Counted from the first letter of the stretch, positions 1-64,000 are shown. The stretch is 64,000 nucleotides of DNA from Candidatus Gygaella obscura (GCA_030765485.1 JAVCCR010000002.1:12288-76287); one strand, 5' to 3'. The notes: a model not told the origin generated them from the letters alone. Program-made: numbers and translations.

Positions 1-682
1 AGGTAACATGATCCTTGCTAAAAGGAAGCTCAATTCCCCAGTTAATTCTATCCTTAGGCCTTGAGATACATAAATCCGATAACTTATTAAGCTTGAGAAA
101 GCTTAAGATTTCATTTCTTCTAATTTCCGGGCGGATAAAAAAAGGATTACTCTCAATATACTGAATAAGCCATTCCTGATAGTCGGACATACGAAAAAAA
201 TAATTATTTTCACTTATATGTTCCAGTTTTCTTTTACAATCAGGACAAATATTATCCTCAACCTGAGAATTACTCCAAAATGTTTCACAGGGTGTACAAT
301 ACCATCCCTGATAATTCTTTTTGTAGATATCGTTTTTGTTATAAAGAATCTTTAACACATGTTTAACCGCTGTAATATGCCTGGGCTCAGTAGTTCTAAT
401 AAAATCATTATGTGAAATATCCAAAATCTTCCAAAGCTCTTTAAAGGTAAATACTACTTTATCTGTGAATTCCTCAGGCGTTAGACCAGCCTCTCTAGCA
501 GAGCGTTCTATCTTCTGACCATGCTCATCAGTTCCTGTTAAAAACCAGACATTTTGCTCTCCAATACGATTACGCATAAAACGAGCAATAGAATCAGCAG
601 CGATATTAGTATAAGAATGCCCTATATGCGCTGAGGCATTAACATAATAAAGCGGCGTTGTGATATAAAACTTATTGTTCAT
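1..682 (-). CDS. metG: Methionyl-tRNA synthetase, N-terminal part; the C-terminus lies beyond the window start. Not in the ORF track because it is edge-truncated.
   Basis: Manual reverse-complement translation from the ATG at 682..680 gives MNNKFYITTPLYYVNASAHIGHSYTNIAADSIARFMRNRIGEQNVWFLTGTDEHGQKIE..., the class I HIGH motif and MetRS-like N-terminus. The frame stays open to position 1. Confidence 0.85.
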   Translation of the reverse strand, partial: MNNKFYITTPLYYVNASAHIGHSYTNIAADSIARFMRNRIGEQNVWFLTGTDEHGQKIERSAREAGLTPEEFTDKVVFTFKELWKILDISHNDFIRTTEPRHITAVKHVLKILYNKNDIYKKNYQGWYCTPCETFWSNSQVEDNICPDCKRKLEHISENNYFFRMSDYQEWLIQYIESNPFFIRPEIRRNEILSFLKLNKLSDLCISRPKDRINWGIELPFSKDHVT

Positions 683-687
683 AGTAT

Positions 688-1470
688 CTAAACCTTAACT
701 TCCATATGTACGCCAGACTCAAGTTCTACCATTACGCTTTGTTTTAAAGGACTGACTGCAATAACCTTGCCTTTTCCGTTTGCCGTATTTATCTTTTCTC
801 CCTCTCGCGGCATTTTCTTTAATAATTCTTTATAACATTTATGCTCATAGCTTAAACAACACATCAACCTACCGCATATACCGGAAATCTTTGGCGGATT
901 TAATGGTAAACCTTGCTCCTTAGCCATCTTTATTGTTACCGGGTCAAAATCCTTTAAAAATGTAGTACAGCACAATTTCCTTCCACAAACACCAATTCCG
1001 CCAAATAGTTTTGCTTCGTCGCGCACGCCGATCTGACGCAATTCAATCCTGGTTTTAAATATCTTAGCCAGATCCTTTAAAAGATTCCTGAAATCTACTC
1101 TTCCGTCAGCAGTAAAATAAAAAATAATTTTACTTCTATCAAATGTATACTCGGCATCTACAAGCTTCATATCCAACTTATGTTTTACAATATGCTTCTC
1201 GCATACGGAAAACGCATTCTTTGCTTTGGATTTATTATCCTCAATCATTTTTAAGTCATTTTCTGTAGCGATTCTTGAGATCTTTCTGGGAAGCTCGGAA
1301 GACTCCACCTCGGATGCGGGTAAAGCATCGGTAATAACCTGGGCACACTCAGCACTCTTATCCGTATCTACAATAACCCAATCTGATATCTTAACCGTAA
1401 AATCTTCTGGTAAATAACAATAAACCAAACGACCTGCATCTCTTAATCTCGCCTGAATAAGTTTTTCCAT
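688..1470 (-). CDS. ricT: PSP1-domain protein (YaaT/RicT family)
   Basis: 260 aa. Cys-rich C-terminal half (GVCGRKLCC, GICGRLMCC) is typical of the PSP1 C-terminal domain. Sits beside holB and tmk as in Firmicutes. Confidence 0.75.
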   Translation of the reverse strand: MEKLIQARLRDAGRLVYCYLPEDFTVKISDWVIVDTDKSAECAQVITDALPASEVESSELPRKISRIATENDLKMIEDNKSKAKNAFSVCEKHIVKHKLDMKLVDAEYTFDRSKIIFYFTADGRVDFRNLLKDLAKIFKTRIELRQIGVRDEAKLFGGIGVCGRKLCCTTFLKDFDPVTIKMAKEQGLPLNPPKISGICGRLMCCLSYEHKCYKELLKKMPREGEKINTANGKGKVIAVSPLKQSVMVELESGVHMEVKV

Positions 1471-1472
1471 TT

Positions 1473-2465
1473 TTACATCCTTGTTAATTTAGAACTAAGA
1501 TAGTTCAAAAAAAGTTTTATGTTTAAATTACTATCAATATTATTAACCGTCTTTAAAAGCTCGTCTGTGGCCTTATCGATATCAATAAGAGTAATCCCTT
1601 CCGTTGATTGTCTTAATTTATCTTCTATATCTGAATTTACAAGTGCAATATTACTTTGTGCACTTTTTAATATCCGCATATCCCTAAGATATGTCAGGAT
1701 AATAGAAAAAACCAGATTTATATCTCCTTTTGCGCTTATCTGAGACAAAAAATCACTATCAAGAATTCTGCGTTTACTTTCCAAAAAAGAATTTATTATC
1801 TTATCCCGCAATTCAAAAAAATTATTATTCTCTAATTCCATTGCCAGAGACAACCTACCTGATGTAAAACTGGCCAGGCAATCGCATCTTTTCTTTTCAA
1901 GCCCCAAGTTGTCTTTTAACCAAACAGCAACCTCATCTTTAGCGCTACAGCTGAAATTAATCTTATGGCAACGCGATAATATCGTAGGAAGAACCAAAGA
2001 AGCTGAACTAACAGTAAGAATAATTACCGTGTTTTTTGCCGGCTCTTCTAAAGTCTTTAAAAAACAATTGCTGGCCTCGTTTGTCAATCGTTCAATATCA
2101 GGCACCACTACTACTTTAGTTTTTGCCATATAAGGCCGTAATATTATTTTCTCCTGGATCTGTCTTATATCATTTATCTTTATCGTATTATCTTCACTGT
2201 TAAAAACCATCATGTCCGGATGCTGACTTTTATCAATCAAGAGGCAATGCTGACAACTACAATCCTGGCCAAAACTACCTTTAAGGCAATTAAGCGCCTT
2301 AGCAAAATCCTTGGCAATTCTTAATTTATCAACTCCCAAAGGACCAATAAATAAATAAGTATGTGCAACCCTATTACTACTAATCGCTGCTTTAAGATAA
2401 CCAACAACTTTACGTTGATCGTAGTTACTTTTTACCTGCATAAGATTTTCTTTTAAGTAAAGCAC
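1473..2465 (-). CDS. holB: DNA polymerase III delta-prime subunit
   Basis: HTYLFIGPLGVDKLRIAKDFAKALNC Walker-like AAA+ motif typical of HolB. The real start may be an internal Met (about 2441) given the overlap with tmk. Confidence 0.8.
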   Translation of the reverse strand: MLYLKENLMQVKSNYDQRKVVGYLKAAISSNRVAHTYLFIGPLGVDKLRIAKDFAKALNCLKGSFGQDCSCQHCLLIDKSQHPDMMVFNSEDNTIKINDIRQIQEKIILRPYMAKTKVVVVPDIERLTNEASNCFLKTLEEPAKNTVIILTVSSASLVLPTILSRCHKINFSCSAKDEVAVWLKDNLGLEKKRCDCLASFTSGRLSLAMELENNNFFELRDKIINSFLESKRRILDSDFLSQISAKGDINLVFSIILTYLRDMRILKSAQSNIALVNSDIEDKLRQSTEGITLIDIDKATDELLKTVNNIDSNLNIKLFLNYLSSKLTRM

Positions 2466-3087
2466 TTATATAATGTTGTATTGACTCTTGAGTCTTAGAA
2501 ACACTTTTTTCTACCTTCACTAACTTTATCCTGTTGGAGGATTGTTTTGCCAATTTTAAATAACCATTTCTTACGCGTAAATGATAAGCAAGGTTTCTTT
2601 TTTCAATACGGTCTTTAGAGTTTTTTACTCTGTGACAATTCTTCAAACCCTGTTTTAAAGGTAAATCCAATAAAAAAGTTAAATCAGGCTTTAGGCCCAA
2701 ACTTACCAAACTGCCGATTTTTTTTATCAAAATAATATCTATCCCCAGACCATAACCTTGATAAGCAATCGTAGAATCAAGAAACCTATCACAAATGACA
2801 ACCTTACCTTTTTTTAATGCTGCAAGAATCAGCTCCTCGACAATCTGCGCACGCGCTGCCATATAAAGAAGCATTTCCGTAACTTTAGACATTTTTTTAT
2901 TCTCACAATCCAACAAAATATCTCTAATTTTCTCGCTTATCTTGGTACTTCCAGGCTCTCTTACAATAATACAATCGAGGCCACTACTCTTTAAAAAAGA
3001 ACAAAGCATTTTCGACTGAGTACTCTTACCTGAGCCTTCTGAACCTTCAAATGTTATAAAGATACCTTTTAAATCTTTTTTCGCCAT
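2425..3087 (-). CDS. tmk: Thymidylate kinase
   Basis: ITFEGSEGSGKSTQ P-loop and DRF motif (ICDRFLDS). Confidence 0.9.
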   Translation of the reverse strand: MAKKDLKGIFITFEGSEGSGKSTQSKMLCSFLKSSGLDCIIVREPGSTKISEKIRDILLDCENKKMSKVTEMLLYMAARAQIVEELILAALKKGKVVICDRFLDSTIAYQGYGLGIDIILIKKIGSLVSLGLKPDLTFLLDLPLKQGLKNCHRVKNSKDRIEKRNLAYHLRVRNGYLKLAKQSSNRIKLVKVEKSVSKTQESIQHYISALLKRKSYAGKK

Positions 3088-4499
3088 GTTGAGCCTTCTC
3101 TTGTATCTTCTATGACTATACCCTTTTTATCCAATGCCTCTCTTATCCTGTCTGCTTCTGTAAACTTTTTCTGCTTTTTAAAATCCAACCTTAAATTGAT
3201 TTGTCTATCGATTTCCTCTTTTGTAATATCTAATGTTTCAATTTCTAAAAACTTTAAACCAAATATCTCAGTCATTTCATTCATCACATCAAGAGCGTAA
3301 TGCAGTATAAAAGGTTTAAATTCATCATCACTATCTAGTAACTTATTACAATTATGGACCATATCGAATAATACCGATAATGCTCTTGGCATACTAAAAT
3401 CATTATCCATATATTCGATAAACTTATCTTTAAATAGCATCATATTGCCTGTACCCTGTTTAACCACCTTGGCTAAATCAACTGTACCAAAATGCTTAAT
3501 AAGCTTATCCCTTAGAATAACAATACTTTTATAAGACTCTTTCACTTCTTCTATTTTTTTATCACTATAATCAATAGACTGAGAGTAATGCGCGGATAAA
3601 AAGAAAAGTTTTAATAAATCCATATTCTTATATCTAGCCAGAAAATCCTTTATGGTTATAAAATTACCCGAAGACTTGGACATCTTCTGAGCGTTTATAG
3701 TCAGTAGGCCGTGATGTATCCAGCATTTTGCAAAGGGCTTTTCTGTTTTAGCCTCAGCCTGAGCGATTTCATTCTCATGATGCGGAAAAATTAAATCCCT
3801 TCCTCCAGCATGTATATCTAAGGTATCAGTTTTTAGATACTTTTGGCTCATTACCGAACACTCTATATGCCAGCCAGGCCTGCCGTCACCCCAAGGACTT
3901 GGCCAAAAAGGCTCATTTTCTTTTGCCTTTTTCCATAAAGCAAAATCAAGCGGGTCTTTTTTGGTCTCGTCATGGGATTTTCTTACACCCGTAAGCATCT
4001 GTTCTATGCTTTGATGAGAAAGTTTACCGTAATCAGTGAACTTGCGCACACTAAAGTAAACCCCTGTATCTGTCTCGTAAGCAAAGTCTTTTTCAATCAA
4101 GGCTTCAATATATTTAATAATATCTTGTATATTTTCCGTTGCTCTGGGTTCATCTGCACCATCAAGAATCCCTTTTTCTATTCCCAAAGAGGTTAAGTCT
4201 TCGTTATATCTAGCGATATACTTTTCAATCAGCTCTTTCCAATCAATTCCTAACTCATTAGCTCTATTAATAATCTTATCGTCGATATCAGTAATATTGC
4301 GTACAAAATTAACCTTAAAACCCCTATATTTTAAGTAGCGCCTAATAACATCAAAGATGTAAAGGCTTCTAGCATGACCAATATGACAATCGTCATAAAC
4401 CGTAACCCCGCAGGTATACATATTTACTGTATGCTGTTTATCGCTATCTAAAATAAACTCACCTTTACCTAATGAATTTTTTACTTTTACAATGACCAT
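3069..4499 (-). CDS. cysS: Cysteinyl-tRNA synthetase
   Basis: [19 protein letters not shown] (HIGH) and KMSKSSGN (KMSKS) motifs. 476 aa. Confidence 0.92.
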
Positions 4500-5179
4500 T
4501 AATTTTTTTTCTTTAAATCGTTGATATTTTTTTCCAGCTCTTCAATTTTTTCCATTATCGGATCAATGATATGACGGTGATCAAGGGAAATATCAAGCTT
4601 TTTACCGTCTTGCTTGGTGATTCTACCAGGAATACCCACAACAGTAGAATTAACCGGCACATCTTTAATAACTACTGCATTTGCTCCAATATAGGAATTT
4701 TCGCCTATCATAATATCACCTAAAACTTTAGCGCCTGCACCAATAACTACATTTTTACCAATTGTAGGATGGCGCTTACCTTTTCTTACACCTGTTCCAC
4801 CCAAGGTTACCCCCTGATAAATCAAAACATTGTCTTCGATAACCGTAGTTTCACCTATCACAATACCCATACCATGATCGATAAAAATCCCTTTGCCGAT
4901 TTTCGCCTGGGGGTGAATCTCAATACCGGTTAAAAATCTACTAAACTGCGATATCAGCCTGGCGATAAATAGAAGTTTTAATTTCCAAAAGATCTGCGCA
5001 ATACGATGCAAAATAATTGCATGCAGCCCATGATAAAGAAGAACAACCTCTATTATATTGCGTGATGCCGGATCTTTTTCCAGCGCAACTTTTACCTCGT
5101 CTTTAAAAATAACACTTGTTGTAAGCGCAACCAATGCAAGAACAGATAGAAAAAGAATTAAAAAATTGAATATAAACAT
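4499..5179 (-). CDS. cysE: Serine O-acetyltransferase (hexapeptide-repeat acyltransferase) with an N-terminal hydrophobic segment
   Basis: Left-handed beta-helix hexapeptide repeats: [44 protein letters not shown]. Lies next to cysS. Confidence 0.8.
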
Positions 5180-5181
5180 AA

Positions 5182-5661
5182 TTATTTCCTTTCCACTAAA
5201 ACTACAGAAAAAGCAGCAATGGCACGTTTACTGCCTATCGCCCCAAAACCTTCCTGCGTCTTGGCTTTAAGATTAATTTTACTTTTATTTATCTTTAGAA
5301 TTCTTGCCATATTTGCAATAATCTTTTGTTTGTATTTAGACAGCTTTGGTTTCTCAAGCAATAAAACACTATCGATATTGCAGATTGAAAAACCTTTTTT
5401 TCGCATTATAGAATCGGCTTTTTTTAAAATTAATTCGCTCTTTAAATCCTTATTTTCTTTTTTTGTATCGGGGAATAGCTCTCCGATATCGCCAGAGCCG
5501 ACCGCACCTAAAATAGCATCGGAAACTGCATGCAACAATACATCTCCGTCAGAATGCGCCTTCATGCCAAAACTGGAATCTATTTTTACGCCTCCGAGAA
5601 TAAATTTTTTTCCCTTTATCAAGCGATGAAGATCATAACCATAACCAACTTTATATCTCAT
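5182..5661 (-). CDS. ispF: 2-C-methyl-D-erythritol 2,4-cyclodiphosphate synthase
   Basis: GYGYDLHRL...[10 protein letters not shown] signature. 159 aa. Confidence 0.9.
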
Positions 5662-6350
5662 TTTTTATAATTTCTATTCCTTATCAAACTTTCAGCAAAA
5701 AGAATATCCTCTGGTGTTGTTATCTTAATATTTGAATAACTTCCCTTAAATAACGCTACTTTTCTACCTAATCTTTCTACAAGCAAAGAATCATCAGTAG
5801 GCGAGAACCTACCTTTTCTTTTTAAAACCATCTTAATTAAATCTACCTTGAATGCTTGCGGAGTCTGTATCTGCCAAAGCCTTGTTCTATCTAAAGTATT
5901 CTTGATGAAATTACCATTTTTATTGCTTTCTTTAATAGTTGAAATAACAGGTACGCCAACAACACAAGCACCACTGACAGCGGTTTTCTTAATACATTCT
6001 GTAATTGTTTTTTTATCTACAAACGGCCTTGCGACATCATGAATTACTACTATATTGGTATCTTTATCTAAACGCTTAACACCATTATTGACCGAATCAA
6101 CCCTTTTTTTACCACCGGCGCATAACAGTTTTATCTTTTTTATCTTGTATTTTCTAATCAATGAATCGATTATCGGTAAATCATCGTTTTTACATACAAT
6201 AATTATATTTGTAATCAGAGGATGTATAGAAAAAGTCTTTAATGTGCGGATTGCTATCGGAATATTTAAAACCTTGACTAAGGCCTTAGAAACTTTCCTT
6301 TTTAATCTTCTACCAGAACCGGCAGCTACAACAATAGCTTCTACTTTCAT
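5658..6350 (-). CDS. ispD: 2-C-methyl-D-erythritol 4-phosphate cytidylyltransferase
   Basis: AIVVAAGSGRRL nucleotidyltransferase motif. Overlaps ispF by 4 nt. Confidence 0.88.
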   Translation of the reverse strand: MKVEAIVVAAGSGRRLKRKVSKALVKVLNIPIAIRTLKTFSIHPLITNIIIVCKNDDLPIIDSLIRKYKIKKIKLLCAGGKKRVDSVNNGVKRLDKDTNIVVIHDVARPFVDKKTITECIKKTAVSGACVVGVPVISTIKESNKNGNFIKNTLDRTRLWQIQTPQAFKVDLIKMVLKRKGRFSPTDDSLLVERLGRKVALFKGSYSNIKITTPEDILFAESLIRNRNYKK

Positions 6351-6356
6351 TATTGA

Positions 6357-7361
6357 CTACTTATGGCTTCGTCTTGAAGAATGGTTTAATTCAATGCGCG
6401 CAAATATCATCCGTCCGGCCTGCGTCTGTAACGATGATGTAACAGCAACCTTTAAGGTTTCATTTATATGTCTTCTGCCGTTTTCTACAACTACCATTGT
6501 CCCATCATCCAAATAACCAATAGCCTGATTAGACTCTTTTCCTTCCTTGATAAGCTTGATTTCCAAAAATTCACCCGGGAATACAACAGGTTTCAAAGCA
6601 AGGCTTAACTCATTGATATTTAAAACCTTCACTCCCTGGATATCAGCAACGCGGTTTAGATTAAAATCAAGCGTAAGTATCTTTGCTGATAGCATCTTTG
6701 CCAGTCTTACCAGTTTTGCATCCACTTCTTTTATATCTGCGAAATCTTCTTCGCTTATACTAACGCTAACTTTACTGTCCTTCTGCAACATATTTAGAAT
6801 ATCGAGTCCTCTTCTTCCCCTTTGCCGCTTGAGCGAATCGGTAGAATCGGCTATCTGCTGAAGTTCTCTTAAAACAAAACGCGGAACAATTAACTTGGCA
6901 TCAATAAAATTTGTCTTGCAGATATCGGTTATTCTTCCATCAATAATAACGCTTGTATCAAGTAAAACTAAATCTTCCGGAGCGTTTTCTCTTTTAAACC
7001 TGACATAAGGAATTATCAGGTTAAACTCTTCCCTCCCGCGCAAGCCAAGAAGTAAACCTAAATAACAAAATACTATAGTTAAAGTGCCTCTTACAATATT
7101 TAAAGTTTCCAATTGAAGTTTAGCAAGACTAAAGGCATCACCAACCAATTTTGCCATAATCAAGCCTAGAATTAATCCAAATACCGAACTAGAAAGTCCT
7201 CTTACAGAAACCCTGCGCATACCAACCTCAAAAACAACAATCAAAATACCAACTATGCCTCCAGAGATTGCACCAAATAGACTATGCTGATTACCTACAG
7301 AATAAAAACCTATTAATACGCTACCTAAAATAAAAAGAAGCCTAATGAATATAACGCCCAT
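6357..7361 (-). CDS. yacL: Membrane-anchored PIN + TRAM domain protein (YacL-like)
   Basis: Two N-terminal TM helices, a PIN-like central region ([14 protein letters not shown]) and a C-terminal TRAM-like beta domain. Position between radA and ispD matches B. subtilis yacL. Confidence 0.7.
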
Positions 7362-8735
7362 TTATTTACCATCCTTCCATATAATTTTTAGAATATCATT
7401 CAAAAAACTAATACCTTTTAATTCTATATTCTTACTCGACATCTTATTTTTCAGATTATTCTCTGACAAAACGCAGGTTTTAAAACCTAGTTTTCCAACC
7501 TCGTTTATTCTCAAGCCTGCCTGTGTAATTATTCTTACTTCTGAGGCTAACCCAAGCTCTCCCAACAACACAATATCGTCTTTTATGACCTTATCGTAAT
7601 AGCTGGAAATAATACTAGCTGCAACTGCCAAATCAATTGCCGGATCAACAACCCTAATCCCGCCTGTAATATTTAAAAACACATCCTTATCGTGAAGCTT
7701 TAAACCCATACGCTTCTCTAAAATCGCTATAAGTATAGAGAATCTGTTATAATCTATTCCTTGGCATTTCCTACCTGCAAAACCAACATTACTTTTAGAT
7801 ACCAAAGATTGAACCTCAATCATTAAAGGACGCGTCCCTTCTATAATACAACTTATCGCACTACCGGAAACTCCTTTAGGCCGCTCAGATAAAAAAATCT
7901 TAGATGGATTATTTACTTCTTTAAGACCAACTGAAGTCATTTCAAATACGCCGATTTCATTGGTTGAGCCAAAACGATTCTTTACAGAACGAACAATCCT
8001 ATACAAAGAGTACCTTTCTCCTTCAAAATAAAGCACTGTATCAACCATATGTTCTAAGACGCGTGGTCCGGCCAGCATACCTTCTTTAGTTACATGTCCA
8101 ATTATCACCAGAGAAGTATCTTCGCTCTTTGCAAATTGAGTTAATACCTGAGCGCTTTCTCTGACTTGAGTTATGCTTCCTGCACTTGAACTAAAATCAG
8201 AATTAAATAAAACCTGTATTGAATCTATAACAACTAAATCCGGTTTAAGGCGTTTTATAAGCTCAATAATCACCAATACGTCCGTCTGATTGACAATAAA
8301 TAAATTCGTATTTGACTTTACTGAAAGTCTATCAGCACGGAGTTTGGTTTGTGCAATACTCTCCTCGCCACTTATATAAAGAACCTTTTTACCTAAAGAA
8401 GCTAAATTATTAGAAATCTGCAGGCTAATTGTAGATTTACCAATACCTGGGTCGCCCCCAATCAAAATAACCGAGCCTTGAACAATGCCACCACCTAAAA
8501 CTCTATCCAACTCCTCAATCCCCAACTTTATACGCTGCTTTGAAGCAATATCCACTTCACTTAACAAAACAGGGTCTGCTACCTTAAAATTAGTTGCCCT
8601 ACCTTTGGGAATCTTAATAGGCGTGTAGTCCTCTTCAACAAAACTATTCCAATTGCTGCAATCAGGACATCTTCCTAACCATTTAGGAGACTGATAACCG
8701 CAATTTTGACATGTAAAAACCAACTTTGTTTTCAT
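7362..8735 (-). CDS. radA: DNA repair protein RadA/Sms
   Basis: N-terminal zinc finger CQNCGYQSPKWLGRCPDC, RecA-like P-loop GGDPGIGKST and a Lon-protease-like C-terminus. Confidence 0.92.
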   Translation of the reverse strand: MKTKLVFTCQNCGYQSPKWLGRCPDCSNWNSFVEEDYTPIKIPKGRATNFKVADPVLLSEVDIASKQRIKLGIEELDRVLGGGIVQGSVILIGGDPGIGKSTISLQISNNLASLGKKVLYISGEESIAQTKLRADRLSVKSNTNLFIVNQTDVLVIIELIKRLKPDLVVIDSIQVLFNSDFSSSAGSITQVRESAQVLTQFAKSEDTSLVIIGHVTKEGMLAGPRVLEHMVDTVLYFEGERYSLYRIVRSVKNRFGSTNEIGVFEMTSVGLKEVNNPSKIFLSERPKGVSGSAISCIIEGTRPLMIEVQSLVSKSNVGFAGRKCQGIDYNRFSILIAILEKRMGLKLHDKDVFLNITGGIRVVDPAIDLAVAASIISSYYDKVIKDDIVLLGELGLASEVRIITQAGLRINEVGKLGFKTCVLSENNLKNKMSSKNIELKGISFLNDILKIIWKDGK

Positions 8736-9439
8736 TTAGTAACTTTTTTTTCTCTTGTCTTATAAAAAAGCTTCCAGGGATTGTTTTTGATATCTAAAAC
8801 CAATTCATCAAGATTTTCATATAACGACTCATTAACTAATAGTTTTCCAATTGTACCTTCCCCGCTTTCAATGCTTGAAGTAATCTCATCAATGGTTAAG
8901 ACAACATTCTTTAAATCCTTAGCCATATCCTGAACCATCACACCCATATCATGCATAGGTACGGGATCTTCGCCACGTATAGCCTGACCAGGACCTAACA
9001 CCTCTGCGTAATTAATACCGGGAATAATCTCTACGTACTTTTCACCTAAAAGACCTAAGGTATTAATAAAGACCTTGGAGTCTTTTGGGATTGAAACATC
9101 CTTTCTTACCCAGGCATCCAGTTCTACAAGAGTTAAATCAGAATTCTTATCCATAGGTAGAATATGGACATTTTTTATTTCCCCCACATTGACTCCTGCG
9201 ACTCTTAACGGAGAATTATTCTTTACTCCATTGGCATAATTAAAAATGATCTTTACGTTATATTTTGGCTGAACAATCTGAAAATCAGTTATAAAAAACA
9301 CCATAAAAACCATTATCACCAAGCCAATTAAAACAAAGACACCTACTTTAAATTCAAGAGTGATTTTAGGGTTCATCTTTTTCTCCTTTTTATGGATAAT
9401 CAGTATCGGTACTTTCCGTAATCGGGCCTTCAGCAGCAC
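8732..9439 (-). CDS. mlaD: Mce/MlaD-family periplasmic lipid-transport protein
   Basis: N-terminal TM followed by an Mce domain. Lies downstream of the mlaE/mlaF pair. Confidence 0.75.
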   Translation of the reverse strand: MLLKARLRKVPILIIHKKEKKMNPKITLEFKVGVFVLIGLVIMVFMVFFITDFQIVQPKYNVKIIFNYANGVKNNSPLRVAGVNVGEIKNVHILPMDKNSDLTLVELDAWVRKDVSIPKDSKVFINTLGLLGEKYVEIIPGINYAEVLGPGQAIRGEDPVPMHDMGVMVQDMAKDLKNVVLTIDEITSSIESGEGTIGKLLVNESLYENLDELVLDIKNNPWKLFYKTREKKVTK

Positions 9440-10154
9440 CAGTTATGAATTGTTTTACAACCGGATGATCGGTATTCTGAATCTCAGTAGGTGTGCCTTC
9501 GGCAATAATTTTTCCTTGATAAAGCATGGCTATACTATCAGCTACATAATAAGCGCTGGTCATATCGTGAGTAACTACGATTGAAGTAACCTGCAGTTTA
9601 TCATGAAGATTTTTTATAAGTTCGTTTATTGCTGCTGCTGTAATCGGGTCCACCCCAGTTGTCGGCTCGTCATAAAGAATAATTTCAGGCCGGGAACATA
9701 TTGCCCGAGCCAGAGATACTCTTTTTTTCATACCACCGCTTAGCTCTGAAGGCATTAAAGCACCAATCCCATAAAGCTCAACCAAAGATAAAGAATCTTC
9801 CACCTTTTTAATAATTTCATCTCTAGACATTTTGGTATGTTCAAAATAGCTGAAACCTACGTTTTCTGCAACATTTAAAGAGTCAAACAAAGCTCCGCCC
9901 TGAAAAACCATACCGATTTTTTTACGTACCTGGTTAAGTTCTTTTGCACCCAACCGGGCAACATTAGTACCGCCAACCAAAACTTCTCCATTGTTAGGCT
10001 TTAAAATACCAACAATGTGCTTTAAAAGCACTGATTTTCCGCAACCAGAACGACCAATAATAACCTTGGTTTCGCCTTTTTTTATCTTTAGACTTGCACC
10101 ATTTAAAACCCTATGAGCACCAAAAGACTTTTCGATATTAATTAACTCTATCAT
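9390..10154 (-). CDS. mlaF: ABC transporter ATP-binding protein (MlaF-like)
   Basis: Walker A GRSGCGKS, signature LSGGMKKR, Walker B ILYDEP. Likely start MIELINIEK forms TGATG coupling with the mlaE stop. Confidence 0.85.
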   Translation of the reverse strand: MIELINIEKSFGAHRVLNGASLKIKKGETKVIIGRSGCGKSVLLKHIVGILKPNNGEVLVGGTNVARLGAKELNQVRKKIGMVFQGGALFDSLNVAENVGFSYFEHTKMSRDEIIKKVEDSLSLVELYGIGALMPSELSGGMKKRVSLARAICSRPEIILYDEPTTGVDPITAAAINELIKNLHDKLQVTSIVVTHDMTSAYYVADSIAMLYQGKIIAEGTPTEIQNTDHPVVKQFITGAAEGPITESTDTDYP

Positions 10155-10981
10155 CATATAATAAAATAAAATAACGCAGCGAAGAAACAATCCGCTGCAA
10201 TGATTAAAATGAACGTCTTAACAACCGAACTAGTTGTTGCCTTGCCAACTCCTTCTGCTCCTCCTTCAACGCGAAAACCCTCAAAACTAGCAACAATAGC
10301 AATAATCATACCAAAAACCGAAGTCTTAACAAGACCAATAAACATATCCTTCAGCATTAAAGCATCAAAAGTCATAGAAAAATAAAGATTTGATGGAATC
10401 CCAAGACGGTTTACGCAGATAAAGTAACCTCCCATAATCCCTACGATATCAGAATAAAGCGTAAGAACCGGAAGCATTATTGCAAGAGCTATGAATCTTG
10501 GCACAACCAAATATTTTACCGGGTCTGCGGCAAAGGTATAAAGAGCATCAACCTGTTCAGTAACTTTCATTGTTCCGATTGCTGCGGTAATTGCCGCACC
10601 ATTTCTCCCAGCAACAATTAACGCCGTTAATACAGGCCCTAATTCTCTTACTAAAGATACAGCGACAATATTAGCGATATAAATCTCAGAAGACAGTTTC
10701 TGCATCTGATACGCTGTCTGAAGCGCTAAGATTATTCCGGTAAAAAAAGCCACCAGACTTACAATAAGAAGACTATCCAAACCGATATTTTTTGACTGCT
10801 GAATAATCCTTTCTTTCTTCAACGGTGGCCTAAAAATCCAGACAATCGTATTAAAAAAAAGCAAAGACAGATTTCCCAGATAATCAAAAAACACAAAAAT
10901 AGGATTCATGTGTTTTAAAAACGGCCTAAAGGTATGTTTTATTTCTCTAAACTTTATGTATTTAGATGCAAAAAATTTCAT
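10154..10981 (-). CDS. mlaE: ABC transporter permease (MlaE-like)
   Basis: Multi-TM permease immediately upstream of the MlaF and MlaD homologues. Confidence 0.75.
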   Translation of the reverse strand: MKFFASKYIKFREIKHTFRPFLKHMNPIFVFFDYLGNLSLLFFNTIVWIFRPPLKKERIIQQSKNIGLDSLLIVSLVAFFTGIILALQTAYQMQKLSSEIYIANIVAVSLVRELGPVLTALIVAGRNGAAITAAIGTMKVTEQVDALYTFAADPVKYLVVPRFIALAIMLPVLTLYSDIVGIMGGYFICVNRLGIPSNLYFSMTFDALMLKDMFIGLVKTSVFGMIIAIVASFEGFRVEGGAEGVGKATTSSVVKTFILIIAADCFFAALFYFII

Positions 10982-10990
10982 TTTTTCTGT

Positions 10991-13411
10991 TTACGACATT
11001 TTAAAGGTAAGCTCGTTATTTTTATACCCCACCTTTATCTTAGTCCCTTCTTTTATATTGGATGATATTATCTCCTCAGCCAGAGGGTCTTCAAGAAATC
11101 TTTGTATTGTTCTTTTTAGTGGACGCGCACCAAAAGCAGGATCAAAACCTTTTTCAATCAGAAAATTCTTAGCTTCTTTTGTAAGCTCTACGTTTATACC
11201 CTGTTCTTTCAAACGATTTGAGACCTCTGCAAGCTCCAGATCAACTATTTTTGCTAGATCACTCTTACTTAAAGGGCGAAAAACTATAGTATCATCAATT
11301 CTATTTAAGAATTCCGGCTTAAACGTCTTTTTTACCACATCCAGAAGACGCTCCTTCATGTCCTGATATGTAACTTCACTATCTTGGGATTTAAATCCAA
11401 GAGAACCTTTTTGTCTAATGATTTCAGCACCCACATTAGAAGTCATAATCACTAATGTGTTACGAAAATCCACCTTACGGGCAAAACTATCAGTAAGCCG
11501 ACCGTCCTCAAAAACCTGCAAAAGCAGATTAAATACATCCGGATGCGCCTTCTCAATTTCATCCAAAAGTATTACTGAATAAGGACGCCTTCTTACCTTT
11601 TCTGTAAGTTGTCCTCCTTCTTCATAACCCACATAGCCTGGAGGTGCGCCTACAAGACGAGAAACATTAAATTTTTCCATATATTCAGACATATCAATTT
11701 GAATCAATGCATTTTCATCTCCGAACATAAATTCAGCCAAAGCCCTGGCAAGAAGGGTTTTTCCTACTCCCGTAGGCCCTAAGAAAATAAACGACCCAAT
11801 CGGACGCCTGGGATCCTTTATTCCTGCGCGCGAACGCCTTACTGCTCGCGCAATTGCTTTTATCGCCTCATCCTGACCAACAACTCTTTTATGAATTGTA
11901 TCCTCAATCTTCATTAGTTTATCCGTATCCTTTTGTTCTAAACGGAATATCGGAATACCTGTCCATTGAGAAACTATATCGGCAATTTCTTTTTCTGTAA
12001 CCTTAGGCCTAATCTTTTCCTTCTGAACCTGCCAAGCTTTATTTGCCTTCTCCAATTCATCTCTTGCCTGACGCTCCTGATCACGCAAACTGGCTGCCTT
12101 TTCGAAATCCTGATCCTTAATAAAAACTTCCTTTTGCTTCTTAAAATCACTTAACTTTTCTTCCAAAGTTTTTAACTCAGTTGGTATTGTTAAAACACTT
12201 AATCTTGCACGCGAACCAGCCTCATCAATTAAATCAATTGCCTTATCAGGTAAAAATCTACCTGTAATATAACGCTCTGATAATTTTGATGCAGCTTCTA
12301 ATGCATCATCGGTAAAATCAACCTTATGATGCGACTCATATCTTTCTCTCAATCCTTTAAGAATCTCTACAGCCTGAGGAACTGTTGGCGGTTCAACCAA
12401 TATGGTTTGGAATCTACGTTCAAGCGCAGCATCTTTTTCAATATGTTTTCTATACTCATCTAATGTAGTTGCACCAATACACTGGATCTCTCCACGAGAA
12501 AGAGCAGGCTTTAAAATATTAGAAGCATCAATCGCGCCTTCTGCAGCTCCGGCACCTATTAATGTATGAAGCTCATCTATAAAAATAATCACATCCTGAG
12601 AACGCTTTATCTCTTCTATTACTGCCTTAATTCGCTCCTCAAACTGCCCACGATATTTTGTTCCGGCGATCATCAAAGCCAAATCAAGCACAATTATTCT
12701 TTTATTACGTAGGGTCTCTGGAATATTATCAGCAATAATTGCCTGGGCCAAGCCCTCAACGATTGCGGTTTTTCCAACACCAGCTTCTCCTAAAAGCACA
12801 GGATTATTCTTAGTCCTTCTAGATAAAACCTGTATTACGCGTTCAATTTCTTTTCTACGGTCTATAACCGGATCAAGTTTTCCTTCTTTTGAAAGAACAG
12901 TCAAGTCTCTTCCAAAAGCATCTAATGCCGGAGTTTTACCTTTAGCCTGCTGCTGCTGACCAAAACCTGGGATGCTGGAACCTAAAAGATGCATAACTTC
13001 GTTTCTTACACGGTCTAAATCAAGATTAGAATTCAAAAGAACCTGCGAAGCAATTCCTTCTCCCTCTCTTATAAGCCCCAACAAAAGATGTTCTGTACCA
13101 ATATAATTATGCCCTAAAGCGCGAGCCTCTTCTGCTGCAAGCTCTAAAGCCTTTTTTGCCCTAGGTGTAAAAGGAATATCACCTAATATCTGTGTACTGG
13201 GACCTGGCTGAACAAGCTTTTCCACCTCAAGACGGATATTCTCAAGACTTAAACCCATTTTCTGTAGTACAGCCGCAGCAACCCCTTCGCCTTCTCTAAT
13301 AAGACCTAAAAGAACATGCTCTGTTCCAATATAATCATGATTAAATCTACGCGCCTCTTCTTTAGCTAATATAATTACTTTTCTTGCTCTTTCTGTAAAA
13401 CGGCTAAACAT
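10991..13411 (-). CDS. clpC: ATP-dependent Clp protease ATP-binding subunit ClpC
   Basis: Two Clp_N repeats, two AAA+ modules ([16 protein letters not shown]) and a UVR-like motif in the middle domain. Directly downstream of mcsA and mcsB. Confidence 0.9.
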
Positions 13412-13423
13412 ATAACAGCTCCT

Positions 13424-14476
13424 TTAATTATTGGTTAATTTTTGTCTTACTAAATCTGCTCTTTTTTGATCTCTTTCAGCATGGGTAAGTTTTCTGTTTT
13501 CAATCTTCTGCAAATGTGCCGGCTGAGTAAGAATAAACAATTCATTAATTGTATTTCTATCGACATTTTTTATAATACCCAACTCAATCCCTAGTCTTGC
13601 AACTGACAAATGCTCAATTGTTTCCTGACTGGTAATTAAAAATGCATTTTTTAAAATCCCTAAACTTCTCCAAACCCTATCCTGAAGCATAAGATTATGC
13701 TGTTTGAGAATCGTCTGCCTGGCGATTTGTTCCTGTTCAATAACCTGCTGAATTACTCCATTTATATTATCAACTATTTCTTGCTCGTTTCTTCCTAAAG
13801 TATACTGATTTGAAATCTGGAAAAAATTACCATATGCTTTAGTGCCTTCGCCGTAAAGTCCTCTTGTGGTAATTCCAAGTTTATTGATTGTCTGAAGAAC
13901 TCTGTTTATCTGTTGCATCATTACAAGACCCGACAGATGCAACATTACAGAACCCCTCATGCCTGTACCTGTATTGGTCGGACAGGCTGTAAGATAACCC
14001 CACTCGTTTGTAAAAGCAAACTTGAATTTAGAAGAAAGCCCATTATCAATATTATCAATTATATCAAAAGCACCTTTTAAATTAAAACCTGATTGCATAA
14101 CCTGTATACGCATATGGTCTTCTTCATTAATCATTATTGAAAGAACCTCTTGAGGATCAACCAAAAGGGCCTTTGTATCAGATAATAATGCATGCTCATG
14201 ACTCATAAGATGGCGCTCTATCAAAAACTGTTTATCCAAATTATCAACTTCATTAAGCCTTATAAATGTAGAACTTTTTAAAAAGTGAACATCCTTATAC
14301 ACTTTAGCCACCTCATCAAGAAACTCTTGAGACTCTTTCTTATTCGCCCAATGAGGAAATGGTTTATTCTCAATATTACGCGCCAGTCTTACGCGGCTGG
14401 AAATTACTATATCAGAATTCGGTCCCGTACCTTTAAGCCATTCACTAGTATGATTTAATAAATCATTAACTTTCAT
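13424..14476 (-). CDS. mcsB: Protein arginine kinase McsB
   Basis: Guanido kinase signature CPTNTGTGMRGSVMLHL. 350 aa. Confidence 0.85.
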   Translation of the reverse strand: MKVNDLLNHTSEWLKGTGPNSDIVISSRVRLARNIENKPFPHWANKKESQEFLDEVAKVYKDVHFLKSSTFIRLNEVDNLDKQFLIERHLMSHEHALLSDTKALLVDPQEVLSIMINEEDHMRIQVMQSGFNLKGAFDIIDNIDNGLSSKFKFAFTNEWGYLTACPTNTGTGMRGSVMLHLSGLVMMQQINRVLQTINKLGITTRGLYGEGTKAYGNFFQISNQYTLGRNEQEIVDNINGVIQQVIEQEQIARQTILKQHNLMLQDRVWRSLGILKNAFLITSQETIEHLSVARLGIELGIIKNVDRNTINELFILTQPAHLQKIENRKLTHAERDQKRADLVRQKLTNN

Positions 14477-15015
14477 TTCTTTTCCTTATCCTTCAGCTTC
14501 TTTTCCAGATCTTTTATTTTATCCCTTATCGCTGCTGCCTGCTCGAATTCTTCCTTTGCAATTACAATCTGCAATCTACTTTTTAAATCATCTAAATTGT
14601 TATTTTCCGTTCTGCTAGCAGTATTCGCTTTGGTCTTTAACTGATTGTGTGCAGGAACCTTACCCAAATGATGACTAGCGCCATGAATACTTTTTAACAA
14701 AGGCTCCAAATATCTTCTAAAGGTAGTATAACACTGGCTGCAACCGAGTCGACCAACTTTTTTAAATTCCCTATAGGTAAGTTTACAATTCGGACATTTC
14801 TGCTTCAGGTCTTCTTTTTCCTCCGCTGCCTTACCGAAATCAACCAGGCCTGCTAAAAGATCTGATAAGCCAAACTGCTGTTCCATCTGCATGCTCTTTT
14901 GCTTAGCACAATGTTCACACAGATGAAGTTCAGTTATCTGACCATCAACTATCTCAGTAAGATGAACCGTTGCTTCTATTTTATGGCATATATCACAAAG
15001 CATACCTAACCCCAT
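14473..15015 (-). CDS. mcsA: McsA (zinc-finger/UVR activator of McsB)
   Basis: Paired CxxC zinc fingers (CDICHK...CEHC, CPNC...CSQC) and a C-terminal UVR motif EEFEQAAAIRDKIKDLE. Confidence 0.8.
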   Translation of the reverse strand: MGLGMLCDICHKIEATVHLTEIVDGQITELHLCEHCAKQKSMQMEQQFGLSDLLAGLVDFGKAAEEKEDLKQKCPNCKLTYREFKKVGRLGCSQCYTTFRRYLEPLLKSIHGASHHLGKVPAHNQLKTKANTASRTENNNLDDLKSRLQIVIAKEEFEQAAAIRDKIKDLEKKLKDKEKK

Positions 15016-15865
15016 CTGTTTTAGTAAGCTTTTTAAATTCTTTCATCAGCTCCAAAGTATGAACTCCGGGTTTACCATCATTGATAACCCTTCCGTCAAC
15101 TTTAACAACCGGGATAATCTCAGCAGCAGTACCAGTTAAAAACATCTCATCAGCATTATATATATCATAACGTGTAAGCACCTTTTCTTCAGAAGCCAAA
15201 GCACTCTTTATGGAAATACCCATTACGCAATCTCTAGTAATACCTTCTAAAACACCTATAAAAACCGGTGGGGTAAAAAGGTTACTGCCCTTAACAATAC
15301 AAATATTATCACCGCTACATTCAGAAACAAAACCATTCTGATTAAGCATTACTGCCTCTTCCGCTCCGGCATTTACCGCTTCTATCTTTGCCAAAATATT
15401 ATTAAGATAATTCAAAGATTTTATCTGAGGATTCAGCGCCTCAGGTATATTCCGCCTTGTGGACACAGTAACAATATCTAAACCCTTTTTATACATCTGA
15501 TCCGAATAAAGTGTAACTTTATCCGTAATTATAAAGAATGACGCTTCTTTGCATTTGCGGTAATCTAAACCCAAATCACCAACACCTCTTGTCACCACTA
15601 AACGAATATAGGCATCTTTAAGTTTGTTTGCCTTTAAGGTAGCTATTATATAGTCGCTTAGTTTTCTTTTAGAAATCGGCATCTCCAAATGAATCGCTTT
15701 GGCTGAAGCAAAAAGACGCTCAATATGATCTTTAAGTTTAAAAATCAAACAATTATATGCACGGATACCTTCAAAAACACCATCACCATACAATAACCCA
15801 TGATCAAAAATTGAAATCTTCGCACTATTAGAATCAACTAATTTTCCATTAAGACATACCTTCAT
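14993..15865 (-). CDS. ilvE: Class IV aminotransferase (branched-chain / D-amino acid aminotransferase family)
   Basis: YGDGVFEGIRAY and fold-type IV PLP enzyme features. 290 aa. Confidence 0.7.
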   Translation of the reverse strand: MKVCLNGKLVDSNSAKISIFDHGLLYGDGVFEGIRAYNCLIFKLKDHIERLFASAKAIHLEMPISKRKLSDYIIATLKANKLKDAYIRLVVTRGVGDLGLDYRKCKEASFFIITDKVTLYSDQMYKKGLDIVTVSTRRNIPEALNPQIKSLNYLNNILAKIEAVNAGAEEAVMLNQNGFVSECSGDNICIVKGSNLFTPPVFIGVLEGITRDCVMGISIKSALASEEKVLTRYDIYNADEMFLTGTAAEIIPVVKVDGRVINDGKPGVHTLELMKEFKKLTKTDGVRYAL

Positions 15866-15878
15866 TATAACCTCCTGT

Positions 15879-16589
15879 TTATTTTCTTGTGTCTACCAAC
15901 AAACCATCTTTTATAAAAACAGTTCTTGTAGCTATTTTCTTCATATTCTCATCATGCGAAACTAAAACAATAGTGGTCTTACTCTTATTATTCAGCTGCT
16001 TTAAAATATTACAGATATTAATTCCGTTTTCAGAATCCAGATTACCCGTTGGCTCATCGCAAAGCAACACCTCCGGCTCATTCATCAAAGCCCTTGCAAT
16101 TGCAACACGCTGCATTTCACCCCCAGAAAGCTCTGTAGGCATATGGTCCATACGTCTATCTAAACCTACTAATTTAAGCAACTGTTTTGAACGCTGATAG
16201 ATCTTATCCCTAGAACCCTGCTTTTGTTTCTTGCTTAAAAATGCAGGTAAGGCAACATTCTCTAAAATATTAAATTCACTCAAAAGATGATAAAACTGAA
16301 AAACAAAACCAATTTTCTCGTTTCGGACTAAAGATAGTTCATCTTCATTAAGGCCGGATAAATCTCTGCCTTGGATTTGCACATATCCTTTACTCGGCTT
16401 ATCCAATCCTCCTAAAATATGCAAAAGCGTTGACTTGCCAGCACCTGAAGGACCAATAACGCATAAAATCTCATTCTGTTTAACTTCTAAACTTACGCCT
16501 CGTAATACTTGAAGTTTTTTTCCAGCATCAAAATAATTTTTGTGGATATCAATTGCTTTAATCATATTCTTATTCATAACGTAAAGCAT
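15879..16589 (-). CDS. lolD: Lipoprotein-release ABC transporter ATP-binding protein
   Basis: Walker A GPSGAGKST, signature LSGGEMQRV. Paired with a FtsX-family permease. Confidence 0.8.
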   Translation of the reverse strand: MLYVMNKNMIKAIDIHKNYFDAGKKLQVLRGVSLEVKQNEILCVIGPSGAGKSTLLHILGGLDKPSKGYVQIQGRDLSGLNEDELSLVRNEKIGFVFQFYHLLSEFNILENVALPAFLSKKQKQGSRDKIYQRSKQLLKLVGLDRRMDHMPTELSGGEMQRVAIARALMNEPEVLLCDEPTGNLDSENGINICNILKQLNNKSKTTIVLVSHDENMKKIATRTVFIKDGLLVDTRK

Positions 16590-17751
16590 CCACCGGATTT
16601 AAACGCGATGCCTTAAACGCCGGATAAAAACTGGAAATCAATACTATCAAAAAAGCAGATATAACTATTAACCCTATATCCGGCCATATCTTAATCGAAA
16701 CAGGAAGTCTATCAATATAATAAATTTCAGATGGAAGTTTAATAAACTGGAATTTTTTAAGCAACCAGCAAACAAAAAAACCTATACCTAAACCAGCGGT
16801 TATACCAAATCCCCCCACCAAAACTCCCTCAAAAGTAAAAAGCCTTCTTATGCCTCTATTGGTTACACCTAAGGCTTTTAATATACCGATATCTTTAGTT
16901 CTATCAACCACCATTACTATCAAAGCACTAATAATATTAAAACTTGCTACAAGTATAATCAAAGTAAGAATTATAAACATAGTGATCTTCTCAAGCTTTA
17001 AAGCAGCAAAAAAATTCTTATTAATATCCATCCATGTCCTGATCACATAATCTGACCCGATTGTTTGATAAATGGATTCTCTCACTCTTCGAGCAATAAA
17101 CAGGTCATCGGTCTTTACGGATATACCGCTTACCAGATTTTCCATATCAAAAATCTTCTGTGCCTGAGAAAGACTCACCAAAACAAGACTTAAATCATAA
17201 TCATACATACCGCTTGAAAAAATGCCTTTTACTTTTAATTCAAATGTTTTACGCAGTATCGGGCTTACAATCTTTATGGTATCGTTAAGGTCAATACCCA
17301 TATAAAGGGCTAATTCCCTTCCAATGATTATTTCATTATCCGACAATTCAAAAGAACCCTGTTCGATATAACGACTGAGGCTGGAAACCTGTTTTTCTTT
17401 TTCCGGATCAACGCCTTTTAAATTCAAAGCAAAGGCATTCTTATCTTTTAAAAAAACTACCTGTCCGCTGATAAATGCGCTTGCTGAATCTATCTGCTTA
17501 ATGGTCTCAATTTCAGCTACAAGATTGTCATAATCGATTATCCCTCCAGGTGACTCCACAATAATATGGGCATTGCTACCGACAATCTTATCTTTTAAAT
17601 CTTTATCAAAACCATTCATCACGCTTATTACGATAATTAACGCTGCAACACCAATAGCAATACCTAAAATTGAAATAACCGTAATAAGATTAATAAAAGC
17701 GCCTTTTCTCTTTGAAAAAAGATAGCGCCAACTGATTTTAAACAAATACAT
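16570..17751 (-). CDS. lolC: Lipoprotein-release permease (LolC/LolE, FtsX family)
   Basis: 393 aa with a MacB-like periplasmic domain and C-terminal FtsX TM bundle. Confidence 0.75.
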   Translation of the reverse strand: MYLFKISWRYLFSKRKGAFINLITVISILGIAIGVAALIIVISVMNGFDKDLKDKIVGSNAHIIVESPGGIIDYDNLVAEIETIKQIDSASAFISGQVVFLKDKNAFALNLKGVDPEKEKQVSSLSRYIEQGSFELSDNEIIIGRELALYMGIDLNDTIKIVSPILRKTFELKVKGIFSSGMYDYDLSLVLVSLSQAQKIFDMENLVSGISVKTDDLFIARRVRESIYQTIGSDYVIRTWMDINKNFFAALKLEKITMFIILTLIILVASFNIISALIVMVVDRTKDIGILKALGVTNRGIRRLFTFEGVLVGGFGITAGLGIGFFVCWLLKKFQFIKLPSEIYYIDRLPVSIKIWPDIGLIVISAFLIVLISSFYPAFKASRLNPVDALRYE

Positions 17752-17752
17752 A

Positions 17753-19198
17753 TTATTTATTTTCTGGTCTCAACAAAGGAAATAATATTACTTCCCGTAT
17801 TGATGCCTGATCTGTTAAAAGCATAACAAGCCTATCTATTCCAATACCTAAACCTCCAGCAGGCGGCATGGCGTATTCAAGAGCGCGTATAAAATCATCA
17901 TCCAAAGATTTTTCCTTTGCCTGATCCTTATCAAGATCTTTTAACTCCTGCAAGAAACGTTCTTTTTGCTCTATAGGATCATTTAACTCAGAATAGGCAT
18001 TGGCCACTTCCATACCAGAAATAAAAAGTTCGAATCTTTCTGATAGATACGGATTGTCTGGTTTTGTCTTTGCCAAAGGACATAACACGCTGAATAAATC
18101 GGTTATGAACACTGGATGATCCTCTCGGGGAACAAGCAAATCAGCGATTAAATTCGCTACAAAACTTTTCGTAACATTTTTTGACCCAACCTTTACACCC
18201 TTGGCTTTAAGCTTATCCACCCAGGTACTTAAATCATCGCTAGCCTGGATACCATAGGTATCTTCCATCACTTGCGCAAAAGAAATTCTTTCCCATTTAC
18301 TAAAATCTATCTGTTTATCTTGATAGGTAATTTTTTTATCTCCATGAATACTTTCTACTAATCCCGTTATCAAGTTTTCGGTAAGCGTCATTACATCTTC
18401 TACGTCTGCAAAAGCAGTATAAACTTCCAACATGGTAAATTCCGGGTTATGTCTTGTAGAAACTCCTTCGTTACGAAAACTCCTGTTGATTTCATAAATC
18501 TTTTCAAACCCAGCCACAAGAAGTTTTTTTAAATATAACTCCGGTGCAATTCTTAAGTATAAATCCAGGTCATATTCATTATGATGGGTTTTAAACGGTC
18601 TTCCTGCAGCGCCTCCTGGAACAACATGCATCATCGGCGTTTCAACTTCCAGATAACCCTTGTTATCCAAAAACTTTCTTATTAAACCGATAATTTTAGT
18701 GCGTTTCAGGAAAATATCTTTTACTGCATCATTACTGATTATGTCAACATATCGCTCGCGGAATCTGGTTTCTACATCGCGCAGACCATGCCACTTCTCC
18801 GGTAAAGGCCTTAGACTCTTTGAAAGTATAAAAAGCTCTGCTACTTCAATAGTCTGTTCTCCAGTATGCGTAACAAATAACTTTCCCTTTATCCCAACAA
18901 TATCTCCGATGTCGCAGCTTGAGGCAATTTTAAAGTTTTCTTCACCTAAAATATCTTTTTTTAAATAAATCTGAATTTTTCCTGATTGATCTTTGATGTT
19001 GGCAAAACCTGCTTTACCATGCAAGCGCTTAGAAACTATTCTTCCAGCAGTAGAAACTTTTCTATCTTCTTTAAAATCTTCCCTTAAACTATTTACACTA
19101 TCTAACTTGGCAAACTTTATCCTAAAAGGATCAAGGCCGCTTTGCTTTAAATTTTTAAGCTTTTCCTGTCTTTGAATAATAATCTGATCTAGTTCCAT
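17753..19198 (-). CDS. lysS: Lysyl-tRNA synthetase (class II)
   Basis: OB-fold N-terminus and class II motifs (FRNEGVSTRHNPEFTMLE, GGLGIGIDRL). Confidence 0.92.
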   Translation of the reverse strand: MELDQIIIQRQEKLKNLKQSGLDPFRIKFAKLDSVNSLREDFKEDRKVSTAGRIVSKRLHGKAGFANIKDQSGKIQIYLKKDILGEENFKIASSCDIGDIVGIKGKLFVTHTGEQTIEVAELFILSKSLRPLPEKWHGLRDVETRFRERYVDIISNDAVKDIFLKRTKIIGLIRKFLDNKGYLEVETPMMHVVPGGAAGRPFKTHHNEYDLDLYLRIAPELYLKKLLVAGFEKIYEINRSFRNEGVSTRHNPEFTMLEVYTAFADVEDVMTLTENLITGLVESIHGDKKITYQDKQIDFSKWERISFAQVMEDTYGIQASDDLSTWVDKLKAKGVKVGSKNVTKSFVANLIADLLVPREDHPVFITDLFSVLCPLAKTKPDNPYLSERFELFISGMEVANAYSELNDPIEQKERFLQELKDLDKDQAKEKSLDDDFIRALEYAMPPAGGLGIGIDRLVMLLTDQASIREVILFPLLRPENK

Positions 19199-19295
19199 AT
19201 ATTTAAGCTTTCTTGATAGATAAGTAGGTTTAATTAAATAACTTAACTAAAATATTATATAGCATTGTCTATTTACTGTCAATTATAAAAGATAC

Positions 19296-19332
19296 AAAAA
19301 AAAGGCATTTTCATCACGAAAATGCCATTTTT
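19296..19332. terminator. Bidirectional rho-independent terminator between hppA and lysS
   Basis: An A8 run, stem GGCATTTTC / GAAAATGCC with a 5-nt loop, then a T5 run. Reads as hairpin plus U-tract on either strand. Confidence 0.7.
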
Positions 19333-19351
19333 GTAACCTATTATATTGCTA

Positions 19352-21454
19352 TTACTTAAAAAATGTATTGCTTATGACAAATGATGCAAAAACTATAGAA
19401 ACCATAGACATAAGCTTAATTAGGATATTAAGACTGGGACCAGACGTATCCTTAAATGGATCTCCTACAGTATCTCCTACTACACTTGCCTTATGCGCCA
19501 TAGAACCCTTACCTTCGTAATTACCTTCTTCAATATATTTTTTTGCATTATCCCACGCACCACCGGAATTAGCCATCATAACTGCTAGAACAAATCCACA
19601 AACTAAAGAGCCAATCAATAACCCTGCCTGAGCTTCTATTCCTATAAATATACCCACTAAAATCGGAGCAGTAATCGCCAGTAAAGACGGGGCAATCATT
19701 TCTTTTTGAGCAGCGCTAGTTGCAATAATCACGCATCTTGCATAATCAGGCTTTGTCTTTCCTTCCATAAGACCGGTAATTTCGGCAAACTGACGCCTTA
19801 CCTCAACAACAATTTTACCAGCTGCTCTTCCTACAGCACGCATAGTCATCGAACAGAATAAAAACGGCAACATCCCTCCGATAAAAAGACCAACTAATAC
19901 ATTGGGATTCATCAAACTTAATTCCATATCTTTTCCGTATAAAACTATCTGTTCTTTATAAGCAGCAATCAATGCAAGAGCTGTTAAAGCAGCTGAGCCG
20001 ATAGCAAAACCTTTACCTGTTGCAGCTGTAGTATTACCCAATGAATCCAATGCATCTGTTCTTTTTCTTACCTCTTTTGGAAGCCCTGCCATTTCTGCAT
20101 TACCACCTGCATTATCCGCAACCGGACCATAGGCATCAGTGGCTAAAGTAATTCCCAAAGTTGAAAGCATACCTACAGCCGAAATCCCCACACCATAAAG
20201 CCCAGCATTAAAATTAGCTGCGCCACCAGATAAGAAGAAACTTACAAGAATTGTAGCGCCAACGACTAAAACCGGAATGGCTGTTGACATCATACCTACA
20301 GAAAGCCCAGAAATAATAACTGTTGCCGGACCAGTCAAAGCAGATTGAGCAATATTCTTCGTAGGAGAAAAACTGCTAGAAGTATAATATTCTGTCGAAA
20401 GGCCTATTATCACTCCTGCAACTAGCCCTGCAATAACGGAAAAATACACTCCAATATGTTCTATCCCCAAAATAGACTTAATCAAAAAGAATGATACAAC
20501 AGCAACTATAGCTGCACTTATAAAGACTCCTTTTCTCATGGCCTTAAGAAGCACTTTCTGCGTTGCCTCTTCACGACAACGGACAAAAAACGTACCGATA
20601 ATAGAAGCAACAACACCAACAGCTGCCATAACTAAAGGCACAGTAACTCCTTTTATACCAAGCCCAGCAGCAACACCTAAGGCTGCGGTTGCAACAATTG
20701 AACCAACATAGCTTTCATAAAGATCAGCACCCATACCAGCAACATCACCGACATTATCACCAACATTATCTGCAATAACTGCCGGGTTTCTCGGGTCGTC
20801 TTCAGGAATACCAGCTTCAACTTTACCAACAAGGTCAGCTCCAACATCAGCTGCCTTGGTAAAAATACCTCCTCCTACTCTAGCAAATAAAGCCTGTGAG
20901 CTTGCACCCATGCCAAAACAAAGCATAGTTGAAGTAATTGCAGTTATTTTATTTACACCAATAGGAATAGCATGAGAAGAATAATACCAATCAAGAAAAT
21001 AATACCAAATACTTAAATCCAGTAAACCTAAACCAACAACTGTAAGACCCATGACAGCACCGCTTGAAAAAGCTACACGTAAACCAGAATTAAGACTAAT
21101 CTGAGAAGCAGCTGTAGTCCTATTGGAAGCCTGGGTAGCTATGCTCATACCAATAAAACCAGCAAGACCAGAAAATAAACCACCAGTTAGAAATGCAAAC
21201 GGAACAAATATAACTAAATATCCTTTAAAAGAAAGCCATAAAAGAATAACGAAAACAACTGCAAAAAATATCAAAACTCCCGTATACTGCCTTTTAAGAT
21301 AAGCCCAAGAACCAACTCTTACTGCCTGGGCAATTTCCTTCATCTTGGCAGTTCCTTCATCTTTTTTTAAAATCGTAAGTGTAAGATAACCGGCAAAAAG
21401 AAGTGCCGCTATCGAACCTACGGGAGCTAAAAGTAACATATCAAAACTTGGCAT
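19352..21454 (-). CDS. hppA: Membrane-bound proton/sodium-translocating pyrophosphatase
   Basis: 700 aa polytopic protein with [12 protein letters not shown] motifs diagnostic of H+-PPase. AAACAGGAGAAAAT RBS upstream. Confidence 0.92.
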
Positions 21455-21536
21455 ATTTTCTCCTGTTTATTTATAACAATTTAAATAAAGTATCAAAATA
21501 CCACATCGAAAAATTTTAGTAAACTTTTTTCAGTTT

Positions 21537-22811
<1,275 letters not shown>

Positions 22812-22824
22812 TTAATAGTTTAAA

Positions 22825-23748
22825 TTATTTTGATAATAAATGCTCTAATCCGTCTGCTGTTGTTTGAGGCAGCACATGAAACAATTCCCTATTTTCCAAT
22901 AGAACCGTAGCTTGAGAAAACACATTAAGTTCCATAACTAAATTTAAATTTTCTCCTAATAAAGATTTTAACTCTTCACCCATGGCGCATTGTTTTATCG
23001 TTTTATAATCAACGTCTTTTATGCACTCATCCCACCAAGAGCTTTTAATATTGTTCACCCGGCAAGATAAATAATCAAGATACTCATCAGGATAATATTT
23101 TTCTATACATACTGCTTTATTTATTTCCTCCAACTCTTTTTTTCCTGAGCGGGCAATAAACTCATTACCTCGCTTTATTGCCAAAAAATGAACCTGCGGA
23201 TTTAATTCTTTTAAATTACTAATGATCTGCGGACTGTCTTCTTCAAAAAGACTAATAAAAAGATCAATTTTACCCTTTTTTAATTGTCTATCCAATAGAA
23301 ATGTCATCCCGGAAAACTGCGGCTTAAAAACAAAACCAAAATCTTTTTCGACTATAAAACTACTAATCTTTTCTAAGTCTTCTTTTACTGCCAATTCTTT
23401 AGCAATAAAATAAATCGGTAGACTTTTTATTCCGCTTTGTTTAACTATTTCTTCTGCTTCAGACAAATCAACTGTTGTTAGGTTAACCTTTGAAAAATAC
23501 TTTTTAAGACGTTTTAAAAAAGAATTCGTATCGCATGTCTTACAGTCACCGCTTAAGATAACTGAAAGCTCAAGTTCCGGTAATTTGGAATCATTTTTTT
23601 TGTAGCTTGAATACCCCCCCTTTACCTGTTTTTCATAATAAGCTTTACTCTTGTTTTCTTTTTTAGAATCCTCTGCTGCAAAAACAAAAGATAAATTAAC
23701 GCTTAAACAAACAAAGAAAATAAATAAATAAAATCTTCTTTTTTCCAT
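22825..23748 (-). CDS. Secreted hypothetical protein with a CxxC motif (possible thioredoxin-fold/DsbA-like partner of the adjacent CcdA-like protein)
   Basis: Signal peptide MEKRRFYLFIFFVCLSVNLSFVFA|AED, then GDCKTCDT and more Cys pairs near the C-terminus. No confident family assignment. Confidence 0.45.
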   Translation of the reverse strand: MEKRRFYLFIFFVCLSVNLSFVFAAEDSKKENKSKAYYEKQVKGGYSSYKKNDSKLPELELSVILSGDCKTCDTNSFLKRLKKYFSKVNLTTVDLSEAEEIVKQSGIKSLPIYFIAKELAVKEDLEKISSFIVEKDFGFVFKPQFSGMTFLLDRQLKKGKIDLFISLFEEDSPQIISNLKELNPQVHFLAIKRGNEFIARSGKKELEEINKAVCIEKYYPDEYLDYLSCRVNNIKSSWWDECIKDVDYKTIKQCAMGEELKSLLGENLNLVMELNVFSQATVLLENRELFHVLPQTTADGLEHLLSK

Positions 23749-24893
23749 AATAAGAGTATTCCCCCTAGAGTTAAAAATATTAAAGCGGTAATAATTTTTA
23801 TTAAACCTAGATTCTTCTGACTAAAGCGAGCAAACTTCTCAGAAGTCAAACCATAACCACCAAGAATAACAATTATAAATAACGGTAAAACGAACATCAA
23901 ATTATATAACACAAGGTAAGAAAAAGCCAGGAATTTCGTAGATGTAGCATTCATTACAAAAACTATCGTCGGTAAATATAGCTGGCCCGTACAAACTGAT
24001 TCAAATACAGTTACTAAAAATGCGCAGCCAACGCTAGATATAATCATCCCAAAAATAGTCTTTTTGCTGTATCCGGTTTTCTCACGAATATCAGTAGACT
24101 GTTTTATTACAGACTGAATTCTGCTTTTAACCATACCGGGAAGTTTAAGAATAGTTTTATGGGCATCTTTTGTTCTCTTAAAAATTACAAAATCATATAT
24201 ATTTAAAGCCGCCAATAAAAAAGCTAAACCCATGGTCAATAAAGCAATGGTTATCTCCAAATAAACATTTATACCTAAAATCTTGAAAATCTCAAACACT
24301 CCCAACCCCAGCAAAAGATAAGTCAAGAAAACAGTAATGATAAAAATCGTACCAACAAAAATTATCTCTTTTCTCCTATACCCTACGAATCCTAGAAAAG
24401 AAACAAAAAATACCAATACGGTAAATGCGCAGGGATTAATACTGTCAGCAAGACCAGCACCTAATACCATGGTCATATTTAACTTCCTGAATTTATCAAC
24501 CTGCTTTGATTGCTTCATAACCACAAATGCCTTAACCGGTATCCTTATGGATGGATTCTCAGGATCATTAGTATCCAGAATCAAATACTGAATAACATCC
24601 TTGCTATAACCAGTAGAATCAAAATTAAATTTTATTATTTTAAACTCATCAGGAGAAAGGAAAAAGGTCAAAACAGAAGGTTCTGTAACTTGCACACAAT
24701 CGCAGGTTAACCGTATCTTTATATCAAGCCTATCGGTTCCAGCGTTTCTGACAATAACCTCATGGGAAAAAAGTTTACCTTCTTCAATGCGGCCCAGATC
24801 AAATTGATCTGTACTTATTTTTATTTGCGGCTGAGCAAAACAGATCAAAGGCAATAAGAATATAGCTAAAACAAAAAAAATAATCTTACGCAT
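23703..24893 (-). CDS. Fusion of a DUF1573 beta-sandwich domain with a CcdA/DsbD-family (DsbD_2) transmembrane disulfide-reductase domain
   Basis: N-terminus FDLGRIEEGKLFSHEVIVRNAGTDRLDIKIRLTCDCVQV...FNFDSTG matches the DUF1573 pattern (F.FG.I.EG...F.N.G...L.I..V..CGCT). This is followed by 6+ TM helices carrying the NPC motif (SINPCAF) and a second membrane Cys (SVCTGQLYLP). Confidence 0.6.
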   Translation of the reverse strand: MRKIIFFVLAIFLLPLICFAQPQIKISTDQFDLGRIEEGKLFSHEVIVRNAGTDRLDIKIRLTCDCVQVTEPSVLTFFLSPDEFKIIKFNFDSTGYSKDVIQYLILDTNDPENPSIRIPVKAFVVMKQSKQVDKFRKLNMTMVLGAGLADSINPCAFTVLVFFVSFLGFVGYRRKEIIFVGTIFIITVFLTYLLLGLGVFEIFKILGINVYLEITIALLTMGLAFLLAALNIYDFVIFKRTKDAHKTILKLPGMVKSRIQSVIKQSTDIREKTGYSKKTIFGMIISSVGCAFLVTVFESVCTGQLYLPTIVFVMNATSTKFLAFSYLVLYNLMFVLPLFIIVILGGYGLTSEKFARFSQKNLGLIKIITALIFLTLGGILLLWKKEDFIYLFSLFV

Positions 24894-24896
24894 AGA

Positions 24897-26480
24897 TTAT
24901 AGCTTAAGCAGTTTTACAGAATTTATATTTTTAACAGACCTTATTTCTTCAAGTATCTTTTCGCTTGCATGATTATCGATATTAATAATACTTATTGCCT
25001 GTCCTCCTATTTTAACTCTACCAAAAGCCATACAGGCAATATTTACTCCATGCTTGCCAAGAAGCGTTCCCAAGGATCCAATAATTCCTGGTTTATCAAC
25101 ATTGCTGGTAAGAAGCATAAACCCTTTAGGTACTGCCTCAAGATACATATTATCAAGCTTTACTATCCTAGGTTCTTTATCTGCAAAAAGCGTACCGGCA
25201 ATAGATCTTACTCCTTGAGCAGTTTTAACCTCCAGACTAACCAAATTAGCAAAATCGCTTTCTTCACTTAAACGCTGTTCAGTAAGTTTTATCCCGCGCT
25301 CCTTGGCTAAAGAAATCGCATTTACAAAATTAACCGTATCCTGCAATATCGGTTTAAGCAATCCATTTACCAAAGACATGCTAATCGGAGCAATATCTGT
25401 TGGAGTAAAGAACCCGCTGTAGCTTAAAACAACCTCTTTGATTGAAGAATCAATCAATTGACCTAAAAATAAACCCAGACGCTCTCCTAAATTGACCCAA
25501 GGCATAAGAATCTTCATTGCCTCCGGCTCTAAATTGGGAAAATTAGCGGCATTTCTAATACCTTTATCTAATAACGCATCCCTTACGCATTCGGCAATCT
25601 CTATACTTACATTAACCTGCGCCTCTTTAGTAGAAGCACCCAAATGAGGCGTAAAAATAATCTTATCGGATTTTAACAAAACATTTGTGCTATCAAACGG
25701 CTCCTTTTCATATACATCGAATGCCGCAGCTGAAACGATTTCTTTTTCAATCGCACTTACCAAAGCTGCTTCATCAATTATACCGCCTCTTGCACAGTTA
25801 ACAATTTTTACTCCTTTTTTCATCTTTAAAAATGCCTTCTCTGATATCAAATGATGTGTATCGTCAGTTAAAGGAACATGAACCGTTACGATATCTGCTC
25901 TGGCAAATAAATCATCCAGCGAAACTGATTCAATCTCAAGCTGGTCAACTTTTTCTTTGGATAAAAATGGGTCAAATGCAATAATCTTCATACCAAAATT
26001 TAAAGCCCTTTTGGCAACCTCAGTACCAATCCTGCCTAAACCTACTATACCTAACGTTTTACCGTAAACCTCTTTACCCATAAAGGCTGAACGTTTCCAT
26101 TCGCCTTTTAACATCGAAGCATGGGCCTGAGGGATATTGCGCATCAAAGCTAAAACCATAGAAAATGTATGCTCTGCAGTAGAAATGGTATTACCACCAG
26201 GAGCATTCATTACCATAATGCCTTTTGCCGTAGCTGCAACTAAATCAACATTATCAAGCCCAACCCCTGCTCGACCAATAACCTTAAGATTATCTGCTGA
26301 CTCAATTATCTCTTTTGTTACCTTGGTGCCGCTTCTAACAACTAAAGCGTGATACTTAGATATAATCTTTTTTAATTCTTCGGGTTTTAATCCGGTATTA
26401 ATATCAACTTTAAATTCTTTAACCTGCTTTAAAATCTCTACTCCCTCAGGTGAAAGCTTATCGCTAATTAAAATATTCAT
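24897..26480 (-). CDS. serA: D-3-phosphoglycerate dehydrogenase with C-terminal ACT domain
   Basis: 2-hydroxyacid dehydrogenase Rossmann motif GIVGLGRIGTEVA. 527 aa with an ASB/ACT tail. Confidence 0.88.
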   Translation of the reverse strand: MNILISDKLSPEGVEILKQVKEFKVDINTGLKPEELKKIISKYHALVVRSGTKVTKEIIESADNLKVIGRAGVGLDNVDLVAATAKGIMVMNAPGGNTISTAEHTFSMVLALMRNIPQAHASMLKGEWKRSAFMGKEVYGKTLGIVGLGRIGTEVAKRALNFGMKIIAFDPFLSKEKVDQLEIESVSLDDLFARADIVTVHVPLTDDTHHLISEKAFLKMKKGVKIVNCARGGIIDEAALVSAIEKEIVSAAAFDVYEKEPFDSTNVLLKSDKIIFTPHLGASTKEAQVNVSIEIAECVRDALLDKGIRNAANFPNLEPEAMKILMPWVNLGERLGLFLGQLIDSSIKEVVLSYSGFFTPTDIAPISMSLVNGLLKPILQDTVNFVNAISLAKERGIKLTEQRLSEESDFANLVSLEVKTAQGVRSIAGTLFADKEPRIVKLDNMYLEAVPKGFMLLTSNVDKPGIIGSLGTLLGKHGVNIACMAFGRVKIGGQAISIINIDNHASEKILEEIRSVKNINSVKLLKL

Positions 26481-26505
26481 CTCTTTCCTCTTTTTTTTAA
26501 AATAA

Positions 26506-27657
26506 TTACAATGAACTTTTACTAAACACTTCCTGCGCGGCTTTTACGCCTATACCTAAATCAACCTTTTGACCCATCCTTGCTAAAACTCGCTCTAGAC
26601 AAGAGATACAAATAATTATCTCAAACTCATTAATATATCCCATATGAGCGATTCTAATAATCTTTCCTTTTAGATGCGCCTGTCCGCCAGCAACAGCTAC
26701 ACCATAATCATCCCTCATCATTTTAACTAACTTTACTCCATCGATATTTGCAGGTAGCTTTATGGATGTAACTGCATCTGAACGACATGATTCATCTGCA
26801 AAAAGCTCAAGCCCCAAAGCTTTACTAGCCTCCCTTACTGCATCAGCCAATAAGGTATAATATTTAAATCCGTTTTCCAGACCTCTTTGTTTTAAAAGTT
26901 TTAAAGCGCTATTTAATGCTATTATCAACGAAATAGCTGAAGTCCATGGCATATCATCCTTAGCCAAAGATGCTTTATATTTTTTATAATCATAATAAAA
27001 TTTAGGCAGATTGCTTGTCTCGATTAATTTCCAGGCTTTCTCATTCAGCGTACAAAATGCCAAACCAGGAGGAATCATCAGACCCTTCTGCGAACCAGAA
27101 ACAACAACATCTATCTGCCAATCATCCGTATAGCAGGGCACAGCCCCAAGACCGCTTACAGCATCAACAACTAAAACCGCATCTGTCTTATTAACTATTT
27201 TTGCAATTTCTCTTATATCTGTAGATACTCCGGTAGAAGTCTCACAAAGCGTAGTAAATACAGCCTTAGGAACAGGCTTTGTAATCTTTAACTTTTCTTC
27301 AATTACCTTAGGATCAACTGAATGACCCCATTCTACATTAATAACTATAGGTTCAACGCCATAAGCATTACAGAGCTTTCCCCAACGCTCTCCGAACTTA
27401 CCGCCATTTACGCATATTGCCGTGTCACCTGCCGATAAAAGGTTTGCAACAGTTGATTCCATTGCTCCAGTTCCAGAAGAAGTAAACACAAAACAATCCT
27501 GCTTTGTAGCAAATACGCATTTTAAGCCTTCACAGACCTCTTTAAAAATACTTAAAAACTGTGGGGTCCTATGATGAATAATGGGTTTTGCCAAAGACTC
27601 CATCACTTCCGGCGGCAAAGGCGTAGGTCCAGGAGTAAGAAGGTAATTTTTTTTCAT
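26506..27657 (-). CDS. serC: Class V aminotransferase (phosphoserine / serine-pyruvate aminotransferase family)
   Basis: PLP fold-type I class V features. Located immediately downstream of serA. Confidence 0.7.
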   Translation of the reverse strand: MKKNYLLTPGPTPLPPEVMESLAKPIIHHRTPQFLSIFKEVCEGLKCVFATKQDCFVFTSSGTGAMESTVANLLSAGDTAICVNGGKFGERWGKLCNAYGVEPIVINVEWGHSVDPKVIEEKLKITKPVPKAVFTTLCETSTGVSTDIREIAKIVNKTDAVLVVDAVSGLGAVPCYTDDWQIDVVVSGSQKGLMIPPGLAFCTLNEKAWKLIETSNLPKFYYDYKKYKASLAKDDMPWTSAISLIIALNSALKLLKQRGLENGFKYYTLLADAVREASKALGLELFADESCRSDAVTSIKLPANIDGVKLVKMMRDDYGVAVAGGQAHLKGKIIRIAHMGYINEFEIIICISCLERVLARMGQKVDLGIGVKAAQEVFSKSSL

Positions 27658-27709
27658 AAAACAATTTCTCCTTGCTTAATTAATATCTAATGCTAACTTT
27701 TTCTATAAA

Positions 27710-28315
27710 CTACTTTTTTTTGTTATTAATTACAGAATCAATTATACCGTATTCTTTCGATTCGTCAGCGGACATAAAATAATCTCTGTCAGTATCATTT
27801 TTAATCTGTTCAATATCTTTTCCCGTATGTTCGGAGAGTATTTTATTTAATTTATCCCTTAATCTTAAAATCTCTTTTGCCTGTATAGAGATATCTGTAG
27901 CCTGGCCTTGCACTCCGCCCCATGGTTGATGAATCATAATACGTGAATGCGGTAAAGCAAATCTTTTCCCATTTTTACCAGCTGCCAACAACAACGCACC
28001 CATACTTGCAGCCTGACCCACACAGTATGTAGAAACATCGGGCTTTACAAACTGCATAGTATCATAAATAGCTAACCCTGCAGTGATAGACCCTCCGGGA
28101 GAATTTATATACATATTAATTTCCTTTTTTGTATCTTCCATCTGCAAAAACAACATTTGAGCAATAACAATATTTGCTACATTGTCATCAATAGGAGTAC
28201 CAATAAAAATAATCCTATCCTTCAAAAGCCTTGAGAAGATATCATACGCCCTTTCATACCCTCGTGAAGTCTGCTCAATAACCATAGGTACAAGTGTCTG
28301 CATTTTATACGTCAT
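27710..28315 (-). CDS. clpP: ATP-dependent Clp protease proteolytic subunit
   Basis: Catalytic-triad context [14 protein letters not shown] and HQP...MIHQP. 201 aa. Confidence 0.92.
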
Positions 28316-28373
28316 TCTGTCCTCCTTATGGATAAATTTTAATTAATTATTATTAATATTATTATTTTACGTT

Positions 28374-29267
28374 TTATTTTTTCTCTACTTTTTTCCAATT
28401 CGCATTAGAAAGGAGAAAATCAAAAACTCTTTGGATAAAATTATTCTCTATTGTAATCTTTTCATTTTTCGCTATCTCTTCAAACACCAGATAAATCCAA
28501 ACATCATCTTCAGCATCCTTTTTGAGACGTTCCGTAAATTCTGCCTCTTTTTCGCTAAACTGCTGCTCAGTGAATCCGTATTTAGTCATCAGTTCTTTTT
28601 TGGTATTTTCAACCAATTCCTGAAAACGCCTATCTACTAATTTTACAGGCAACGTAAAACTACAGTTTTGTTTAAGCTGATCAATCAACTGTACTCTTGT
28701 CTGTTGAACACGGGCGTGCTCCTTCTGCAAATATATTTCTTTACTTAAAGATTCGTGCATATCAGCAAGTGAATAATAACCGCATGATTTGGCAAATTTA
28801 TCATTCACCTCGAGATCTTTTCCCTTTTGCTGCTTTACTGTATCCATTGCTTTTTCCAAATCTTGCTGCGTTACCTCAATCGGTTCAAGATTAACATTTA
28901 ATGCCTTATATTTTTTTATTTCAATCTTTGGTTTTACTTCTACTTTAACATTAAACGATAAACTTTCACCTGTCAAATTGACATCACTTATATTAGGCAT
29001 ATCAATAGGCTCAAGACTATCCTTTTTGACTGCCTCATCATAGATATCAGGCACAAGCGCCTTAATCGTTTCCTGCTCGGCAACTTTTGAATATTGCTTC
29101 TTTATCAATTCTTCCGGTGCCTTACCAGGACGAAATCCCGGAATCTTAGCTTCTTTTGCAATCTGTTTATAAATTTCATCCTTTTTATCGGTTATACGTT
29201 TTCCTGAAAGATTAACCGAAAATTGCGTAACATCGTTTTCCGTTTTTATTACTTCCGTCTTTAGCAT
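28374..29267 (-). CDS. tig: Trigger factor, short form: N-terminal ribosome-binding and C-terminal chaperone domains, apparently no PPIase domain
   Basis: GFRPGKAP ribosome-docking signature. Only 297 aa versus about 430 aa for canonical TF. Lies upstream of clpP as usual. Confidence 0.7.
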   Translation of the reverse strand: MLKTEVIKTENDVTQFSVNLSGKRITDKKDEIYKQIAKEAKIPGFRPGKAPEELIKKQYSKVAEQETIKALVPDIYDEAVKKDSLEPIDMPNISDVNLTGESLSFNVKVEVKPKIEIKKYKALNVNLEPIEVTQQDLEKAMDTVKQQKGKDLEVNDKFAKSCGYYSLADMHESLSKEIYLQKEHARVQQTRVQLIDQLKQNCSFTLPVKLVDRRFQELVENTKKELMTKYGFTEQQFSEKEAEFTERLKKDAEDDVWIYLVFEEIAKNEKITIENNFIQRVFDFLLSNANWKKVEKK

Positions 29268-29280
29268 CCTTAGATCCTTC

Positions 29281-30003
29281 CTACATTTTGAATTTTTCGC
29301 CCAGATATATTTCTCTTGCCTTGGGATCCTTAATCAAATCCTGAGCGCCACCTGAAATAAGAATCTTTCCTTCTGCTATTAAATATGCCCTGTCGGTTAT
29401 CGCCAGGGTCTCTCTTACGTTATGATCAGTCAACAATATCCCTAGACCCTTGTTTTTTAATTCCTTTATTATCGTTTGGGCTTCTGCTACTACTATCGGG
29501 TCAATCCCTGAAAAGGGTTCATCCAACAATATAAAAGATGGGTTTGTTGCCAAAGCCCTTGTAATCTCCAGACGACGTCTTTCTCCGCCTGAAAGGGTAA
29601 AAGCTTTATGCTTGGCTAAATGAGCGATATTTAATTCCTCCAAAAGACTATACAGTCTAGCCTTTCTTTCTTTGGCTGTAAAAGACATAGTCTCTAAAAT
29701 TGCTGTGATGTTTTCCTCAACAGTAAGGCGCTTAAACACAGAAGAATCCTGTGCCAGATAACCTATTCCAAAACGCGCCCTTTGATGTATGGGAAGTTTA
29801 GTAATATCCTGATTATCAAAAATTATCTTTCCCTTATCGGGAGTAATAACCCCTACAACCATATAAAATGTCGTAGTTTTTCCCGCTCCGTTAGGCCCTA
29901 ATAAACCAACAATTTCTCCACGACGAACAACCATATCAACATGACGAACTACTGCTTTACCGTCATATGATTTGGTTAAACCTTTTATCTCTAATAAATG
30001 CAT
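29281..30003 (-). CDS. lptB: LPS export ABC transporter ATP-binding protein
   Basis: Walker A GPNGAGKTT, signature LSGGERRRLE. 240 aa. Adjacent to the OstA-like protein and kds genes. Confidence 0.85.
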   Translation of the reverse strand: MHLLEIKGLTKSYDGKAVVRHVDMVVRRGEIVGLLGPNGAGKTTTFYMVVGVITPDKGKIIFDNQDITKLPIHQRARFGIGYLAQDSSVFKRLTVEENITAILETMSFTAKERKARLYSLLEELNIAHLAKHKAFTLSGGERRRLEITRALATNPSFILLDEPFSGIDPIVVAEAQTIIKELKNKGLGILLTDHNVRETLAITDRAYLIAEGKILISGGAQDLIKDPKAREIYLGEKFKM

Positions 30004-30006
30004 ATA

Positions 30007-30882
30007 TTACTCCATCTCATCCGAATAAATAAATAATTTCGGTGTTCCGGTTAAAATAATCTTTTTCTGCACTACATCATAAACAGCTTCATCGCTAAAG
30101 GTAATATTTTCACCTTTAACGATCTTGACATTACCCTTGGCAACAATTTTATCAATCTTTCCACCCTTATCGCTCAGGCTGTCGTTTGATTCATCAGCCG
30201 TTTTATTAGATTTAAAAAAAGTAAAAAGCTCATCACAATAAATATCTCCTTGAACGCTGTTGCTTGCTTTTACATTTTCATAAAAAATAGCCATTCCTTT
30301 TTCATAATCAACTTCCAAAGGACCATCACAGGTAATCACAGTGCGTTCATCGGATTCTTCTTGGATCGATTCTTGATTACTATCTTCATCCTTTAAAGTT
30401 ACTTCGACATCTTTTAAAAGTGACGCCTTATCCAAACTTGGATTCGCCTTTAACCCCTTACCATCGGCATTAAAAGCAGGATGCTCGATATTTACTTTAT
30501 CTTGAGTATCAATTAAATCCTCGCTCTGACTCCAGTCTAATGAATCAGTAACCAGCCTAGCTCCCGAATCTGTTGTAATAACAACATTTTCCTGTAGATG
30601 AAGCTTACCTTCGGCTTTATCAAATACTCCTTTATCAGCAACCAGATTAATTGTATCTTTATCCTTATAAGAATTTGCGTCAATGTCAGAAAGATTCACC
30701 TTTTCATCAAGAAAATCAGCAGTCTTACCTTTGACATCCCAACTTTTTTTACCCTGCTGAGAATAGCCTGAAAGATTAAAATCCGTTATCTGCTGATCGC
30801 TTTCTATTTCCTCTTGCGCAAAACAACAAAAACAAAAAGCAAACAAAAATACTATTATAGTTATTATGTTTTTTTTATACAT
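30007..30882 (-). CDS. lptA: OstA-like LPS-transport protein, two tandem beta-jellyroll halves (LptC-like + LptA-like)
   Basis: Probable start MYKKNIITIIVFLFAFCF (signal/anchor). The two halves resemble LptC and LptA/OstA_N folds. The ORF-track start at 30933 overlaps kdsC and is probably too long. Confidence 0.55.
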   Translation of the reverse strand: MYKKNIITIIVFLFAFCFCCFAQEEIESDQQITDFNLSGYSQQGKKSWDVKGKTADFLDEKVNLSDIDANSYKDKDTINLVADKGVFDKAEGKLHLQENVVITTDSGARLVTDSLDWSQSEDLIDTQDKVNIEHPAFNADGKGLKANPSLDKASLLKDVEVTLKDEDSNQESIQEESDERTVITCDGPLEVDYEKGMAIFYENVKASNSVQGDIYCDELFTFFKSNKTADESNDSLSDKGGKIDKIVAKGNVKIVKGENITFSDEAVYDVVQKKIILTGTPKLFIYSDEME

Positions 30883-31393
30883 AATCCTTAATCGCTTCAT
30901 CCCATTTATTCTGAGACTTAAGGATAATCTCACTTACTTCCCTTACTGCACCCTTGCCGCCATAAGCCTTAGTTATATAGTGAGCAGTTTGTTTTACTTC
31001 CTCACAGGCATTGTTGACTGCAACCGCAAAACCAGCCAGTTTCATCGCTGAAATATCTACTAAATCATCTCCTATAAAACAAACCTCGTCTTCGCTAATA
31101 CCGTATTCTGCTTTAATTTTTTCATATACTTTTGATTTCGGCATAAGATCATCATAAACCTTTTTTACCCCCATATCCTTAGCGCGCGGTTTTATTGACC
31201 GGGAAGCCTTAGCGGTAATTATAATCGTGGGGATTTTTTGTTTATTCAACAAATGCACACCCATACCGTCATACACATTAAAAAGCTTTAGTTCTCGACC
31301 TGAGGTATCATATATAATCCTGCCATCAGTAAGCACTCCATCAACATCCAACAGCAGCAATCTTATCTTCTTTATTCTTTCTTCTATATTCAT
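30875..31393 (-). CDS. kdsC: KDO 8-phosphate phosphatase (HAD family)
   Basis: LLLLDVDGVLTDG HAD motif I. 172 aa. Sits in the kds cluster. Confidence 0.85.
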   Translation of the reverse strand: MNIEERIKKIRLLLLDVDGVLTDGRIIYDTSGRELKLFNVYDGMGVHLLNKQKIPTIIITAKASRSIKPRAKDMGVKKVYDDLMPKSKVYEKIKAEYGISEDEVCFIGDDLVDISAMKLAGFAVAVNNACEEVKQTAHYITKAYGGKGAVREVSEIILKSQNKWDEAIKDYV

Positions 31394-31398
31394 AACGA

Positions 31399-32358
31399 TT
31401 ACACCAAACCTGCGCTTAAAAGATCCTGAATATCCAAAATTCCAACAGGTTTATTGTTTTTATCTACTACAGGTAACTCATCAATCTTTTTCTTTCTTAA
31501 AATACTTAATGCCTCCATAGCTAACCTATCTCTAGATATGGTTATAGGATGCTTAGTCATAACAAAATTGATTTTTTTATTTGAAAGATCTGAATCTTCT
31601 TCGAGATGTCTTCTTAAATCTCCGTCTGTAAAAATACCTGTAAGACAACCTTTAGCATCAACCACGCAGGCGGCACCGGCTCGCGCTGCAGTAATCGCAT
31701 AAAGAGCCTCCTTTACAATCTGCGTCTGCTTAACTATAGGGTTATTTTTACCCTTGCGCATTATATCCTCGACTTTAAGTAAAAGTTTTTTTCCTAAGTT
31801 CCCCCCTGGGTGCAAAAAAGCAAAATCTTCTTTTTTAAAACCTTTTCTGTCTAAAACGCAAACCGCCAAAGCGTCTCCTAAAGCAAGCATAGCTGTCGTA
31901 GATGATGTCGGAGCCAGTCCCAAAGAACAGGCTTCTTTTTTTACAGAACTATCCAAAACGCAATCTGCATGTTTTGCCAAAGTAGAATTCTTATTGCCGG
32001 TAATCGCAATTATCTTTGAACCTAACTTTTTTAAAATCGGTAAAAGCTGTTTTACTTCCTGAGTCTCACCGCTATTAGACATTACCACTACAACATCATC
32101 TTGAATAACTCTTCCCAAATCACCATGAATTGCCTCGGTTGAATGCAGCCAAAAACTGGGAGTCCCTAAAGAAGATAATGTTGCAGAAATTTTCTGTCCG
32201 ATAAGACCACCTTTGCCTACTCCGGTTATCACAACCCTACCTTTAGATTTTTCAATAAAATCCACTGCCTTTACAAAATCATTATCAAGCTTACCGATAA
32301 GATCTTTTATGCAGTCAGCTTCAATTCTTAAAACCTCTTTTGCCCTTTTTATGCTCAT
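31399..32358 (-). CDS. kdsD: Arabinose-5-phosphate isomerase (SIS + tandem CBS)
   Basis: SIS domain (VVITGVGKGGLIGQKISATLSSLGTP) followed by a CBS pair. Confidence 0.85.
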   Translation of the reverse strand: MSIKRAKEVLRIEADCIKDLIGKLDNDFVKAVDFIEKSKGRVVITGVGKGGLIGQKISATLSSLGTPSFWLHSTEAIHGDLGRVIQDDVVVVMSNSGETQEVKQLLPILKKLGSKIIAITGNKNSTLAKHADCVLDSSVKKEACSLGLAPTSSTTAMLALGDALAVCVLDRKGFKKEDFAFLHPGGNLGKKLLLKVEDIMRKGKNNPIVKQTQIVKEALYAITAARAGAACVVDAKGCLTGIFTDGDLRRHLEEDSDLSNKKINFVMTKHPITISRDRLAMEALSILRKKKIDELPVVDKNNKPVGILDIQDLLSAGLV

Positions 32359-33164
32359 TTTAAAACCTTATTTATTTTTACTAAATCTTTTAATAAATCT
32401 GCCAGCTTACTAAGTTGCAGAGAATTAGCCCCGTCACAAAGCGCTTTTTTCGGAGTGGGATGAACTTCTAAAAATATGCCATCGCAACCAAAGGCAACTG
32501 CGGCGCGCGCAAGAGGAACAATAAACTCGCTTTGGCCGCCAGAACATGTCCCTTTGCCACCAGGAATCTGAACGCTGTGAGTAGCATCAAAAATAACCGG
32601 ATAGCCAAACTTACGCATTATCGCCAAAGAACGCATATCGCTAACCAAATTATTATAACCGAAGCTTACTCCTCTTTCAGTAAGAATAATTTTCTTGTTC
32701 CCTTGGGATTCTATCTTTTTGATTATCGGACCTAAATCAAAAGGAGCCATAAATTGACCCTTTTTTAAATTTACCACTTTTTGGGTTTTAGCAACCGCGA
32801 TCACAAGATCAGTTTGACGACATAAAAATGCGGGAATCTGTATGATATCCAAGACTTCAGCAGCCGGTGCTACCTGAGAAACACAATGTACATCACTTAA
32901 AATAACAAGGCCAGTTTCTTTATTTACTTTTTTTAAAATCTCTAAACCCTTTTTGATTCCCGGCCCCCTATAAGAACCAAGAGACATTCTATTTGCCTTA
33001 TCAAAACTGCTTTTAAATATAATCGGCACATTTAATTTAAGGCTTAGTTTTTTAATTCTATCAGCTATATCAAGAGTAAGTTTTTCTGTTTCAATCACAC
33101 ACGGACCAGCAATAAAAACCAATCCCTTCCCCGAACCAATATTGATATTACGAACTGTAACCAT
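32355..33164 (-). CDS. kdsA: 2-dehydro-3-deoxyphosphooctonate aldolase (KDO-8-P synthase)
   Basis: Alignment to E. coli KdsA begins at MVTVRNINIGSG...FKSSFDKANRMS. The ORF-track N-terminal extension is unlikely to be real. Confidence 0.85.
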   Translation of the reverse strand: MVTVRNINIGSGKGLVFIAGPCVIETEKLTLDIADRIKKLSLKLNVPIIFKSSFDKANRMSLGSYRGPGIKKGLEILKKVNKETGLVILSDVHCVSQVAPAAEVLDIIQIPAFLCRQTDLVIAVAKTQKVVNLKKGQFMAPFDLGPIIKKIESQGNKKIILTERGVSFGYNNLVSDMRSLAIMRKFGYPVIFDATHSVQIPGGKGTCSGGQSEFIVPLARAAVAFGCDGIFLEVHPTPKKALCDGANSLQLSKLADLLKDLVKINKVLK

Positions 33165-33897
33165 TTTTTTTCCTCTGTAAAATCTGTGTAACTTTTTCCA
33201 AATCTTCTTGTGTATCCACACCGACAGTCTCAATAGAAGTCTCAACAAGCTTTATCTTATATCCATTTTCTAAAGCGCGCAACTGCTCGAGACGTTCGGT
33301 TTTCTCAAGATTTGACACAGCCAAATTTTTAAATGTAAATAAGAAATCCTTTGTGTAGGCATAAAGCCCCAGGTGTTTATAAATGGTGTTTTGATGCGTA
33401 TTTATTTCGCTTGTATAAGGAATAGGTGATCGGGAAAAATATAATGCAAAACCATTCTTATCGGATACGACTTTAACTACATTCTTATCGATAAACTCTT
33501 CAAAACTAATTATCCTCTTGACTAAAGTTGACATATAAACATCCTTGTTCTCAAGAATACTCGAAGCCAATTGGTCTATCATCACCGGTTCTAACAAAGG
33601 TTCATCTGCTTGGATATTTACTACAACTTTAATATCCAAAGGATTAACTACCTCTGCAATCCTGTCTGTTCCAGACATGTGCCCTTTTGCAGTAAAAACA
33701 ACATTGGCGCCAAATTCTTTTGCAACCTCAAAAACAAGCTGGTTATCACAGGCAATTATCAAATCATCTAAACTTGTAGCCTGTTTTGCCCTTTCCCAGA
33801 CATGCTGAAGCATAGACTTACCCATAATATTAGCCAGGATTTTACCTTCAAACCTTGTAGAACCGTATCTTGCCGGAATTACGCCGATAACTTCCAT
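33148..33897 (-). CDS. kdsB: 3-deoxy-manno-octulosonate cytidylyltransferase (CMP-KDO synthetase)
   Basis: Probable start MEVIGVIPARYGSTRFEGK, the KdsB N-terminal motif. Confidence 0.85.
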   Translation of the reverse strand: MEVIGVIPARYGSTRFEGKILANIMGKSMLQHVWERAKQATSLDDLIIACDNQLVFEVAKEFGANVVFTAKGHMSGTDRIAEVVNPLDIKVVVNIQADEPLLEPVMIDQLASSILENKDVYMSTLVKRIISFEEFIDKNVVKVVSDKNGFALYFSRSPIPYTSEINTHQNTIYKHLGLYAYTKDFLFTFKNLAVSNLEKTERLEQLRALENGYKIKLVETSIETVGVDTQEDLEKVTQILQRKKNGYSS

Positions 33898-33898
33898 T

Positions 33899-34924
33899 TT
33901 ATAAATCCTTGATCTTTCTAAGCAATTCTTCTTTTGTAACTTCAGCTGTACCAACTTTACCAACAACAATTCCTGCAGCAATATTAGCAATTTTTGCCGC
34001 ATCCAGAAATGATGCACCACAAGCTAAAGACAACGTAAACGCGGAAATAACTGTATCTCCTGCACCGGAAACATCAAAAACTTCCTGTGCAAGTGTAGAA
34101 ATATGGGTCTTTTTATTGTTTTTTTCAAAAAGTCTCATACCGTTTTCACCTAATGTAACAAGCAAAGAATCTAAACCCAAATAATCTATAATCTTCTTTG
34201 CAGCCAAATTAAGCTCTTGAAGATTAAAAATCTTATCAAAATGAATATTAAATCTGTTTTCTGTATCTTTTATTTTTAAATTCCTTATAGCGTTTTCTGC
34301 TTCACTCAAATTAGGTGTAATACCTGAAACGTTTTTATAAAGCCTGAAATGTTCTTCTTTGGGATCCACGGTAATAATCTTGCCCTTGGAACGAACAAAA
34401 GGAATCAAATTGGATAAAAGCTGTTCGTTAATAACACCCTTACCATAATCTTCTATTATGACAGCATCAAATTTATTGATATTCTTTTTGATAAAATCCA
34501 TTATTTTGCTAACTACCGTAGATGAAACTGTATCAATATTTTCCCAATCAACCCTAACCATTTGTTGATGTTTGGCTATTATTCGACTCTTTAACGTAGT
34601 GCGGCGTTTGCTGTCAGATAAAATACCTTTGGTGTAGATATTTCTGGCTTTAAGCTGAGAAAGCAAAATATCTCTATTTTTATCTATCCCAACAACGCCG
34701 ACAATAGAAGATTTTCCGCTAAGAGTATTTATATTATAAGCAACATTAGCTGCCCCTCCAGGCATAAAGGAACGTTTATAAGCCTGTACTACTGGGACAG
34801 GCGCTTCTGGAGAAATCCTGGTAACATGACCCCAGATATACTCATCAAGAATAATATCTCCTACAACCATTATTCTGGCCTTTGAAAAGGCAGAAACTAT
34901 AGATTTTAATCTTGTTTTATTCAT
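33899..34924 (-). CDS. hldE: D-glycero-beta-D-manno-heptose-7-phosphate kinase (RfaE/HldE domain I only, PfkB family)
   Basis: PfkB ribokinase-like fold with C-terminal GAGDT motif (DVSGAGDTVISAF). No adenylyltransferase domain attached. Confidence 0.75.
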   Translation of the reverse strand: MNKTRLKSIVSAFSKARIMVVGDIILDEYIWGHVTRISPEAPVPVVQAYKRSFMPGGAANVAYNINTLSGKSSIVGVVGIDKNRDILLSQLKARNIYTKGILSDSKRRTTLKSRIIAKHQQMVRVDWENIDTVSSTVVSKIMDFIKKNINKFDAVIIEDYGKGVINEQLLSNLIPFVRSKGKIITVDPKEEHFRLYKNVSGITPNLSEAENAIRNLKIKDTENRFNIHFDKIFNLQELNLAAKKIIDYLGLDSLLVTLGENGMRLFEKNNKKTHISTLAQEVFDVSGAGDTVISAFTLSLACGASFLDAAKIANIAAGIVVGKVGTAEVTKEELLRKIKDL

Positions 34925-34945
34925 GATTCCGAAAGGGTAATATTA

Positions 34946-35977
34946 TCATAAATTAATTAATTCGTCAATAATAGTTAAAATATCACTAACTTTAATTAAA
35001 CTAAGGCATTTAAAGCCTTTTTTGCAATCATGAGCAAGACAAACTAAACATCCTGCATCTTTTTTTATAAAACGACTCTTCTCTCCCAAGGGATACCATC
35101 TTTTTGGACTTAGGCCTGACTGATTACGCGAGAAAATCGCCACCACAGGTACACCCAAACTAGCAGCAATATGTACAGGCCCTGAATCATTAGACACAAA
35201 TAACCCTGCCCTTTTAATTAAACAAATTAACTGCGCTATATTGCAACTTCCTGATAAATCAACTGCCGAAGAATACATCTTGTTTATTACCTCAGCAGAA
35301 ATATTTTTTTGTTCTCTGGAAGCAACTAAAACAACTTTCATTTTATAAATCTCTACTAACCTATCACAAAGCTTACTGAATTTATCGACTGGCCATCTTC
35401 TAGAAGAACAACTTGCTCCAGGATGAATAAGAATAAACTTATCATCTTTTTTAATCCCCTTTCCACTCAATAAGCAATCAACTTCTTCCTGAGCATTTTT
35501 ATCCCAACCTACATAAGTATCTTTTAAATCTGTAGCTATGTCTAAGATTCTCAAAAAATCTAAACAATACTCTGATTCATGTTTTTTGCCTTCATGTTTT
35601 AAATCTTTAACTTTATCCGTAAGTAAAAATCCCATTTTCCTATTAAACCCTATTCTTTTGGGGATCCCAGCGAAAAAAGTCACCAGATGCGCTCTATTTG
35701 TAGGATGTAGTATAATTGCCAAATCAAATCGCTTTTTTCTTAAAAATAGAGCAAACCTAAAAGAAGACAACCAGCTTCTATATTTACCTTTCTTATCATA
35801 AACAATAACCTCATTTAAAAAAGGGTTATTCTTTACGATATCCTGCGTATAAGGCGTAACCATCATTGCAATAAAACTACTGGGAAGACTCTTCCTTAAA
35901 TTGCTTATAACAGGAGTCGATAAAACCACATCACCAATCCTATCAGTTCTCACTATTAAAATACGCTTATAATTCAT
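34946..35977 (-). CDS. Glycosyltransferase family 9 (LPS heptosyltransferase)
   Basis: RIGDVVLSTPV N-terminus and GT-B heptosyltransferase layout (WaaC/WaaF-like). Confidence 0.75.
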   Translation of the reverse strand: MNYKRILIVRTDRIGDVVLSTPVISNLRKSLPSSFIAMMVTPYTQDIVKNNPFLNEVIVYDKKGKYRSWLSSFRFALFLRKKRFDLAIILHPTNRAHLVTFFAGIPKRIGFNRKMGFLLTDKVKDLKHEGKKHESEYCLDFLRILDIATDLKDTYVGWDKNAQEEVDCLLSGKGIKKDDKFILIHPGASCSSRRWPVDKFSKLCDRLVEIYKMKVVLVASREQKNISAEVINKMYSSAVDLSGSCNIAQLICLIKRAGLFVSNDSGPVHIAASLGVPVVAIFSRNQSGLSPKRWYPLGEKSRFIKKDAGCLVCLAHDCKKGFKCLSLIKVSDILTIIDELINL

Positions 35978-36935
35978 TGATTAGATTTTGAAGTTTGCTG
36001 AAAACAAAATCCGTATCCAGCTGCGTTAAACATTTAACCTCCTTAAATTTACAATGTGCTTTTTCGCAAGGAGCACAATCTAATTTTTTCCTTACAACTA
36101 CACAAACCCTAGACCACGGCCCGTATTTTTTTTCATCTGAAGGACCGTATAGACCTAAAACCGGTATATCCAAATAGCTGGCCAGATGCAAAATCCCGCT
36201 GTCGTTGGCAATAACCAGCTTACCTTTTGAAAAAAGCGCGGCTATTTGATTAAAATTAGTCTGACCGACTAAATTAAAAATCCTTGATTTTAAATTATTT
36301 TGAAGATAATCACAAACCGCTTTATCATTATTATCGCCGATTAAAACAATATCTAAATTCAATTCATTTATAATTCTATAACCTAAATCAAGATATTTAT
36401 CTTTATCCCAGCGTTTTAGAAAACTTCTTGCCCCTGCAGCGATAATAACAAACGAACCTTCCTTTAACCCAAAATGACTCAATTTATTGTTAATAAAACT
36501 GTGTGAATCTTCTTTGATATGAAAACTTTGCCTTTTACAATTAAAATTTACATTCTTTATGATATTACGCAGTTTTGCAATATGCCAGTCTTTGATATGC
36601 GTATTCTTTTTTAAGATATGGTCAAAAGGAGTGGTTTTTTTTCTACCGCGTAAAAAGAAAGGAAATGCGCTATTGCGCAGATCTATAATAAAATCAAAAT
36701 ACTCTTCCCTTAAGGATTTTACAAGTTTAAGTTTTTCTTTTAATCCAGAACTCTTTTTATAGACAATAACTTTTCCAAATAACGGATTATCTATAAAAAC
36801 TGCTTTTGAACGTTCGCTGCAGACAACTGTAATTTTAGAATCAGGATATCTATCTTTTAAAATATCCAAAACAGGAAGAGTAAGAATCGCATCTCCGATA
36901 TTACTAAGGGTAATGAATAAAATATTGTTACGCAC
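35967..36935 (-). CDS. Glycosyltransferase family 9 (LPS heptosyltransferase), second paralogue
   Basis: NIGDAILTLPV N-terminus and GT9 C-terminal motifs (ANDSGILHLAS). Confidence 0.72.
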   Translation of the reverse strand: MRNNILFITLSNIGDAILTLPVLDILKDRYPDSKITVVCSERSKAVFIDNPLFGKVIVYKKSSGLKEKLKLVKSLREEYFDFIIDLRNSAFPFFLRGRKKTTPFDHILKKNTHIKDWHIAKLRNIIKNVNFNCKRQSFHIKEDSHSFINNKLSHFGLKEGSFVIIAAGARSFLKRWDKDKYLDLGYRIINELNLDIVLIGDNNDKAVCDYLQNNLKSRIFNLVGQTNFNQIAALFSKGKLVIANDSGILHLASYLDIPVLGLYGPSDEKKYGPWSRVCVVVRKKLDCAPCEKAHCKFKEVKCLTQLDTDFVFSKLQNLINEL

Positions 36936-36956
36936 GTAAATAGAGGATTTTACCTG

Positions 36957-38024
36957 TTATAATTTATCTACAATCTTTAGGAAGGTCTCAACAATCATTG
37001 GATCAAACTGGGTACCGGAATTAATTTTAACTTCTTTTATTGCCTCATCTTTTTTTAAAGGATTTTTTCTATAAGGCCGTTCAGATGTCATCGCCTCGAA
37101 AGAATCAGCCAAAGAAACAATCCTTGCTCCTAATTTAATCTCTGTTCCTTTTAAGCCGACAGGATAACCTGTTCCGTCGTATTTCTCATGATGCTGTTTT
37201 ATGATTTCGGTTATATTCTTTAAATACCCCAGAGGCTCCAAAATCTGTGCGCCTTTCATGGAATGGCTTTTGACCTGTTCCCATTCTTCATCGTTAAGCT
37301 TACCCGGTTTCCTTAAAATCGCATCATCAATACCAATTTTTCCTAAATCATGTAGCTGCGCTGCTTCTCTTATATCTTCAACCTCATTAGAAGATAAACC
37401 TAACTCTTCTGCAATCTTAACTGCAATACGGGTAACATTCTCGGAATGGCTTCTTGTATAATGATCCTTGGCATCTAAGGCATCAGCAAAGGCTTTAATC
37501 GTATCAATATATGTTTTTCTTAAGTCACTGTAAAGTTTCTGAAGATTGGCAGTGCGTTCCTTTACCCTAACCTCGAGTATCGCATTCTGCTGCTCTAAAA
37601 GCATATTCTTCCGTTCCAGCTCCTCAACCAGATCTTTATTTCTTTTTAAAGTCTGGCGGAACAATACTGCTTTCTTTATAGTAAAAGTAATCTCGTCTAT
37701 ATTAAAAGGTTTCGTGAGATAATCGTGCGCACCTAACTTTAATGCATCGCGCACGCTGTCAAAAGAAGGATACCCGGTAATTACTATTACTACAGCTTCG
37801 GGGTCTGCTTTTCTTACCTCTCCCAATATCTGGATTCCGTCTATATCAGGAAGCCGAATATCGGTTATAATAGTATCGAAACTTTTAGTAGTGCCTTCTT
37901 TTATACCTGTTTGGCCATTAGGACAAGTAGTAACTTCATAGCCTAAATCAGTAAGAGCATCCTTTAAAAGACTTCTTATAACCTCTTCATCATCAACAAC
38001 TAATATTTTTCCTTGATTTTCCAT
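36957..38024 (-). CDS. Response regulator: receiver domain, coiled coil, HD-GYP phosphodiesterase
   Basis: Receiver motifs (LVVDDEE...TDIRLPDIDG) and HD-GYP signature (HDLGKIG...HHEKYDGTGYP). Confidence 0.85.
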   Translation of the reverse strand: MENQGKILVVDDEEVIRSLLKDALTDLGYEVTTCPNGQTGIKEGTTKSFDTIITDIRLPDIDGIQILGEVRKADPEAVVIVITGYPSFDSVRDALKLGAHDYLTKPFNIDEITFTIKKAVLFRQTLKRNKDLVEELERKNMLLEQQNAILEVRVKERTANLQKLYSDLRKTYIDTIKAFADALDAKDHYTRSHSENVTRIAVKIAEELGLSSNEVEDIREAAQLHDLGKIGIDDAILRKPGKLNDEEWEQVKSHSMKGAQILEPLGYLKNITEIIKQHHEKYDGTGYPVGLKGTEIKLGARIVSLADSFEAMTSERPYRKNPLKKDEAIKEVKINSGTQFDPMIVETFLKIVDKL

Positions 38025-38070
38025 ATTAATTAATAATTATACCACATTAATTAAAAATGTGACAAACTAT

Positions 38071-38394
38071 TTATATGTACGCTTTAAACAATGCAACAAT
38101 ATCAGCTTTTGATAAAGCACCTACTGCGCTTTTTTGTACAGAACCATCTTTAAAAACCATCAAAGTTGGTATACTCATTATACCATAGCTACTTGCAACA
38201 GAAGAAGCCTCATCTACATTTATCTTACAGACCTTGATTTTTCCTTGATATTCCTGAGCAATCTCCTCTAAAGAAGACGCAATCATCTTACATGGTCCAC
38301 ACCACTCGGCCCAAAAATCCACCAAACAAGGAATCTTTGATTCTGATACTTCACTTTTAAAATTACTCTCACTAACATTAATTTCCATAAACAA
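38071..38394 (-). CDS. trxA: Thioredoxin
   Basis: WAEWCGPCK active site. 107 aa. Confidence 0.92.
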   Translation of the reverse strand: MFMEINVSESNFKSEVSESKIPCLVDFWAEWCGPCKMIASSLEEIAQEYQGKIKVCKINVDEASSVASSYGIMSIPTLMVFKDGSVQKSAVGALSKADIVALFKAYI

Positions 38395-38412
38395 CTCCTT
38401 TCTAAAGTTAGT

Positions 38413-39375
38413 CTATTTATAAGTCATACCTTTAATCTCGTTTATAAACGAAAAACTATAGTAATAAGCCAATGCCCCTTGCGCACATGCAGTTATAACC
38501 TGCTTTAAATCATTTTTGCAACAGTCTCCACAGGCAAAAATTCCTTCGGATGAAGTCTCTAACCTTTCATTAACAATCAAATAACCTGCATCATCGGCAT
38601 TAAGCAGACCTTTTAAAAATAATGTGTTTGGTTCGTATCCTACAAATACAAAAACCCCATCGCAATCAACGCGATCTTTTTGTTTTGTATTTACATTCTC
38701 ATAAACTATACCTTCTACCTTCTGTTTCCCTTCGATTGCTACAAGATTGCTCTCCCATAAGAAATCTATCTTTTTATTCTCAAACACCCTTTCCTGTAAA
38801 ATCTTGGTAGCGCGAAGCCTATTTCTTCTGTGGACCATTGTCACCTTGCTGGCAAACATGGTAAGAAAAAGTGCCTCTTCTACAGCAGTATCACCTCCAC
38901 CAACTACAACAACCTTTTTATTTCTAAAGAATGCCGCATCGCAAGTAGCACAATATGAAACCCCCTTGCCGCGCAAGGAAGCTTCCCCTTCAGCCCCAAG
39001 CTGTTTTGGTCTTGCGCCTGTAGCAATAAGTACTGAAATACTATTGAATAGTTTTCCATCATCTGTACTGATCTGCCAAACTGCATCTTTACCTTTATTT
39101 ATTCTTTGAATGCTTGATACTGTTTTATTTTCAAATATCGCTCCGAAATTCTTTGCCTGAGATTTAAATTTTTCTACCAATTCCATCCCACTAATACCAT
39201 TAGGAAAACCAGGATAATTTTCAATCTGATCAGTAAGCATAGCCTGGCTTAAATTAACCGCACTTTCAAATACAATTGTATTTAATCTTGAGCGTGCAGC
39301 ATATATCGCAGCAGTCAATCCCGCAGGACCTGCACCTACAATAATCAAATCATACAAACTATTAGCATCTACCAC
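38413..39375 (-). CDS. trxB: Thioredoxin-disulfide reductase
   Basis: GAGPAG FAD motif, CATCD redox-active disulfide, GGGDTA NADPH motif. Confidence 0.9.
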
Positions 39376-39581
39376 CAGGAACCTCTTTGCTTATATACCT
39401 CAATAAATTTTTCTATTGACCTATCATATGTCTTTTCAATATCATCGGGAAAATAACAAGCCGGAAGCTGACCCATTTTTCTGTGATAATGAAGACAATC
39501 ACAACAAATTCCTTTCTTGCCACAAGAATCATAAGTACAATTACAATACTTTTGATTCTGTGCTATTTTACATTCACTCAT
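39369..39581 (-). CDS. Small Cys-rich protein (8 Cys in 70 aa), unknown function; putative metal-binding
   Basis: [43 protein letters not shown]... Its ATG sits 1 nt after the def stop and its 3' end overlaps the trxB start by 7 nt. Confidence 0.55.
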
Positions 39582-39582
39582 T

Positions 39583-40068
39583 TTATTTCTCTTTTGATTT
39601 TGGATTAAAATTCAATTTTATCTTATCAAAAAACTGCATATAGTCTACTATTGTTTTTCCTCTCAAATGATCTATCTCATGCAACAAAACTCTAGCTAAA
39701 AGACCTCTAGCCTTAAGCTGAATATTGTCTCCCTTGTCATTCAAGGCCAAAACAGTAAGTTTATAACTACGCTCCACCTCCACATCAACTCCAGGAACGC
39801 TTAAACAACCTTCCTTCATCATACCTGAACCACTAGATGAAACCACCTTAGGATTAGCTAATCTTATTGGCCCTTCTCCGATATCAACAACGATTATATT
39901 CTTTAATATCCCTACCTGCGGAGCTGCCAGGCCAATACCGTAAAAATGCTTCATGGTAGAAAGCATGTTATCAAACAATTTGATTTCTTTTTCACTAATT
40001 TCAAGGATATCTTCAGATGTCTTTCTAAGGATCTTGTCCGGATATTTTTTAATCTCAAGGACTTTCAT
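39583..40068 (-). CDS. def: Peptide deformylase
   Basis: [24 protein letters not shown] motifs. Confidence 0.92.
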
Positions 40069-40079
40069 GGCAAAAACTA

Positions 40080-40850
40080 TTATACATTATTAGAATGACT
40101 TTTTGTATTTTTTTTTAAACGGAAGAACATAAATATTGAAACCACTATAAAACAGATTGCAAATACCTGTGAAACGGAGAAGATTCCGATTGTGCCACGG
40201 TCATCATACCTGATAAATTCCAATAAAAATCTCGCAGAAGAGTACAAGAAAACATACAACCAAAATATCAAACCCTCTGTATTAACCTTTTTCTTTAGTG
40301 CAGTCAAAACCCAAAAAATAACTAGCAAGACAAACACAGACACTAACTGTACAGGAACTAATTTTCCAGCAATCTGGCCGGCAGCACAATCTGCAGGAAA
40401 CCTAACGCCGTAGAAAGCAGTTGTTGGCACTCCGTAACAACATCCGTTTAAAAAACACCCTAACCTACCAAAGGCATGAGCAAGTACTATATAAGGCATA
40501 ACAATATCAGCAACCGGGTAAAAAGCAATGCGCTTAATTCTTAAAAAAATTATCGCTGCCAAAAGTCCAAATATAAACCCGCCGTAAAAAACAAAACCCC
40601 CTTTTGAAAACAAAAGCTCAAAAGGATATAGGAGAAAATACTGCCACTGGATAATTATATATACAATACGTGCTCCCAGAAAACCGATTAAAACCGACCA
40701 AAAAAATAAATCCTGCATTAAAAAAGAACCAAAACCTTTTTCTTTAGACTCTCTCACTGAAAAAACCAAAGCCACAAGAAAACCTAAAGCAATCATAAAC
40801 CCGTAACTATAAACTTTAAAACCAGCAATTTCAAACAATATCCTATGCAT
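40080..40850 (-). CDS. lgt: Prolipoprotein diacylglyceryl transferase
   Basis: Polytopic, with the Lgt signature region (GARIVYII...GGFVFYGG). Confidence 0.8.
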   Translation of the reverse strand: MHRILFEIAGFKVYSYGFMIALGFLVALVFSVRESKEKGFGSFLMQDLFFWSVLIGFLGARIVYIIIQWQYFLLYPFELLFSKGGFVFYGGFIFGLLAAIIFLRIKRIAFYPVADIVMPYIVLAHAFGRLGCFLNGCCYGVPTTAFYGVRFPADCAAGQIAGKLVPVQLVSVFVLLVIFWVLTALKKKVNTEGLIFWLYVFLYSSARFLLEFIRYDDRGTIGIFSVSQVFAICFIVVSIFMFFRLKKNTKSHSNNV

Positions 40851-40853
40851 TTT

Positions 40854-41183
40854 TTATACCTTACAATTACATCTTTTATTCTTCAGAATATGTTTTTGTT
40901 TTATTAAAGAATCTATAAACTCTTTCTGAAACCTACTTCCTTCAACTTTCTTCTTATCTAATGGACTTTTATGATTATAGCCACGGCTTAAGATTTCTGT
41001 ACAAAGCGCTTCGTGTCTTTTATACAAAGCCTTTAATTTACCTTTCCATCTTAGCACTTCAGGATGATGAGAATATCCCTTTTTTAAATTAACTAGAATA
41101 CTCCATATTGCATGCAGTTCGCGATGTTCTCCCAATAAATGCTGACGGCATAATCTTGAAGACGAAATATCCCAAATTCTCAC
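40854..41183 (-). CDS. Short T4 endonuclease V-like pyrimidine-dimer DNA glycosylase (Pyr_excise family)
   Basis: MRIWDI...LCRQHLLGEHRELHAIW resembles the T4 DenV / cv-PDG N-terminus (L..LADQHLMAEYREL). 109 aa. Confidence 0.5.
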   Translation of the reverse strand: MRIWDISSSRLCRQHLLGEHRELHAIWSILVNLKKGYSHHPEVLRWKGKLKALYKRHEALCTEILSRGYNHKSPLDKKKVEGSRFQKEFIDSLIKQKHILKNKRCNCKV

Positions 41184-41572
41184 GATAATAAAAGTTTTTT
41201 GATATCTTCAGGAATAGATCTTGGTTTAAAGTCATTACCTACACAAACAAGAACTATCCTTGCCTGAGCAATAATTGTAGAATCTCTTTTAATAGTATTA
41301 GTAAATTCTATCGCTACTCTTTTAACGCTGGTTACTTCACAATAGACCCTTAAGCTATCTTGATATCTGGCTGCAGCCTTATAATCTATATCTACTTTGG
41401 CAACCACGAAGAGAATTCCCTTTTCAGCAAGTCTTTTTAATTCAATACCACGCTTTAAAAAAAACTCCGTTCTTGCCTCTTCCAAATACTTCAGGTAATT
41501 TGCATAATAAACAACTTTACCACAATCAGTATCATGGTAATAGATTTTCTTTTCAATGAAGAATTTATCCAT
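41180..41572 (-). CDS. Acyl-CoA thioesterase (4HBT/YbgC family)
   Basis: YYHDTDCGKVVYYANYLKYLEEARTEF hot-dog fold thioesterase signature. Confidence 0.8.
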   Translation of the reverse strand: MDKFFIEKKIYYHDTDCGKVVYYANYLKYLEEARTEFFLKRGIELKRLAEKGILFVVAKVDIDYKAAARYQDSLRVYCEVTSVKRVAIEFTNTIKRDSTIIAQARIVLVCVGNDFKPRSIPEDIKKLLLS

Positions 41573-41661
41573 AACCAGTATATTTTATACTAAATACTTC
41601 AATTATCAAATAAAATATCAAAAAATTGCAATAGTTTTTTTTTAAGAGTATAATTAATTTT

Positions 41662-42543
41662 ATGTACATTAATACAGATGAAAATCAGCACTACGCAAAG
41701 ATAAAAAGAATCTTGCTGGTAATTTTGCTTCTCAATTGGGCTGTTGCTGCAGTAAAAATAATCTACGGTCTTATTACTGGCAGCCACAGCATTACAGCAG
41801 ATGGTTTCCATTCTTTATCTGACGGCGCCTCTAATATTATCGGCTTTATTGGGATACATATTGCCTCACAACCGAAAGACTCAGAACATCCCTACGGGCA
41901 TAAAAAATATGAAACTCTTTTTTCTCTTTTTATTGCTTTTATGCTATTCATAATTGCCATTAACCTATTAAGACAATCAATACCTCGTTTATCAAATCCT
42001 ATTATACCTAAAATAAATTTATTTAGCTTTATTATCATGTTAACTACTTTTGTCATAAATATATTCGTAGTGAAATATGAATCAAAACAGGGCAATTTAC
42101 TAAAAAGTGATATATTAACAGCTGATGCCATACACACCAAAACAGACCTTTTAATAACAAGTTCTGTATTCGTTGCACTGATTGCGATAAAATTAGGATT
42201 TCCGATAATGGACCTTGTAATTGCTATACTAATATCTATTTTTATCGCCAAAAGCGGAATAAAAATAGTGAAATCAAGCGCGGCAATACTGTGTGATACA
42301 CAATCTATAGAAGACACAAAAAAAGTATCTAATATTGTCCTATCGGTAAGGGGAGTAAAAAGCTGCCATAAAATACGTTCCCGAGGCAGAAAAGACGATA
42401 TCTATCTTGACCTACATGTGCAGGTTGAACCTAATATGCCCATAGATAAAGCCCACCAGATAAGCAATAAAATTGAAACGCTAATAAAAGATAAGCTTGA
42501 TGGCGTGACTGACGTAATCATACACTTAGAGCCTAAACATTAG
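41662..42543 (+). CDS. Cation diffusion facilitator (CDF) family metal efflux transporter
   Basis: Six TM helices with HSLSDGASN and H..D motifs and a C-terminal cytoplasmic domain. Confidence 0.82.
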   Translation: MYINTDENQHYAKIKRILLVILLLNWAVAAVKIIYGLITGSHSITADGFHSLSDGASNIIGFIGIHIASQPKDSEHPYGHKKYETLFSLFIAFMLFIIAINLLRQSIPRLSNPIIPKINLFSFIIMLTTFVINIFVVKYESKQGNLLKSDILTADAIHTKTDLLITSSVFVALIAIKLGFPIMDLVIAILISIFIAKSGIKIVKSSAAILCDTQSIEDTKKVSNIVLSVRGVKSCHKIRSRGRKDDIYLDLHVQVEPNMPIDKAHQISNKIETLIKDKLDGVTDVIIHLEPKH

Positions 42544-42546
42544 AAA

Positions 42547-42978
42547 CTAATTCTTTTTATACAAACCCACCAACTGCGCTTGAGCTAAAATATGAGACTG
42601 CATGATAGACTCTAGATCTTCTTTAGTTATTTCCTTTTCTGGATTCAGTACCTTGTCCAAAGCATATATTTTAAAACAATAACGGTGGGTGCCTGACGGC
42701 GGACAAGGCCCGTGATAGTTAAATCTTCCTGCAGTATTTATACCCTGTTTACCAGGTATAGTATTTTCTTCGATCAAATTAGTTATAAGAATATCAAAAA
42801 CTACCCAATGTACCCAAGTACCAATCGGTGCATCCGGATCATCCATTATTAAAGCTAGACTCTTTGCATTTTCTGGGATATCCTCAATAATCAAATCCGG
42901 ATTTACATCCTTACCCTGGCAGGTATATTTTGACGGAATAAAAACATTATTAGCAAAAGCAGAGCTTGATAACCGCAT
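42547..42978 (-). CDS. YbhB/YbcL (PEBP/RKIP) family protein
   Basis: GTHRYCFKIYALD signature of bacterial PEBP. 143 aa. Confidence 0.8.
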   Translation of the reverse strand: MRLSSSAFANNVFIPSKYTCQGKDVNPDLIIEDIPENAKSLALIMDDPDAPIGTWVHWVVFDILITNLIEENTIPGKQGINTAGRFNYHGPCPPSGTHRYCFKIYALDKVLNPEKEITKEDLESIMQSHILAQAQLVGLYKKN

Positions 42979-43185
42979 AAACTCACCTCCTCATATTGAT
43001 TAGAACTTTATCATCAAAACAATTTAATATAATTATTAACTATTGAAATTATTTTTCCCATTACCCCCTACTGCCAATGATACTTTGAAAAAATATAACT
43101 TTATTATACCAAAAGCCGTACAAAAGAAAACGCTTTCAAATTATTACACTTGACTACTTGTTTTCAGTTTAAATATAGGTTATAT

Positions 43186-43290
43186 TTGTTATAGATTTAA
43201 TAATCAACAAGGAGGCAGAGCGATAGCGTAAGCCACCAAGGATTATCGCCTTACAAGGAAACCCTTTTAAAAAGGGTTTTTTTGTTTTTA
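43186..43290 (+). ncRNA. Candidate small RNA (~100 nt) with its own promoter and intrinsic terminator; three (A)CAAGGA motifs
   Basis: TTGACT (43150-55) or TTGTTT (43158-63) -35 with an AT-rich -10 (ATATAG / TATATT) around 43173-86. Terminator AAACCCTTTT/AAAAGGGTTT plus TTTTTTTGTTTTT at 43259-43290. No start codon follows the internal AAGGAGG. GGA motifs at 43208-13, 43237-42 and 43254-59. Confidence 0.4.
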
Positions 43291-43295
43291 TACAC

Positions 43296-44990
43296 CTAAT
43301 AATCTTTATATTTATTGGTTACGGGAAGACGCCTATCTTTACCGAATGCCTTTTTGGATATCTTAACCCCTAAAGGAACCTGACGGCGCTTGTATTCGTT
43401 AGAATCGACCAAATTTACAACCTTTTTTATCAAATTAAAGCCCTTAGAGGTTTTTCGCCTGATCTTATCAACAGGCAAATCATCTTCTACATAATGCTTT
43501 AAAATATCATCCAATACATCGTAAGCAGGAAGACTATCCTGATCTTTTTGATTTAACTTCAATTCCGCACTAGGCGCTTTTTTTAATATATTGACAGGTA
43601 TTAAATTACCGTTATTCTTATTAAAAAACTCGGCCAGCTTATAAACCATGGTTTTAGGAACATCCTTTAACGCTGCAAAACCGCCAGCCATGTCTCCATA
43701 AAGGGTGCAGTAACCAACCGCAATCTCACTTTTATTGCCTGTAGTCAAAACTAGCCATTTAAATTTATTAGATAAAGCCATTAAAATATTGCCTCTTATG
43801 CGTGCTTGAATATTCTCTTCTGTAGTATCTATCTTTTTATTGATAAAAATCTTTTTTAACGTATCAATATAACTTTTAAAAATATCTTCTATTGATATAG
43901 AAAATGTTTTTATCTTCAACCTCCTAGCAAGCTCGCGGCTATCTTTTACAGAATCGCTGGAAGTAAAACGGGAATTCATAAAAACACCGATACAGTTGTT
44001 TTTTCCGATAGCATCAACAGCAATAGCGGCAACTAGGCTTGAATCTATCCCTCCGCTTAAACCTATAACAACTTTTTTAAAACCGTTCTTTACAATGTAA
44101 TCTCTGGTACCCAAAACAAGAGAATTATAAATCTCAGACAAGGTATCCAGATTATTGTAGTTATCTTTGACTAAAACTTTTCTTTTATTCTCAAAGGCTT
44201 TAAGTTTAATAATATCTCCTGAGTACCTTCTTTTTAGATTTTTTTTAAGCGGAATATCGGCAGTAACAAGCTGTTCTGTGAATTGACCGGCAATAGCGAT
44301 TATCTTTTTATCTTTATTCATAATAAGGCTATCACCGTCAAAAACAAGCTCATCTATACCTCCTACGAGATTGCAATATGCTATAGCAAGATTATTTTCA
44401 TCAATACGCCTAACCAAACCTTCTCTTCTGAAATGTTTCTTTCCGATATGAAACGGTGAAGCGGAAATATTAATAATTAACTCCGCGCCTTTTTTTGCAA
44501 GTGTTTTTGTAATATTGTTATCCTGCCAGATGTCCCAACAGATATTTACGCCGAAAAAGAGCCCAGCAAGAGAAAAAACAGGCGAATATTCTCCCGGAGT
44601 AAAATAGCGTTTTTCATCAAAGACGCTGTAATTAGGAAGATTGATTTTATGATAAATACCCCTTATCTTACCGTCGTTAATGATCGCTGCTGAATTATAA
44701 AGATTTTTATCTTCTCTATTTATAAAACCAAGAACGCAAGTAATGCCTTTGGTGTATTTTAAAATATTTTTTAAATACTTAAGATTGTCATCTACGAAGT
44801 GTTTTTTTAATATAAGATCTTCTGGCGGATATCCTGTTATCGCCAACTCAGGAAAAACCACTATATCAGAGCCAAGCTTTTTTGCATCAGCAATGTAGCT
44901 TATTATCTTATTTATGTTGTAATTTAGATCTCCCACTATGAGGTTAATCTGAGCCAGAGATATTCTTATTGATTTGTCTCTTCTTTTCAT
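43296..44990 (-). CDS. nadE: Glutamine-dependent NAD+ synthetase (nitrilase domain + NAD synthetase domain)
   Basis: N-terminal CN-hydrolase domain (FPELAITGYPPEDL) and C-terminal PP-loop SGGIDSS. 564 aa. Confidence 0.9.
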   Translation of the reverse strand: MKRRDKSIRISLAQINLIVGDLNYNINKIISYIADAKKLGSDIVVFPELAITGYPPEDLILKKHFVDDNLKYLKNILKYTKGITCVLGFINREDKNLYNSAAIINDGKIRGIYHKINLPNYSVFDEKRYFTPGEYSPVFSLAGLFFGVNICWDIWQDNNITKTLAKKGAELIINISASPFHIGKKHFRREGLVRRIDENNLAIAYCNLVGGIDELVFDGDSLIMNKDKKIIAIAGQFTEQLVTADIPLKKNLKRRYSGDIIKLKAFENKRKVLVKDNYNNLDTLSEIYNSLVLGTRDYIVKNGFKKVVIGLSGGIDSSLVAAIAVDAIGKNNCIGVFMNSRFTSSDSVKDSRELARRLKIKTFSISIEDIFKSYIDTLKKIFINKKIDTTEENIQARIRGNILMALSNKFKWLVLTTGNKSEIAVGYCTLYGDMAGGFAALKDVPKTMVYKLAEFFNKNNGNLIPVNILKKAPSAELKLNQKDQDSLPAYDVLDDILKHYVEDDLPVDKIRRKTSKGFNLIKKVVNLVDSNEYKRRQVPLGVKISKKAFGKDRRLPVTNKYKDY

Positions 44991-45067
44991 ATCAGCTATT
45001 ATACACTAAAGAGCTTAATAAGTTAAAATTAATTGTAGAGAAACTAGGTATATGGTATCATAAAACA

Positions 45068-46111
45068 ATGCTGCATAAAATAAAAAATAAACTCAACCAA
45101 GAACTGAAAATATTCATTAAAGATATCGACCAATTCTACAGATTAAAAGGAATTTCACCAGTTTTATCAAATAGCATTAAAGAGTTTTTGCTTCGTGATG
45201 GTAAGCGAATCCGCCCCATTCTACTAATTATCGGTTTTAAGGCCTTCTCCAGAAAAAATCCTTTCGGGTTATATAAATGCGCCCTGTCTTTAGAACTACT
45301 GCATGACTTTATGCTCGTACACGATGACATAATCGACAGATCTAACAAACGACGGGGAAAATCATCGATGCATAAAATGCTCGGGGATTACCTTAAACGC
45401 TACCCAAATTGCAAATCTTCCGGAAGCGACCTTGCAATAGTAACTGCAGATGTAATGTACGCTTTAGCAATCCATGCTTTTTTAAGTATAAAAATTGACT
45501 TTATCCTAAAAGAAAAGGCCTTAAGAAAATTCATAGAAGCTACAGTATTCACTGGAAGCGGCGAATTCATTGAACTGCTTTATAGCATAGAAAATATAGA
45601 TAAAATTAAAAAAGAAAAAATATTCAAAATATATGATTTAAAAACAGCCTTTTATACCTTTGCCGCTCCTCTGGCAATGGGAGCAATACTTGCAGGAGCA
45701 AACAATACCGAAATAAATAAAATCTTTAAAATTGGCCTTAATCTGGGTCGCGCCTTTCAGATAAAAGACGATATAATCGGCATGTTCAGCGAACAAAAAC
45801 AAAGCGGTAAATCTTCGCTTACCGATCTACAGGAAGCTAAAAAGACCCTGCTTATATGGCATGCGTACAATAAAAACTCTAAAAACAAAATGGCTATAAA
45901 GAATATACTTAATAAAAAGAAGGTAACTAAAACAGACCTTGTAAAGATGAGAAAGCTATTAAAAACTAGCGGCTCCCTTGACTATGCCAAAAACCAAATC
46001 TCAGAATTAAATACCACGGTAAAGAAATTGATTACTAATTCAAGAATGAGAAAAAAATACAAACTCGTTCTTGAAAACCTTACTAAGGATATCCTTCTTA
46101 AAAAATGTTAA
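45068..46111 (+). CDS. Polyprenyl diphosphate synthase (trans-IPPS; GGPP/FPP synthase family)
   Basis: First Asp-rich motif LVHDDIIDRSNKRRG and second motif FQIKDDIIG. The ORF-track start at 44969 overlaps nadE; an internal Met (MLHKIKNKL) is more plausible. Confidence 0.8.
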   Translation: MLHKIKNKLNQELKIFIKDIDQFYRLKGISPVLSNSIKEFLLRDGKRIRPILLIIGFKAFSRKNPFGLYKCALSLELLHDFMLVHDDIIDRSNKRRGKSSMHKMLGDYLKRYPNCKSSGSDLAIVTADVMYALAIHAFLSIKIDFILKEKALRKFIEATVFTGSGEFIELLYSIENIDKIKKEKIFKIYDLKTAFYTFAAPLAMGAILAGANNTEINKIFKIGLNLGRAFQIKDDIIGMFSEQKQSGKSSLTDLQEAKKTLLIWHAYNKNSKNKMAIKNILNKKKVTKTDLVKMRKLLKTSGSLDYAKNQISELNTTVKKLITNSRMRKKYKLVLENLTKDILLKKC

Positions 46112-46132
46112 AAATAGTTTCACAATATTAAT

Positions 46133-46972
46133 ATGAAAATCAATCTTGCAAAATCAACTGGCTTTTGTTTTGGTGTGCGTCGCGCTTTAAAAATCGCATA
46201 TGACACAGTAAAACTTTCTGCAACAGTAGAAATGCTAGGAGATATAGTCCATAACGAAGAGGTAGTTAAAGATATTGATAAAATCGGGATCAAAAAAATC
46301 GTCAAACTTAAAATAGGTAGAAATAAACTGCTCCTTATAAGAGCGCATGGAGTTGGCGAGAAGACAATAAAAAAAGCTAGTGCCTTAGGTTATAAAATAA
46401 TCGATGCCACATGCCCCATGGTAAAAGAAATCCATAAAATTGCAATTGAAATGGAAAAAAAAGGCTACACGATAATCATCATTGGAGACAAAAAACATGA
46501 CGAGGTGCAAGGCATTATTGGCCAATTAAAAAAGAAAGCCATCGCCATTGATGCTGTAAATCCTTTACCTTTGAACAAACTTCGTAAAATAAAAAAAGCA
46601 GCAGTTATAGTTCAATCTACCCAAAACTATGATCGGGTAACTAAAATAATTGGTATAATGAAAAAAGAAATAAAACAACTTAAATCCTTTAATACAATCT
46701 GCAATCCTACAAGACTTAAACAACAAGAAATAAAAAAGCTCCCCAAAAGAAATGATATTATGATAATAATCGGCTCCAAACACAGCGCTAACACAAAAAG
46801 GCTTTATCAGATTTCAAAATCCCTAAATAAAAAAAGTTATTGGGTACAAACTTATAAAGGTTTGAAAAAAGAATGGTTTAAGAAAGTGAAAAATGTTGGT
46901 ATTGCAGCTGGATCCTCCACACCTGATAAAACTACAAGATCTGTAATCGACTTTATTAATAATCTTAAATAA
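46133..46972 (+). CDS. ispH: 4-hydroxy-3-methylbut-2-enyl diphosphate reductase
   Basis: MKINLAKSTGFCFGVRRAL N-terminus with conserved Cys, and the ATCP motif (ATCPMV). 279 aa. Confidence 0.9.
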   Translation: MKINLAKSTGFCFGVRRALKIAYDTVKLSATVEMLGDIVHNEEVVKDIDKIGIKKIVKLKIGRNKLLLIRAHGVGEKTIKKASALGYKIIDATCPMVKEIHKIAIEMEKKGYTIIIIGDKKHDEVQGIIGQLKKKAIAIDAVNPLPLNKLRKIKKAAVIVQSTQNYDRVTKIIGIMKKEIKQLKSFNTICNPTRLKQQEIKKLPKRNDIMIIIGSKHSANTKRLYQISKSLNKKSYWVQTYKGLKKEWFKKVKNVGIAAGSSTPDKTTRSVIDFINNLK

Positions 46973-47103
46973 ATTTTTTAAAAAATTCACCCCATAACAC
47001 ACTTGAGCCTACTATCACAACCTCCAATTTTTGTTTTAATTACATATTTGTCTCCAGATAGGATTGACCTTAAAATTAATCTTAAAGAAATATAAAAAAT
47101 TAC

Positions 47104-47142
47104 TTGACAAGTGTAAATGATATGTTATAGTTAACTTGTCAA
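47104..47142 (+). promoter_or_regulatory. Sigma70-type promoter (TTGACA-16 nt-TATAGT) framed by a perfect 9-bp inverted repeat TTGACAAGT...ACTTGTCAA (putative operator) upstream of the HTH-glnA gene
   Basis: TTGACA 47104-09, TATAGT 47126-31. Inverted-repeat arms 47104-12 and 47134-42, centres 30 bp apart. Strong SD AAAGGAGGAG at 47166-75, ATG at 47179. Confidence 0.65.
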
Positions 47143-47178
47143 TCGTAAAGTAACATAACAATCGTCAAAGGAGGAGAC

Positions 47179-48714
47179 ATGAATAAAGAATTCTTAAGCC
47201 CAACAGAAGCAGCGAAAGTACTTAAAATCTCAAGGCAGGCTGTAATTGAACGCATTAAACATGGTTCATTAAAGGCTGATAAAGTGGGTAAACAATATAT
47301 AATCGCCTTAGAAGAGATCGAAAACCAAAAAGGCTTTGGTGTTGAATTAAAAAATGACAGTTCTTCTATTCCCTCACCAAAGATATCCAACAAGGATTCA
47401 ACAAAAGAGATATTAAAAATAGTTAATCAACACGATATAAGAACAATCCAGCTGTGGTTTGTCGATATTTTAGGAATATTAAAGTGCGTTTCCATCACCA
47501 AAGGAGAATTAAAAGACGCCCTAGAACACGGTAAAGGTTTTGACGGCTCATCTGTTACTGGGTTTGCCGAGGCTGAAGAAAGTGATATTATTGCTTTACC
47601 TGATCCTTCTACATTTAAGATACTTCCCTGGACAACTAAAGACTATCCGATTGCTCGAATGTTTTGCGATATACTAAATACAAACGGTACCCCTTATGCA
47701 GGAGATCCAAGACATGTACTTAAAAGAGCTCTTGAAAGAGCAAAAAAATTGGGTTTTGATTTTTATATCGGTGCGGAATTAGAGTATTTTTATTTCAAAT
47801 CATCAACCAAACCCGAAATAATTGATGAAGGTTCTTATTTCGAACTAATACCGAATGATCTGGCTAATACTCTCAGAAACAAAACCGTAAGGGTGCTTGA
47901 AGAAATGGGAATTACCATGGAAGCAACTCATCATGAAGTAGCACCCAGCCAACATGAAATTGACCCTAAATATACCGATGCCTTAAAAGCAGCAGATAAC
48001 GTCATTACCTGTAAATACGTCATAAAAGAAATCGCCCAGCAAAGCGGCGTATACGCTACCTTTATGCCAAAACCTCTTTTTGGACATAACGGTTCAGGCA
48101 TGCACATACACCAATCATTATTCAAAAAGGATAAAAACTCCTTTTTTGAAAAAAAGGATAAACATCATCTATCTAACATTGCAAAACATTTTATATCCGG
48201 TCAGCTTAAACACGCCCGGGAAATCTGTTCTCTTACTGCCCAATGGGTAAACTCTTACAAAAGGCTTGTTTCAGGATATGAAGCTCCTGTTTATGCCTCT
48301 TGGGCACAGAAAAACAGAACCACACTAATAAGAGTACCCATGTACAGACCCGGCAATGAAAAGGCAACACGTGCAGAACTGCGTTGTCCAGATCCAGCCT
48401 GCAATCCATACCTGGCATTTGCTGTTATGCTGACTGCAGGTTTAGAGGGAATTGAAAAAAAATATCCCCTTCCTGCCCCTGTTGAACCGAATATATATAA
48501 TATGGCTATGGAGGAAAGAGAAAAACGTGGCCTTACCTCTTTACCGGGAAACCTTTTTGAAGCAATACTAGAGACCGAAAATAGTCAATTCGTAAAAGAA
48601 ACTTTGGGAAACCATATCTTCAACCGTTTCCTTTTCAATAAAAAGAAAGAATGGGAAGAATATAGAATCCAAATAACCCAACATGAAATCAAAAAATACT
48701 TACCTCTACTATAG
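47179..48714 (+). CDS. glnA: Glutamine synthetase with an N-terminal HTH_17 (excisionase/MerR-like) DNA-binding domain
   Basis: Residues about 5-50, SPTEAAKVLKISRQAVIERIKHGSLKADKVGKQYII, form an HTH_17. The remaining about 450 aa carry GS beta-grasp and catalytic domains (IRTIQLWFVDILG..., NGSGMHIHQS, the ATP-binding region). Confidence 0.8.
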   Translation: MNKEFLSPTEAAKVLKISRQAVIERIKHGSLKADKVGKQYIIALEEIENQKGFGVELKNDSSSIPSPKISNKDSTKEILKIVNQHDIRTIQLWFVDILGILKCVSITKGELKDALEHGKGFDGSSVTGFAEAEESDIIALPDPSTFKILPWTTKDYPIARMFCDILNTNGTPYAGDPRHVLKRALERAKKLGFDFYIGAELEYFYFKSSTKPEIIDEGSYFELIPNDLANTLRNKTVRVLEEMGITMEATHHEVAPSQHEIDPKYTDALKAADNVITCKYVIKEIAQQSGVYATFMPKPLFGHNGSGMHIHQSLFKKDKNSFFEKKDKHHLSNIAKHFISGQLKHAREICSLTAQWVNSYKRLVSGYEAPVYASWAQKNRTTLIRVPMYRPGNEKATRAELRCPDPACNPYLAFAVMLTAGLEGIEKKYPLPAPVEPNIYNMAMEEREKRGLTSLPGNLFEAILETENSQFVKETLGNHIFNRFLFNKKKEWEEYRIQITQHEIKKYLPLL

Positions 48715-48734
48715 ATAGGGCATGAAACAAGAAT

Positions 48735-48770
48735 AATAAAAAAGGCAGCAAAATTAGCTGCCTTTTTTAT
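48735..48770. terminator. Bidirectional intrinsic terminator between glnA (+) and ldh (-)
   Basis: A-run, stem GGCAGC (loop AAAATTA) GCTGCC, then T6. Confidence 0.7.
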
Positions 48771-48792
48771 TATTCTTATATTTATCTCTACT

Positions 48793-49737
48793 CTAAATAC
48801 CCAAAGACTTAATAACGCTCTTAAGCTTTTCTGCAGATTGCCTAAGTTGAACCTGCTCTTCATCGAATAATTCAATTTTTAAAACCCTTTCAACACCTAA
48901 TCTATTAACCTTACAGGGAAGACTAAAACAAACTTCTTTTATACCATAATAATCATCAATAAAACTGGAAAGTGGTAAAATAGAGTTTTCATCCCTTATT
49001 ATGGCCTGTACTATTTTAGTTAAAGAAAGTCCTATAGCATAATATGTAGAACCTTTACATTTTATAATCTCATAAGCAGCATCTTTTACCTCTTTAAAAA
49101 TATTGCCAAGCCTTTTGTGATAATCACAGCTTTTATTACACTGGGGGCAATACTCAGCGATTTTCATACCGGCAATACTTGCCTGACTCCAAACAGGTAA
49201 CTCACTATCACCATGTTCACCGATAATATAAGCATGAATATTTTTTGGATCAATTTGACAATTTCTACTTATAGAATACCTGAGTCTTGAAGTATCTAAT
49301 ACCGTACCAGAACCAATTACCCTTCCTTTATCTAAACCAGAAATCTTTAAAGCATAATAAGTAAGTATGTCTACAGGATTCGACACTACTAACAACACAC
49401 CCTGTCTGCAGTATTTAACTATCTTAGGTATTATCTCTTTAAAAATATCGGCATTTGTTTTTATTAAATCCAAACGGGATTGTCCGCTCTTTTGCTTTGC
49501 ACCTAGAGTAATAACTACCACTTCAGCATCCTTACAATCATTATAATCACCTTCATGGATATTAACCGGAGAAGCAAAACTCACTCCATGGTTTAAATCC
49601 ATAACTTCACCTCTTAAACGCTTTCTATTATTATCAATCAAAACTATCTCTCTTGCTAAACCACTGATCATCAATGAATACGCAAAAGTACTTCCTACAC
49701 TACCCGCACCAACAATTACTATTTTTGGAATATGCAT
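48793..49737 (-). CDS. ldh: L-lactate dehydrogenase
   Basis: KIVIVGAGSVGST Rossmann motif, substrate loop GAKQKSGQSRLDL with Gln rather than Arg, IGEHGDSE active site. Confidence 0.82.
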   Translation of the reverse strand: MHIPKIVIVGAGSVGSTFAYSLMISGLAREIVLIDNNRKRLRGEVMDLNHGVSFASPVNIHEGDYNDCKDAEVVVITLGAKQKSGQSRLDLIKTNADIFKEIIPKIVKYCRQGVLLVVSNPVDILTYYALKISGLDKGRVIGSGTVLDTSRLRYSISRNCQIDPKNIHAYIIGEHGDSELPVWSQASIAGMKIAEYCPQCNKSCDYHKRLGNIFKEVKDAAYEIIKCKGSTYYAIGLSLTKIVQAIIRDENSILPLSSFIDDYYGIKEVCFSLPCKVNRLGVERVLKIELFDEEQVQLRQSAEKLKSVIKSLGI

Positions 49738-49758
49738 AAATTTTTCTTGGTTGATTCA

Positions 49759-50247
49759 TCATCCTTTATCAAAATTGGTTCTTAAACTTACAAGCTTCTC
49801 AAGATGAAGTTCTTCTTCATGAATAATTTCCTTTAATACATTTCTCTCTCCTTCAGAAATAGCCTCTTTCATCGCATCATAATAACGTATAGAATCTTTT
49901 TCAAACTCTATTGCTTTACTAATTGCCTCATTGTCGCTTTTAACCTCTAAAGCTATTCTTTTACCTTGGTTTTCTTGAGCAAATATAAGCTTAGAAGCAA
50001 TACTGTTTATATAAAAGAAATATTCCTGCGTATACAGGCTTTCTTGTTTGGAATTCCTTTTCAACTCTTCCAACATATAAATAAATTTATTCGCGTGTTT
50101 TTTCTCTTCATCTCTTAAATAAATGAGCATTGAGTTTATGGCGTGATCTTTTGTCTTTTTAGCATACTGATCATAATAATCATAACCGTTATTTTCGATT
50201 TTTACAGCTATCTCTAAAAGCTCTGCTGCAGAAACTTTATTTTCCAT
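49759..50247 (-). CDS. Rubrerythrin/ferritin-like diiron protein (no rubredoxin domain)
   Basis: Two E-x-x-H pairs (DEEKKHANKF, EEELHLEKL) in a four-helix-bundle-sized protein of 162 aa. Confidence 0.65.
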   Translation of the reverse strand: MENKVSAAELLEIAVKIENNGYDYYDQYAKKTKDHAINSMLIYLRDEEKKHANKFIYMLEELKRNSKQESLYTQEYFFYINSIASKLIFAQENQGKRIALEVKSDNEAISKAIEFEKDSIRYYDAMKEAISEGERNVLKEIIHEEELHLEKLVSLRTNFDKG

Positions 50248-50261
50248 GACCTGATCCTTTT

Positions 50262-50804
50262 CTAAAATGAGAAATTCTTTCCCATTTCAAAAGCCTCTCG
50301 TAGTACATCTTTCTTGGCTAGAACGGCTTGTTTATCCTCGCACTCAGTACAAAATAATTCCTTAGAATATTCTATACCTGTAACGACAAAAAAATGCTTA
50401 ATAATAGATTTCGCGTTATCAAAATATGAACTTTTCTTATCGCCCTGAACAGATATAAAAACACCCTTTTGTTTCTTCTGCGAAAAACTCACCCCTCTAA
50501 ATATTTTATCTTCCCACACGCCCTGAAAACGGTCAATCATCATTTTTAACTGAGCTGTCATGCTACCAAAATATATCGGCGTACCTAAAACTAAAATATC
50601 AGCAGACTTAATCTTTTCTAAAACTTTTTCAAAGTCATCCTCCGGTAAATTTTCACGGTAAGCTGCTATATTAAACTTATCAAGATAAAGCTTCTCACTA
50701 TCATAACCTTTCAACACAAAACCTTCCAATATCTCATCAATTATTAAATCAGTATTACCTTGTATCCTGGGGCTGGCATTAATTGCTAATACAAACATAA
50801 TCAA
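50262..50804 (-). CDS. Flavodoxin-like NAD(P)H-dependent FMN reductase
   Basis: MFVLAINASPRIQGNTD and ILVLGTPIYFGSMTAQLKMMIDR, the NADPH-dependent FMN reductase family pattern. Confidence 0.75.
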   Translation of the reverse strand: MIMFVLAINASPRIQGNTDLIIDEILEGFVLKGYDSEKLYLDKFNIAAYRENLPEDDFEKVLEKIKSADILVLGTPIYFGSMTAQLKMMIDRFQGVWEDKIFRGVSFSQKKQKGVFISVQGDKKSSYFDNAKSIIKHFFVVTGIEYSKELFCTECEDKQAVLAKKDVLREAFEMGKNFSF

Positions 50805-51271
50805 CCTTTAAGTTTAATGTCTTTTGGTTTAAGATCTATAATGTTATCTACCATAACAAGAATCAAATAATTGGGTTTAGGTAAATTAGCTTCATAATGA
50901 GGAGCTGAAGATGTATTATTTTTTATATTGTTCATCAATCTATTTGTAATTCTTGAGGTAATTATTCTATTCCAGTCTGATATAAGCGATTCTGTAATTT
51001 TATCCTTGTTCATTATCTCAGCTTTCCCTTTAAGGCTATAGCCGATAAATTGGTGTTCATTAAAAGCTGTTATAGAAATTCTATTGTCGGTCTTAAGGTT
51101 ATTATAGGTAACAGCTTGATAAAGATCCATAATATAAATCTTTCCTTTTGGGTCTATTCTTACAATGCCTTTACAGGAACTATGGATACTACCGTCATTG
51201 GAAAAAGTAGACACCAAGACACAGCCCTGCTTTTCAAAAAACTTAACTACTACCTCACTTAACTCAATCAT
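50801..51271 (-). CDS. Pyridoxamine 5'-phosphate oxidase-like FMN-binding split-barrel protein
   Basis: VLVSTFSNDGSIHSS...YIMDLYQAVTYNNL pattern of the PNPOx-like family. TAAGGA RBS upstream. Confidence 0.6.
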   Translation of the reverse strand: MIELSEVVVKFFEKQGCVLVSTFSNDGSIHSSCKGIVRIDPKGKIYIMDLYQAVTYNNLKTDNRISITAFNEHQFIGYSLKGKAEIMNKDKITESLISDWNRIITSRITNRLMNNIKNNTSSAPHYEANLPKPNYLILVMVDNIIDLKPKDIKLKG

Positions 51272-51348
51272 AAATATCCTTAGGTCGTAAGCTCTGCGAT
51301 TTTCTTCTGTATAAGATTATTGTATTTTTGCTCTTCTTCTCAAACCTC

Positions 51349-51741
51349 CTAGAAATTTAATTCATAGAAAGCGTCCCAAAGCCCGTGGATATTGCAATAA
51401 CTGTAGACTAAGATTGTCCCTGGATTATCTGTCTTAAAACTTAGCTTTACAATAGGTATAGTATAAACCCCGCCTGTATTAGGACCCTTAGTGGAGGCCC
51501 CATGAGAAGAAAATTCAACTCTTGAAATCAAAGTAGGATTTTTTTCTCCTCTGGGCAAAAAATATGCTTCAATATAAGCTATATGATGCTCTGTTGTATT
51601 AGGATGTACAATTTCTTTACCGACGCTAATACTAAACTTAATATTCTCTGATTTTCTTGGTTGACCATTAATTTCAATTACCGGAACATGCTTTTCTAAT
51701 TTCCAATCAGCGCTGTTAAATACCTCTTTTATGCTTTTCAT
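51349..51741 (-). CDS. sor: Superoxide reductase (1Fe-SOR / neelaredoxin type)
   Basis: EKHVPVIE, HHIAYIE and CNIHGLW iron ligand motifs. Start MKSIKEVF is preceded by AAAGGAGAG. The ORF-track start is 20 codons too long. Confidence 0.85.
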   Translation of the reverse strand: MKSIKEVFNSADWKLEKHVPVIEINGQPRKSENIKFSISVGKEIVHPNTTEHHIAYIEAYFLPRGEKNPTLISRVEFSSHGASTKGPNTGGVYTIPIVKLSFKTDNPGTILVYSYCNIHGLWDAFYELNF

Positions 51742-51754
51742 AAACTCTCCTTTT

Positions 51755-52465
51755 TCAATAACCAATAAAAACTTCTTTTTTAATATTTTTATTCTGCACA
51801 TTCAACTCTTTTAATATCTTCGACATAGCCTCTGCCATGGCCGGCGGACCAAAAATAAAAAATACCCTCTCCTGAAAATCAGGTATATATTTTTCTATTG
51901 TAGATCTGTCTATCTTTCCCATTAACAAAACATTATTCTTGATAATTTGTTCAGTAATAGTAAGAATTGTCTTTATATTATTTAAACGCCTGCTAAAACC
52001 CTCTAAGGTTCCCTTAAAGGCAATTTCTTCTATACTTCTATTAGAATACAATAATAAACTATCCGTAGAAAGGTTTTTCTCAACAATATACTCAAGTATA
52101 GAAATTACAGGAGTAATACCTATACCTCCTATAAGAAAGCCTATTTTTCTAAACTCCTGTTTAAAAACGCAAGTACCAAAAGGCCCCTGGAAAAAAACTT
52201 CATCATTTTCCTCCAACGACTTTAACTGAGATGAAAACTTACTATTACTTAACCTTTTAGTAACTTCAAGATAATCTTTCGTGGGAGAACAAGAAATTGA
52301 TAGATATTTATTCAGTTCGTTATTTCCGGAATTAACCGAATCAAACATAACCTGTACGAACTGACCTGGCAAAAAGGCAGGCTTATTAATAACAGAAAAA
52401 CTAAAACTTTCTATAGTAGGGGTTTGTTTTATTCTTTTGATCAACTTGGCTTTAAAAGAATTCAT
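51755..52465 (-). CDS. FNR-like FAD/NAD(P)-binding oxidoreductase (PyrK-like ferredoxin-NADP reductase fold, no Fe-S tail)
   Basis: FAD-binding beta-barrel (PGQFVQVMF, KYLSIS) and NAD-binding motif GGIGITP. Stop is 13 nt before the SOR start. Confidence 0.7.
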   Translation of the reverse strand: MNSFKAKLIKRIKQTPTIESFSFSVINKPAFLPGQFVQVMFDSVNSGNNELNKYLSISCSPTKDYLEVTKRLSNSKFSSQLKSLEENDEVFFQGPFGTCVFKQEFRKIGFLIGGIGITPVISILEYIVEKNLSTDSLLLYSNRSIEEIAFKGTLEGFSRRLNNIKTILTITEQIIKNNVLLMGKIDRSTIEKYIPDFQERVFFIFGPPAMAEAMSKILKELNVQNKNIKKEVFIGY

Positions 52466-52468
52466 CTT

Positions 52469-53593
52469 TTAAAAACTTGATTCCAGGGTTTTATTTTCTA
52501 AATCTTCAACTTCTTTCTTTAATTCCTGAGGAAGCCCTAAAACATCAACATCCATAAATCCCCTCACGATTATCGACTGGGCCTGATTTTTAGTAAAACC
52601 CCTGGAACAAAGATATTCTATCTCTTCGTTGTTAATTTTTCCTATTGCTGCTTCATGAGACATATTTACATCTCTATAATCTGATTCCATCTCAGGCACT
52701 GCATGTATCGTTCCTCTTTGCGAAATAATAAGACCCCGACATTCAAGATGAGCCTTTACCTGCGGAGCTTCAGCCTTTAAATGACCTCTAGCAATAACCT
52801 TTCCTCCTAAACTTATTGCTCGAGAAACAACTTCTGCCTGTGTGTTTTTAGCCTTAAAAACCACGCGCGAACCAATATCATGCAATGAATCCGGATGCGA
52901 TAATATCAATGAATTAAAACTTGCTCTGGCATATGCACCTTTTAATACTGCTGTAGGATACATCTTAATATCTTTTACCGGTTTCAATGATATGTAGTTA
53001 GAAATAAACGTGGCATTTTCTTCAACCATAGCAACACTCATCGGCCTTACAGAGATATCTTCTTTCCATGAATGTATCATTGTAAAATTAAGATAAGCTC
53101 CCCGATTTACGAAAAATTCCGAAATGCCCAAATGATGCGCATCAGAAGCAGCCTTCGACGCAGAACATCCCGTAATCAAATAAACTCTGGCTCCCTCTTC
53201 TATAACTATTACATTGTGCACCCTTTGCTTAAAGGACTTCTTCTTTAAAAAAAGACATGCCTGTATAGGCAGATTTAAAACAGTTCCCTTTTTCACCCTA
53301 ATAAAATAACCGCCTTTTGTATCTTTGGGAAAATCTTTTTTCAAATCCTTAAACGCTCTAGTATAGTATTTTTTTGCATCCGGAATTTTCTTTAAAGCTG
53401 TTTCAATATCCATAATATCCAAGCCGTCATACAAGCTATGCATAAACTCTATTTTATTGTCAGACTGCAAAAAGCTTCCTGAGCGCCCCCTTTGGGTAAA
53501 ATCCATCCCTGAAGAAGCAATAGACTTCAAATCCTGCTTTTCTAAGTCCGGCTTAAGAACTTTTTCTGATAAGGCAGTCTTTACATTTTTCAT
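52469..53593 (-). CDS. sufB: Fe-S cluster assembly scaffold SufB/SufD family protein
   Basis: Beta-helix SufBD fold, length about 374 aa. Paired with sufC. Confidence 0.8.
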   Translation of the reverse strand: MKNVKTALSEKVLKPDLEKQDLKSIASSGMDFTQRGRSGSFLQSDNKIEFMHSLYDGLDIMDIETALKKIPDAKKYYTRAFKDLKKDFPKDTKGGYFIRVKKGTVLNLPIQACLFLKKKSFKQRVHNVIVIEEGARVYLITGCSASKAASDAHHLGISEFFVNRGAYLNFTMIHSWKEDISVRPMSVAMVEENATFISNYISLKPVKDIKMYPTAVLKGAYARASFNSLILSHPDSLHDIGSRVVFKAKNTQAEVVSRAISLGGKVIARGHLKAEAPQVKAHLECRGLIISQRGTIHAVPEMESDYRDVNMSHEAAIGKINNEEIEYLCSRGFTKNQAQSIIVRGFMDVDVLGLPQELKKEVEDLENKTLESSF

Positions 53594-54275
53594 AACCTAT
53601 CTCTTTTATCCTTTCAAACATATGTTTGGGATTTCCCACGCACCAAAGCTTACCTTCAATCATAACAGCCCCCTTCTGGGCATTTATATAATCTAAAATA
53701 TAACCGGTGTGAGTTATCATAAGTGCAGACTTTTTCAAACTGGTGATATACTCACCTAACACTTTACCCATAATAGAAATATTCTCTATATCCACCCCTG
53801 ATTCTGGCTCATCAAGACAAAGAAAATTGGAATTCTGTAGTATTATCTGAAACAACTCAGACCTTTTCATTTCTCCTCCGGAAAAACCCTGATTCAGATC
53901 CCTGTCAAGATGTTGCGTAAGAGATAGTTTCTCAGCCAGGTTCTTTATCTTTGATTCATCTTGGGTTAAGAAACGAGCTATCTGATGCAGCTTGACCCCA
54001 GTTATACGTGCTGGATGCTGATAAATGATTCCCAAGCCCAGTTTAGCTCGCTCATCAATACTAAGGTTATTCACCTTTCTGCCTTCAAAAATAATCTCTC
54101 CTTTGGTTATCTTATAACCGCTAAACCCCATTATCGCCCTTAAAAGCGTGGTCTTACCACTTCCATTAGGACCAAACAGCACCATAACCTCATCTTTATC
54201 AATAGAAAGGTTAATATCTTTTATTATTGTCTTTGACTCTACCTCAACTGTAAGATTTCTAATTTCAAAAAACAT
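53553..54275 (-). CDS. sufC: Fe-S cluster assembly ATPase SufC
   Basis: Walker A GPNGSGKTT, signature FSGGEMKRSE, Walker B LCLDEPESG. Confidence 0.88.
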   Translation of the reverse strand: MFFEIRNLTVEVESKTIIKDINLSIDKDEVMVLFGPNGSGKTTLLRAIMGFSGYKITKGEIIFEGRKVNNLSIDERAKLGLGIIYQHPARITGVKLHQIARFLTQDESKIKNLAEKLSLTQHLDRDLNQGFSGGEMKRSELFQIILQNSNFLCLDEPESGVDIENISIMGKVLGEYITSLKKSALMITHTGYILDYINAQKGAVMIEGKLWCVGNPKHMFERIKEIGYEKCKDCLIRKSS

Positions 54276-54287
54276 TTTATTTTTTAA

Positions 54288-54509
54288 TTAAACAGCGATT
54301 ACCTCTTTTACTCCAGGCACTTCTTTCTTAAGTGTCTGCTCAATACCCATCTTTAAAGTCATCTGACTCATAGGACAACTTCCACAGGCACCGGTTAATC
54401 TTACCTTAACTACCCCCTCACTAGTTATCTCAACCAATTCAACGCTTCCCCCGTCTGCCTGAAGCATTGGCTTAATACTGTTTAAAACAGCTTCAACTTT
54501 TTCTTTCAT
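54288..54509 (-). CDS. NifU-like (Nfu-type) Fe-S cluster carrier domain protein
   Basis: [21 protein letters not shown] CxxC motif of the NifU C-terminal domain. 73 aa. Confidence 0.75.
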
Positions 54510-54934
54510 TTCTTTCTCCCTTTTTTCTTATCCTTTAAAAATGAACCTATAGTAACAGTTTCTAATTCCCTTATGACTATTTTTTCAATATGATCAATTT
54601 TCATCTTTAAAGCACAAGTACTTTGGTTTGAACAAAGTTTCTTTCTAAAAAAACATTCGCTTATTTTTAGTCTCCCCTGGAAAATATTGGCTATATCAAT
54701 CAATAATATCTTTTTAGGATCAACTTCTAAACAAAACCCGCCTTCCTTGCCTTTAAAAGATTTAAATATTTTTTTCTTACTTAAAATCTGTAATATTTTC
54801 CTTAAAAAAGCTCTGGGTATATTTGTTCCTTTAAAAAACTTCTCTACAGAAATAATATCCTCTTTGCTTTTTGCTGCAAAAAGAATCGCACCTACTGCAT
54901 AGGCTGTATGTCTTGTGATGAGTTTCATTTTCAA
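54506..54934 (-). CDS. Rrf2-family transcriptional regulator (IscR-like)
   Basis: N-terminal wHTH typical of Rrf2 ([11 protein letters not shown]...ISVEKF) and three Cys (C...C.....C) for a possible Fe-S sensor. Heads the suf-SOR operon. Confidence 0.75.
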
Positions 54935-55111
54935 TAAATCCCTTAATAAATTATTGGGTAGTTTAATGTCATGCCCAGGACCAAATATTACAGCCTTCTT
55001 TGCAGTGTGACACAGGCCGTAGCATATATCTAACTGTTATATCCATGTCTTAGCCCTCCCAGAAAAGGATACCATATTAGTATCATTTGTCAAGATATCT
55101 TTATAATTTTC

Positions 55112-56380
55112 CTATCTCCACACAAACCAGACAAATACAGAAGCAGCCAATGTTGCAGCAATAGTAAAAGGTAATCCTATAGAAACAAACTTCTTAAAAC
55201 TAACGCTATATCCCTCTTTTTTCAATATGCCGCAGGCAACTATATTAGCAGATGCTCCGATAGGAGTAATATTACCACCAAGGCTCGCGCCAATAAGAAG
55301 AGCGAATAAAAATAAGGTCGGATTCATATTTAACTTATCGGAAATTCCTATAGCCACTGGCAACATAGCAGCCAGAAAAGGAACATTATCAATAAAAGCT
55401 GAAAAAATAACGGAAAAAACTATCAATAGCACAAACCCCAGTAATATATTTGTACCGATTATCCCAGAAATCTTTAAAGATATAATATCAATCCAACCGT
55501 TGATCCCAAGGCTTCCTACAAGGATAAAAATTGCTAATAAAAACAAAAGGGTATTCCAGTCTAATCCTTTGATATTTTCTAAAATACCTTTTTTTAAGAA
55601 AAACTTTTTGTACGCTAAACTAACTAAAGCAAAAACCATACACAAAGCGCCCGCCATATAGGAAAACTCTAAGTCAATAAAAGAGGTTAAAGCTAGTAGT
55701 ATAATCAATATAACCAAAATCCCTGTTGGTACCCAGGAATTAACCTTTTCTAAAGGTAAAGAAGAAAATTTTTGCTGGTGAGATTTAAAAACAAAATATA
55801 AAACAACAAAAGAAACCAAAGCACCCAACTCCACTGCAAAGAAAATGCTTGGCTTCCCCTGATAAAAAAAGAAATGAGCAAAATTCATTTTGGCAAATCC
55901 ACCTAAAAGCATACTTGGTGGATCCCCTACTAATGTCGCAGCACCTTGCAGATTGCTTGATATAGCAATTGCAATCATCATCTTAATTGGATTAAAATTA
56001 AGCTTTTTGGCCATAGCTAAAGCTATGGGAGCAATAATCATAACCGTTGCCACATTCTCCAAAAATGCTGACAGAATACCTGTTAAAGCACAAATAAATA
56101 AAATCGCATAACTAATATTTTTAGAGCGATTTACGATTATTTCTGCAAGATATGCGGGAACTCTACTTTCCATAAATATATCAGCAATAAAAAGCATTCC
56201 CACAAAAATACCCAAAACATTCCAATTTACAGAGAAAAAAGCATCTTTTAAAGAAAGACATCCCGTAAACAACAGTATCAAAACTGCAAGCACTGATACA
56301 AAAGTCCTTTTTTTAATAAATAACACTACAAAAAAGTAAGCAGTTACAAAAATAATAATATTTAATAATTTTATATCCAT
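55112..56380 (-). CDS. ArsB/NhaD-superfamily anion/cation permease
   Basis: About 12 TM segments with an internal repeat and GDPPS-like motif, the CitMHS/ArsB/NhaD fold. Last gene of the rSAM-U32-GT operon. Confidence 0.65.
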   Translation of the reverse strand: MDIKLLNIIIFVTAYFFVVLFIKKRTFVSVLAVLILLFTGCLSLKDAFFSVNWNVLGIFVGMLFIADIFMESRVPAYLAEIIVNRSKNISYAILFICALTGILSAFLENVATVMIIAPIALAMAKKLNFNPIKMMIAIAISSNLQGAATLVGDPPSMLLGGFAKMNFAHFFFYQGKPSIFFAVELGALVSFVVLYFVFKSHQQKFSSLPLEKVNSWVPTGILVILIILLALTSFIDLEFSYMAGALCMVFALVSLAYKKFFLKKGILENIKGLDWNTLLFLLAIFILVGSLGINGWIDIISLKISGIIGTNILLGFVLLIVFSVIFSAFIDNVPFLAAMLPVAIGISDKLNMNPTLFLFALLIGASLGGNITPIGASANIVACGILKKEGYSVSFKKFVSIGLPFTIAATLAASVFVWFVWR

Positions 56381-56403
56381 TTTATAAAAGTTGTTCCATA
56401 ACC

Positions 56404-57393
56404 CTAATTAAGATTTTTTTTACAAATAGCCTTTAAAACAGTAACTAAACTTAATAAAACAGAAAAAAACAATGAAACTATAAAAATACGGTTAAATCCC
56501 TTAATAAGCATAGTAGCACTTATACACCAAAATAAAGTTATAGAATAAATTAATAAAAGCACCGTTTTCTTACTGTATCCTTTAGATAAAAGATGCAGGA
56601 ATATATGATCAGGGCTCTTTTTTAACGGATGAATTCTATTTTTTATTCTTGCAAAAACAAGATATGTTGTATCCATAATAGGTACTGCTAAAGCTAAAAT
56701 AGGTATAAACAAAGACACCTTATTATCTAAAGAAGCATAATCCTGTTGAATGCATAAAACTGCAATGACAAACCCCAGAAAGTGACTTCCTGAATTGCCC
56801 ATAAAAATCTTTGCTGACGGAAAATTAAAAAACAAAAAAACTATTAATGAAGGTAAGAGACTCAATAATAAGAATATTGATAGGTAGTCTGATTTTAATA
56901 ACGCTATAATTAATAAAGAAATGCAAATTATAAAACTAACTCCTCCACACAGACCGTCTTCTATGTCTAGAAGATTAAATGCATTGATTATACCGACTAT
57001 CCATATGAATGAAATAGCATAATTTAACCAGGCAGGCAGAAAATAGATTTGAACTTTTTTTGCAAACAAAAGAAATAAAGAAACTATACATACCTGCACA
57101 AATATCCTTGCCCTGAGAGAAAGATCTTTAAAATCATCAATTGTTTCAATAAAAACAATTAAAAAAGCAAAAGATAAAAACCATAAAACCTGAAATGATA
57201 CCAGAAAATTAACCAAAAATAATATAACTATAAAAGATATAAAAAACGACAAAAATATCGCTAAACCTCCAGTAAATGGAATTTTTCTTGCTTTACCAAA
57301 TAAAGCAAATTTATTACCAAATTTTTTAGCGAGATTTAATAAGATTACGCTTAAAATAAGATTAAATAAAATTAAAAATACTAATTTCATCAT
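56404..57393 (-). CDS. Polyprenyl-phosphate N-acetylhexosamine-1-phosphate transferase (MraY/WecA/WbpL family)
   Basis: IDDFKD (DDxxD), NAFNLLDIEDGLCGG, IFMGNSGSHFLG and a C-terminal DHIFLHLL motif. Confidence 0.75.
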   Translation of the reverse strand: MMKLVFLILFNLILSVILLNLAKKFGNKFALFGKARKIPFTGGLAIFLSFFISFIVILFLVNFLVSFQVLWFLSFAFLIVFIETIDDFKDLSLRARIFVQVCIVSLFLLFAKKVQIYFLPAWLNYAISFIWIVGIINAFNLLDIEDGLCGGVSFIICISLLIIALLKSDYLSIFLLLSLLPSLIVFLFFNFPSAKIFMGNSGSHFLGFVIAVLCIQQDYASLDNKVSLFIPILALAVPIMDTTYLVFARIKNRIHPLKKSPDHIFLHLLSKGYSKKTVLLLIYSITLFWCISATMLIKGFNRIFIVSLFFSVLLSLVTVLKAICKKNLN

Positions 57394-57422
57394 AATTTAT
57401 TCTAACACAAGAAGTTATTTAT

Positions 57423-58547
57423 TCAATAAAGAAGACTATAAAAAGCATGTAACTGATTAATCATTCTTTCACGGCTCCAAACCGAAATATCTGTCCCTAA
57501 TCTATACTCTATAACATCTCTCTGCCAATTAGAGTAATGATTCAATATATTCAAACATGCCTCTTTTATGCTTATTGTATCCTTTATGCCTACTATCCTT
57601 CCATTCTTACCATCTTTTATTAATTCTCTGACTGCTCCCGTATCAGTGGTAACAACCGGTAATCCTACAGCTACTGCTTCAATCAAAGAAACGGGTAATC
57701 CTTCCCATAACGAAGTAAGTAATAGCAATGATGCATCTTTATAATATGGCTCGATCTCTTTTTGCCAACCTACCAATTGAATGTTATTATCTAAACCATC
57801 TTTCTTAATATTTTTTTTAATCGCCCTAAACATTGGTCCATTTCCGATAACAATAAATCTAACATCTGAAATTTTACTTATAATTAACCTTGCTACATTT
57901 AAAAAATCTTTCAGCCCCTTTTGTTTTTTAAAGGAAGATACAACTATAATTTTTTTGTTGTCTATAAAGCTCTCTCTTCTAAAGGTTAACGTGGGAGAAA
58001 ATTTATCAATATCAATACCATAATAAATCAATTCCAGCTTATTGATCTTTGTTATACGGCTATCAATAGCGAATTTAAAATCGGCTTTCGATACAACAAC
58101 TATTTTATTTGTAATCTTGGCACTTATAAATTCAATAAACCAATATAACCAATATGAAAAAAAATTCATCAATTTATGAAACGGCCAACCGTGAACTGTA
58201 TAAATAATATTTTTTACTCCTGCAAAATATGCAGCCCAACGACCTAAAACTGATGCCTTAGGAGAATGAACATGAACAATATCAAAACTATGATTTTTCG
58301 TATATCTATATATGTGGACAAAAGCAAGTATATCAAAGAATAAATTTATTTCCCTTCGCAAATAAGGACTTAGCTTTAATGAAATTCCTTTTACTTTTTT
58401 GAACTCCTCAACAAGATAACCTTCAGATCCGGATATCAGATGTATATCGTATAAATCTTTGTTTAAATACTGCAGAATGGATAAAAGTTGCTTCTGCGCT
58501 CCCCCAAGCTCTAGATAAGTAATAATAAACAGGATTTTTTTCTTCAA
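57423..58547 (-). CDS. Glycosyltransferase family 4 (GT-B, retaining)
   Basis: GT4 N-terminus (ELGGAQKQLLSIL) and C-terminal E-x7-E region (SLWEGLPVSLIEAVAVGLPVV). Confidence 0.8.
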   Translation of the reverse strand: MKKKILFIITYLELGGAQKQLLSILQYLNKDLYDIHLISGSEGYLVEEFKKVKGISLKLSPYLRREINLFFDILAFVHIYRYTKNHSFDIVHVHSPKASVLGRWAAYFAGVKNIIYTVHGWPFHKLMNFFSYWLYWFIEFISAKITNKIVVVSKADFKFAIDSRITKINKLELIYYGIDIDKFSPTLTFRRESFIDNKKIIVVSSFKKQKGLKDFLNVARLIISKISDVRFIVIGNGPMFRAIKKNIKKDGLDNNIQLVGWQKEIEPYYKDASLLLLTSLWEGLPVSLIEAVAVGLPVVTTDTGAVRELIKDGKNGRIVGIKDTISIKEACLNILNHYSNWQRDVIEYRLGTDISVWSRERMINQLHAFYSLLY

Positions 58548-58559
58548 AACTTTATTTTC

Positions 58560-59402
58560 TTAAAACGGCAATTCCGGTTGAAAAACTGTTCTATCTGCCG
58601 AGCCTTTGATCAGCTCTGCTTTTAAAGGAATTTTATAGAATGTGGTATTCCCTCTTTTAAATAATGGAAAACCTAAATCATTAGGTTTTAAAATATCATA
58701 ATACCCAAGGCAATCTTTTTTACAAACTCCTATTCTGAATTTTCTTTGGTTTGGGGTATCCATAGGACAAAATCTACCTGTAGAAATATTAACAAACGGA
58801 TAATATAAAGTTTTTTTCAAAGAAATAGAATTCAAATTCACCCCTTGAACCAAATTATTTAATTCTACCCTATCTATTTTAAGCTTCTTTGCCAACCGAA
58901 AAAAATACTCAGTACCAACATATGAAGATTGCATGGCTTTTAAAAATTTTTTGTTTACTTCATGAAAAATAACAACAATCCTTCCATCACTTTTTTTTAT
59001 TGGCAGAATTTTCTGCTTATTAATAAAAAGTTGCATAAATGGGTCTCTTTGCTGCCTTGTTAATAGCCTGCCCAAAGATAAAGTAAACTTACCGGAAAAT
59101 TCTCTATTCAACAAATAAATACTCCCCCAATCATTGACAACTACCTCATATCTTTTTCTTTGTTTTCTTAATAATAAAATGGTGTTACGTAATTTATCTA
59201 TATTTTTTCCTGTAAAAAATGGTGTGATTAAAGTAAACTCTATCCTATTACAACAACAAAAATTAATAATCTTTTTAGTATCTGATAATGATGGAAATAA
59301 ATTTTGACAGAACTCAACCCCCCAATAAATCCTTGAGAACTTATTACGTTTAAAATATTTAAGCTGACTGTAGCTGTTAATCAAAATTGCTTTTTCTGTC
59401 AT
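58560..59402 (-). CDS. Peptidase U32-family protein, short paralogue (UbiV-like?) with Cys cluster
   Basis: TIM-barrel-like U32 N-terminal pattern (RIYWGVEFC...YEVVVNDWG) and a Cx14Cx3C cluster (CPMDTPNQRKFRIGVCKKDC). ATGA overlap with the upstream U32 gene. Confidence 0.55.
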   Translation of the reverse strand: MTEKAILINSYSQLKYFKRNKFSRIYWGVEFCQNLFPSLSDTKKIINFCCCNRIEFTLITPFFTGKNIDKLRNTILLLRKQRKRYEVVVNDWGSIYLLNREFSGKFTLSLGRLLTRQQRDPFMQLFINKQKILPIKKSDGRIVVIFHEVNKKFLKAMQSSYVGTEYFFRLAKKLKIDRVELNNLVQGVNLNSISLKKTLYYPFVNISTGRFCPMDTPNQRKFRIGVCKKDCLGYYDILKPNDLGFPLFKRGNTTFYKIPLKAELIKGSADRTVFQPELPF

Positions 59403-60427
59403 TTCTTCTTTTTAATTAAAGCGCTTGGATAATAGCAATAATCATAAGGTTTGCATCTAAATTTAAACATTCGCTTAAATAATTCTTTGCATCTCTCTAT
59501 ATATTCCTCTTTAGAAAGGCCATTATTTTTTAAGAAAGATAGAGACTCCTTAATAAATCGAGTTGATATAACCTTTTCTTCCATTGGAAGGTTTCTGTCT
59601 AAAATTTTTACATGCGTTACTCCAATATTGTTAAAATCAAACAGCGCACACGCACCACAGCCATAAATTCTTTTTTTATTCCAAAAACTGTACTTACTCT
59701 TTTGCTCTATTTTATTTTTAGTAACTCTCACTTTATTCATTAAAGACCTGCATCCACCTCTTTCTTTATTGGGTAATTTCTGCGATGAAAAAAACATTAC
59801 TTTATTACTTTTGTTTTTAAGGTTAAGCAAATGATTGTCATTTGCGGTTTCTTTACAAAAAGCACAAAACCCATCCACAAAAAAACAAAGATCATTTATT
59901 ATAAATACTTCGTATTCTATATTTTTATCATAACTAATTATTTGTTCTATCTCTTTTATGGTGGTTGCTCTTGGTATTACAACTCTCGTTGCTCCAAATC
60001 CTTTAAAAAAACTACAAGAGTAATGATTAAATACGGTTGCATCTGTACCAACTATAACATCTTTATCTTTAAGAAGTTTTCTGCTTAAAGAAATCAATAC
60101 AGGATCAGCAAAAATTATCCCGTCTGCACCTAAATCTAATATAACCCTAATGATTTCATTTGCTAATTTATACTGCCCTTCCAAATAAAAAAACCCGTTC
60201 ATAGCCACATGCACCTTAGATTTTAATTTATGTGCATCCTTAATAGCTAACTCAAGCTCCTTAAAACTTTGAAAATTACCTGATTGACCACGCTGATTAA
60301 TAGCTAGTGATTTAAAACTCTTTCGCCAAACAGAAGGCTGCACGCCACAAAAAAACTCGTTTGCTCCCGATTCCACTAAAATCTCTACTTCTTCTTTTCT
60401 CGTCAAAGGAGATTTAATTTTTATCAT
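59399..60427 (-). CDS. Peptidase U32-family protein (RlhA/TrhP/UbiU-type putative Fe-S enzyme)
   Basis: EEVEILVESGANEFFCGV...KVHVAMNGFF...LDLGADGIIFADPVLISLSRK...GATRVVIPRATTIKEIEQI aligns to the U32 core. Cys cluster DLCFFVDGFCAFC plus further Cys. Confidence 0.7.
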   Translation of the reverse strand: MIKIKSPLTRKEEVEILVESGANEFFCGVQPSVWRKSFKSLAINQRGQSGNFQSFKELELAIKDAHKLKSKVHVAMNGFFYLEGQYKLANEIIRVILDLGADGIIFADPVLISLSRKLLKDKDVIVGTDATVFNHYSCSFFKGFGATRVVIPRATTIKEIEQIISYDKNIEYEVFIINDLCFFVDGFCAFCKETANDNHLLNLKNKSNKVMFFSSQKLPNKERGGCRSLMNKVRVTKNKIEQKSKYSFWNKKRIYGCGACALFDFNNIGVTHVKILDRNLPMEEKVISTRFIKESLSFLKNNGLSKEEYIERCKELFKRMFKFRCKPYDYCYYPSALIKKKK

Positions 60428-60447
60428 TATCTTATTAAAATTATTAG

Positions 60448-62202
60448 TTAAGCTGGTTTGTTAAAAAGCTGGGCATACTCAGGATTATTATCCAAAAACC
60501 AGCTATGCGTACCATTAAAGATATTGCCATTATCAGATAAAAAGTATACTGAATCCATTTTTTCTACAGTATTTATTCTATGTGAAACAATTATTATAGT
60601 AGAATTAGGAAAATCATGCTTAAGGTTATCGATTATTTTACTTTCCGTATCTGTATCAATTGAGGACATTGCTTCATCAAGAATTATTATTTTTGGTTGC
60701 TTGATTATTGCCCTAGCTATAGCTATCCTCTGCTTTTGTCCCTGTGAAAGCTTACAGGCATTATCCCCAATATTAGTTTCATACCCATCAGGTAAAGAAA
60801 CAATAAATTCATCAACTTCTGCAAGACGAGCAGACAATTTAACCTCTTCTTTTGAAGCATGCGGTTTAGCAAACCTTATATTATTAATAATTGTATCATT
60901 AAACAAAAATGGCTCCTGAAGAGCAATGCCAATATGCTCTCTTAAACATTTAAAATTTAATCTTTTTATATCATAATCGGATACTGAAATACAGCCTGTC
61001 TTTATTTGGAATAATCTCAAAATCAATAATAAAATAGTTGTTTTTCCGCGTCCGGAATATCCAACCAAAGCAATCTTAACACAATCATCAATTACAAAAG
61101 ATAAATCTTTTAAAATCAATTTATCATTATTGTAAGCAAAAGTTACATTATTAAACTCAATTCTGCCGTTTTTTAATAAAACTGATAGCGTACCATAATC
61201 ATCATTAGCTCGATTGTCCTCTTGCAGAATCTTATCAAGCCTTTCACATGAAACTGAGGCAAAAACTGAACTTTGGTAGAGCCCAACGAATGAATAATTC
61301 ATATTAATAAGCTGATTTAAATATATCAATATAGCAGTAAGGCTCCCTAGGGTCATATCGGCATTAAAAACCCTAACTCCTCCATAAAGAATTATAAGAC
61401 CTATTGCAGCACGACTTAATAAAGCAGAAAGAAAATCACAAATAGCCTCTAATCTAAAGGTTGACTTTTTGAGCCGGCAGAATTTAATTAGCTTTCGGAT
61501 TAGAGCATGGCTTTCTTCAAGTTCTTTTGCAAAAGCCTTAATAAGATAAATATTGGAAAAAATAGCGTACATCTTACTTATAATCTGTTCTTGAATTTCA
61601 ATTGTTTTATGCAAGATCTTCCTTAAAATCAATGTAAGAAAATAAGATGGTATGCATGTTAAGGGAATTAGAATAACTGCTAATAACGATAATTTCCAAT
61701 CTAAATAAAAAACAACACATAAAATTAAAATCAATTTTACTACCGATCTTATCATCTGTTGAATAGAATTTATTATGAATCCAGATACGGTCTCAATGTC
61801 ATAAGAAAGCTTATAAATATTTTCTCCTATCGATGAATCCTGGAAGAAAACAAGTTCTAATCTTGTAATTATCTTAATAAACTTTTGCTTTATATCAAAA
61901 TTAACCTTCAACGCAATATTCTTGTTTATAATTGATTCTACGGCTGTTAAAAGAAGTTTAACAAGCAAAATTATTCCAATACCAACAGCCAATATTAACA
62001 ATAAATTAAGATTTCTCTGAGGATATGCCTGATCAATTATCAACTTAGATAAATATGGATTTACAAGACCAAGCAACACAACAATTAAACCTATAAATAT
62101 AGCTAAGCCTTTTATCTTCCAATAAGGCAACATAAATCTTAAAAACTTTTTTAATTTCCCAATGTTTATCAATTTATAATTTATATCTTTGTGATCTAGC
62201 AT
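60448..62202 (-). CDS. Fused TMD-NBD ABC exporter (type I exporter; no N-terminal C39 peptidase domain)
   Basis: Six N-terminal TM helices, then Walker A GYSGRGKTT, signature LSQGQKQRIA, Walker B IILDEAMS. 584 aa. Confidence 0.85.
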   Translation of the reverse strand: MLDHKDINYKLINIGKLKKFLRFMLPYWKIKGLAIFIGLIVVLLGLVNPYLSKLIIDQAYPQRNLNLLLILAVGIGIILLVKLLLTAVESIINKNIALKVNFDIKQKFIKIITRLELVFFQDSSIGENIYKLSYDIETVSGFIINSIQQMIRSVVKLILILCVVFYLDWKLSLLAVILIPLTCIPSYFLTLILRKILHKTIEIQEQIISKMYAIFSNIYLIKAFAKELEESHALIRKLIKFCRLKKSTFRLEAICDFLSALLSRAAIGLIILYGGVRVFNADMTLGSLTAILIYLNQLINMNYSFVGLYQSSVFASVSCERLDKILQEDNRANDDYGTLSVLLKNGRIEFNNVTFAYNNDKLILKDLSFVIDDCVKIALVGYSGRGKTTILLLILRLFQIKTGCISVSDYDIKRLNFKCLREHIGIALQEPFLFNDTIINNIRFAKPHASKEEVKLSARLAEVDEFIVSLPDGYETNIGDNACKLSQGQKQRIAIARAIIKQPKIIILDEAMSSIDTDTESKIIDNLKHDFPNSTIIIVSHRINTVEKMDSVYFLSDNGNIFNGTHSWFLDNNPEYAQLFNKPA

Positions 62203-63251
62203 ACGCCTGTATTATGTTTTCTTTGTTTTACAGCTGCTTTTGATGCAGCTAGTTTACAAATCGGGTCACAAGAAGTAAAACTTTTGTCGTAAAGCCATGA
62301 TCTTGCTGGACACCATTTGCAATAATCCCTCAGATTACATATATCACAATCAAAGGAACCGTTAACTTTCTTGCTTCTTAATAACTTAACAAGCCTATTC
62401 CAACCCTGCTGCAAACTGATTTTTCTAAGATTAAAATTAGGATAATCAATCATTAAACAAAGCTTCAACCTCCCTGAAGGAGAAATAGCCGCCTGGTTAA
62501 TTCCTGACCCGCAATAAAATAAATCTGATACACTCAACCGTTTATTGTTCCTCTTTAACTGAGTGTTATCTTCTTTGATATTGCCAATATCATTTCTACT
62601 ATGCATCCAACTACTATATTCATACGGCTGAAAAGAACCATCAAGTCTCGGAGACAACACCGTATCAAGACGGAATAAAACCTTTAATGATTGTGCAAAT
62701 TTCCTTATTGCAGCCACCTCATGTCTATTGTCTTTTAAAAGACAGGTCTTGAGTCCAAAATTTATATTTTTTTTCTTAAGCATATCTATCGCCTTAAAAA
62801 CTTTCTTTCTTGAACCCTTGCTTGCAGTTACTGCATTAAATACCTTATCACTCATTCCTGGAATAGTAATATCAAGCTTATTAGGAGAAAGCTCCGCCAG
62901 CTCATCCACAATAGCACGATTTAATAAAGAACCGTTTGTATATACTATTACCTGAAACCCCTTTTTCTTAGCAAACCAAAGAATCTTCATTATATCATCT
63001 CGCAAAAAAGGTTCTCCTCCAGTAAAACCAAGATAAAAACAACCTAAATCTTTTAACTGGTCAATTAAGGAAAATATCTTTCTTGTCGATAAATCTTTTT
63101 CTTTTCTTTTGTAATCATCCGGGATATAACAATGTTTACACCTAAAATTACATTTATAGGTCAATTCAAACATCACCCTCAACAATAGATGTTTTTCTTT
63201 AGCTAAATGATGCAGGGCGGATCTAAATTCTGAATAATCCTGATGTTTCAC
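62196..63251 (-). CDS. Radical SAM enzyme with C-terminal SPASM/twitch auxiliary-cluster domain
   Basis: CNFRCKHCY (CxxxCxxC), GGEPFL, and a C-terminal Cys-rich region CGSG...C...CDIC...CKWC. 351 aa. Confidence 0.85.
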   Translation of the reverse strand: MKHQDYSEFRSALHHLAKEKHLLLRVMFELTYKCNFRCKHCYIPDDYKRKEKDLSTRKIFSLIDQLKDLGCFYLGFTGGEPFLRDDIMKILWFAKKKGFQVIVYTNGSLLNRAIVDELAELSPNKLDITIPGMSDKVFNAVTASKGSRKKVFKAIDMLKKKNINFGLKTCLLKDNRHEVAAIRKFAQSLKVLFRLDTVLSPRLDGSFQPYEYSSWMHSRNDIGNIKEDNTQLKRNNKRLSVSDLFYCGSGINQAAISPSGRLKLCLMIDYPNFNLRKISLQQGWNRLVKLLRSKKVNGSFDCDICNLRDYCKWCPARSWLYDKSFTSCDPICKLAASKAAVKQRKHNTGVC

Positions 63252-64000
63252 TTAATTGTCTTTCGTGATTTTAATCTTTTTCTAAGCTTGAGAAAATAAT
63301 CATGTAGTTTTCTAGCAAAATCGCAATAATAAGGAACGCTCGCTTCTTCATTACCAACCTCAAGAAAAGCCCTTGCAGGACAATAATGACAAATTTGTCT
63401 TAAAGAACAATCTCTACATTTTGAATTAGTCTTAAAAACCTGCTTATCTAATTTAACAAACAAGTCTTTTAATGATAACTGAAAATTATGCTCTCTTAAA
63501 TCAACGCTAAATTTATCACTAAACATACAGAACTTAATCTTTCCATACGGATTAAAAAAATAATGCTGCTTCCACAAATTACACTGATAGAGATATTTTC
63601 TTGATTTTGGCAAATCAACAAAACCCTGCAATGCTTTATTTTTAAATTCATTCCGGATATCCGGGTCTGAACGTAATACATCTATGTACTCATTAAAATC
63701 AAGCCTATATTTTGTCGGCGTTAAATCACCATTCAATCTAGGAAGCACTAACGGATCGTATTTAAACCTAAAACCTTTTGAGTGATCCTTCGGCCCAGAT
63801 ATTAACTTATCGCTTAAACGCTTGATCAAATATATCTCATCTTTATTTTGTTTTAGAAGATTAGATTTTAAAACAACAGGCAGGTTCTTCTGGGTAAGCT
63901 TTTTTATTGTTTCTTTTAGTTTTCTAAATGAGTCCTTTACTCCACAAATGCTTTCATATGTATCTGCAGTCGCACCGTTTACAGTAATTTCTATTACCTG
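63248..64000 (-). CDS. Second radical SAM/SPASM enzyme, N-terminus beyond window end (partial)
   Basis: Frame is open from 64000 (…VNGATADTYESICGVKDSFRKLKETIKKL…) through a SPASM-like tail (CNLW...C...CRDC..C..C). The ORF track shows only the part from an internal TTG. ATGA coupling to the downstream rSAM. Confidence 0.75.
   Translation of the reverse strand, partial: QVIEITVNGATADTYESICGVKDSFRKLKETIKKLTQKNLPVVLKSNLLKQNKDEIYLIKRLSDKLISGPKDHSKGFRFKYDPLVLPRLNGDLTPTKYRLDFNEYIDVLRSDPDIRNEFKNKALQGFVDLPKSRKYLYQCNLWKQHYFFNPYGKIKFCMFSDKFSVDLREHNFQLSLKDLFVKLDKQVFKTNSKCRDCSLRQICHYCPARAFLEVGNEEASVPYYCDFARKLHDYFLKLRKRLKSRKTIK

Follow-up and report, generated by a model that had tools for sequence, protein, structure and literature searches.

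A predicted small non-coding RNA gene convergent with nadE in the Omnitrophota bacterium Candidatus Gygaella obscura

Gene layout of the nadE locus

In the stretch of DNA analysed here (hereafter the window; 64,000 nt of Candidatus Gygaella obscura, GCA_030765485.1 JAVCCR010000002.1:12288-76287), a 317-bp intergenic gap at 42979-43295 lies between a PEBP-family gene (42547-42978) and nadE, the gene for NAD synthetase (43296-44990). Both genes are on the minus strand, in agreement with the first-pass annotation of this DNA, which had placed in the gap an orphan promoter-to-terminator unit encoding a ~100-nt RNA that resembled the sponges of CsrA/RsmA. Our analysis predicts a small non-coding RNA of ~98 nt on the plus strand at 43193-43290, its 5′ end taken from the position of the -10 element and its 3′ end from the U-tract. 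We infer the transcription, ends, strand and trans-acting function of this RNA from sequence.

Omnitrophota, a large phylum related to the PVC group and nearly without cultured members, consist of very small bacteria that may depend on hosts; we know of no regulatory RNA reported from them. Candidatus Gygaella obscura was described as an Omnitrophota metagenome-assembled genome (MAG) (PMC8542988). The NadE protein of the window is 100% identical to one annotated as Candidatus Gygaella obscura in the protein database, and the locus was found on contigs assembled from metagenomes of Ace Lake, Antarctica. Across the 317-bp gap, 2 SNPs separate the window from five further assemblies of this lake, which are strain-level copies. 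The SNPs are 43064 C>T and 43074 C>A, both outside the RNA unit and upstream of the PEBP gene, in a stretch that cannot be aligned with the relative described below.

The window has a G+C content of ~35% and a strong GC skew. The minus strand carries 61 of the 65 ORF-level genes, an extreme bias, and the skew is steady at ~ -0.24 apart from a dip to -0.05 over 44001-48000, a segment containing three of the four plus-strand genes. Next to nadE, the longest ORF of a polyprenyl synthetase gene (44969-46111, plus strand) starts with TTG, encodes 380 aa and shares 22 nt with the start of nadE; in public gene calls this protein is shorter, at 347 aa.

For comparison we used the Omnitrophota MAG M55B134 (JAGYNB01), so that every comparative statement below is limited to two species. 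A search of the genome collection with NadE gave 78% identity for this MAG and 54% or less for all others, and a search of the protein database with full-length NadE gave 100%, 78% and then at most 57%. With the C-terminal 150 residues of NadE as query, no fragment above 65% identity was listed, and the full-length proteins at 100% and 78% were also unlisted. M55B134 has an additional gene, for a pyridine-nucleotide-disulphide oxidoreductase (2877-3998), directly upstream of nadE.

Candidate promoter of the RNA unit

On the plus strand, a candidate -35 hexamer TTGTTT (43158-43163) is followed 17 nt later by a -10 hexamer TATATT (43181-43186). The corresponding hexamers of M55B134 are TTGATT and TATAGT: the alignment keeps the position of TTGnTT, the spacing is exactly 17 nt in both sequences, and an A stands 7 nt past the -10 in both. 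The spacer itself is 58.8% identical, although the hexamers that flank it are kept. The first-pass annotation had offered two plus-strand -35 candidates, and this pair is the one that stood; the other, TTGACT at 43150, lacks a usable -10 and is not conserved in M55B134.

A consensus promoter scan called no plus-strand promoter in the gap, and it missed this -35 because TTGTTT matches TTGACA at only 3 of 6 positions. The organism uses canonical promoters elsewhere, for example a conserved TTGCAA-17-TATAAT upstream of a cation-efflux gene, and the scan found promoter-like sites at near chance density (10 found, 6.9 expected). Both the missing call and this density bear on an alternative without any RNA gene, in which the hairpin downstream would be a two-way terminator of nadE, the conserved DNA would regulate the minus-strand promoter, and the plus-strand promoter would have arisen by chance in AT-rich DNA. 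They speak for that alternative at the promoter, where hexamers kept round a diverged spacer, the pattern of a working promoter, speak against it.

Terminator and probable transcribed strand

The predicted transcript ends in an intrinsic terminator at 43253-43290 (plus strand), formed by a 15-pair stem (ACAAGGAAACCCTTT/AAAGGGTTTTTTTGT) and a U-tract. The strong plus-strand terminator proposed at first reading was recovered here: the terminator scan called the 15-pair stem at 43253-43285 with TTTTT directly after it, and the 103-nt fold that includes the terminator reaches -28.3 kcal/mol (z = -5.0). The third CAAGGA (43254-43259), which had been placed just 5′ of the terminator stem, turned out to be inside the extended stem, as its A-rich 5′ arm, paired with the U-tract.

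The two strands differ at this hairpin. After the stem, the plus strand has seven U's followed by GUUUUU, and the minus strand reads UUUCCUUG; with a criterion of 6 T's in 8 positions, the hairpin at 43253-43290 passed the T-run test on the plus strand only in the window. By inspection, the minus-strand tail of M55B134, TTTTCTTG, also satisfies this criterion. G-U pairs extend the stem on the plus strand only, the minus strand having A-C mismatches there, and a G-to-A change in M55B134 converts one of these G-U pairs to A-U. The conserved promoter, the U-run after the stem and the plus-only G-U pairs together favour the plus strand as the one transcribed, and the hairpin probably also stops nadE transcription arriving from the opposite side.

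The only other strong intergenic intrinsic terminators in the 64 kb are at 19304-19326 and 48738-48768. Both are symmetrical and passed the T-run test on both strands. Upstream of the one at 19304-19326 the plus strand carries no gene, which means that the RNA unit is not alone in having a terminator side without a gene. This example of a two-way terminator with a T-run on its gene-less side fits the alternative without an RNA gene, as does the M55B134 hairpin with its T-run on the nadE strand; the window, in which the T-run is good on the plus strand only, does not.

A different alternative places the function on the minus strand, either as a 3′-UTR element or as a small RNA from the nadE 3′ UTR whose anti-Shine-Dalgarno-like motifs would block the ribosome-binding sites of targets. 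The complement of the RNA holds CCUCCUUG, UCCUUGG and UCCUUGU, that is, three UCCUUG or CCUCCUUG motifs of the classic anti-Shine-Dalgarno-like seed type, and the nadE-side terminator is imperfect in the window, which makes read-through plausible. Taken without the terminator, the body folds as well on the minus strand (-13.2 kcal/mol, z = -1.6) as on the plus strand (-11.8 kcal/mol, z = -1.7), and folding leaves the strand unsettled because the body is weakly structured on both. On the minus strand, however, the hairpin precedes the body, and no minus-strand terminator-like hairpin was called downstream of the body in the gap. The A-C mismatches fall where the plus strand has G-U pairs, and the conserved promoter is on the plus strand, with none seen for a minus-strand small RNA. 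We regard a functional minus strand as improbable.

Conservation of the RNA unit in M55B134

In M55B134 too, the RNA unit directly follows nadE on the opposite strand, so that position, orientation and convergence with nadE are all unchanged. The far flank differs between the two genomes in the presence or absence of pncA, and the unit stays joined to nadE and to a conserved promoter block described below. Identity between the two species is 87.8% over the RNA (43193-43290) and 94.7% over the terminator, compared with 75.7% over the nadE coding sequence, 55.5% at nadE third codon positions and 41% over 43141-43157. The conservation of the RNA thus exceeds the neutral background, given by 55.5% at third positions of nadE and 41-59% in the adjacent spacer. 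Promoter, body and terminator are all kept while neighbouring DNA has diverged, which upholds the original description of an orphan promoter-to-terminator unit of ~100 nt, and the sharp contrast in identity inside a single gap argues for a constrained unit. Identity alone is no proof of function at the RNA level, because another intergenic region, which holds promoters only, is 82% identical between the window and M55B134.

That promoter-only region is a further point for the alternative without an RNA gene. It is opposed by the ~60 nt that are conserved between promoter and terminator, including invariant runs of 13 and 17 nt, and by the distance of these ~60 nt from the minus-strand -10 (43103-43113), from which they are separated by the stretch of 41% identity. 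On balance we consider it unlikely that the gap holds no RNA gene.

The layout also raises the possibility of a convergent transcript acting in cis, through transcriptional interference by collision with nadE or through antisense control of NAD synthetase at the nadE 3′ end, with the sequence of the RNA being secondary. In favour of this, both species have the unit convergent with nadE and directly against its stop codon, although their flanks on the other side differ. The strong terminator, however, lies 6 nt before the nadE stop codon, so that overlap would need read-through, and the invariant 13-nt and 17-nt blocks of the body would be left unexplained. An action of this kind in cis seems very improbable to us.

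Motifs and coding potential of the RNA body

Two blocks of the body are invariant between the species. The 13-nt block AACAAGGAGGCAG (43206-43218) contains the first CAAGGA together with AAGGAGG and supplies the 5′ strand of predicted helix P1; the 17-nt block AGCCACCAAGGATTATC (43231-43247) contains the second CAAGGA, completes P1 on the 3′ side and provides the 5′ side of a second predicted helix, P2. CAAGGA occurs on the plus strand at 43208, 43237 and 43254, exactly as first annotated, and the cluster is unusual: three [AC]AAGGA motifs within 52 nt are found nowhere else in the window on either strand, and at least three GGA are found in just 0.5% of 52-nt plus-strand windows of the 64 kb. 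The AAGGAGG noted at first reading is likewise present (43209-43215) and is a perfect Shine-Dalgarno-like sequence.

No ORF of at least 20 aa occurs in the RNA body of either the window or M55B134. A small-protein reading was rejected since the frame is unconserved on either strand, the window offering AUA-GCG-UAA and M55B134 a frame of 15 codons; the earlier statement that the unit lacks a translatable ORF is consistent with these results. A tRNA-like reading suggested by GCCACCA was also dropped, as ARAGORN finds nothing.

Two of the three GGA sites are conserved. The third CAAGGA is CAAGAA in M55B134, which has gained a GGGAG in the P1 loop, so that each species has three GGA.

Predicted folding

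The RNAalifold consensus of the two sequences consists of P1, P2 and the terminator, with 0 covarying pairs. P1 pairs GGAGGC (43211-43216) with GCCACC (43232-43237), in the form GG-GGC/GCC-CC round a 15-nt loop, and P2 is a weak helix of AAGG (43238-43241) with CCUU (43249-43252). Every change between the species in the body and terminator is either in a predicted loop or leaves pairing intact, and the other differences are in the unpaired 5′ leader.

The first-pass annotation had placed one GGA in the loop of a hairpin formed by GCGATA (43220-43225) and TATCGC (43244-43249). That hairpin would indeed loop out the second GGA, but the structure is suboptimal, being less stable than the minimum-energy fold by 3.7-4.2 kcal/mol. 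Between the species, one of its pairs is compensated (C-G to A-U) and another is broken, which is not significant with n = 2. In a further alternative, the 5′ region pairs with AUUAUC in a register that is shifted between the species.

The unpaired probabilities in the window are 0.03-0.05 for the GG of the first site, 0.34 and 0.03 for the G's of the second and 0.00-0.01 for the third. In M55B134 the G's of the second site are about half unpaired (0.47 and 0.53). The conserved GGAs are mostly paired in the minimum-energy and consensus folds.

Assessment of the CsrA-sponge interpretation

The arrangement had been likened to RsmY, RsmZ and CsrB, RNAs whose GGA motifs titrate the CsrA dimer off mRNAs. 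CsrA recognises the consensus A(N)GGA or ACARGGA, and one dimer can bridge two sites over a range of distances that includes 29 nt. The motifs of the RNA unit agree with this consensus, its two invariant sites lie 29 nt apart, and the window has no second triplet of [AC]AAGGA as tight as this one, which fits within 52 nt. The loss of the third site in M55B134 is matched by the gain of GGGAG, keeping three GGA per species, and the size and terminator are similar to those of small Rsm RNAs.

Other evidence points away from a sponge. Known CsrA sponges carry many more GGA sites, compared with only two or three here, and one of these belongs to the terminator as its A-rich arm and is not conserved. 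Stems take up most of the conserved GGA positions in the minimum-energy and consensus folds. Rfam 15 gave no match at the gathering score anywhere in the window, and no CsrB, CsrC, RsmX, RsmY or RsmZ was found in the gap or its M55B134 counterpart even at E<=10. At that threshold, weak matches to unrelated families appeared, such as MCS4 (28 bits, cut-off 56) and STnc430 (25 bits, cut-off 47), most of them spanning little more than the terminator hairpin. The Rfam comparison suggested by the first-pass annotation therefore lends no support to the Csr/Rsm families.

The protein partner was also searched for. With E. coli and B. subtilis CsrA as queries, tblastn found no CsrA in the 64-kb window or the related loci, and it found no Hfq or ProQ in the 64-kb window, which is part of a larger genome. 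A CsrA profile search of the protein database returned gammaproteobacterial CsrA only and is uninformative for the Omnitrophota lineage. In bacteria other than Gammaproteobacteria, CsrA usually belongs to a CsrA-FliW module tied to the flagellum. A 2026 survey found csrA in ~30% of genomes, with frequent occurrence in the related phylum Planctomycetota, a point in favour of a sponge, and with an ancestral tie to FliW and flagella (PMC13443453). Ace Lake Omnitrophota MAGs have been reported to lack motility genes (PMC8542988), which lowers the prior for an ancestral flagellum-linked CsrA-FliW system.

With no Rfam match and with two conserved GGA sites that lie mostly in stems, the CsrA-sponge label is not supported, and we think it improbable that the RNA is a sponge of the CsrA/RsmA type. 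The first-pass annotation had allowed for another class of small regulatory RNA as a fallback, and that reading is the better one.

Putative divergent promoter block and a possible link to NAD metabolism

Between the RNA unit and the PEBP gene, a conserved block at 43103-43140 (minus strand) comprises an extended -10, TTTGGTATAAT (43103-43113), and a palindrome, GAAAaCGcTTTC (43127-43138). The minus strand of the block reads TTGAAAGCGTTTTC...TTTGGTATAAT, with the palindrome (also given as GAAAACGCTTTC) preceding the -10. The block is 78.9% identical to its counterpart in M55B134 (~5855-5891) and is likely the promoter and operator of the downstream minus-strand gene. The palindrome is centred near -60 of the start of the small RNA; it may be an operator shared with the promoter of the small RNA, possibly for an NAD-related regulator. 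No second copy of the palindrome box above chance was found in the window.

The gene behind the block differs between the species. In the window the block precedes the PEBP gene, and in M55B134 it precedes the nicotinamidase gene pncA (6047-6640, plus strand; NCBIfam NF008623, 184.5 bits, cut-off 174), which lies between nadE and the PEBP gene. The locus of Candidatus Gygaella obscura is without pncA and has 114 nt of unalignable sequence instead (42989-43102); pncA has been cleanly lost or gained here, and the promoter block has come through the change undamaged. In M55B134 the RNA unit accordingly sits between two NAD genes, with its promoter back-to-back with that of pncA. Since it lies there between nadE and pncA and beside a conserved palindrome, a link of the small RNA to NAD metabolism is possible.

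Two cis-regulatory readings of this region were rejected. A minus-strand riboswitch for pncA or the PEBP gene would have its elements in the wrong order, being upstream of the minus-strand -10 and with the hairpin before the body. An antiterminator formed by 43120-43140 with the 3′ arm of the terminator would be no more than an A-run paired with a T-run and would fall outside the RNA as predicted.

Searches for copies, homologues and targets

In a covariance-model search of the window with filters off, the RNA unit was single copy, the matches being itself and other terminators. The 17-nt block (43231-43247), searched in the window with up to 3 mismatches, had no other copy except one at chance level. 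Distant Omnitrophota nadE loci (L007-L011) have other neighbours and gave no covariance-model match, and the plasmid and phage collections held no meaningful match to the RNA unit.

A search of the metagenome collection with the pattern AAGGAGGCAGN{8,20}GCCACCAAGGA gave 33 matches, all judged to be chance, of which 32 are in GC-rich, apparently coding DNA. This negative result is weak for the lineage because the Ace Lake source contigs (Ga0075114-6) are missing from the collection. One contig, Ga0056123_1018725 (L035), has at 701-734 on its minus strand AAGGAGGCAGGGAACCTCGCTAAGCCACCAAGGAGATCGCC, with a 13-nt gap as in the window and 9 extra matching bases. It was rejected as a homologue: the contig has 40-65% G+C, no terminator and no covariance-model match, and the resemblance is probably chance.

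Among the 68 translation-initiation regions of the window, the best target duplex was with the adjacent PEBP gene (-37 kcal/mol), a value equalled by 1 of 25 shuffled RNAs, and the segment of the RNA that pairs with it is not conserved in M55B134. No conserved pairing was found with the start regions of nadE, pncA or PEBP.

Discussion

We prefer the reading that 43193-43290 of the plus strand is a gene in its own right, specifying a small non-coding RNA of ~98 nt, and assign this a probability of about one half. A sigma-70-type promoter (TTGTTT, 17 nt, TATATT) would point from the PEBP-side promoter toward the 3′ end of nadE, and a Rho-independent terminator would end the transcript, the same hairpin stopping the convergent nadE. 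In between, the body of the transcript would be weakly structured, with AACAAGGAGGCAG and AGCCACCAAGGAUUAUC as two purine-rich blocks that do not vary between the species; a U-rich 3′ tail would come after it. Such an RNA would most likely be a riboregulator acting in trans, with the invariant blocks as its contact surface, which would engage either CU-rich sequences by base pairing or a protein. The RNA is probably an ordinary, unclassified small regulatory RNA.

A bolder proposal is that the RNA is a decoy offering Shine-Dalgarno-like (A/C)CAAGGA sites to a regulator that recognises GGA, CsrA or an analogue, in a non-motile member of the Omnitrophota, and is wired to NAD metabolism through the operator shared with pncA. 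We consider this very improbable; if true, it would to our knowledge be the first such small RNA antagonist outside Proteobacteria.

A conserved small RNA with clear ends would provide a handle for mining metatranscriptomes and for covariance-model searches in the emerging genomes of Gygaellales, and its position between nadE and pncA in M55B134 hints at post-transcriptional control of NAD supply.

Comparison with known regulatory RNAs and terminators

RsmX/RsmY/RsmZ and CsrB/CsrC of Gammaproteobacteria are, like the RNA unit, orphan intergenic RNAs with their own promoter and a Rho-independent terminator, and the smallest Rsm RNAs are close to it in size. An independent unit ended by a Rho-independent terminator is common to most small RNAs and is not specific to Csr/Rsm. 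The repeated (A/C)CAAGGA motifs are also comparable and fit the CsrA consensus. However, the RNA unit has no sequence or structure similarity to these families, its two conserved GGAs are mostly in predicted stems, and an upstream box of the GacA/UvrY type is not visible. The RNA unit also comes from another phylum, Omnitrophota.

Bidirectional terminators between convergent genes share with the RNA unit a GC-cored hairpin with an A-rich run and a T-run, right after the nadE stop in this case, and the terminators at 19304-19326 and 48738-48768 show the same architecture within the window. The RNA unit differs from them in that its convergent partner is a conserved non-coding body of ~60 nt with a promoter.

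OxyS (beside oxyR) and GcvB (beside gcvA) are generally known to be terminator-ended, divergent from a neighbouring gene and driven by their own sigma-70-type promoter, and the RNA unit is predicted to be alike in all three respects. It differs in having no homology to any described small RNA. Seeds of small RNAs are usually anti-Shine-Dalgarno-like, whereas the invariant blocks of the RNA unit are purine-rich and Shine-Dalgarno-like, and the gene divergent from it encodes an enzyme (pncA or PEBP) instead of a transcription factor.

OxyS and GcvB are examples of generic trans-encoded small RNAs, with which the RNA unit shares a length of ~100 nt, a weakly structured body, short invariant blocks that could be single-stranded, and a strong terminator with a long U tail, as well as a position back-to-back with a neighbouring promoter and a palindrome as candidate shared operator. 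It is intergenic, with a predicted promoter of its own, an intrinsic terminator and no conserved ORF, as is generally expected of such RNAs. We take it to be a plausible and conserved small RNA gene, hitherto undescribed and ordinary in its architecture, and one more unclassified candidate among the small RNAs of bacteria.

What the first reader, a model, noticed from the sequence alone, without database searches (positions are those of the whole stretch)
55112..64000. Uncharacterised operon: two tandem radical-SAM/SPASM enzymes + ABC exporter + two U32-family Fe-S proteins + GT4 + WecA/MraY-type transferase + ArsB/NhaD permease
Eight genes are packed head-to-tail with overlapping or near-overlapping start/stop codons (ATGA overlaps at 63248-51 and 59399-402, a 7-nt overlap at 62196-202, gaps of at most 29 nt down to 55112), so they are almost certainly co-transcribed. 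The combination is not a textbook pathway.
- Radical-SAM/SPASM enzymes usually mature RiPP peptides or protein cofactors. Some instead oxidise sugars, as in the BtrN/anSME-type reactions.
- Peptidase-U32 proteins are now known to be Fe-S-dependent, O2-independent hydroxylases, not proteases (UbiU/UbiV in anaerobic ubiquinone synthesis, RlhA on 23S rRNA, TrhP on tRNA). UbiU/UbiV act as a heterodimer, which matches the tandem pair here, each with a Cys cluster.
- A WecA-type initiating transferase plus a GT4 and exporter-type transporters points to a polyprenyl-phosphate-linked glycan or glycolipid.
Two readings fit. (a) An anaerobic pathway making an oxidatively tailored (hydroxylated or dehydrogenated) cell-surface glycoconjugate without O2. 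(b) A glycosylated, rSAM-crosslinked RiPP whose precursor gene lies just upstream of the window edge. Either would be new biology for the U32 family.
Basis: partly seen in the sequence, partly recalled or inferred. Interest (0 to 1): 0.85.

Follow-up and report, generated by a model that had tools for sequence, protein, structure and literature searches.

The report
Omnitrophota peptide-maturation operon with U32 pair
The eight genes are the enzyme and export half of a peptide-modification (RiPP-type) gene cassette found across the uncultured phylum Omnitrophota, whose three small hypervariable precursor genes lie just past the window edge, and it carries a pair of U32-type iron-sulfur proteins not linked to peptide modification in any paper my searches found.

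Summary
Eight co-directional genes (55112-64000, minus strand) are packed with overlaps or gaps of at most 29 nt and no intergenic terminator-like site. Seven domain calls are confirmed by HMM. The second "U32" has no Pfam hit but has a U32-like fold and a UbiV-type Cys motif.

The organism is Candidatus Gygaella obscura (Omnitrophota, anoxic Ace Lake). Identical-protein contigs extend past the window edge. They show three tandem 80-aa genes and an HprK-like ScmC gene directly upstream of the first radical-SAM gene.

The small genes belong to an unannotated family of 946 protein clusters; the named ones listed are all Omnitrophota. Members have a conserved leader (KLNPEQAVLxCxC-aromatic), a hypervariable Gly/Ser/Thr-rich tail of about 54 aa, and a C-terminal Ser in 115 of 120.

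The recurrent cassette is PqqD, precursor, rSAM-A, rSAM-B, ScmC, a third rSAM and an ABC exporter. The U32/partner pair sits among these cassette genes in nearly every locus recovered, but only about 10-15% of precursor loci carry it. That pattern fits an optional tailoring module.

Best reading: a radical-SAM RiPP pathway. The U32 pair probably acts as an O2-independent peptide hydroxylase (inferred). GT4 and WecA probably add a glycan (inferred, weaker).

The parts
63248..64000 (-). rSAM-A: the 3' 250 codons of a 355-aa radical-SAM/SPASM enzyme, cut by the window end. The full gene would span about 63248-64315.
   Evidence: The full protein is on L001 663-1730. It has CX3CX2C at C17/C21/C24 and 7 C-terminal Cys in SPASM-type spacing. 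Its best NCBIfam matches are AhbD/NirJ2/PqqE/ScmE-type, all below their cut-offs. It is the commonest gene directly downstream of precursor genes (35 of 71 evaluable cases).
62196..63251 (-). rSAM-B: a second radical-SAM/SPASM enzyme (351 aa, GTG start, GTGA overlap with rSAM-A).
   Evidence: PF04055 E 3e-26. CX3CX2C at C34/C38/C41 plus a SPASM-type Cys set. It follows rSAM-A in the same order in nearly all loci.
60448..62202 (-). ABC exporter (584 aa; fused transmembrane and ATPase domains, no C39 peptidase domain). Probable exporter of the modified peptide.
   Evidence: PF00664 and PF00005. Homologues scoring 144-510 bits recur in cassettes that lack GT4/WecA. This ties the exporter to the peptide rather than to a glycolipid.
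59399..60427 (-). U32-family protein (342 aa), UbiU-like subunit. Predicted Fe-S-dependent tailoring enzyme.
58560..59402 (-). U32 partner, 'U32p' (280 aa, ATGA overlap with U32). A divergent U32-like TIM barrel, UbiV-like subunit.
57423..58547 (-). GT4 glycosyltransferase (374 aa).
   Evidence: PF00534 and PF13439. The GT4-then-PF00953 pair recurs downstream of the rSAM genes in L005, L010 and L012.
56404..57393 (-). Polyprenyl-phosphate sugar-1-phosphate transferase of the WecA/MraY family (329 aa).
   Evidence: PF00953 E 8e-31. The WecA model TIGR02380 scores 85.9 bits, below its cut-off of 326. It recurs with GT4. A WecA-like ORF lies next to an orphan precursor in L067 and L076.
55112..56380 (-). 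CitMHS/ArsB-superfamily permease (422 aa). Probably co-transcribed, but not a conserved member of the system.
   Evidence: PF03600 E 2e-55. No homologue appears in any other U32- or precursor-anchored locus.

Best explanation
The window holds the enzyme and export half of a ribosomal-peptide maturation (RiPP-type) cassette that is widespread in Omnitrophota.

Shown:
- Directly upstream of the window edge lie three tandem 80-aa genes and an HprK-like ScmC gene.
- The small genes belong to a large unannotated family. Members have a fixed leader of about 32 aa, M-x-(R/K)-K-P-K-F-(K/R)-P-x-I-T-R-(V/I)-K-L-N-P-E-Q-A-V-L-x-C-x-C-(Y/F/W/H)-x-x-G. A hypervariable Gly/Ser/Thr/Ala/Tyr-rich region of about 54 aa follows, usually with two more Cys, and the C-terminal residue is Ser.
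- Across genomes these genes sit between a PqqD-type leader-binding protein and rSAM-A/rSAM-B.

Inferred mechanism:
1. The leader is bound by a PqqD/RRE protein. None has yet been seen in Gygaella.
2. The two SPASM radical-SAM enzymes install cross-links, most likely Cys-derived thioethers, at the conserved CxC-aromatic motif and the variable Cys.
3. The ScmC/HprK-like kinase phosphorylates the C-terminal Ser, as PadeK and PsmK do in lasso peptides.
4. The U32/U32p pair is an optional tailoring module. It would work like UbiU-UbiV: a heterodimer of two TIM-barrel Fe-S proteins carrying out O2-independent, probably prephenate-dependent, hydroxylation. Here the substrate would be an aromatic residue of the peptide.
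5. GT4 and the WecA-type transferase build a short polyprenyl-PP-linked glycan that ends up on the peptide or on its phosphoserine. In other genomes Wzy_C ligase-like or NTP_transf_5 genes could fill this role.
6. The ABC transporter exports the product.
For: Precursors exist:
- Contigs L001 and L027 carry proteins identical to the window's. They show 80-aa ORFs at extrapolated window positions of about 64358-64600, 64680-64922 and 65069-65311, and a ScmC-like gene at about 65295-66095.
- The profile search finds 946 protein clusters; the named ones listed are all Omnitrophota 'hypothetical'.
- In the best 120, Met lies exactly 16 aa before NPEQ in 116. An aromatic residue follows CxC in 117. 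The C-terminal residue is Ser in 115 and Thr in 4.
- The family has no Pfam or NCBIfam model.

RiPP context, from 79 precursor-anchored metagenome loci:
- rSAM-A is present in 47 loci, PqqD in 34, rSAM-B in 26 and ScmC in 22.
- rSAM-A is the immediate downstream gene in 35 of 71 evaluable cases, and PqqD is the commonest upstream gene.

Kinase:
- ScmC-like proteins carry a Walker A motif and an LNDD motif.
- They weakly match HprK-related kinase B, ScmC and Hpr_kinase_C.
- The ScmC gene abuts or overlaps a precursor gene in five genomes.
- In paeninodin and pseudomycoidin an HprK-family kinase phosphorylates the C-terminal Ser, and the putative nucleotidyltransferase PsmN is needed to add hexose to the phosphate (PMC6993621).

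U32 pair:
- The U32 gene is followed by U32p in 15 of 15 independent loci, with up to 3 pairs per locus. 13 of the 15 also hold rSAM genes.
- Only 2 of 13 long precursor loci, and 8 of 79 overall, carry the pair. This fits an accessory tailoring role rather than a general leader peptidase.
- The UbiU alignment and Cys register hold. U32p has a UbiV-like motif and a U32-like fold.
- U32p-like domains occur fused to SAM methyltransferases, which would fit a hydroxylate-then-methylate sequence.
- A distant U32/U32p pair lies in another rSAM/SPASM cluster with a different 34-aa Cys/Trp-rich ORF.
- UbiU-UbiV form an Fe-S heterodimer, and U32 proteins are proposed to be prephenate-dependent hydroxylases (PMC6747719, PMC10990095).
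Against: - No chemistry is demonstrated. Every enzymatic step is inferred from family resemblance and gene linkage.
- The U32 protein keeps only the first two canonical Cys positions. The other ligands differ from both CX6CX15CX3/4C and CX6CX16CX38C.
- No direct U32 hydroxylase activity has been shown in vitro for any family member (PMC10990095).
- No PqqD, S24 peptidase or Wzy_C was found in the Gygaella sequence available. I could not read further upstream than the ScmC gene.
- GT4/WecA accompany only 4 of the 15 U32 loci, and one or two WecA-like ORFs turn up among the precursor loci. Their link to the peptide is therefore weak.
- One U32p-like domain is fused to a glycosyltransferase and a B12-rSAM in archaea. 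This leaves room for non-peptide substrates.
- The radical-SAM reaction type is unknown. No rSAM protein reaches any NCBIfam equivalog cut-off.
Confidence: 0.6

Rival explanations
1. Composite operon. Only the rSAM-A, rSAM-B, ABC, U32 and U32p genes, with the upstream precursors and ScmC, form the peptide system. GT4, the WecA-type transferase and the permease are ordinary cell-envelope glycan and transport genes that happen to be co-transcribed and do not act on the peptide.
For: GT4/WecA are absent from 11 of the 15 U32-anchored loci within the recovered sequence. Among the 79 precursor-anchored loci the only link is a WecA-like ORF in L067/L076. The permease occurs in no other locus. In L005 the GT4/WecA pair is followed by Wzm/Wzt-like O-antigen export genes. 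The WecA family normally primes envelope glycans (established knowledge).
Against: The GT4-then-WecA pair recurs in the same order and strand directly after the rSAM genes in four independent genomes: the window, L005, L010 and L012. A WecA-like ORF lies 190 nt after an orphan precursor in L067/L076. The gaps in the window are only 12 and 29 nt, with no terminator-like site between the genes. Wzy_C ligase-like genes sit inside several cassettes.
Confidence: 0.3
2. First reader's reading (a). The operon makes an oxidatively tailored polyprenyl-linked cell-surface glycoconjugate without O2. The rSAM and U32 enzymes act on sugars or lipid, and no peptide substrate is involved.
For: WecA-type and GT4 genes and an MsbA-like ABC transporter are present. 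Some SPASM enzymes act on sugars, such as BtrN (established knowledge). A U32p-like domain is fused to a GT1 and a B12-rSAM in a 1220-aa archaeal protein. L005 has a GT2-rSAM-SPASM fusion.
Against: Precursor genes with a conserved leader lie immediately upstream of rSAM-A here and in most loci. PqqD-type peptide chaperones flank them elsewhere. Most cassettes have rSAM-A/B, ABC and U32 pairs but no GT4/WecA.
Confidence: 0.07
3. The U32 protein, with or without its partner, is a true peptidase that removes the leader or processes the exported peptide, as the MEROPS name suggests.
For: The window operon has no other recognisable protease, and the ABC transporter lacks a C39 peptidase domain. The family was originally named for collagenase-like activity (established knowledge).
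Against: The pair is missing from about 85-90% of precursor cassettes, so it cannot be the general leader peptidase. Many cassettes instead carry a signal-peptidase-I-like S24 protein. The conserved Cys sets and the in-register match to the UbiU Fe-S ligands point to redox chemistry. The characterised U32 members are implicated in hydroxylation, not proteolysis (PMC6747719, PMC10990095).
Confidence: 0.08
4. The 80-aa products are not secreted natural products. They are small hypervariable cell-surface or host-interaction proteins of these ultra-small, possibly host-dependent bacteria. The cassette would cross-link, phosphorylate or glycosylate them and anchor them at the envelope through the C-terminal Ser. 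The enzymology is the same as in the main explanation, but the biological role differs.
For: The products are long for RiPP cores (about 54 variable residues) and Gly/Ser/Thr-rich. Several diverged copies occur per genome, and the family has 946 clusters. The C-terminal Ser is near-invariant. Wzy_C ligase-like and WecA-type genes sit in the cassettes, recalling glycosylation of the C-terminal Ser of Pseudomonas aeruginosa 1244 pilin by PilO (my own knowledge, not tested).
Against: The proteins have no signal peptide or membrane anchor. A dedicated ABC exporter and a PqqD chaperone are typical of RiPP natural products. Nothing here tests localisation.
Confidence: 0.2

Closest known systems
SynChlorMet (SCM) cassette of NCBIfam/TIGRFAMs (ScmC, ScmD, ScmE, ScmF), a bioinformatically defined and functionally uncharacterised rSAM peptide-modification cassette
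   Same: The parts list matches: two PqqE-like radical-SAM/SPASM proteins, a PqqD-type protein and a ScmC-family protein. Precomputed Pfam PF27840:ScmC hits appear. ScmC, ScmD, ScmE and ScmF are among the weak NCBIfam matches.
   Different: All scores lie far below the equivalog cut-offs: ScmE 77 against 400, ScmF 70 against 400, ScmC 16-23 against 125, ScmD 33 against 100. Here a precursor family is identifiable. There are extra modules (U32/U32p, GT4/WecA, a third rSAM, NTP_transf_5, an S24 peptidase, Wzy_C). The close relatives recovered are all from Omnitrophota.
UbiU-UbiV, the O2-independent, prephenate-dependent hydroxylase of anaerobic ubiquinone synthesis, and the wider U32 family (RlhA, TrhP)
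   Same: Two adjacent genes encode a U32 TIM-barrel protein of about 340 aa and a partner of about 280 aa. The larger one aligns with UbiU at 99.1% probability, with CX6C in register. The smaller one has a UbiV-style CXnCX14CX3C motif whose first Cys is far upstream. The host is an anaerobe.
   Different: UbiU model score is 68.5 against a cut-off of 440. The partner is not detectably PF01136. The third and fourth Cys positions of the large subunit differ, and it has extra invariant Cys (C27, C257, C260, C331). No UbiT or ubi-gene context is present. The context is a peptide-maturation cassette, so the substrate is presumably a peptide.
Phosphorylated and glycosylated lasso peptides (paeninodin PadeK; pseudomycoidin PsmK/PsmN)
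   Same: An HprK-family kinase is encoded next to the precursor. The precursor ends in Ser. PqqD and an ABC exporter are present. Many sister cassettes carry an NTP_transf_5 protein, the type of uncharacterised nucleotidyltransferase PsmN is described as.
   Different: No lasso cyclase (Asn-synthetase-like C protein) and no B-protein protease were found. Radical-SAM/SPASM enzymes take their place. The ScmC-like kinase is only weakly similar to HprK models (E 1e-3 to 1e-5, below the cut-offs).
Radical-SAM/SPASM cross-linked RiPPs (sactipeptides, ranthipeptides/SCIFF, PQQ, mycofactocin)
   Same: SPASM-type rSAM enzymes are encoded next to Cys-containing precursors with a conserved leader, a PqqD-type chaperone and an ABC exporter.
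   Different: No rSAM protein here reaches any family-specific cut-off. The precursors are longer, with a variable region of about 54 aa, and the conserved CxC-aromatic motif lies at the leader/core border. Two or three rSAM enzymes occur per cassette. The cross-link type is unknown.

Membership tests
Peptidase_U32 (PF01136) | The 342-aa ORF scores above the Pfam gathering threshold | tested here: met
Peptidase_U32 (PF01136) | The 280-aa partner ORF scores above the Pfam gathering threshold or shows significant profile similarity | tested here: not met
UbiU/UbiV O2-independent hydroxylase | Equivalog-level similarity to UbiU (NF047963) | tested here: not met
   68.5 bits against a cut-off of 440. 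The N-terminal 190 residues nevertheless align at 99.1% probability.
UbiU/UbiV O2-independent hydroxylase | Four conserved Cys ligands for a 4Fe-4S cluster in each subunit (UbiU CX6CX16CX38C; UbiV CXnCX12CX3C) | tested here: inconclusive
   Large subunit: CX6C is in register with UbiU C169/C176, but the later Cys positions differ (C191, C226, C257, C260). Partner: invariant C32, C212, C227, C231 form CXnCX14CX3C. Cluster binding was not measured.
UbiU/UbiV O2-independent hydroxylase | The two subunit genes are adjacent and co-occur | tested here: met
   U32p follows U32 in 15 of 15 independent loci, usually overlapping or abutting it. The P0097 contig shows the same arrangement.
UbiU/UbiV O2-independent hydroxylase | Heterodimer formation and prephenate-dependent hydroxylation | not testable with these tools
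   Needs anaerobic co-purification and 18O-shikimate labelling.
Radical SAM / SPASM subfamily | CX3CX2C SAM-cluster motif plus a C-terminal 7-Cys auxiliary-cluster domain | tested here: met
   rSAM-A: C17/C21/C24, and C245...C263, C300/C303/C309/C312, C331. rSAM-B: C34/C38/C41, and C247...C265, C302/C305/C311/C314, C328/C332. The spacing is CX2CX5CX2C rather than the canonical CX2CX5CX3C. TIGR04085 scores 25.7 bits against 27 on the truncated rSAM-A.
anSME (anaerobic sulfatase-maturating enzyme) | Best match to anSME models and a sulfatase gene nearby | tested here: not met
   The top NCBIfam hits are NirJ2/AhbD, PqqE, mycofactocin and ScmE-type models. No sulfatase is among the called neighbouring genes.
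SynChlorMet (SCM) cassette | ScmC, ScmD, ScmE and ScmF each above their NCBIfam equivalog cut-offs | tested here: not met
   ScmE 76.9 against 400, ScmF 70.3 against 400, ScmC 16-23 against 125, ScmD 33 against 100. Only the architecture and the Pfam ScmC family (PF27840, precomputed) are shared.
RiPP precursor peptide (generic) | A small ORF with a conserved leader and a variable core, encoded next to an RRE/PqqD protein and the modifying enzyme | tested here: met
   The leader is conserved with 11 invariant positions in the 16-sequence alignment, and the tail is hypervariable. PqqD is the commonest upstream gene and rSAM-A the commonest downstream gene. Translation and modification were not tested.
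Lasso peptide (paeninodin type) | Lasso cyclase (Asn-synthetase-like) and a B1/B2 leader protease | tested here: not met
   No such Pfam family appears among the called genes of L005, L006, L021 or the P0097 contig. Only the HprK-like kinase, PqqD, NTP_transf_5, the C-terminal Ser and the ABC exporter are shared.
WecA (UDP-GlcNAc:undecaprenyl-P GlcNAc-1-P transferase) | Equivalog-level match to TIGR02380 | tested here: not met
   85.9 bits against a cut-off of 326. The protein does belong to the broader PF00953 family (E 8e-31). Sugar specificity is unknown.

The most novel reading that the evidence does not exclude
The U32/U32p pair would be the first peptide-modifying member of the U32 family: an O2-independent, prephenate-dependent hydroxylase that tailors aromatic residues of radical-SAM-cross-linked peptides in strict anaerobes. 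The same peptides would carry a C-terminal phosphoserine made by an HprK-like kinase. That phosphoserine would be extended to a phosphoglycan, possibly with the WecA-type enzyme using phosphoserine in place of polyprenyl phosphate. U32p-like proteins form a large family without a Pfam model (2085 clusters at 50% identity). The family is shared with DPANN archaea and is sometimes fused to methyltransferases. It would then define a widespread anaerobic hydroxylation toolkit.
Probability: 0.3. Interest if true: 0.9.

Novelty: new variant of a known kind. Interest (0 to 1): 0.68.

Why it matters
**U32 substrates.** Only RNA bases and ubiquinone precursors are known U32 substrates, and most U32 subfamilies have no assigned function (PMC10990095). 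A dedicated clade embedded in peptide-maturation cassettes gives a soluble, genetically defined candidate substrate. The long-missing in vitro assay for U32 hydroxylases could be built on it. The result would also show how strict anaerobes hydroxylate peptides without O2.

**Precursor family.** The family has 946 clusters and no Pfam or NCBIfam model. It is hypervariable, multi-copy and ends in Ser. It is a phylum-wide trait of Omnitrophota, uncultured ultra-small bacteria suspected of host dependence. It may underlie competition or host interaction.

**U32p family.** This is a large unmodelled protein family (2085 representatives at 50% identity) shared by Omnitrophota and DPANN archaea.

Tried and rejected
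- BLASTP of U32 against U32p found nothing.
- PDB sequence searches with both family profiles found nothing significant.
- hhalign of U32p against U32, UbiV and UbiU gave only weak alignments. They are in register but not significant. I therefore do not file U32p as a U32 member by sequence.
- The afdb50 Foldseek library was unavailable.
- An exact-match DNA scan of metagenome contigs for sequence upstream of the Gygaella ScmC gene found nothing. I could not read beyond about 2.1 kb past the window edge. The 129,682-bp NCBI contig was never returned by the contig look-ups.
- Literature searches returned no relevant paper: U32 + RiPP + radical SAM, 'NPEQAVL', 'SynChlorMet', Omnitrophota + radical SAM, and SPASM + PqqD + HPr kinase. 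The paper describing Ca. Gygaella does not mention these genes.
- anSME/sulfatase identity: rejected.
- Lasso peptide: rejected, no cyclase.
- U32 as the general leader peptidase: rejected because the pair is absent from most cassettes.
- Internal promoters or terminators splitting the operon: no support beyond chance.

Full report
**Observation.**
The region 55112-64000 carries eight ORFs, all on the minus strand:
- a 3' fragment of a radical-SAM gene (63248 to beyond 64000)
- a second radical-SAM gene (62196-63251)
- an ABC exporter (60448-62202)
- a Peptidase_U32 protein (59399-60427)
- a 280-aa ORF (58560-59402)
- a GT4 glycosyltransferase (57423-58547)
- a PF00953 WecA/MraY-family transferase (56404-57393)
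- a CitMHS/ArsB-superfamily permease (55112-56380)

The junctions between consecutive genes are overlaps of 4, 7 and 4 nt and gaps of 20, 12, 29 and 23 nt. A 177-nt gap then precedes an Rrf2-NifU-SufC-SufBD operon. The 63248-63251 overlap is GTGA with a GTG start, not ATGA.

Promoter-like sites occur at the chance rate (48 against 47.6). All minus-strand terminator-like hits are weak and lie inside genes. Nothing argues against one transcript.

Pfam and NCBIfam confirm seven of the eight domain calls. Both radical-SAM proteins have CX3CX2C and a seven-Cys SPASM-type C-terminus, with CX2CX5CX2C spacing. The 280-aa ORF has no Pfam or NCBIfam match at all.

**Organism.**
The U32 protein is 100% identical to one that NCBI names from Candidatus Gygaella obscura, phylum Omnitrophota. 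[quoted passage not shown] The genes downstream include desulfoferrodoxin and rubrerythrin, which fits an anaerobe.

**Beyond the window edge.**
Independent assemblies carry proteins identical to the window's. L001 shows the complete 355-aa rSAM-A preceded by two 80-aa ORFs. L027 adds a third 80-aa ORF and, overlapping its start, the 3' 266 codons of a gene 39% identical (E 3e-62) to ScmC-family proteins of other Omnitrophota.

Extrapolated to window coordinates:
- rSAM-A starts at about 64315.
- The precursors lie at about 64358-64600, 64680-64922 and 65069-65311.
- The ScmC-like gene lies at about 65295-66095.

A 161-nt unit is repeated three times, and two copies are identical. Each unit holds 75 nt upstream of a small ORF plus its first 86 nt. 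This explains why six assemblies break exactly there. It also shows that the copies arose by tandem duplication of the ScmC tail plus a precursor.

**The small ORFs are a real, large family.**
Sixteen examples from eight genomes align with 11 invariant positions: P9, L16-L23 (LNPEQAVL), C25 and C27. A profile search finds 946 protein clusters, and the named ones listed are all Omnitrophota 'hypothetical protein'. Among the best 120:
- The start Met lies exactly 16 residues before NPEQ in 116.
- The residue after CxC is aromatic in 117 (Y 94, F 9, W 9, H 5).
- Gly follows three residues later in 99.
- The remaining ~54 residues are essentially unalignable. They are rich in Gly, Ser, Thr, Ala and Tyr and poor in Lys and Glu, and usually contain two Cys 11-16 residues apart.
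- The last residue is Ser in 115 and Thr in 4; the last two residues are 'SS' in 71.

Neither Pfam nor NCBIfam has a model for the family. The motif appears in no searchable paper.

**Genomic context of the precursors.**
A scan of metagenome contigs with the leader motif gave 273 confirmed sites, of which 79 loci (427 kb) were kept. My phmmer/hmmsearch map finds these genes in the 79 loci:

| Gene | Loci |
|---|---|
| rSAM-A | 47 |
| PqqD | 34 |
| rSAM-B | 26 |
| ScmC | 22 |
| ABC | 11 |
| S24 peptidase | 10 |
| NTP_transf_5 | 8 |

The gene immediately downstream of a precursor is rSAM-A in 35 of 71 evaluable cases. The commonest upstream gene is PqqD (22 cases).

In the long loci the order is [NTP_transf_5]-PqqD-[S24]-precursor-rSAM-A-rSAM-B-ScmC-third rSAM-ABC-[NTP_transf_5]. 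This is a textbook RiPP layout: leader-binding chaperone, precursor, modifying enzymes, exporter. The window's order (precursors, rSAM-A, rSAM-B, ABC) is the canonical one.

**The U32 pair.**
About 107 protein clusters are 41-54% identical to the U32 protein, and every named one listed is from Omnitrophota. A genome scan gave 12 further Omnitrophota loci and one distant Spirochaetota locus.

In all 15 independent loci the U32 gene is followed on the same strand by a homologue of the 280-aa ORF. It usually overlaps or abuts, and the largest separation is about 2.8 kb. Some loci hold two or three pairs. 13 of these 15 loci also contain rSAM genes, and at least 10 contain precursor genes.

The reverse does not hold. 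Only 2 of 13 distinct long precursor-anchored loci, and 8 of 79 overall, carry U32 or U32p. The pair is therefore an optional add-on to the cassette. That is the pattern expected of a tailoring enzyme, not of a leader peptidase needed by every precursor.

**Is the partner a U32 protein?**
By sequence this cannot be shown.
- BLASTP finds nothing.
- hhalign against the U32 family gives 6.7% probability, against UbiV 0.14% and against UbiU 2.8%.
- The weak alignments are nonetheless in register. Partner C32 falls on UbiV C39, and the NDWG motif falls on the DG/SDLG strand end.

The partner's four invariant Cys (C32, C212, C227, C231) form CXnCX14CX3C. UbiV's experimentally defined 4Fe-4S ligands form CXnCX12CX3C (PMC6747719).

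The large subunit aligns with E. coli UbiU at 99.1% probability, with C181/C188 on UbiU C169/C176. Its remaining conserved Cys (C27, C191, C226, C257, C260, C325, C331) do not follow the UbiU spacing. The loop 182-224 is modelled with low confidence.

I conclude that this is a UbiU/UbiV-like two-subunit enzyme with divergent cluster sites. Fe-S binding, dimerisation and activity remain untested.

**Wider distribution of the partner family.**
An exhaustive profile search finds 2085 representatives (50% identity clusters) at E no greater than 1e-3, and 575 at E no greater than 1e-30. Of the ten I looked up, the three that carry a source name are Nanoarchaeota or Woesearchaeota.
- Two are fused to SAM methyltransferases. 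One 1220-aa protein combines B12-rSAM, GT1, U32p and a methyltransferase. Hydroxylase-methyltransferase fusion would echo the hydroxylate-then-O-methylate logic of quinone synthesis. The GT1 fusion warns that some members may act on non-peptide substrates.
- A distant U32/U32p pair lies in another rSAM/SPASM-rich cluster next to a 34-aa Cys/Trp-rich ORF and an ABC exporter (L110).
- Another pair lies beside a B12-rSAM and an MFS transporter (L109).

**ScmC-like kinase and the C-terminal Ser.**
ScmC-family proteins of these cassettes carry a Walker A motif and an LNDD motif. They weakly match HprK-related kinase B (E 3.5e-5 to 1e-4), ScmC and Hpr_kinase_C, all below the curated cut-offs. Their gene abuts or overlaps a precursor gene in L005, L010, L011, L018 and Gygaella.

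In the lasso peptides paeninodin and pseudomycoidin an HprK-family kinase phosphorylates the C-terminal Ser. PsmN, a putative uncharacterised nucleotidyltransferase, is required to add hexose to that phosphate (PMC6993621). PF14907 NTP_transf_5 genes recur in the Omnitrophota cassettes.

The near-invariant C-terminal Ser of the Omnitrophota precursors is best explained by the same chemistry. This is an inference.

**GT4 and the WecA-type transferase.**
The pair recurs in the same order directly after the rSAM genes in L005, L010 and L012 as well as in the window. A WecA-like ORF follows an orphan precursor in L067/L076.

Wzy_C ligase-like genes lie inside several cassettes. In L005 Wzm/Wzt-like genes and a GT2-rSAM-SPASM fusion follow. 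Most cassettes have NTP_transf_5 instead of GT4/WecA.

A role in glycosylating the peptide or its phosphoserine is plausible but weakly supported. The alternative, neighbouring envelope-glycan genes that are merely co-transcribed, keeps substantial probability. The permease is found in no other locus and is probably not part of the system.

**Comparison with known systems.**
- The parts list matches the bioinformatically defined SynChlorMet cassette (ScmC, ScmD/PqqD, ScmE, ScmF). All scores lie far below the equivalog cut-offs, so this is an architectural relative, not a member.
- It shares the kinase, PqqD, NTP_transf_5, C-terminal Ser and ABC logic with phosphorylated lasso peptides, but has no lasso cyclase.
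- It shares SPASM chemistry with sacti- and ranthipeptides, PQQ and mycofactocin, but matches no family model.
- The U32 pair works like UbiU-UbiV by architecture and fails the equivalog test (68.5 against 440 bits).
- None of the papers I could search links U32 proteins to RiPPs or describes this precursor family.

**Verdict.**
Reading (b) is largely borne out, because its key prediction (precursors just past the edge) is met. Reading (a) is disfavoured.

This is a new variant of a known kind (radical-SAM RiPP cassette). It has an unannotated, phylum-wide precursor family and a U32-type two-subunit module. If that module hydroxylates peptides, it would be new chemistry for both the RiPP and the U32 fields.

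Noticed in passing
L027 710-870, 1099-1259, 1421-1581 (extrapolated window positions about 64515-65386): A 161-nt direct repeat occurs three times, and the first two copies are 100% identical. It covers 75 nt upstream plus the first 86 nt of each precursor gene. The upstream part of copy 1 is the 3' end of the ScmC-like gene, so copies 2 and 3 carry a relic of that gene end. This indicates tandem duplication. Six independent assemblies break at this repeat.
   Followed up: partly
window 48793-54934: Directly downstream of the operon lie an Rrf2 regulator, NifU, SufC and SufB/D (Fe-S cluster assembly). Next come an NAD-binding oxidoreductase, desulfoferrodoxin, a PNPOx-like protein, a flavodoxin-like protein, rubrerythrin and lactate/malate dehydrogenase. 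An Fe-S assembly operon thus sits next to a cluster encoding at least four predicted Fe-S enzymes. This may be coincidence.
   Followed up: no
window 56001-62000: GC content drops to 0.29-0.31 across the cassette, against about 0.35 for the rest of the window. This could reflect membrane-protein composition or horizontal acquisition.
   Followed up: no
window 41662-48714: This is the only stretch of the window with plus-strand genes. The otherwise strong negative GC skew (-0.2 to -0.3) rises to about 0 here.
   Followed up: no
L005 16293-21005: After GT4/WecA come a 273-aa protein with no Pfam hit, a Wzt-like ABC ATPase with a Wzt_C domain, and a fusion protein of more than 861 aa combining GT2, radical SAM and SPASM domains.
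   Followed up: no
P0397, P0479, P0450/P0509 (protein ids): U32p-like domains occur fused to class I SAM methyltransferases. One 1220-aa protein combines B12-rSAM, GT1, U32p and a methyltransferase. Its cluster-mate P0509 (1237 aa) is annotated as a Candidatus Woesearchaeota glycosyltransferase. The named relatives P0362 and P0479 are Nanoarchaeota.
   Followed up: partly
L110 9980-15267: A distant U32 (9980-10984) and a U32p-like gene (14317-15096) lie in an rSAM/SPASM-rich cluster with a B12-rSAM, an Rce1-like protease and FtsX/ABC genes. A 34-aa ORF, MLDLGVISGSDESDEACWTLCQWAGWNFDHDESC (15163-15267), sits just before an ABC exporter. It is a different candidate RiPP that also uses a U32 pair.
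   Followed up: partly
L010 1051-1143 and 2540-2689; L018 9318-9425; L019 8917-9048: These are truncated precursor-like ORFs that keep the leader but stop shortly after the CxC motif. They are possibly decaying copies.
   Followed up: no
L006 2475-11895; L016 8046-18470: Up to three U32/U32p pairs occur per locus, and they fall into two sequence subgroups. Partner scores against the window protein are above 180 bits in one subgroup and 108-140 bits in the other. This suggests several distinct tailoring specificities.
   Followed up: no
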